NCBI GenBank assembly: GCA_012862495.1
Contig: BLSG01000088.1
Span: forward strand, 79,658 to 115,358
From: Thraustochytrium aureum
Taxonomy: Eukaryota
Reading direction: 5' to 3'
DNA: 35,701 nucleotides
The translations under genes and the position numbers were made by a program. The notes below the pieces were generated by a model. That model searched no databases. It saw only the letters and a list, made by a program, of their open reading frames with translations, and was not told the origin of the DNA. Below are positions 1 through 35,701 of the stretch, one piece after another; position 1 is the stretch's first letter, and each line of letters opens with the position of its first letter.

Positions 1-1
1 C

Positions 2-3000
2 GCCGGGTTTGGCAAGTCGGTGATAATGGCCAAGGTCTGCCACGAGGGCGGCCTGCTCGCGAAGAACGCGTCCAGCCAAGCCAACATGAGCGCATCGTCT
101 CTCTTCCGCTTTAACCCGAATTGTTGGATCGTCAACGAAAACCAGTCGCTGCTGGTCGGCGCGGCGCACTTTTTTAAGTTTGACGACGCGGCCGCCGCCA
201 GCGTGCGCACCTGCCTCTTCTCAGTCGCCAACCAGCTCGCCCACTTCGTTCCGGGACTGACCGAGGAGCTCAAAGCTCTCAACCGCGCAGAGCTGGACAA
301 AGTCGCCAGCATCAGCGATCTTTTTCAGATGATCATCGCCGGGCCCTGCAGTGCGGTTGCCGCGCCGAGGCAGAGCGTCGTGGTGGTCTTGGACGCGCTC
401 GACGAGGTCGCCCCGGCGGACAAGAACGCGTTAGGTAGCATCATCAGAGTCGAGTGGAACAAGCATGCGCCAACCTGGCTCGGCCTGCTTGTCTCGTCGC
501 GGCCGGACGACCAGATCCGGCGCGGCCTTGGCCAGTTCGAGCCCCGCGTGCTTGAGTTGAGCGACGAGGAGAACGCAAAGGACGTCAAGCAGTTCCTCCG
601 CGCCAAGCTCGAGCGCTACCTCAAGGACCCTGAGCTCGAGCTAGCGCCAGCGGTGGAGCTCGTCGCGGGCCGCGCCAATGGCCTCTTCCTGTACGCGCGG
701 TTCATCGGCGAGCAGCTTGCAGAGTGCGATTTGCGATCACTAACGCTCAAGCAGCTGCAAGGGGACGGCGACGCTTTCCCGAACGGCCTGGAAGACATTT
801 ACCGCAAAAACCTCATGCGGTTCCTTGAGGGCCCGCTCGAGGGCTCGTACGGCAAGTACCAAGCCTTGTTCGGCGGCATGGCCGTCGCCCGCGAGCCTCT
901 GCCATTCGAGGTTGTCGGCCAGCTCGTCGGCGCGGACGAAAAGGAGCTGAGAGTCTTCCTCCACAAAGCGAGCGCTTTGCTCGACGTGCGGGGTGACTCG
1001 GTCGCCTTTATCCACAAGTCAATGCGCGATTTTCTGCTGGACAAGGAGCGTGCAGGGAGAATAATCGCACATGGCAAGGCGCACCACGATGCGCTCTTTG
1101 CCGTCGACGTCAAGCAAGGCCACGCGAGCCTCGCGACTGCGCTACAAGCAGCGACAACCCTGTCGCCGTTCGCCGTTCGGCACCTCGTGCTTCACCTCGT
1201 CCAGGGCGAGCAGTGGGAGGCCGCTTCGAGCGCGTTGCTCGATTTTGCCTGGCTCCTCCAGGTCGCGCAGAGCGGCTCGGTCGCGCAGCTTGTGCAAGAT
1301 GTAAACCAGGCCGCGGGCCTCCACACGCATGCCACGCTCTCTGTGCGCGCCATCGAAAAGGGCTTGCAGGCCATCAGCCGTGACTGGCGCGAGCTGCCGA
1401 GCCAGCTCGTCAGCCGCCTCCCGGAAGACCACCCACTCGTCGCTCAGGCGCTCGCCTTTCGCCAACCAGACTTTGGCTGGCTGCGCCCCGTGCGCGCGGC
1501 CCTCACGCCCGCAAGCGACCCGTTGCGCAAGGTGTTTCAAGGACATACCATGGAGGCAACCTGCGTCGCCGTCACCGGCGACGGGCTGCGCATCGTATCT
1601 TGCAGCATGGACAAGTCTGTGCGCGTTTGGGACGCCCACACGGGCCAAGAGCTGCGCCGCCTGGATGGACACGTCGAAGAAGTGGCCGCGGTTGCCGTTT
1701 CCCGCGATGGCCAGCTCATCGTATCTGGCGGCTGGGACTCGACCGTAAGAGTCTGGGACGCCAACACGGGCGAGCAAGTGCATCGACTCGACGGACACAC
1801 TAAAAATGTGGACGCTGTGGCCCTCTCGAGCGACGGGCGGTCCATCGTGTCTGGCAGCGCGGACGGAACTGTGCGGCTCTGGGACGTTGAGAGTGGCCAA
1901 GAGCTCCACCGTTTCGAGGGGCACACCGCACCCGTTCAAACTGTGGCCCTTTCGCACGACGGGCAACGAATTGTGTCCGGCAGCTGGGACGGGACAGTGC
2001 GCATATGGGAGACCAGCACCGGCCGCGAGCTGCGCTGCCTCCAAGGTCATGACTCCATCGTCTGCGCTCTAGCCCTCTCGCGCGACGGTCTGCGGATTGT
2101 GACTGGCAGCGCAGACCAGACCGTGCGAGTTTGGGGTGCCAACACGGGCCAAGAGCTACGCCGGCTTGAAGGGCACTCGTCGACTGTTTCCGCCGTGGCC
2201 CTTTCGCGCGACGGCTCCCAAATTGTGTCGAGCAGCTTTGACATGTCCTTGCGATTCTGGAACGCGAACACTGGCCAGGAGATACGCCGTTTCGATGGGG
2301 GCTCCACATTCGCCACTGCCCTTGTCTTTTCCTGCGACGAACGGCAAGTCGTCTCCAGCAGCAGCGACGGGACTATCCGGGTCTGGGACGTCAACGCCGA
2401 CCAGGAAACACGTCGCCGCGAAGGCCACTCGGACGTGGTGCGCTCATTGGTGCTCTCGCACGACGGCCAGCGGATCGTGTCCGGCAGCTACGACGGCACT
2501 GTGCGCGTTTGGGACGTCAAGACGGCCCTGGAGCTTCTCTGCCTGGTAGGGCACACCTCGGCGGTCGCCGAAGTAGCTGTTTCGCAGGACGACCAGCGAA
2601 TCGTGTCGGGCAGCGTCGATACGACCGTCCGCGTCTGGGATGCCAACACTGGCGAGGAGCTGCACCGACTCAAAGGTCACTATTCGTTTGTGAGCGCTGT
2701 AGACATTTCAAGCGACGGCCAGCGCATCTTGTCCGGAAGTGGCGACAATACCGTTCGTGTCTGGGACGCCAGCTCGGGTCAGGAGCTGCAACGCCTCGTG
2801 GGGCACGACGATGACATCTGCGACGTGGCCTTTTTGCACGATGGTGAGCGAATCGTGTCCGGGAGCCTCGATTCGACTGTGCGGGTCTGGTGTGCGTACA
2901 CGGGAGACGAGCTCGAGTGCTTTACAGGGCATGAATATGCTGTTTTATTCATCGCTATTTCGCGCGACGGACGGCGCATCATTTCTGGCAGCGACGACTC

Positions 3001-3422
3001 AGTCGTGCTCGTCTGGAACGCCAGGACCGGCCAGGGGCTGCGTCGCCTCGCAGGGCTCACCGACTCGGTTGCTCTCGTGGCCTTTTCGGCCGACGGGCTG
3101 CACGCCCTCGCGCAAGACGTGCATGGTCGCACGCTGGCTTGGTCGGTGGCCACTGGCCAAAAGGTGAGGGATGAAAACGTCACAGCCGCCCTGGCCCAAC
3201 GCGAGCTGAAGCTGCCGTGGCTAGCAAACAGCTCCAGCACGGTTTCGGTCGTCGGCGAGGACGGCCCGCCTGTCTGCGGGTTTCACATGCGACTCCACAA
3301 TCAACGCCAGTGTGGTTGCGCCGGATGGTTCGTTCGTTTTCCTGTTCGACGGCTCGAACCAGCTGTGCAAGCTAGAGTTAGTGCGGCGTCAAGAGCCGCT
3401 CGATGGCGACTGCCAGTGGTAA
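2..3422 (+). CDS. NACHT/STAND NTPase + helical domain + WD40-repeat protein (NLR-like, HET-E/NWD type); 5'-truncated; probable frameshift at ~3266
   Basis: The frame is open from base 2 with the Walker A remnant AGFGKS (2-19). Walker B is VVVVLDALDE, followed by LLVSSRP, GLFLYARF and FIHKSMRDFL. Then 13 regular 42-aa WD40 repeats (GH...IVSGS.D.TVRVWD). After ~3266 the +1 frame reads AGFTCDSTINASVVAPDGSFVFLFDGSNQLCKLELV...W* (TAA 3420-3422), a plausible last blade; the unshifted frame stops at 3472. Confidence 0.9.
1535..3172 (+). repeat. Tandem array of 13 x 126-bp WD40 coding units
   Basis: GH/WD motifs recur every 42 codons, with DNA-level similarity between units (e.g. gtctgggacgccaacacgggc-like segments). 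Confidence 0.9.
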
Positions 3423-4073
3423 GCATCTGCAGGGACCGGGCAAACCTTCGGCTGATTTCTTTTCATCCATGACGGTGGAAAGGGGCGCATCTCCTGGAGA
3501 ACAGCAGTCAGGACTCAGGACGATTGCATCCAGGGAAACAATTCTTCGACGAGTGAGATTGCGCCGCATGCCGCGAGGAGGGTCCCCAAAGGTGCTGGAG
3601 CCGCACGCGAATGTGCTCCGCCTGCACAATCGCGACATAGCCAACTGGTCGACCAATGGAGCGCGAAGTCTACCTACTCGCACTGGAAAAAAAGAAGAAA
3701 AAGCGCGAAGGAAAAAGGCAAGCGGAGCGTTGCGGCGATCAACTTGGCTCGACTGCAAAGCGCGCGCGCAAATCGGCGCGTATTGGGCCATAGATAGGAA
3801 TCATCGCAAGCAATATCGCAAGAATCGCAAATCCAGGCCAACTGATATTTTCTCAAACATCTCGTGCGGCGGCCAGTCTGCGGCGGTGGAACGCAAGGTC
3901 GACTCGCACTGTCTCCCTAGGCTAGCGATGGTGGCACTGGCACTGCATTGAAGAACATGCATGCTGACATGGTTGGCTGTTTTGTTCCTATGGACATCGA
4001 AAATTGTAGTTTGGTGAACCCTCCCTAGCTCGGAGCTTCAGAGCCCTCCCGCAGACTGCAAAGCGAAGAAAAC

Positions 4074-4670
4074 CTAGGCCAGCAGCGGCTCCGGAAGGCC
4101 AAAGGCGAGCGCCATCCCCCCCGCAAACATGCCCACGACAGTGGCAATCGACGCGGCACTTAGCGTGGCCATCCCGCTCAGGCCATGTCCAGAGGTGCAG
4201 CCGCCGCCGAGGCGCGAGCCGATCAAGAGCATGATGCCGCCGATAAATGCCCGGGCGTGCGAGCCGCAGCCTGCCTGCGCCTGCGGCGTGAGGGCCGGGT
4301 AGTCGGCCAGGTACTGCGAGGCTGCCGCTCCGGCAGCGATCCCCGCCGCCACGAGAAGCTGAAAGGCGGCCTTGCGGTCACTCTGCGCGCTCTTGAGTGC
4401 TGGCGCGTGCTCCTTGAGGTTGCCATCAAAGATCTCGGCAAGGAAGCCCGCAATCATAACCCAGCCCGAAGACTGCCCGAGCGCCTGCCCAGAGCTGAGC
4501 TGCACCGGGATCTGGAGCAGGCCAAGCAGCAAGCCTGCGACAGCGGGGTCCCAAACGACTGCCGTCGGGTCGAGCGGAAACGGATGCGCCTCCAGGTTGA
4601 GCGGCCCGCTCACAACAGCAGCGCTCTGCTCAGTCCAGGGGAAAAGGTGGTTGAAGCCTGCGATCGCGCC
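4074..4670 (-). CDS. YeeE/YedE-family sulfur (thiosulfate) transporter, C-terminal half; N-terminus lies in the gap
   Basis: Hydrophobic protein with AFIGGIMLLIGSRLGGGCTSGHGLSG, WDPAVAGLLLGLLQIP and LGQSSGW motifs. The frame is open from the gap edge (GAIAGFNHLFPW...) to TAG at 4074. Confidence 0.85.
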   Translation of the reverse strand, partial: GAIAGFNHLFPWTEQSAAVVSGPLNLEAHPFPLDPTAVVWDPAVAGLLLGLLQIPVQLSSGQALGQSSGWVMIAGFLAEIFDGNLKEHAPALKSAQSDRKAAFQLLVAAGIAAGAAASQYLADYPALTPQAQAGCGSHARAFIGGIMLLIGSRLGGGCTSGHGLSGMATLSAASIATVVGMFAGGMALAFGLPEPLLA

Positions 4671-5618
4671 NNNNNNNNNNNNNNNNNNNNNNNNNNNNNN
4701 NNNNNNNNNNNNNNNNNNNNNNNNNNNNNNNNNNNNNNNNNNNNNNNNNNNNNNNNNNNNNNNNNNNNNNNNNNNNNNNNNNNNNNNNNNNNNNNNNNNN
4801 NNNNNNNNNNNNNNNNNNNNNNNNNNNNNNNNNNNNNNNNNNNNNNNNNNNNNNNNNNNNNNNNNNNNNNNNNNNNNNNNNNNNNNNNNNNNNNNNNNNN
4901 NNNNNNNNNNNNNNNNNNNNNNNNNNNNNNNNNNNNNNNNNNNNNNNNNNNNNNNNNNNNNNNNNNNNNNNNNNNNNNNNNNNNNNNNNNNNNNNNNNNN
5001 NNNNNNNNNNNNNNNNNNNNNNNNNNNNNNNNNNNNNNNNNNNNNNNNNNNNNNNNNNNNNNNNNNNNNNNNNNNNNNNNNNNNNNNNNNNNNNNNNNNN
5101 NNNNNNNNNNNNNNNNNNNNNNNNNNNNNNNNNNNNNNNNNNNNNNNNNNNNNNNNNNNNNNNNNNNNNNNNNNNNNNNNNNNNNNNNNNNNNNNNNNNN
5201 NNNNNNNNNNNNNNNNNNNNNNNNNNNNNNNNNNNNNNNNNNNNNNNNNNNNNNNNNNNNNNNNNNNNNNNNNNNNNNNNNNNNNNNNNNNNNNNNNNNN
5301 NNNNNNNNNNNNNNNNNNNNNNNNNNNNNNNNNNNNNNNNNNNNNNNNNNNNNNNNNNNNNNNNNNNNNNNNNNNNNNNNNNNNNNNNNNNNNNNNNNNN
5401 NNNNNNNNNNNNNNNNNNNNNNNNNNNNNNNNNNNNNNNNNNNNNNNNNNNNNNNNNNNNNNNNNNNNNNNNNNNNNNNNNNNNNNNNNNNNNNNNNNNN
5501 NNNNNNNNNNNNNNNNNNNNNNNNNNNNNNNNNNNNNNNNNNNNNNNNNNNNNNNNNNNNNNNNNNNNNNNNNNNNNNNNNNNNNNNNNNNNNNNNNNNN
5601 NNNNNNNNNNNNNNNNNN
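4671..5618. other. Assembly gap (others at 8715-8881, 11104-11327, 26550-26733, 28010-28750, 29576-29813)
   Basis: Runs of N. Confidence 1.
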
Positions 5619-8441
5619 ACAAACTTGCTCGGAAACATTGCCGCAAGCCCGCCCATCGAGTCTGCGATGCTCACGTTGTCTGGAAGCGGGCCAGTGTCGC
5701 CGTCCTCCTCATTCAAATAGGTGTCAACTTGAACACTGCCCTCCACAATTGCCGGGGCCAATCTGAGGCTGGCCGCTTCCCAGAGCTGCAACTTGGTCTG
5801 CGATGGCTTTGACCCCCTGCGCTGGCGAAAGGAGCCGCGTTGCGTGGAAGGCGCCGAGGCAGAAGAGTCTTCGTCGCCGTCGATCTGCTGCTTGGGCGAT
5901 CTTGGAGCCCGAGTCGAGATGCGCGAGGGCAGTTCAGCGGTTCTCGCAGGCGAGCCTCAGCATCGGCTCGTGGAACGCGGCGCTCGGCCGCCAAGCAACG
6001 AGCTCAACTCGAAGCGGGTACCTGCTTGCTGTGTGAGCGGCGAAGGCAGCAAATCGCTTCAGCAAATTCGCCGCGGCCAAGCTCATGGGCCCCGGTGCCC
6101 CGCGGCAGTCCCATAGCAGCCGCACCGAGAAGAGTTGGCCTGTCCTTGACTCGAACGAGTCGGCTACGAGCAAGCATACTTCGAGAAACCCGATGACAAT
6201 TTCCTCGAGATCGGCATCTGTAAGGGCGCCGGCAATTTCGTCAAAGCGCGTCGCACCGCAGAGGCTGCAATAGTGAAAGATCGTCCGCTGATCCTCTGAG
6301 ACAACCAGATCCGAAAAGTCTGGCAAGATCCCACGAAGAGCGCTGAGGCCAGGCAGTGCTTCGATCAGGGTGGCGTCCCTCGCCAATGCGGCGTTTCGGA
6401 TCTCCGCCGCTCCGCTGGCAACGCGCCAATCGATCCAGTCCTGCATCGCTCTCGCCGCTTGGAGCTGATTTTGCTCGTGCCTGCGAAGGGAAAACAGGAG
6501 CTGCCGGTCGGTACCGATCGCTCGGTCTCTGTAAGGCTCCTTCGACTTGACCAGCTTGCGCATTTCGACGACTGCATTGATCTCTGCCTCGGTGACCAGG
6601 CCGTGGCGCAGGTGGTCAAGCGCACTTTCTTCACGTTTCGTTTGCTTCTGCAGCGCTGCCTCCCGCTCTGCAATCCGCTGCCTGAGCGAGAGGAGGTCGC
6701 GAACAAAGCTCAACTTGTAGGCCAAGCTGAAAATGACGACGAGGCCCTGTACCAGCGCCAAGCTGATCGTCGATGTCACGCATCGCGCGAAAACCTCGTC
6801 AACAAGGCAGAGCCCAAACTCTTTGGTGAAGATAACATCCGTGAACGCGATCCGGTACGCTGTGAACGCCAAGATCACAAGGTCCTCGACGAAGGCAGAA
6901 ACCAAAATGAGGCGCGCCTTTCCACGTTTGCGCTGAAGGGTGAGCATGTCGTACTCGAGCATGCCGTGTCCGCATGACGATTTCTTCAGTTTACCCTTGT
7001 GCCTGCCGGTGGCGCTCGCTGGCGTGATCTTGGGATTTGCGAGGAGCGATTTCCGATGCTGGCGCGCGCTGATCTTGTTCACGCGGATGCCTTCAGTGAG
7101 CTCGCGCCGGAGCGCCCACATTACTTTGGCGTGCTGGGCGCTCGTGTAAACGCCAAACATGAATACCAAAATCGTGCTCGCGCTATAGAGCTTGCCATAG
7201 ATGTCTACGTCCTCTGCCCCTCCTGAGGCGGCGTTGACCCCGCTGGTGTAGGCGACCCAGTTGAGGAGATCTATCGCCTGGTCCACGATCTCTTGGAGAA
7301 GGAGCAGCGCAGTGCGATAGCTTTCCCGGCGGGCCTTGCGCTTGTCAAGGCTCGTGAGCTCCAGCAGCTCCGAGTCTGCTGCCCGACGACGGATGCTGTT
7401 TTGTCGACCCCAGGACACTTGCAGCGAATTCTTTCGCATGTCGGGCTGGATCCAAAAGGCAAGGTGCAGCACGACGCTCCCCGCAGCCCAGGCGATTGGA
7501 AGCTGATAAGAGCACTTGAGCATGGCGAACGGCCAGGCCGTTACGGCAATCGCAGCGACGGCATTCACAAAGGTCTGCCTGGTTGACTCCAGCCGCAGTC
7601 GCGTTGCATTTCGCTCAAAGTTCATGAGCTTCTCCAGCTCTTCCGTACTCTGCGCATCGCCGGACATCGCGTGGCTCGTCGAGTTTTCCAACATCCTCTG
7701 CAGTGCAGGTATTTGCACCTGAAGGATGCGCAGCACTTCGCCAGCGGCGCGCGAAATGCACAGTGTTCCCACGCACATTGTTGAAATAAGCACCAAGTAG
7801 TGTAGGCGTAGGTAAACGACGAAGTTTTCAGGGTTCACCAGCGTCATCATTGGTATCGCGCACGAAAAGAAAAACAGCACCAGGGTCGCGACGAAGAAGA
7901 TTGTGATCCTGTCCGCCATCGACTGTTGTGAGATCTTGCTTGCCCCTGAGCTACTTCGAAAGTTGAAAGACATGAGGATGTTTTCGGCCCAAATCCAGGC
8001 GGTAAACATCATTCCCGTCCAGAACTGGATCATTGCGACGCAAAAGACCACTGTCATCAGCCTGTCCCGACCAACGACTGCGTGCATCGGGTCCCGGACT
8101 TTCATCGTGCCGCTCAGGGCAAACAGCGCGGAGGAGCTGGAAAGCCAGGCAGAGTGGAAAATCGAGTACACAGACGCCTCGCCGCGCAGCCAGTTGCGCG
8201 TTTTGTTGAACGCTTTGGCGAGTCCGTGGACGAACGTGCTGGTGTGCAGCACGGCGACCAGACCCCAGAGAATCTTGATGGCCATCTCGTGGTTTCCGCA
8301 ATCGATTCCCACGTACGGGACGAAATCGGCCACGGGCAGCCACCCAGGGTCGCATATGCATGTCCTGTTGACGCAGACTCCATGTCCCGAACACTCGCTC
8401 TTGTCGGGCCAGTTTATCGGGCATTCCAGCGCAGTCTGCAT
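5619..8441 (-). CDS. EGF-like domain + ~11 TM segments (7+4) + C-terminal CRAL-TRIO/Sec14-like region; probable frameshift at ~5945 with the tail running into the gap
   Basis: Long ORF 5934-8561; likely ATG at 8441 (gccATG). EGF pattern CSGHGVCVNRTCICDPGW...C at 8298-8423 followed by hydrophobic helices. DRQLLFSLRR...AARAMQDWIDWR and LLWDCRG...RYPLRV resemble Sec14 motifs. A +1 frame stays open from ~5955 to the gap at 5619. Confidence 0.7.
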
Positions 8442-9043
8442 GGCTGATCCGAGGGCCCTGGGCCCAGGCGCCGTCGCGGCGAGGCGCGGCAAGCCTGCAC
8501 GCGTTCGCAGCTCAATGGCTCTGCGAGGGGAAGAGCAAGAGTGCAGGCACCCCTGCTGCATTTGGGCAGCTCCCTAGCTAGTTAGAGCAGAGGAACGGAC
8601 TTGCGGCTTAGCATCGGCCAATCCTCGCCCCAGCTGCTTGCTGCAGATGTGCCTCGGCTTGGCCGAGCTCGTGGTGTTGCCTACTACAGAGGGCAGACAA
8701 TCCAACGGATACATNNNNNNNNNNNNNNNNNNNNNNNNNNNNNNNNNNNNNNNNNNNNNNNNNNNNNNNNNNNNNNNNNNNNNNNNNNNNNNNNNNNNNN
8801 NNNNNNNNNNNNNNNNNNNNNNNNNNNNNNNNNNNNNNNNNNNNNNNNNNNNNNNNNNNNNNNNNNNNNNNNNNNNNNNNNCTCCAGAACGAGCGGGGCC
8901 CACAGGAGGGGAGCTTGGTTCTCTGCCGAGGTCGAGCTCGGCTGGCCACTTCTCCGATTTGTGCGCTCCTGGCCATGCAGCCGCTGACCACATAAAGGGA
9001 GGTGCTTTTGCAAGGTGTTGCAACGGAAGACTGTACTCTAGCT

Positions 9044-10464
9044 CTAGAAAACATTGATGAAAGCCGTTGACGCGGTCGACTTGCTCGGGTCCGGAAAGCC
9101 GTACTCGTCAAGCGCAAATGAACGAATGAACCGACGAAACGCAGGCGACTCCTCCGTGAGAACCTCGCTGTTCTGCGCGACTTTTTCGAGATAGTTCTCC
9201 AATCCGATGCGGCGGCGCTCGACGCCGCGTGCGCTAAGCCGGCGGCCGAGCATGGTGCGCTTGGGAAACGGCAGCAGCCGCATCTTGCTGTAGTTTGAGA
9301 TCTCGGCTTGCATCTCGTCGTGGACTTGGCGGAGTTCGCTATACCGATAGCGTCTGGCAAACCGCAAGTCCAAAACCACCTCAAAGTAAACTACGCCTGT
9401 GCTCTCCCGCGCAAAAGCGCTTGGCACGGCGATCGAGATGCCGCTATGCGCAAGCCCTGACGGAAGTGGCGAAGCTGGCGTGGGCGGGAGCGGAGCGCTG
9501 CGTGCTGAAGGCAGCATCTTGGCAACCGTCGGGAGCGCTTTGCACAGGAGTCGCGAATGAAGAATCCCAGTCTGGTCGGCGATCGGCAGGAGCGCAGGAG
9601 TGAGCGGCATGAGCCGGTCGAGCACGTCTATTGTCTTGTCCATGTTGGGTGCGAGATTGTCGATGTACTTGACCAGGATGGGGAGGAACGGGAGCAGCGC
9701 GTCCACGTGTTTGGCGAGCCGGTGCGAGTGGGGAGCGATCTTGTCGATGTGCGGAGCGAGCTGGTCCAAGTACGGCAGGGCGTACTCCCAGCCGCGCACG
9801 TCGAGAAAGACGATCATCGAGTCGATGTGCGGCTCCATCGCCTCGATATGAGGAAGGAGGACGTCGACGTGGACGATTAGCTTGTGAGCGTGCGGGGCGA
9901 TGAGGTGCATCTTTGGCGCCAAAAGGTCCAGGTGCGGAATGAGCTTGTCTTGTATCTCGAGGATCTCTGGCAAGAGCGGGAGGACGTACTGCTTTTCGGC
10001 CATGATCACGTCGAGCAGCGGCGCCATCGCCTCGATGTTCTCCAAGAGCTTGAAAATGTACGGCAGGACGTCCAGCGCGTACGGGAGGAGGTCGGGCAGG
10101 TGGGGGATGATGAACACGAGGCTCTCACGCACCGCGCCGGCCTTCTCCATGCCCTTGCCAATCGCGCGCAGTGGTGCCAGCCAGGCCACAAAGATGCCTA
10201 CGCACACGAACGCCGTGTCTCGCCACAAGAGGTGGCCAACTGGCACATCGTACGCATTCAGGGCCCACAACGACGCGGCGAAGAAGAGCGCAAACCAGAT
10301 CCACACCGGCACGCCCCCGCCCCGCACGGCCTGCAGCGCCACCTCGCGCCTTCTCCGCCGCCGTTTGCCTTCTTCAACTCCTTCTTCAACCTCTTCCTCC
10401 GCCCGCGCCCTTTTGCAGCGGCTTCGGACTTGACGCGCTTCCCGCCGCTGCCCATAGGCGCCAT
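9044..10464 (-). CDS. Membrane-anchored PX-domain protein with a Leu/Pro/His heptad-repeat region; probable frameshift at ~10410
   Basis: C-terminal PX motifs VVYFEV, RYRYSELRQVH, PFPKR, ERRRIGLENYL (9120-9397). Two N-terminal hydrophobic segments. The main ORF (9044-10342) starts at a GTG; the nearest upstream ATGs (10464, 10455; MAPMGSGGKRVK) are in a neighbouring frame. Confidence 0.8.
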
Positions 10465-11443
10465 CCGCCTGATCGCCGAGCGCGCTCGAGGTCCAGTCAA
10501 AGGGCCTCCCAAGCCAGCGCCAGCCAGCTCTGCGTCACGCACGCTCCCACGCAGGACCTCGCAGCGAGCACCGCGGCGACGAGGCCGCTGGCGTTCAGGC
10601 AACTCGGTTTGGACGCCGGGGAGCGAGCGGAGCAGCACCAGAGTACTCAGAGAAGACAAGAGTACAGCCACAGCCAGCCAGCCGCTCGTCGAAAGCCGAG
10701 TCTGCCTGCGGGGCCTTGATCGATCGATCGATTGGCTTGTCGAGCGCCGCGTCCCGGCACCCAATGTTCGCGCAGGCACCCGACTCACCACGGGGAAAAC
10801 CGACTTTGCACATGCCGGCAGAGCGCCCTGTGTCCATCCGACAGCGTCCAGTCCGACGGAGTTGTGCGCGAGGCGTACGAGAATACCGGTACGTCCCGCC
10901 CGCCCGCCCGCTTGACGTACTCACCGCAAGTATGCTGCGGTGGCGCTCCGTTGTACGAGAGGCTTGGTCTACTCCAGGTTGGGCACTCCAGGTGAGTGCT
11001 TACTCACTGTCTTCTTGTCGTCGCAGCGGCTCGCGTCCGTGCGTGCGTGAGCGGGTCGGCTCCGAGCTTGGCCACGCGCGCTGAGCGCCGCACTGTTCGC
11101 TCGNNNNNNNNNNNNNNNNNNNNNNNNNNNNNNNNNNNNNNNNNNNNNNNNNNNNNNNNNNNNNNNNNNNNNNNNNNNNNNNNNNNNNNNNNNNNNNNNN
11201 NNNNNNNNNNNNNNNNNNNNNNNNNNNNNNNNNNNNNNNNNNNNNNNNNNNNNNNNNNNNNNNNNNNNNNNNNNNNNNNNNNNNNNNNNNNNNNNNNNNN
11301 NNNNNNNNNNNNNNNNNNNNNNNNNNNAGCGAGCCGAGCGACGAAGGCGAACTGCCGTCCTCCAGCTAGTAGAGCTCTCTCGAGCCAGCTTTAGAGCGCT
11401 ACTAGAGCAGGGCAGGACGCGGCCGCGGCCGCGCGCGGACGGG

Positions 11444-14400
11444 ATGCCGCTCACGTCCTCGGTGCGCGATGTACCAGCGGGTGTCATCGTTCGAAGGCCC
11501 TGTCTCGTGTTCTGGGGCACGCTCGCAGTCGTGGCTCTCCTGAGCTGCATACCCTTTGCTCTGCAGCTAAGTGTCGTGATCGACACTGGCGTCAGCACGT
11601 TTCAGACTCACGGGACAGCACTCTCTGCCGCAGAGACCGCGGGAGACGCCATCTCCGATCTGATCAAGTTGCAGAACAAGCCGAGCACAAGTACTCGCCG
11701 CCGCCTCGCCTCTGACTATCCGCTCGACGCGCTGGTCGAGGATCCAAGTGCATGGGATAGGAGAACCATGTCCGTCGGACACGCCAACGCGCGCCATTTG
11801 CACGAAGTTGCTCGCCGGGGTGCAGAAACCGTGACAATACCTCGCGCGCTCGACGAGCCGGTCGCCACGTGCGCCGTTGCCGCCTGCGGCGTCGAGAGGG
11901 AGGTGTGCGAATCTCACCAAGGCAACAACACCGCGCTCTGCGGCCAAGCCAGCGACCGCGCAGCCCTCTGCGTATCCCACAAAGACGCCGACGCGTGTAT
12001 AAGTGAGCTTTACAGCTCTTACGCGTGGAGCTCGAGCGTTCGTACTCTCGTGCTCTGCATTGGTGGCAACCGCCAGCCGTGCTCCGGCGAGTCCTCGACG
12101 GCACAGGCAGAGTCACTGCGCGTCGAAGTCGTCTACTGGGCGCACAGCTCGGCCTCGATCCTTACTGAGGAGCTCCTTGCCCAGGCCATGGCGATCGAGT
12201 CCTACATGCTTTCGCTCATCGCAAGCTCTGGACACTGCGTTGCACCGTCTCCCAGCGAGAGCCACCCCAACGGCGACGTTGACCCCAAGTGCGCCTCGTG
12301 GGCCCTCGAGGGCTCGTGCCTTACCCACGCGTCGTTCATGAACCGGTTTTGCAGGGCCAGCTGTGGCACCCGAGAGGAGACTAGGGCCGCTGCAACAGCC
12401 TTGTCCGGGTGCCGAATACCTGCTACAGCACTCGCGGAATTCTATCCAGCGTATCCTGACGCGGACGGTGCCCTACAAGGCGACCTGCTCCGGCGAAAGG
12501 TGGTCTCGTTGGCCGCCAAGGCCGACCATGGTGCGCTTGAGCGATGGACGGGTGTCCCTTTCACCGCGTTCTTCGACAAGACGTTCTCTTCCTGCAACTT
12601 GACCAGCGTGGTTTTAAGGTCGCACGTCCACATGCAGGCTAAGCCGGCAGAGAGCGCGGACGCATTCTGGGCCTGGCGCAAGTCTCTCTGGAACGCGGTG
12701 ACCGAGCACGCCAAATCTTCTGCTCCGGATCTCCGCTTCGCAAGATTTGACCTGGCCAGAGGCGAGGAGGAGAAAGAGGACATCTTGTTCGAGGACGCCA
12801 AGTTGGTTGGCGGCGTTATTGTCGTCGTGTTTTTGCTCACTTGGTACCACTGCAACTCGCTCTTTCTCGCGATCTGCAGCTTCCTGCAGGTCAAGCTCAC
12901 ATTCGTAAGTCCACCTTGGTTTCCTTGTCTGCACTTAACCGGCTAGCCCCAGTTCGCTAACCGCAGATCCTGGCGCCCGCGCAGCCGCTGGCCTATTTCG
13001 TGTACCGCGCCGTACTCGACATCTCCTGGCTCGGCACGCTAAACTTTCTTTCGCTCTTCATCGTCGTTGGGATTGGCGCAGACGACACCTTTGTCCTCCG
13101 CGACGCCTGGGTCCAGTCCGGGTCGATTTTCGGCGAGGACGACCTGACGATGCGTATGCGATGGACGCTTCGACGGGCGGGCCACTCGATGGCAATCACC
13201 TCGACGACCGGAGCGCTTGCTTTCTTCTCAAATGCCGTTTCCTCTGTGCCTCCGCTGCGCCTGTTCGGAATCTGGACAGGCCTGTTGCTGCTTGCAGACT
13301 TTGTGCTCACAGTTACCTTCTTGCCCGCGGCAATCGTGATCGAGGAGCGCTACCTGCGGCGCCGCAGCCTTGCCGGTGAGAGCCAGGTTGCGCCCATGCC
13401 ACAGCAAACGAGCGATCCGAAGCCAGCGGCGCAGCTTCGCGGAATCGAAAAGTTCTTTGCGACCAGGTACACGGCCTTTATGACGCGCAACGCGGGCTGG
13501 TTTGTGGTGGGGTTTTCGATTGTGCTTGCCGTGTTCGCAAACATCAGCCTCGACCTTGCCCCAACTCGAGAGAATCCGGTGCTCTACCCAGACACGCACA
13601 ACCTGGGGATGATGGAGACCCTCAAGGCAGGCGTTTTCCCAACCAGCACTTATCCGCTGCCAGTTTCGCTGATGTTTGGCGTCCTCCCTGTGGATAATCG
13701 ATTTGCGCTCGACCCGGCGTCCACGCCGAGCGTTGTTTGGGACGAAGCCTTCGATCCCAGCTCCACAGAGGCCCAGCAGCACGCAATCGGAATCTGCAAT
13801 CGGCTGCTGGCAAGCAGCGAGTTGGTTCGCATGGTTTTCCGTTGCCCGTGGTACGACTTTCGAGACTGGGCTATCGAGGACGGCAAGGGGTTTCCAGTGC
13901 CGCAGGAGGTGTTTCACGAAACCTTTGCGCGCTTCGTAGACAGCCCAGAGGGCTCCTTCTTTTCGGACGAGGGCGACGTTTTCGTCGAAACAGCGTCAAA
14001 GCGCCTCAAGTTCTTCCGAATCGTTGTGCTTACCACTCTGGACACGGGCTCGCTCTTTGACTTGGACGGCGTCAAAGCGAGCCACGACGAGTGGTTGGCT
14101 TGGATCTACCGCCGCAACACAGAGTGGGCCGCAAAGATGCAGGGCGGATGTCCTGGCGCCGAGGTCTTGGAGTTGAGCGGAGCGACCGAGGATGCGGACA
14201 GAGTCGTTTCCGATTGCGGGGTCGCACTGGTCGCGTCGAATTTCGACGGCATGGGCCGAAGCTTCATCACTGGGCGGCACTTTTACCACTTTGACACAAT
14301 CAACTCGTTGCAAGTTGTCGGCAAGCTGGCCATGGTTATTTCGTGGGTTCTGGCGTCCGTTTTTGTGACGCTGAGCACCAACAACGTGCTCATCGGCCTT

Positions 14401-16005
14401 TTCGCCGCGCTGACGTTCGCGAGCATCATCTTCCAGGTACTTGGTCTGATGGTCCTCGGCGGGTTTACCGTCGGGGTCCTGGAGAGCATTGTGCTGTCGA
14501 TCCTCGTTGGCTTGAGCGTGGACTACACTGTACATCTTGCCAACGCCGTTGTTGAGGCCCCGGCAGGGCTTACAAGCGCAGAGCGGACGCAAATCGGTGT
14601 GAGCCGCCTCGGCATCAGCGTCCTTTTCGGGGCCCTCACCACGGCAGCGTCGGGGCTCGTTCTTTTTTTCACGACCATTACCTTTTTCCGCATATTTGGG
14701 TGGTTTATTGTCACTGTGGTGATCGTCTCGCTTGGGAACGCGCTCGGCTACTTTGCGGCGCTTTGCTTTTGGTGGTGCCCCAGGGACGGGGCGTTTGATA
14801 TCCTGCGGTCCTCCAAGCGTAGTGCAGGGGGGGTTCCAGGTACCGCAACTAGTGCGGCTACTTCTCCTCCCCTTGGCGAGTTGGGAGCAAACACTTTGCA
14901 AGGCGCCCCTCAAGTAGCGCCAGGCGACGCGGGCGGGCAGAACGCAGCGCTGCCCAAGAAGCGAGTCTCGGTAGCAATCTTCCTCCCATCGCGCAAAGAG
15001 GGGGCCCAAAACGCTGCTCGGCAGAGCTTTTACAAGCTGACTTCCGGTCTCGCTCTCTTGTTGGGCTTGGCAGCCGCCCTGCGCACCCTGCTCAGCGCGC
15101 CCGGCGGCGACGCGATGGCCGCGTTTGATGCCGCGCAAGCCGAGACGGGAGGCGTTGTTTCGCTCAACCTCACGTTCCCGCGCACGAAGCTCCTTGCTTC
15201 GCGAACTCAGTACATGTGCAGCGGCTTTGGGTTTTCCGACGTGACACAGCCCACGATCTACGTCAACGAGATCCGCGTCGCAGACCGCAAAGTTGGCATT
15301 GTCCACCATATGGTCGCGTTTCGGATGATGAGCACCCCGCGGCGATGCGCGTTCCAGTGCTTTGACATGCCGGAGACAACGGGCGTAGTGTATGCCTGGG
15401 CCATAGGTTCGTACGGGCTAAAGCTCCCTGAGGGCGTGGCCATTCCTGTTGGCGGAAGCTCTGCGACCTCGTCGATTGCACTTCAAATACACTATGACAA
15501 CTATCCCGAGACGGAGACCGAGGACCCCGGAAGCGGGCTCATCTTCTATGGCTCGCACACGCCGCCGAAGCACTTGCTCACAACCTTCGCCGTTGGATTT
15601 GCCACCAACTCGCCGTCGGTGGCGATCCCGCCGGGCGAGGCAGACTTTCGCATCAAGACAAGGTGCCGGCCCAAGCTGATCGGCAACGTGACGCTGCTCG
15701 CATACGGTCATCACGCGCACAAGGTTGGCAGAAGAATTGAGGCCAGCCAAATCCGGGGTGGCAGCACCATTGCGTCACTAGGGGTTGAAGACCCGTACGA
15801 CTTTGACCTCCAAAACATGAAGCTCTTCGACAGCGCCCCGACCCTAGTTCCGGGCGACGAGATCGAGATCGAGTGCGCCTACAATACCGAGTCCAAGTCG
15901 GCGTATGTTTACGGTGGGCTGGAGAGCGACGACGAGATGTGCATGACGTTTTTCATGGCCTACCCGCAAGAATATGTCGTGGAGCCTTTCTGCTACGTCT
16001 ACTAG
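11444..16005 (+). CDS. Dispatched/Patched-family (sterol-sensing, RND) transporter with a ShK-like domain, fused to a C-terminal copper type II ascorbate-dependent monooxygenase; exons ~11444-12904 and 12985-16005
   Basis: SSD motifs FIVVGIGADDTFV (GIGADD 13069-13086), SMAITSTT, PPLRLFG, and LVGLSVDYTVH (GLSVDY 14509-14526). Monooxygenase motifs IVHHM, YAWAIG, LQIHYDN, HHAH, YDFDLQ, GDEIEIECAYNT, DEMC. The frame is also open upstream of 11444 to the gap at 11328, so the true start is uncertain. Confidence 0.9.
12905..12984 (+). other. Spliceosomal intron (80 nt) in the RND-monooxygenase gene
   Basis: Donor GTAAGT at 12905, branch-like GCTAAC at 12956-12961, acceptor CAG at 12982-12984. Removal joins the two ORFs in frame as FLQVKLTF|PLAYFVYR. 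An alternative in-frame acceptor exists at 12966. Confidence 0.8.
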
Positions 16006-18014
16006 AGCCGTGCGGGAGTCGTCGCAAGCGAGCAAGGAAAGCAAGCAAGCCCAACCCCCAAACGCCGCAACAAGGAAAGGTTAGAGTCAATTACCACCGC
16101 CGCTATGCACCGTATATTTATTGTAGGGATCTTGGAGCCCCCTCGCGCTTACGGCCGAGGACGAGAGCGCGGCAGAGCAACCTCTAGAGCACGCCGGTGT
16201 GAGCAAGGCTTCGTTAAAAGGCCGCGCCGGCCAAGGTGCGCCAAGACGGAGGTCGATAGCGATTCCGTGCGACCCTTGCATAATTTGAGCGCCACATCGT
16301 TCAGGACTTGACTTGCCGCCTCCGCGTTCGTCCGAGTTAGAACTAGAAGCAAACTGCCCTCAACGTGAGCCCTGCCGTTTCATCGGAACGTAGCAGTCCA
16401 AAATGGGGGCGAATGGAACCGTCAGGTCCAGTTCGCAGAGGAACGGCACGCCACGCTGCTAATGAATGGCGAGGCTTGCAAGTCCTGAGAACTAGGAATG
16501 ATACGAGGACCGCGAACCATACCTCGACGTCTTGCCTTGGCTCAGACAGGCTTGTCCTTCGCCGTTGCTCGGCTTGTCCGTTGTTTTTTTCTTCTTCTTC
16601 TTCTTTCCCAAGCGTCCCCAAACAGCACTCTCCACTGATCGCTGGACTTCCGCTCAGAGGTCTGCGCGCTTCCAGGCCGTGCTCGATCACTCTCTCGCGC
16701 GCTGGCTCAAAGCACCGAGCCTCGTTCAGTGGCGAGGCCCTGTGGGCTCAAGGCTCCGCGAGCCAAATCGCCATGCCACCAACCGATTAGTCTGCGCGCG
16801 TCGTTTCACAAAGCTCACGGCCTTCTCAGCGGTTGAGCGGTGGTCTGGCCACGATGGAGCTGCTCAGGAGGCCACCTCGAGCCCAACAGCTCCAGCGCGG
16901 CCCTCTGCGCGAGTGGCGTTGGACATGCAGGTCCACTGTGACCAAACTCGATGCGACGGAGTGCGGAGAAGAGGTCAAGCACAAGCAAACGGATCGCTGG
17001 GTGCGGCGGGCGACAACGACCTCGCGCTCCTCTGCCGAATGACAGCCTGCGTCGCACGCTTCGCGCCGGGCTCTTCTTGTCTGTGCTGAAAGAAGCGGAT
17101 GTTTAGCAGTTCTCATGATGGGAGTTGCGTTGCTCTTGTTCTTTTTCCAGCCAATGCGCCAAGCAGAAAGGGCATACAGAGTACTTGAAGACCATCTCAC
17201 ATGCACGTAGGCTGCGCAGCCGCCTCGCGACCGTCGCAGTCGCATCCCCGCCCGCCGCTGCGTCGACTCGCTGCTCGGCGGCCGACCTCGAAGCACCCTC
17301 GTGGCGACCAACTAGGCGTTGGGTCTCCCCTCTAATTATAGGCCGCAATAATAAGATATTATCTAAATAGTTTACAGAGGGATTAATGTCCGTTTCGTGC
17401 CTTTGCGATGTGCTTCAGCCCCGTGGGTGCCGCCGCGCAGAGGCGGTGCACGCAACTCTCGCGCGTGTGAGAGCGCAGACCAGGCAAGAGCGCGAGGCGA
17501 AAGAGTGAGAGACTCGGAGCCTGTTTCGCAGCACTCTGGACAAGAACTGGTCCATCGCAAGCGCATTTGCGGCGTCCAACTACTCGGCAACACCAACAAA
17601 AAACAACAGCTCTCCGGCATCACCAACATCAAGACGGAGAGAGCACCAGGTCAAAACGACTCGGTTGCGAGCGCGCGCAGGCCGACGGGCAGGCACACGG
17701 CCACGCGCGGAGGCCCGGCGCGCGAGAGCGAGCAAAGGCAGCACCCAGGGGACTTGTCGTAGGCCCTCGAACGCTCGACGCGGTGGGCGTAGACGCGCCG
17801 CTCCAGAGGTACACGGGAAGCCAGCGAGCTTTGCGTTGGGGTCCACGTGAGGCGAGCGGGAGGAGGCGGCTTTCTCGGGCGGCGAGGGCGGCGGCTGTCG
17901 CTGCGAAGGGCGGGCGGCCGCACGACGGCGGGGCAAGCGGCGCGCCGCACGGCGTGGCCCGCCCCACCTTTCAGGGAATCGGCAGCGATCCCCTGCGCTC
18001 GATCCTTGTGAAAG

Positions 18015-21000
18015 ATGAACGAGACAAATCACATACGCGACGTGGAGGCTGCTGACGGGGCCGGGGCTGGCTCCGGAACAGCGGCGCTCGAGGTTGGCGT
18101 CAAGGCCTCACGGCCGTGGCAGGACCGCGTCTTGGAAGCTCTGCGCCTAAAACGGCCGGTTGTCAAGGTGGGGTCGCGCTTTGCGCACCTAAACGAGCCA
18201 GAGCAGAACGACAAGTACCAGCACGTGTCCAACGTGGTCAAGACGTCAAAGTACACCGGGTATAACTTCCCGCTCAAATTTGCTGTGGAGGCGTTCAGCA
18301 AGTTTGCCAACTCGTACTTTTTGCTTGTTGGCGTGCTTCAGATGATCCGGCCCATCAGCATCACAAACGGGATTCCATACAACCTTGGCCCACTCGTGCT
18401 CGTCCTGTTCGTGGAGGCGGTGGCCCTTTTACTGGAGGACAGCCAGCGGCACCGCGACGACCGCATTGCCAACGCGTCGCACGTGGACACCCTATCCCGC
18501 GACTCCAAGCTGGTGAGCAAGACGTGGGCACAGCTCGTGGTGGGCGACATTGTGCGACTTCAAAACCGCGAGCCCGTGCCGGCCGACTTGCTGATTCTCA
18601 CAAGCGCGAACGAGCCGGCGATCTGCTACGTCGAGACAAAGTCCCTCGACGGGGAAACCAACTTGAAGCTGCGACAGGGGCTCCCCGCGCTGGCCGAGCT
18701 TCTCAAGGCGCTTTCAACGAGCAAGTCAGGCAAGTCGGGCGAGACGGCGCTCTTGATGGCCCTGAATAGGCTGCAGGGCCTGGTCGAGTACCAGTCGCCC
18801 GACGCGGCGATCGACACCTTTCACGGGCGCGCGAGCATCAAGCTCGGAGACGTCATGGTCGAGGGAAGTCTGGTGGCGGACAACCTTTTGCTCCGCGGCT
18901 GCGTGCTGCGAAACACGGACGAGATGTACGGATTTGTGCTCAACACGGGGCACGACACCAAAATCATGATGAGCGCAAGCGAGACGAAAGGCAAGATGAG
19001 CGACCTCGACGTGCGCATCAACCGCTACATTTTGCGGTTTGTCGTGGCGGAGCTGGCCCTCTGCGTGTTTTCCGCGGGGCTGAGCATGCTCTGGGACAGC
19101 AGGACCGGGTCGTCGGCCTACTATCTCGGGGACACTTCGGATGTCGCCACCGGATTTGGGGCTTTCTGCAAGCGCGTGCTGACATTTTTCCTCTTGGTGG
19201 CGAATTTGATCCCCATCGCGCTCTACGTTGCGATGAAATTTGCGCGCTTCTTCCAGGCTCAGTTCATGATGCGGGACAAGCTCATGGCGTACACGATCCC
19301 GGCGCCTCCGAGCAAGAGCAGCGGTGCTGGCCGCAAGAGCGCAACTGCAAGAAAGTCCAGCCAGCAGCCGGCGAGAGCTCCAGACGAGGACCAGTCCGAC
19401 GCGGCGAGGATGAAAGCCGAGGCAGCGGAAGCTGCTGATGCAGAGGCCTTCAAGGTCCCGTTCAAGGTGCGCACGATGGACATGAACGACGCGCTTGGGC
19501 AAATCAACTACTTGTTTTCTGACAAGACGGGCACGCTCACGACAAACGTGATGGAGTTTCGCAAGTGCTCGATCAATGGCGTGTCCTACGGCAGGGGCTG
19601 CACGAGCATAGGGATCAAAGCCCTAGAGCGCGCCGGGCGCCACAAGGAGGCCGCGAACAAGCTCGCTGAGCTGGACGAGCTCGAGGCCGAGGTCGCAAGT
19701 CAGGGCAGGGCAGTCGTGCCGTACTTTAACTTTGTGGACGATCCCGGGCGCTCGCTTTATGCAGAGCTGCGCTCAGACCGCGAGCCGCGACCCCTCGATG
19801 CGCCGCCCATCCCAGAGCAAGCGCAGCGCGTGACGCAGTTCTTCGTTGCGCTGGCGCTGTGCCACGAGGTTCTTCTCGAGAATGTCCGGGACGAGAACGG
19901 GCAGGACACTGGCGAGCTGCGCCTCTCGGCGGCCTCCCCAGACGACCAGGCCCTCGTGAATGCGGCAGCACAGTTTGGCATCGTGTTCAAGGGAAAGGCG
20001 AACGGCGGGCGGCTCGTCAACCTGGAGCTCTGCATGCCTTTTGTGAACGGGCAGCAGCAGGGCAAGGGCAAGGTGCTCCGGTTTGAGCTGCTGCACACCT
20101 TGGCCTTTACGTCGACGCGGCGGCGCATGTCTGTGATCGTCCGCGACCTGAAATCAAGCGAGGTCCACTTGTTCTGCAAGGGCGCCGACGACGTTATTTT
20201 CGAGCGTCTGCGAGGCGCGACTAGTGGCAGCGACGGCGGGGAAAGAGACCCCGAGTCGCTCGAGGCGCTGACTGAGAGGCACTTGATCGAGTTTGCGGAG
20301 GAGGGGCTGCGCACCTTGGCTGTGGCGCACAAGACGCTGAGCGAGGCCGAGTATGAGCACTTCGCCACGAGTTTTGAGCGCGCGACCCAGGACGTCGCCG
20401 TGCAAGAGCGCCGCAAGAACCGCGAGACGAACGACATCGACTCGCTGATGGACGAGATGGAGGCCGGGCTAGAGCTGATCGGGGCAACCGCCATCGAAGA
20501 CAAGCTGCAGGACCTCGTGCCGGAGACCATTAGCACCATAACCGGCGCCGGCATCAAGGTGTGGATGGTGACAGGGGACAAGCTCGAGACGGCGATGAAC
20601 ATTGCGTATGCCTGCAACCTCGTCGACGACCAGACGGCCGACACGCTCCTAATGACGGCGGGGACGTCCGGGGCCTGGCGGAGGCCAAGGCGGCGCTGGA
20701 CAAGGGGAGCAAGCACCTGCGCGAGTCTCCGGGACGCGACCACGTCCTCGTGGTCGAGGGCAGCGTGCTCGCTCTCGTTCTGAGCGAGCCGGGCGTCAAG
20801 TCGCAGTTCCTCGAGCTGAGCATGGCGTGCCGCTCTGTGGTTGCATGCAGGACCGCGCCGATGCAAAAGGCCCAGCTGGTTTCACTCGTGCGAAACTCCG
20901 CCAAAGACGACCTGAAGACTATGGCGGTGGGCGACGGCGCGAACGACATCCCGATGATCCAGGCCGCACACGTCGGGGTCGGTATTGCAGGCCAGGAAGG

Positions 21001-21902
21001 GCTGCAGGCGGCAAACTCGGCCGACTATTCGTTCGGGCAGTTTCGGTTCCTGGAGCGCCTCCTCCTTGTGCACGGCCGGAGCAACTATCGGCGAATGAGC
21101 AAGCTCGTGCTCTTTATGTTTTACAAGAACATTGTGCTCACGGTGGCCCAGTTCCTGTTTAGCTTTGCGAACGGGTGGTCGGGCCAGAAGATCTACCTCG
21201 AGTTTGGGCTGCAAGTGTTCAACCTCGTTTTCACGGGGCTGCCCAGCTTTTTGCTGGCCGTGTACGACACGGACCTCCCGGACGAGATCATCGTCAAATA
21301 CCCGAGTCTCTACGCGCTAGGCCAGCACAACACGCTGTTTTCAATGCGCGTGTTTTGGCTGTGGATCCTCAACGGCATCTTCCACGCCATCGTGATCGCG
21401 TTTTTCTGCTTTTACGTCTGGGCGGGCAGCGACACGGACATGTGGATGGTGGGCTGCCTGGGGCTCACGCTTGTCATCATGGTGTCGAACGTCAAGGTGT
21501 TTTTTGAGCAGAGTACGTGGCGGCTGTCCAACCACCTGTCCTGGTGGTTTACGCAGCTGCTGTGGCCCGCCATGGCGGTGTGCCTCGAGCTGCCGATGTG
21601 GATCGGGTATGGGGACTGGGGGTTTCAGTGGATGTATGTGTACCGCACAGTTATGGGCCAGCCCCTGACCTGGTTGGTTATGGCGCTTTCGCTTATCGTT
21701 TTGCTCGCCCGCGAGGTGTTTTGGAAGGGTTGGGTCCGTCATACGCGGCCTTGCTTGTACCACATCCTGCAGGAGTGTGTCAAGTTTGACCTTCCCTTGC
21801 CGAGCCCCAAGCAGGGTCGAGGCGATCCAGCGTGGTATCGAGCTAGGCGCGCGCCACGGCAGCGCGCGCGTGGTGGCTGTGAGCGACAGAGAGGCGGCGT
21901 GA
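18015..21902 (+). CDS. P4-type ATPase (phospholipid flippase); frameshift at ~20670 and a possible second at ~21815
   Basis: Motifs ETKSLDGETNLK, LLLRGC, FSDKTGTLT (D at 19521), KGAD, EGLRTL, GATAIEDKLQ, WMVTGDKLETA. The second frame carries GDGANDIPMIQAAHVGVGI, QFRFLERLLLVHG, FYKN and the C-terminal TM helices. The stop is either TGA 21900-21902 (shifted tail VEAIQRG...REAA*) or TAA ending at 21919. Confidence 0.95.
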
Positions 21903-21914
21903 AGGGCGCTTTAA

Positions 21915-21920
21915 AATAAA
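21915..21920 (+). promoter_or_regulatory. Possible polyadenylation signal (AATAAA in an A-rich tract)
   Basis: AATAAA lies just downstream of the TGA at 21900-21902 in otherwise GC-rich DNA. Confidence 0.3.
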
Positions 21921-22342
21921 AAAAGAAGGGGGTTTCTTGATGATTCTTGCTGCTACTATTGAAGACGAAGAGTGCGGCTGGCTCCTAATGCGGCCGGTGG
22001 CGGGGCATCTCTGCGCGCGACGGAGGCCGCGTGCTGAAGAGCCCCCAGACCAGTCCCGTAGGAACCAGACTGACAACCAAAAGTCTGAAGATGATTGTCT
22101 GCTTTCTCGCGCACGAAACACCGCACAATTTCTTCATTCATGGACGACCCGCGGCGGTGGCAAACCGGCTCGAGGCAAGGCGCTACTCGTCAAGCGGTGC
22201 CGGCGTGGCAACTTGCCCTTTCGTGCACACCGTGGCAATTGATCGATAGATCGATGCACGTCACCGCGAAGCCGCCGCTTCAAAAAATGGCGTGGAGCGC
22301 GCCGCAGGTTTTGCTTCGGCGACGGGGTCGCCAGCCGTCACA

Positions 22343-23887
22343 CTATCTCGAGTCAAGCTCTTGGCCATCAGCCGAGTCTTGGGTGCTGCCGGACGGCTCG
22401 TTCGCATCGCGCTTGAGGTAGGATATCCTGCCAGTCCAGTGAATGAGCGCAGTATTCCCCATGGCTGCCGGGTTGACGTGGGGGAGCGCGTTGCGAATGC
22501 TGCCGCGGGTCTTGGCAATGGTCTGCGAAAATGTCGACACTGACGTGCCGATGTAGTGGCGCGCCTGGGCGCAGATCATTTGCTCGACCAGGCCGAAGAG
22601 GTCGCTGCGGATCTCTGACTTGGGCAGGTTGCGGTTGAAGTGGCGCAGCCAGCGCCGCACTGTGGGGTTTTCGGCGAGGTCGGTCTGAAAGACGATGCGC
22701 GGAAAGTGGTCTTTCAGCGCGGCAAAGTACTTGCTCGAGCTGTGGCCGTCCGTGGCCACGTAGACCGGGGTGTCGCGGGCGAAGCCGAACTTTGTGCTGG
22801 CGCGCACGAAGGCGCGCGAGTTGGCGCTGCTCTCCTGCTTGAGCTTCTTCACGTAGTCGCCCATTCGGATGTGGAAAGCGTTGAAGGCGGTTCCGTTGAA
22901 GACCTCGTGGCAGATGCGCTTCGAGAGCTCGCGCAGGTACGGACTGTAGCGAATGTACTTGTACAGGCCCGCTTTGCGCGCCCAGTACTTGGTGTAGAAT
23001 CGCCCTTCGTACCAGAGGAACTGTTTTTTGGACAAAGACCCTTGCGCGAGGTACTCTTTGAGGACCGACGGCGGCGCGCCGTAAAACCCGGTTCGTTTTG
23101 GCGCGTGGATAACGTCGACAAGCTTGGAGCTTTCCCGGCGCACGGCTTGCATCACGTCTTTGTGGAACTGGCGAAGCGTGATGTTGGTAGCGAGGAGCGG
23201 CACACCGAGAGCCTTTTCCATGAAGGGAAAGTCGAGGGCGTGGTCCATGGGGATGATGTCCTTTTGCTTGAGCGCATAGTAGCCCCACGCCATCGACGAG
23301 TGCTTGCCATTCGCCGGCACGATTAGCGTGCGCCCAAGCACTTTGGCCATGTGCGACGCGGACAGCAAGCACGACAGCTGGTTGTTGAACCCCCCAGACG
23401 GGCTATAGATCATGTACTTTTGGCTGGGATCGATCGCATTGTACGGTTTCGTGTCCGTGCGAGGCAGCGTCGAGACGCTCTGGTCCGCCGCGCCGGGGCT
23501 CTGCTCTCCAGGTCCAGACGCCTGCGTTGATTCCTCGTCGTCACTCTCGCCGGGCTCGCCGCTGACGAAGAGCCGCTCCGAGTCCACTTCGTCCAGCCCG
23601 TCGTCGTTGTCACTTTCTCCTATCACTTGCAAAACGGGGGCGAGCGCAACCTCTTCCTCATGCTCGTCCTGGTCTGCAACGTTTGGCTCGCCGCCGTCTT
23701 GCTCGCCCAGTCCCGCGCGCGCTCCTGCCTCTGCGCCGTCGTCAGACTCGGCCGAGTTGGAGCTCTTCGCGCTGACCACGAGGGTTGGGTCCTTGTCCTC
23801 GATCGTGGCCACTTCCTGCGCGAGATAAACCACCACAAAGGCGACGATGGCCAGCAGGACGAGTCGAACCTCGTTCATCCGCCCCAT
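22343..23887 (-). CDS. GDP-fucose O-fucosyltransferase-family protein (POFUT-like, GT-B fold), type II membrane protein
   Basis: N-terminal TM anchor (LVLLAIVAFVVVYLA) and an acidic stem, then SGGFNNQ, AFHIRMGDY, VYVATD and VEQMICAQARHYIGTSVSTFS motifs. Confidence 0.88.
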   Translation of the reverse strand: MGRMNEVRLVLLAIVAFVVVYLAQEVATIEDKDPTLVVSAKSSNSAESDDGAEAGARAGLGEQDGGEPNVADQDEHEEEVALAPVLQVIGESDNDDGLDEVDSERLFVSGEPGESDDEESTQASGPGEQSPGAADQSVSTLPRTDTKPYNAIDPSQKYMIYSPSGGFNNQLSCLLSASHMAKVLGRTLIVPANGKHSSMAWGYYALKQKDIIPMDHALDFPFMEKALGVPLLATNITLRQFHKDVMQAVRRESSKLVDVIHAPKRTGFYGAPPSVLKEYLAQGSLSKKQFLWYEGRFYTKYWARKAGLYKYIRYSPYLRELSKRICHEVFNGTAFNAFHIRMGDYVKKLKQESSANSRAFVRASTKFGFARDTPVYVATDGHSSSKYFAALKDHFPRIVFQTDLAENPTVRRWLRHFNRNLPKSEIRSDLFGLVEQMICAQARHYIGTSVSTFSQTIAKTRGSIRNALPHVNPAAMGNTALIHWTGRISYLKRDANEPSGSTQDSADGQELDSR

Positions 23888-24673
23888 CCCGGCGAGCAAA
23901 TGCCCTCGCGACGTCGGCCCCGCGAGCGTCCGTCCACCAGCAGCCAGCCCGTCACGTGCTGCACCGCACCATCAAAGGCCGCAGCGCCCTCCGTTCGCGA
24001 TGGGCAAGCCAGAACGAGCGTGTGGATGCCGAGGGCGTGATGCCGGCCCGCAGCAGGACCGACACCAGCGGCTGCGGGAGCGCGAACCGCCAGGTCAGAC
24101 GCGCGTCGCGTGGCAAGTGCCGGTGGCCGAGTCGATCGCGTGGAGCACGCCAGGAGCTGGCGCGGTGCGAGTGGTGGAGGCGGGCTCTATCCGTCTGTAT
24201 GTTTCCAACGCATGCATGTATGTTTAGGTGCCTCGTTGGGTGACCGCCTGGCTGCCCGTGCATGCGCCGTCGTCGATGGCGTGTGAGCGGTCGATCGATC
24301 GATCAGGCTCTGTCTGCATCATGGTGGTCGTCTCCACGGCGCAGCGGAGTAACACGGTAGATTCACCTGGTCACAATGTCGAAAAAAAGTAATTATTTAC
24401 CGAATGCGGGATGGGCATTCGTGAAAGAAAAGAAACTGTTGTAGCGCTTCACGGAGTAAGTAGCTAGGTTGTGTTTTGCTCCGGCTGAAGGTCGGCCGTC
24501 ACGGCGTCGGCTTTTCCGTTCGGACGTTTTTGCTTCCTTGAGCACACTTGAAAATGCTTGAAAGTGCTTGAAATGTAGTAGTGAGATGAATGAGGTTGTT
24601 GTTCTTTGTTCTTCGGAGCCGTGGGGAACAGGAGCCGTTCATGCCATCCATGATGCGGATCATGCGGCTCTTG

Positions 24674-24678
<5 letters not shown>

Positions 24679-24704
<26 letters not shown>

Positions 24705-24710
24705 ATGGAT
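24679..24710. repeat. (GGAT)8 microsatellite
   Basis: Eight perfect GGAT units read directly. Confidence 0.95.
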
Positions 24711-26506
24711 GGCTGGTTGGGCTTGCTTGCGGCGATGCCTGGCTTGGCGAATCCAATGCCAATGGGAGTTGCTGTTTCGAACATCAAATTCAACTCTTTC
24801 CTCGTCCTTCGTCCTTGCTTTCTTGTCGACAAGCGTCCCCGTTGCCTCGCGTCGATTGCCTCGGCGTTGCCAGAATCGACATACCTACCGACTATCCCGG
24901 GCCTGTGATTCGTCACAGGCTCTGGAGCTCTTACAGCGGGCAGAATCAGTGTCGCAACAAGACTCTGGCGTGCGGTCCACTGGCGGTGAGAACAACTCGT
25001 CAAGGCCGACGCTCGCCGTCAACGAGTTCCGCCTCTCACCACGTGCAGAGCCGTCACGATCTGGCGCCGAGTAGGTAAGTACTCAATGCTCGAGCAGCTG
25101 CACTCGAGCGCCCTTGATAAAACTATCAACACAAGAGCGTGCGCTGCGAGGACCGCCGGCGGTTGGGCAGGCTGGCCGGGGCTGCACAACGCGGCTCGCG
25201 TGGGTGGGAACGTGAGCATGGCGATCGGGTGGCGATCGCCATGCACTCTCTCGCTCCAAGCTGGGCTCGGCGATGATTCGCGGCATGTCCGTCAGTAGCT
25301 GCGCAGAGAAGCAGCCGTGATGCAACTGCGTTTCCAGAGCTGCACCCTGCGGCGCGGATCTTGCCACGATCCTCCTTGCCAAGCGCTTCGCATTCACTCG
25401 CGAATGGCTGGCGTAAGGGTAGGAAGGTAGTAGCTCTCGAGTCATGCTCTGACCAAGGAGCTCTGACCTGCTGACTGACTCGTAGAGTGAGTACGAGCAA
25501 GTGCGTACTTCCACATGGCGTTGGACGATCAATCGGAGCAGTGAGTGATGCGAGGCGCGCCACCCACCTTGTGTCCCAGCTCGATTGAGCGCACACCCCG
25601 GCTGAGCCCCGTGGACAGGCTTCGCATCGAGAGAAGAGAGCTTGGTACTTCCTGGCAGCCGTGCCACATTCCGCCACGACCGCGTCGCAGTCGCCCCCAG
25701 TCCGCGCGGCGCTCACAGGCCGACCAAAGCGATAGCGTCTACCGTGCGAAACGCGGACTGCCGGCCTCCGCGGAGTGCCACGCAGCCCCCTGGCGCTTGC
25801 AGTCGCGACGAGAGCACAGGCGCAGCTCCGCAATAATCTACAGCGCTGCGGCGTAACACGTGGCCGCGGGAGATAGAGGGTCGACGGTGCGGATCCTGCG
25901 CTCGCGAGGTCTCGTAGGTCAGCCACATCTTTGGCGAGCCCCTCTCAAACGGGGTTTCTCGGACCGGCGGAATCTCCTCTCTGGCAAGCAGCAGGCGAAG
26001 GCCATGAGGGTCGACGGCGTGAGGGCGCCGCTCAAGACTGCGAGAGTTGTGCAGTCTATTCAGAGGGGATACCGACAACGGCGGTACACTTCGCTCGCGC
26101 GCCTCTCTCTGCGCGTGAGATTGTTCATTTTCGGTTGAAGTTCACAAATGTCCACGTGGCGGGCCTGTGAGGAGAGCCGAGGCCCGGCAGTGAAGGCCAG
26201 CGAAGCGCCAGATCCGAATCCCCTCGCCCTCACAGGCCCCCCGCCCGCCGCTGCAGGTATGGGGAAGTACCCTCTCATCTGCGCGCGACTCTTGAGCGAG
26301 GCGGCCCGCGGGGGTTTGGGAGGGGCGGGCGCGTTTTGGGCTTCTGCGAGCTGTCCATGCAGGAGCACGAGCTGCCCGTGGAATTCGGGGTGAATACCAT
26401 ACTGTCAGAAAGAGTCTGCCTTTTCCATTCTCGTGGGCTCCGGTTCATGCCAAACACCTTTCGGCGCCGAGCTCGACACCCACGACGCGAGTGCGTCCGT
26501 CCGTGC

Positions 26507-26549
26507 CATCCATCCATCCATCCGCCCGTGGCATCCGCCCGTGGCATCC
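26507..26549. repeat. (CCAT)n tract followed by a 13-bp tandem repeat (ccgcccgtggcat x2) running into the gap; probably intronic
   Basis: Read directly. Preceded by a donor-like GTGCGT at 26491. Confidence 0.75.
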
Positions 26550-26733
26550 NNNNNNNNNNNNNNNNNNNNNNNNNNNNNNNNNNNNNNNNNNNNNNNNNNN
26601 NNNNNNNNNNNNNNNNNNNNNNNNNNNNNNNNNNNNNNNNNNNNNNNNNNNNNNNNNNNNNNNNNNNNNNNNNNNNNNNNNNNNNNNNNNNNNNNNNNNN
26701 NNNNNNNNNNNNNNNNNNNNNNNNNNNNNNNNN

Positions 26734-27845
26734 CTGGGACGCAAGCACAAGTGCTGCCTGATTACCCCCGCGCCCACCAAATTCCCCACGAAGAAGCCGA
26801 CGCGGTCGCCGACCCGCAAACCTACCAAGTTCCCAACGCGGAGCCCAACCACGCCCAAACCAACCAAGTCGCCCACGCTCAAGCCGAGCAAGAGCCCAAC
26901 CACGCCCAATCCCACCAGGTCGCCGACCCCGAGCCCAACAGACCCAACGCCGTTCCCAACGCGCGCCCCCACGACCCGGATCCCCACTGCGTCGCCGATC
27001 GTGCCGCGCGACCTCTGCACCGAAACAGACGAAACGGCGTGGAAAAAAGGCTGCGCTCGCCAGCCCGCGGCACTTCGACCGTGACATCCAGGCGTGCGGC
27101 GAGACGTGTGCGTACGATGTGCTAACCAGCGAGCTGACCATCACCGATTGCGTGGCCAGGTGCATGAGGGACGACTCGACAACTCGCAAGCCAGAGTCGG
27201 ACCCTTACACCCGGTACTGCGCCTTGTGCTTTGGCCGCTACACCGAGTGCATGGTCAGGGATTGCGATTGCCCGCTCGTCCGCGAAACATCTGATCTCTG
27301 CGTCACCTGCAGCATTGAAAAGTGCGAAACCGACTTTAACGCGTGCTCTGGCCGAGGAATGACTGTCCCAGTCTTCATTGCAGGAAAGGTCACCGTCGAG
27401 CTCCCCGAAAACGTTATCTACATCATTATTGGGTGCGCGGGGGGCGCGGTGGCTCTGATTGTTGGCATGTCGGCGGTGATCGCCGTTCGCCGCAGGAGGA
27501 AACCCACAGACGAGCTCGCAAAGTACGCCGATGGAATTACACCTACCAAGCACGACTCGTATTCGTCGTCCAACCCGCTCTTTCCCAGGGAACGCTGCTG
27601 CCGGTCCTGTCGCGCTCACAGCGCCGCAGTTCGCGCAGCTCGCCAGCAGCGGCGGGCCGCGCAGCTTTGTCGTGGTGCACGCGTTCACCTCCGAGTTCGA
27701 CGACGAGCTATCCGCCGCGGCCGGCGAGAACGTGACCGGCGTCAACCCGGTGGACGAGACGGGCGAGTGGTGGTACTGCAAGAACGAGGCTGGCGCGGAG
27801 GGCATGATTCCCACCGTAAACCTCGGCCTGCCCAGCGATGTCTAA
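26734..27845 (+). CDS. Single-pass receptor-like protein: Pro/Thr mucin-like stalk, Cys-rich domain, TM helix, cytoplasmic SH3 domain; frameshifts at ~27045 and ~27583; N-terminus in or before the gap
   Basis: Three consecutive frames give [14 protein letters not shown]... repeats, then a Cys-rich segment (CGETC...CVARC...CALC...CVTCSIEKC...C), [27 protein letters not shown] + RRRRK, and SH3-like [15 protein letters not shown]...[17 protein letters not shown]. Stop TAA at 27843-27845. Confidence 0.8.
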
Positions 27846-28750
27846 GGCGGGGCGCTCTGCTCGCCCCTCCTCGATGCTCTGCCTATTGTTCGTTTACTCT
27901 TTTTTACCATCAATCAATGTTCGCCCGTGTCCTGCGCGTCCCCGACCTCGACTCTGTCGCCAGAAGTCCCAGCCATCCATGGCCAGAATCGCCCGCCATC
28001 CCGCCTGACNNNNNNNNNNNNNNNNNNNNNNNNNNNNNNNNNNNNNNNNNNNNNNNNNNNNNNNNNNNNNNNNNNNNNNNNNNNNNNNNNNNNNNNNNNN
28101 NNNNNNNNNNNNNNNNNNNNNNNNNNNNNNNNNNNNNNNNNNNNNNNNNNNNNNNNNNNNNNNNNNNNNNNNNNNNNNNNNNNNNNNNNNNNNNNNNNNN
28201 NNNNNNNNNNNNNNNNNNNNNNNNNNNNNNNNNNNNNNNNNNNNNNNNNNNNNNNNNNNNNNNNNNNNNNNNNNNNNNNNNNNNNNNNNNNNNNNNNNNN
28301 NNNNNNNNNNNNNNNNNNNNNNNNNNNNNNNNNNNNNNNNNNNNNNNNNNNNNNNNNNNNNNNNNNNNNNNNNNNNNNNNNNNNNNNNNNNNNNNNNNNN
28401 NNNNNNNNNNNNNNNNNNNNNNNNNNNNNNNNNNNNNNNNNNNNNNNNNNNNNNNNNNNNNNNNNNNNNNNNNNNNNNNNNNNNNNNNNNNNNNNNNNNN
28501 NNNNNNNNNNNNNNNNNNNNNNNNNNNNNNNNNNNNNNNNNNNNNNNNNNNNNNNNNNNNNNNNNNNNNNNNNNNNNNNNNNNNNNNNNNNNNNNNNNNN
28601 NNNNNNNNNNNNNNNNNNNNNNNNNNNNNNNNNNNNNNNNNNNNNNNNNNNNNNNNNNNNNNNNNNNNNNNNNNNNNNNNNNNNNNNNNNNNNNNNNNNN
28701 NNNNNNNNNNNNNNNNNNNNNNNNNNNNNNNNNNNNNNNNNNNNNNNNNN

Positions 28751-30857
28751 TGACAAACTCGATCGGAAACGTCTTGCAGCGCCGCGCTAGCGTCACGTTC
28801 GGGTGCACCGCGCGATCGAGGTTGACGGGGAGCAGCTGGTTGTTGACGATGTGCCGCGTCTGCTGAAACCACCACAGCGACACGAGGTTGAGGACCTGGC
28901 CCTTGAAGGGGATCTTGGCCAGCGGCCGGTCGAACGCTGTGAGCCGGTCGGTCGTGATCAGCACCACGTTCTCGCCGTCGTCGTACCTGTCGCGCACCTT
29001 GCCGACGTACGTCTCGACTTTGTCCTGGCCGCCGCGCGGCTCGAGCACCAGCCGCGTTTCGTCGAGCGTGTGCCCGATCGCAGCACGAATTCGCGGCAGG
29101 TACTGGTAGGTCTTGTCCTTGTGCTGGTACTCGGTCAAGTACGCCGCGTGCTTGACGTCTTCAAGGTGCGCTGCCTTGTCGAGCACGCTCTGCTCCTGTT
29201 CGGCGTGGAACGCGTCCAGCTCGCCGCGGAGCCGCTGCGCAAGGCCGGGGCCAGGGGCGCTCGCCAGCATGCGGACCGCGAGCAAGCCCGCGTTCATGGC
29301 GTTCCCAATCGCCACAGTCGCCACGGGGACGCCGCGCGGCATCTGCACGATCGACAGCAACGAGTCTTGCCCGTTTAGCGTGCTGGTCTTGATCGGAACG
29401 CCGATCACTGGCAGCGGAGTGAGAGCAGCCACCATCCCGGGCAGGTGCGCGGCGCCGCCGGCGCCGGCAACCAGCACTTGCAGGCCCCTCGCGCGGGCCT
29501 GCTTGGCGTACGAGAACATGCGGTCCGGCGTGCGGTGCGCGGACACCACCGTCAGCTCGTACGGGACCGCAAACTNNNNNNNNNNNNNNNNNNNNNNNNN
29601 NNNNNNNNNNNNNNNNNNNNNNNNNNNNNNNNNNNNNNNNNNNNNNNNNNNNNNNNNNNNNNNNNNNNNNNNNNNNNNNNNNNNNNNNNNNNNNNNNNNN
29701 NNNNNNNNNNNNNNNNNNNNNNNNNNNNNNNNNNNNNNNNNNNNNNNNNNNNNNNNNNNNNNNNNNNNNNNNNNNNNNNNNNNNNNNNNNNNNNNNNNNN
29801 NNNNNNNNNNNNNTCCCGTACCAGTGAATCTTGGCCCCGGGCACGTTGAGCGGGCCTTGGAGCGCAGCCAAGGTCTCCGCTTCGGACTGCGCCCCCAAAA
29901 TGTTGATCATCGCGGCGGCCCCGACACGCAGGCTCGTGTCCCCCAGTGGCAGCCCAGCCACACACCGGACGTGCTGCTCGAACTGGCTCGTCACGCACGC
30001 CTCGATCGAAAGGTGGCCAGAGTTGTGTGGGCGCGGCGCCATCTCGTTGAAGAGCACGCGGTCGCCGCCCATCCAAAACATCTCGACGGCAAACACGCCG
30101 GCGCCTTTGACCGCCTTCACGGCGCGGACTGCAACGCGCTGGGCCTCGGCGCGCGCGGACTCGGGCAGGTCGAACGAGGGCGGCACCACAACGATGCGGC
30201 AGATGTTGTCGGCTTGGCGGGTCTCCACGATGTCGTAGCACAGCGTTTGCCATTCACGTCGCGGGCCACGATGCAGGCCAGCTCGGCGCGAAACGGGGCC
30301 CAGCGCTCCAGGTAGACGCCACCTGCCTGCACGGCGCCGCCCAGGGAGGCGAGAGCTGCGCCAATGTCGGCGGCGCTCTGCACCACGGCGTTGCCCTTGC
30401 CGTCGTAGGCCATCTTGCGGCTCTTGAGCATGACGGGAAACCCGCCAAGCTCGGCGTTCGTCTTGGCCTCGATCGCGGCCTCCGTCGCCTCCACGACGGC
30501 GTAGTCGACCACCGGGACTCCGGCAGCAACCATCCTGTCCTTCTGGACCGCCTTGTCGCTGATCACGCGCAGCGTCTCGGAAGCAGGGTGCACTTGCCTG
30601 CCCAGCTTCTCCAGCTCGCCCAGCGCGTCCACGTTGACGTGCTCGATCTCCACCGTGACGACGTCGCCGACCATGCCGAGCACCTTGTCGCGGTCCATGA
30701 AGGACCCCTCGACCACCTCGCACACCGGCGCGGCAGCGGCGTCGGCTCCGCTCGGGTCAAGGCAGACTATCTTGATGCCCAGCCGATGCGCGTCGAGCGC
30801 CATCATGCGGCCCAGCTGGCCGCCGCCGAGCACGCCCACGACCTTGTTGGTCGCCAT
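28751..30857 (-). CDS. ADE2-ADE1 (purK-purE-purC): Trifunctional purine biosynthesis protein: N5-CAIR synthetase (PurK) + N5-CAIR mutase (PurE) + SAICAR synthetase (PurC); frameshift at ~30247, internal gap, C-terminus in the gap
   Basis: Pur[51 protein letters not shown]. Pur[40 protein letters not shown]. Then in frame with no stop, Pur[31 protein letters not shown]. Confidence 0.92.
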
Positions 30858-31107
30858 CTCGGCCGGCCGGGGAATCCAACGCAACCCTGCTGCGGCGCCA
30901 GAGCCCGCACGACCTGCAGCGACGTGGACGCGCGCGCCTGGCCTTCGTGCGTGTGCAGCTCTGCGCTTCTTGCGCCGTCGTCGGCTCGAGCGATGCGGGA
31001 CTGCGGCCGGGGTCGACGGACGCGAGCGGAATGTGAGGATGTGTGGTCGCCGCGCGTTTGAAACAGATGCACGCAAAAAACACCAGGGCGCTGCGCCGCT
31101 CGCGTCG

Positions 31108-31138
<31 letters not shown>

Positions 31139-31146
31139 TGTCTGCC
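31108..31146. repeat. (GCCT)7(GTCT)2 microsatellite
   Basis: Read directly, ~250 bp upstream of the purine gene ATG. Confidence 0.9.
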
Positions 31147-32700
31147 GGCCTGTTTTGCGGGGATGGGCCGTGCTGTGGCTGCCACACGGCGGCGCGCAGA
31201 GGAGGCAGACGGAGGTGCGGGACACCTATGTATCTAGTTGTATCTTGCCCGCCCACCCGCCCGCCCGTGAACGGTGTTGCTTGCTGCGGCCAGAGATTGG
31301 GCTTGCGAGGTGTGCCCTGCCACGGACGCGCTCGTTCGTGCGAGGGCGGCGCTGTAGTGGAGGTTGATGACATGGGCAGCAAGCATCCACTTGCCTTCAG
31401 CCGTGACGCTCGGCGCGTCACGTTCTCGTCACTCGCTACCGACTACGCAAGAGTCTGGGCCTGCGCACCGCGCTGGCGCTGATTCGTGCCGTGACCAACA
31501 CAGGCGCATTTATGAGCGGGACAAGCGGAAGAGCTGTGGCGCAGTCCTGTTGCTGCGCTTTGAGGACTCGCGAGCCGGCCGTGCAGCCCCCGCGTCGTAC
31601 TGAGGCCTGTGCTGGCCTGCATTCCACGTCCCGGCCATTCGCTTCTGCGCCGCCGCGGCGACGCAGGAAAGCCGTTCGCGGTCGTAGGAAAGGAATCCCA
31701 ACGAGCTGCACAGGTAGGTAGATCTCGGAAGAGCAGAGGCTTGCAAAGGCCGGGAGCTCGATGATGCTCTGCAAAGGCGTCATCCTTGACGATCTTGAGG
31801 CGACCCATGGCCACTCGTTAGGCTGCATCATTTCTGTTCAATTGAAATGGAACGTCCTCCACGCTCGCGAGGCCAAAACCCACAGGCAGCGGCTGGCTCG
31901 CTGAAGATTGCCTCGCGAATGACGGACGGCTTTCCGACGTTGATTCGAAACGCCCGCGACAAACTTGTTGACGCGGCCACCCGCGGATCCAAAGAGTTGC
32001 ATCAAGCTGCAATGCCTTGACGAGCACACAGGATTGATTGTTGGCGAGGGATCTGTAGGAAGAAGGTCTTGCCGGCGAGCGACACGCTATGCAGCTGCAT
32101 GCCCATGCGCTTGCTGTTTTGGGTCATACTCGTGTGGGCCGCCCTGCGCGACCCTGTCGAGCGCTGCTTGTCCACGCGAACAATGCTCGCGCTCCCCCTC
32201 GCATGACAGCTAAGTAAACACTTGCCACATGGCCGGATAGGCCCGTCGGCACAGGAAGGAACGAGTGCAGCAACAACGCGCAAGCTAAGTAGAGCTCCAC
32301 CAGCACTGGACTGGCAGACCGTTGTCCTGTTCTCTCATCCTAAGCAAGTACTTCGTCGAGCAAGCCTTCGGCTGCGGGTTGATGCTCGCCAGGCGCGTTG
32401 GTCCTCGAGAGTCGTTCGCCGTTCGCTTCAATGGTGATCAAGGGCTTGTTCCCCCTCGCCGGCGCGATGGAAGCGCAGGACGCGCCAGGAGCGATTCGGC
32501 GGCGACATCTGGGCGGCCAAGGCCTCGAGCATTGCATTCCGGCAGTCTCTAGCTAGGTATCTCTGTGGAGAGCGAGCGACTCGTTGCTTTGACGTCCGCG
32601 CACGCGTTCGCCGCGGCTGATCGCGGACGGCGGCGCCTGCGTGACTTGCTTGGGTCTGGTGGCTTGCTGGCCGGCGCGCAAGCACGAACGGCGCGCGGGG

Positions 32701-33588
32701 ATGAGCGGTTCGGCCTACGGCGCTGTGGGCCAGAATGGATCGGCGGTCGGCATGGCCAGGGACATGGGCAAGGCGAGGAAGGCGTACCAGGTGAATGATG
32801 TGAATGCGTCGATACTGGCGCACCAGACCAAGTCGCACGCAGACGAAGGCCACCGCGAGGCCGGGGACTTCATCAAGAGCATCGTGTACGGCGGCCTGGA
32901 CGGCGTGCTGACGGCGTTTGCGCTCGTGAGCGGGGCCGCTGGCGGCAGCTTGCCGCCGACCACTGTGCTGATCCTGGGCGTGAGCAACATCGTTGCTGAC
33001 GCCTTTTCCATGGGCGTCGGGGATGTCACCTCCACGAAGGCGTACAACGACCACGTCGCCCAGGAGCGGAGGCGCGAGTGCTGGGAGTTCGAAAACTTCC
33101 CGGAAGGAGAGGTGGAGGAAATGATCGACCTGTACGAGTCGCGCGGGCTGCCCCGCAGCAAGGCCGAGGTGGTGGTCAAAACCATGGCCAAGTACACTGA
33201 CTTTTTCATCGACATCATGATGGTCGAGGAGCTCAAACTCAAGGTCCCTGACGCGGACGACAACCCGTACAAGGATGGGTTTGTGACCTTTCTCTCCTTT
33301 CTCGTATTTGGGATGATGCCGCTGCTTGGGTATATTGCCGTTCCGCTCTTGGCGCCGGAGACGGAGCCCGCGACGCTGTTCCTGTCGGCGTGCATCTGCA
33401 CGATGCTGGTGCTGTTCGGTCTTGGCAGTTTCAAGGCACGGTTCTCCGCGACCAAGTGGTATTGGAGCGGCTTGGAGTTTTTGCTGCTGGGCTCGGCCGC
33501 GGCCACCACGTCGTACTTTATTGGGTACTTTGTCAAGGAGCTCGCGGAAGACTTGCTCGGCGAGGGAGCTGCGGCAGTGCCTTTGTAG
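32701..33588 (+). CDS. VIT1: VIT1/CCC1-family vacuolar iron/manganese transporter
   Basis: Motifs KSIVYGGLDG and NIVADAFSMGVGD, a Glu-rich metal-binding region ERRRECWEFENFPEGEVEEM...MMVEEL, FLSFLVFGMMPLL, and five TM helices. First ATG at 32701. Confidence 0.93.
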   Translation: MSGSAYGAVGQNGSAVGMARDMGKARKAYQVNDVNASILAHQTKSHADEGHREAGDFIKSIVYGGLDGVLTAFALVSGAAGGSLPPTTVLILGVSNIVADAFSMGVGDVTSTKAYNDHVAQERRRECWEFENFPEGEVEEMIDLYESRGLPRSKAEVVVKTMAKYTDFFIDIMMVEELKLKVPDADDNPYKDGFVTFLSFLVFGMMPLLGYIAVPLLAPETEPATLFLSACICTMLVLFGLGSFKARFSATKWYWSGLEFLLLGSAAATTSYFIGYFVKELAEDLLGEGAAAVPL

Positions 33589-34138
33589 CAGGCGCTTGCG
33601 ATCCCCGCCGGGGCAGGAGCGAGCGCGAGCGCGCGTCGTCGCGGCGAGGTGGGCGCCCTTGCATGACTCTAGCCGCACGAGGTCGACTGCGGCTTGGCGG
33701 TTCGGCGTCGGACGCACAGCAAGAGAGGAAGCCGCGGTCGAGATCGAGCGCGGTCGCGCGCGACGCGGCGTTGCACTTGGCCGGTGTCCGCTGCATGGTC
33801 GTGTCGAGGCGTCCTGTTGGCACCACACTTTGAGGCATTGCAGGCCTCCAAGAGAACCACAAAACAAACAAAAGCAAGACTACAGCTTTAAAAAAAATCA
33901 AGCAAGCAAGTTGAAGGTTTGTTCACAGATTCGCGCAAAACGCGCAGACACAAAACTGGGCAGGTGAGTGCCTCCAAACGAGACACCTAGAGTACCATAC
34001 GCTTCATAAAGCGGAAAATCACGGGCGCATCCGCCTGGAGAAGGCCTTCCAAAGCCCCCAGCCAGAAAACGGACGCTCGGCCCTCGTGCGCTGGCCCCGC
34101 ATCGGGCTTCTTCGAGGGCGCGGAGGCCGCAGCTCCGC

Positions 34139-35071
34139 TTACATGATGGAGCAGGTTTTCGGGAGGCACCGCGGCTGCGGCGCGCCTTTCGCTGAGATCT
34201 CGGCGCCCTCCTTGGCCGCAGAGCAGGTCGCAGCTGGTTTGGATGGCGACATGTGCGGCAGGTCTGTCGAGCGGTCCTGGTCCGCAATGCTCAAGTCATC
34301 AAACTTGTTGTACGCGGCGTAGGCCGCATGCGGGTCGGATTTGACTTTGGCTGGCGCTGTGCAGCGCTCGGCGAGCCATCTCTTGGTGCGGCCTCGCGGG
34401 CAGACTCTTTCCGGATCTTGTCGACTGCTGGGTCGCACTCGATGTCCTTGGAAAAGTGCGCTGTCGCGCAAGACTTGCCCCGAAACGCTGCCATGAGTTG
34501 TGTGAAAATGGGCGACATCTCGCAAGCGTCGCCGTTGGCGGGGTCGGCCGCGTCGAAGAGAAAGGCGTGGATGCCGTCGTAGCGCGCTTGCATGACGTTG
34601 AGCTTGACGTCGTCGACGAGCACGACCTGCTCCGGGGCCACCTCCACGCTGGACTGCATGTAAATCTTGGTAACTACCGACAAGATGTGGTCGAGCTTGC
34701 CGCGGCGCGAGCAGCCGTACCAGCACCTCGGCGCGCTCTCGATGGGCGTTGGCGACCAGGAACCGTCGTGGCACCGAATCAGGATTTGGCGCGCCAGCGT
34801 CGGGCCGAAGGCCTCCCGCATGGTCTGTTGGATCAGTTTTCGCTGCGAGCTGAACGAGCAGATGCATAGCACGATGCCCTTGCGCAGCACCGCGGGGACG
34901 AGCTGCAAGAACAGCGGCCGCACGTGCCTCGCCAGCAGCGCGGGCCCTCTCCCACTTGCTGTGCGTATGAATATCGAGCATGGTCTGGTCAAAGTCAATC
35001 GCCATGAGCTTGACTCCATTGCGCTGCAGCGCCGCCGCCAGCAGGCTGCTGTGCAAATGAAAGTCGCTCAT
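34139..35071 (-). CDS. HAD-superfamily phosphatase-like protein; frameshift at ~34950 and a probable compensating one at ~34355, giving a C-terminal CSIM (CaaX)
   Basis: ATG at 35071. Motif I LMAIDFDQTMLDIHT in one frame; the next frame gives HVRPLF, LCICSFS (motif II), GKLDHI (motif III) and VVLVDDVKLNV (motif IV). That frame stops at 34291, while the first frame resumes and ends ...KTCSIM* at 34139. Confidence 0.75.
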   Translation of the reverse strand: MSDFHLHSSLLAAALQRNGVKLMAIDFDQTMLDIHTHSKWERARAAGEARAAAVLAARPRGAAQGHRAMHLLVQLAAKTDPTDHAGGLRPDAGAPNPDSVPRRFLVANAHRERAEVLVRLLAPRQARPHLVGSYQDLHAVQRGGGPGAGRARRRRQAQRHASALRRHPRLSLRRGRPRQRRRLRDVAHFHTTHGSVSGQVLRDSALFQGHRVRPSSRQDPERVCPRGRTKRWLAERCTAPAKVKSDPHAAYAAYNKFDDLSIADQDRSTDLPHMSPSKPAATCSAAKEGAEISAKGAPQPRCLPKTCSIM

Positions 35072-35701
35072 CCCGCAGCCGCCGCCGCGCGGCGTCCAGC
35101 CCGGCCGTCCGCCAGCCAGGGCAGGTGTGAACGAAAAGAAAAACACGAAGGGAAAACGGCGCGCGCGTTGGCGGCTTCTCGCGCAGCGCGCAACCAGCCG
35201 ACCCGGCAGCCGACCAGCGGCCGTCGCGAGCAACTACCGATCGCTGGGCCTGCGTGGCGAGTTGACGATGCGCACGCGATGGCGTTCGAGCTCTGCTGGG
35301 CGAGCGAACGCTCCTCGCGCGAAATGCTCCGCCTCCATCGCGGTGTTCTCGTGCCGCATTCAATCAGTGGTACGACTCCTTCCACCTTTCCTCACAAGCA
35401 CAGCACGTACCAACCGAAAAAAAAAAAAAGAAAAACCTATAAAACAACTAAAAACCTATCGGAAGAACAATGCGAAGCAAACGCCACAGCAGAGCAGAAC
35501 AGCGCGCTCTCAAGGAGGAGGAAGGAGTGGCAAGCAAGAAAGCGGGAGCAAGCGAAAGCAAGCACGCTATTCGCTCTGAGGCGTAGCCGCAAACTATCTG
35601 CAGGGTGTAAAAGGCGCGTTGAGCCTCGGGTAAACAGCGCGGCAGCTCGACGCCGGGGAAACAACCACAATATTAAAACGCATATATTCATCCCTTCGGC
35701 A

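Follow-up and report, generated by a model that had tools for sequence, protein, structure and literature searches.

Gene structure and coding capacity

Can a single eukaryotic gene join a Dispatched-like RND transporter to an intact copper monooxygenase, and what would such a protein do? The question is raised by a locus in a window of 35,701 nt from Thraustochytrium aureum (contig BLSG01000088.1, positions 79,658 to 115,358 of the forward strand; coordinates below are those of the window), in which a sequence-only reading had proposed such a fusion within one uninterrupted ORF, acting as a "modify-and-export" module. The fusion in one ORF is real, and both halves look intact. The gene lies on the + strand and consists of two exons, 11444-12904 and 12985-16005, together encoding 1493 aa. 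Exon 1 covers TM1, the first ectodomain (ECD1) with its ShK insert, TM2, and most of TM3, while exon 2 covers the remaining RND core, the linker, TM13, the Cu monooxygenase, and the stop codon. The intervening 80-nt, phase 0, GT-AG intron is predicted: four in-frame donor/acceptor pairs are possible (alternatives include a donor at 12890 and an acceptor at 12966), and 12905-12984 was preferred because of its consensus donor and the length agreement with the intron-less orthologue P0003. The SNP at 12901 is synonymous, as expected if the coding sequence runs to 12904. The start of exon 1 gives an N-terminus of the same length as that of P0003, and there is no in-frame Met from the N gap to 11444.

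The stop-to-stop open frame spans 12961-16005 (1014 codons), and the two other frames of the linker contain 3 and 4 stops. SNPs in the gene are predominantly synonymous (16/24 vs. 25% expected, p = 1.6e-5). The Pfam scan proposed in the sequence-only reading matched Sterol-sensing (2.3e-15), Patched (3.9e-14), ShK (in exon 1, 3.2e-5), Cu2_monooxygen (8e-14), and Cu2_monoox_C (1.5e-24), and all motif, helix, and sequon coordinates of that reading, given below, were reproduced. No functional cluster was found among the neighbouring genes in the window.

A Dispatched-type transporter core

Hydropathy and AlphaFold models indicate that the transporter half has 12 TM helices in a 1+5+1+5 order with two ectodomains. 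TM1 (11501..11581, hydropathy 2.37) precedes ECD1, in which a ShK-like six-Cys insert is found at 12275..12370. The sterol-sensing domain (SSD; TM2-6, by Pfam and hydropathy) extends over 12782..13353 with the intron inside it, followed by TM7 and ECD2 (13486..14280) and by TM8-12 (14281..14778). The ECD1 insert is optional in the family: ShK is also present in P0003 and P0022, WSC in P0169, and neither in P0024. In one low-depth DNA contig (X1), 59 nt are missing in TM11, an observation that counts against the best reading given below.

By sequence and by modelled fold, this half belongs to the Dispatched subfamily of RND/SSD transporters. Sequence matches are far stronger to Dispatched (E 4e-43) than to PTCH1 (5e-14) or NPC1 (3e-10), Foldseek ranks 1-8 are all Dispatched, and the best structural match is Dispatched 6tbu (Z 45.1, rmsd 2.7, 540 aligned). 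PTCH1 and NPC1 share the RND fold and the SSD but have no enzyme appended. DISP1 (PDB 7rph, 6xe6, 6tbu) shares the 12-TM RND fold, the SSD, and the motif at the start of ECD2, whereas the window protein adds TM13, a catalytic ectodomain, and the ShK insert; the cargo of DISP1 is Hedgehog, and none is known in the window host. We also considered a CusA-like role in copper export and dismissed it, as sequence, fold, and Na+ ligands are all Dispatched-type.

The Na+ ligands of DISP1, as listed in a preprint (bioRxiv 10.1101/2020.09.05.284026), are aspartates in TM4/TM10 and hydroxyls in TM5/TM11, and the window protein retains 8/9 of them (3/3 Asp and 5/6 hydroxyls). In the alignment to DISP1, GIGADD (13069..13086) is equivalent to D571/D572 (Na+ sites II and III), T610, S611, and T613 of TM5 are kept at 13198..13212 with Gly at the T614 position, and within TM8-12 GLSVDY (14509-14526) and ALTT (14632-14643) contain the equivalents of D1049 and T1087/T1088. 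Four of the 7 full-length fusions retain 9/9 ligands and three retain 8/9, one of these by a Thr-to-Ser change. Since 116 non-fused relatives, as well as PTCH1, conserve the ligands to the same degree (the pattern is partly common to NPC1 as well), they inform on neither direction nor coupling.

The ECD1 loop also contains an RRRL dibasic motif (11696..11707), a candidate convertase site. In a family motif count, RR.?L was found in 8/9 fusion-clade proteins vs. 5/62 other RND matches with a detectable TM1. DISP1 has a basic motif in the same loop, and PMC8630017 places a furin cut of human DISP1 in ECD1 at R280/E281.

A distinct type II copper monooxygenase

The enzyme half comprises a Cu2_monooxygen N-terminal subdomain (15169..15507) and a Cu2_monoox_C subdomain (15607..15969), which score 52.4 bits for PF01082 and 86.7 bits for PF03712, over the curated Pfam cut-offs of 30 and 23 bits, respectively. 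Alignment with PHM and DBH locates the full set of six Cu ligands: the CuH His3 at 15304 and 15307 (HH, 15304-15309) and 15490 (the H of QIHY), and the CuM His2Met at 15712 and 15718 (HxH, 15712-15720) and 15937 (the M of EMC). In PHM and DBH, this six-ligand set supports O2- and reductant-dependent C-H hydroxylation. By its ligands and Pfam matches, the window domain is a type II copper monooxygenase, with predicted activity.

The domain shares with PHM the two-subdomain fold (TM-score about 0.72 on the target), H107/H108/H172, H242/H244/M314, and Q170, but it has no PAL domain and carries a CxxxCxDMP loop (15346..15372), which the Cu-domain alignment reveals as a family signature. It further differs at Arg240, Asn316, and Tyr318, which bind the peptide carboxylate in PHM according to PMC12164859 and are replaced by Gly, Met, and Phe. 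Across the fused Cu domains, Arg240 is present in 0/12, Tyr318 in 0/11, and Asn316 in 1/11. The missing PHM residues, together with the family's own signature, argue against peptide amidation, while small amine substrates would still fit, as DBH likewise has no Arg240. A lipophilic or peptide cargo had been proposed from the sequence; the replacements weaken the peptide half of that proposal.

The top sequence match of the Cu domain is of the DBH/MOXD1 type (4zel, 5e-18), with identical Cu ligands. Unlike these enzymes, the window protein has Gln rather than Glu before the third CuH His, no Cys after HH, and no N-terminal DOMON, a domain that neither Pfam nor a profile made from 7 DOMON stretches detected in it. 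In the Cu-domain tree, a 95/90 branch separates 12 fused Cu domains from 8 DOMON-type domains, and the DMP of the signature is found in 10/12 of the former vs. 0/8 of the latter. All six ligands are intact in 10/12 fused Cu domains. P0110 has lost all three CuH histidines while still fused, and is a pseudo-enzyme.

Linker, 13th helix, and predicted topology

The two halves are connected by a low-complexity linker (14791..15003), predicted to be cytosolic and disordered (pLDDT <50, P0002 residues 621-684), which is long and differs in length and sequence among relatives. It is followed by TM13 (15037..15093), an N-in/C-out enzyme anchor as predicted from hydropathy and models. The TM13 of the window protein is the least hydrophobic of the family (Kyte-Doolittle 1.78) and has a low pLDDT of about 50-58, while its equivalent in P0024 reaches about 90. 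Basic residues on the N-side, hydropathy, and the models agree with the earlier proposal that this helix puts the enzyme on the lumenal or extracellular side, and the Cu domain, with sequons at 15166 and 15685, is likely exoplasmic. The pTM values, 0.78 and 0.81, are higher than could be reached with the enzyme domain unplaced (computed ceilings of 0.70 and 0.79 at 20 A error), a weak and uncontrolled comparison.

Fused relatives and module mobility

About a dozen distantly related proteins also combine the transporter with the enzyme. Both parts are present in 14/166 classified proteins, including 10 of the best 150 matches in a 50%-clustered library. Six relatives are full-length fusions (P0003, P0008, P0021, P0024, P0169, and P0170), so orthologues are not always separate genes, as the sequence-only reading had allowed they might be. 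P0024 and P0040 are ORFs from a Gymnodinium smaydae Trinity transcriptome, each one chain. Even at about 30% identity, proteins remain fused and keep both active sites. A profile search for longer proteins, of low sensitivity, recovered P0003 as the sole fusion.

On the TM core, the 7 full-length fusions and the truncated P0025 form one clade (97/92 in an unrooted, 54-row tree), separate from and adjacent to the vertebrate DISP1 clade. A tree of TM8-12 only was not resolved, with fusion monophyly in 32% of bootstrap trees that had not converged. P0105 may represent a second origin of the fusion. The two parts diverge in parallel: transporter and enzyme pairwise identities among 11 proteins are correlated (rho 0.61, p = 0.0004), partly driven by close pairs.

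In P0098 and P0141, a Notum/PAE esterase occupies the same slot as the Cu enzyme. These proteins share the RND core, linker, TM13, and a predicted exoplasmic enzyme, but carry a serine hydrolase in place of the Cu oxygenase, and P0098 falls outside the Cu-fusion clade. The Notum/PAE family removes the fatty acyl group from Wnt. Vermistella P0171 carries the same TM-plus-enzyme module together with DOMON and cytochrome b561, so the module is mobile.

Proposed mechanism and alternatives

With moderate confidence, we favour a mechanism of Na+-driven lipid extraction followed by oxidation. Na+ flux through the transporter would draw a lipid, either a sterol or a lipid anchor, out of the exoplasmic leaflet and hand it over to the Cu enzyme, which, held on that side by the predicted TM13, would hydroxylate it there; the more polar product would then leave the membrane outward. 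Electrons would come from an outside donor, either ascorbate via cytochrome b561 or a small redox protein, and we infer a lipophilic, non-peptide substrate. In DISP1, the same Na+ ligand residues drive Na+-powered release of lipidated Hedgehog. The enzyme and the fusion stand as proposed for a modify-and-export module, but with the enzyme on the exoplasmic side the order is better read as extract, then oxidise. The Dispatched-type fold and the Notum/PAE esterase at the equivalent place in P0098 and P0141 speak for this mechanism; the length, variability, and disorder of the linker, the mobility of the TM-plus-enzyme module, the TM8-12 tree with a possible second origin in P0105, the CuH histidines missing from P0110, and the Gly at the T614 position speak against it.

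It is unlikely, in our view, that the cargo is instead a putative lipid-anchored protein, with the enzyme hydroxylating the carbon beside the anchor heteroatom so that the anchor falls off, which would make this protein the oxidative counterpart to the Dispatched-Notum fusions. That Dispatched structures come nearest, ahead of NPC1 and PTCH1, is consistent with such a cargo, as are the ShK and WSC inserts in ECD1, which could be binding modules, and the adjacency to the vertebrate DISP1 clade, although the trees are unrooted. In ECD1, the dibasic motif is similar to the furin site of DISP1, but RRL-type motifs are common in secreted proteins of protists. Furin cleavage opens the DISP1 ectodomains to protein cargo (PMC8630017), and Hog-domain proteins are reported from dinoflagellates (PMC2362128).

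Na+ ligands common to PTCH1 and partly to NPC1, and an exoplasmic topology that would equally suit uptake, could also point to import or membrane remodelling, in which an external or prey-derived lipid would be oxidised and moved inward or between leaflets; with sequence (E about 1e-43 vs. 1e-14 for PTCH1 and 1e-10 for NPC1) and fold much nearer Dispatched, we regard this as quite doubtful. Similarly improbable is a chemically independent pair, in which the transporter would do no more than anchor an ecto-enzyme or act as its trafficking scaffold, with the enzyme acting on a soluble small molecule. The flexible linker, the enzyme module on another membrane protein (P0171), and the pseudo-enzyme P0110 are compatible with independence, but TM13 alone would anchor the enzyme, and yet relatives as distant as about 30% identity are still fused and have intact active sites; the same slot is also occupied by another type of enzyme, whose family acts on a lipid modification.

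The fusion is not an artefact: the 1014-codon open frame, the six full-length fused relatives, and the two fused transcriptome ORFs make it exceedingly improbable that two adjacent genes were joined by misassembly or by an overlooked intron or stop, even though neighbouring genes in the assembly show frame breaks and Logan DNA contigs leave 14818-14849 unbridged, a hole in coverage that proves nothing. Of the risks named in the sequence-only reading, split transcripts are countered by single chains seen in two relatives rather than in the window gene, and a linker misassembly is unlikely given the fused orthologues, with no Logan contig crossing that interval.

Novelty and meaning

A literature search for a transporter-Cu monooxygenase fusion found no description; an unremarked listing is possible, with supplements, InterPro architecture tables, and most subscription papers outside its scope. 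Beyond the extract-then-oxidise mechanism, we tentatively raise a broader and rather speculative idea, that these proteins belong to an undescribed "extract-and-edit" class of Dispatched in microbial eukaryotes, a Na+-driven lipid extractor with an exchangeable exoplasmic enzyme carried on TM13. The Cu version would oxidise and the Notum version hydrolyse, releasing lipid-anchored surface proteins or, in the Cu version, making a secreted oxy-lipid signal, and animal Hedgehog export would descend from such an exporter.

The fused enzyme offers a handle on the cargo of Dispatched-like transporters in organisms without Hedgehog, as the substrate of the 290-residue soluble Cu domain, once found, would likely reveal what the transporter carries. 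As a distinct PHM/DBH-type subfamily with a different substrate pocket, the Cu domain may show new lipid C-H hydroxylation chemistry. Together, the Cu and Notum fusions suggest that eukaryotic RND proteins can couple directly to outer-face catalysis.

In the ESM Atlas, whole P0003 returned only Patched-type clusters (scores <0.9) and its enzyme part plain Cu-monooxygenase clusters; none of the clusters listed contained both families, a result that shows neither novelty nor absence. The tail of P0008, assigned by eye as a DOMON, was not confirmed (E 0.03-0.08, no Pfam match). P0059, which was not seen joined to a transporter, carries a stellacyanin-like tail (7e-6) and groups among the fused Cu domains.

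The fusion is encoded in a single chain

The plus-strand frame 12961-16005 contains 1014 codons without a stop. It opens with Pfam matches to Sterol-sensing and Patched and closes with matches to the two Cu type II monooxygenase domains, each exceeding its curated cut-off. The upstream frame 11444-12946 encodes TM1, an ectodomain with a ShK match, and TM2-3, and a predicted 80-nt GT-AG intron (12905-12984) joins both frames in phase into a protein of 1493 aa. This splice pair was preferred over three other possible in-frame pairs for its consensus donor and its length match to the intron-less orthologue P0003. Every motif coordinate of the sequence-only reading was correct when the sequence was re-read. 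Of 24 coding SNPs in DNA contigs from three public runs, 16 leave the amino acid unchanged, vs. 25% expected to do so. One contig of run X1, at a depth under 5, lacks 59 nt in TM11 (14650-14708), which would shift the frame and reflects either a null allele or a contig error.

Because the assembly has N gaps, because the frame breaks in nearby genes, and because no run X1 contig bridges 14818-14849, the proposal of a transporter and enzyme in a single chain needed testing. Orthologues bear it out, with six fused relatives recovered at full length (P0003, P0008, P0021, P0024, P0169, and P0170). P0003 (1527 aa) contains the entire architecture including ShK, and shares 48% identity with the window protein over the C-terminal transporter half and 58% over the enzyme. 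From a search space of 1.84 billion cluster representatives, the best 150 of 7722 matches were taken, and 10 of the 14 proteins with both parts are among these; the remaining four entries (P0006, P0008, P0010, P0018) represent one gene. Of the 166 proteins classified, those other than the 14 contain the enzyme only (11) or no enzyme domain (141), and cluster mates yielded further fusions (P0169, P0170, P0184). P0024 and P0040 are Trinity ORFs from Gymnodinium smaydae (EukProt EP00928), so the fused form occurs as mRNA, although this organism presumably feeds on other cells and the reads may come from prey. No NCBI or UniRef source was found for any fusion cluster looked up. Two further sequences, P0022 and P0004, abut and each derive from a Logan contig of 9857 nt; they are probably pieces of a single fusion gene, divided by an intron within ECD2. 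The orthologues decide the question in favour of a real fusion, and an artefact is scarcely credible.

In the window, Pfam identified a multi-WD40 protein (2-3472, +), a sulphur-transport protein (4074-4670, -), an EGF-domain protein (5934-8573, -), a PX-domain protein (9044-10534, -), an O-fucosyltransferase (22343-23971, -), and a VIT1 transporter (32593-33588, +), none with an evident tie to the fusion. Downstream of the fusion gene, a P4-type phospholipid flippase (18012-21919, +) changes frame near 20670, and a PurK-type ATP-grasp gene (-) does so at about 30245 with no space for an intron; both changes are likely assembly indels.

A candidate module for lipid extraction and hydroxylation

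The fusion is conserved and apparently unstudied, and the literature searched contained no published description of a transporter-oxygenase fusion. The reading we favour, at about even odds, likens its working to DISP1 and PHM/DBH combined: Na+ would drive a lipid or lipid anchor out of the exoplasmic leaflet, and the tethered Cu enzyme would hydroxylate it.

All six Cu ligands of the window enzyme align with PHM and DBH, and among the 12 fused domains 10 have the complete set. The exceptions are P0105, which is missing the C-terminal end, and P0110, a possible pseudo-enzyme that retains CuM but none of the three CuH histidines, nor the DMP Met. PHM binds peptide via Arg240, Tyr318, and Asn316 (PMC12164859); these are Gly, Phe, and Met in the window enzyme, and no fused domain contains the Arg or Tyr equivalent. 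A CxxxCxDMP loop takes the place of the DBH-type loop. Given these substitutions and this loop, the pocket looks less polar and ill-suited to peptidyl-glycine. A domain search found no DOMON domain in the fusion protein. By family the enzyme is a Cu type II monooxygenase, and tests for PHM and DBH/MOXD1 membership put it outside both. Oxidative release of a lipidated protein, an alternative to the favoured reading, is rather unlikely.

The transporter belongs to the Dispatched subfamily, which contains its nearest solved sequences and folds. Eight of the nine Na+ side-chain ligands described for mouse DISP1 in bioRxiv 10.1101/2020.09.05.284026 are present in the window protein, with Gly at the T614 position; all nine occur in four of seven full-length fusions, while others carry D572N (P0003) or T614S (P0021). 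Since the ligands are equally well kept in non-fused relatives, they likely mark an active transporter and do not indicate its direction. Uptake or remodelling, another alternative to the favoured reading, is improbable. Of 9 fusion-clade proteins, 8 have an RR.?L motif after TM1, compared with 5 of 62 others; the motif lies in the part of the protein that furin cleaves in human DISP1 (PMC8630017). The ECD1 insertion site is variable, holding ShK, WSC, or nothing.

Topology and history of the fusion

With P0170 left out, all 13 fusions examined contain a hydrophobic helix 31-51 residues ahead of the first YxC motif of the enzyme, and 12 of 13 have a Lys/Arg excess on its N-side (P0169 is tied). 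Twelve helices leave the chain in the cytosol, so TM13 would carry it back across the membrane, into the lumen or out of the cell. AlphaFold models of full-length P0024 (pLDDT 87.7, pTM 0.81) and of the window exon-2 product (pLDDT 85.0, pTM 0.78) share a layout in which TM13 returns the chain out of the cytosol. Both pTM values exceed the limit computed, in an uncontrolled comparison, for an unplaced enzyme domain, a weak hint that the enzyme may hold a defined position. Transporter and enzyme pairwise identities correlate across 11 proteins (rho 0.61, p 0.0004), partly through close pairs. A reading in which the halves are co-localised and uncoupled is improbable.

A FastTree phylogeny of the TM core (SSD plus TM8-12; the 123 rows having both segments) groups seven full-length fusions with the truncated P0025 (support 90), and IQ-TREE on a hand-chosen subset of 54 of these rows recovers that grouping (97/92), with a long-branch warning on P0008. 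The fusion clade adjoins one with vertebrate DISP1, in trees that are unrooted and contain only top matches of the query. In the enzyme-domain tree, a 95/90 branch separates 12 fused rows from eight DOMON-type domains and P0171. The tree from TM8-12 only is unresolved and places P0105 apart from other fusions, which counts against a single origin.

Sister architectures

In P0098 and P0141, the oxygenase slot is reused: a Dispatched-like RND, linker, and TM13 precede a Notum/pectinacetylesterase domain whose GxSxG motif looks intact. P0171, from Vermistella antarctica (EukProt EP01104), contains two DOMON domains, cytochrome b561, a linker, a TM helix, and a Cu monooxygenase. Its TM-plus-enzyme module is related to that of the fusions, which shows that the module is mobile; the architecture, possibly an enzyme and its electron donor within one chain, also hints at the kind of donor the enzyme may use. 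P0059 and P0177 contain a fusion-type Cu monooxygenase and a stellacyanin-like C-terminal domain (E 7e-6), and their N-terminus may be an exon fragment.
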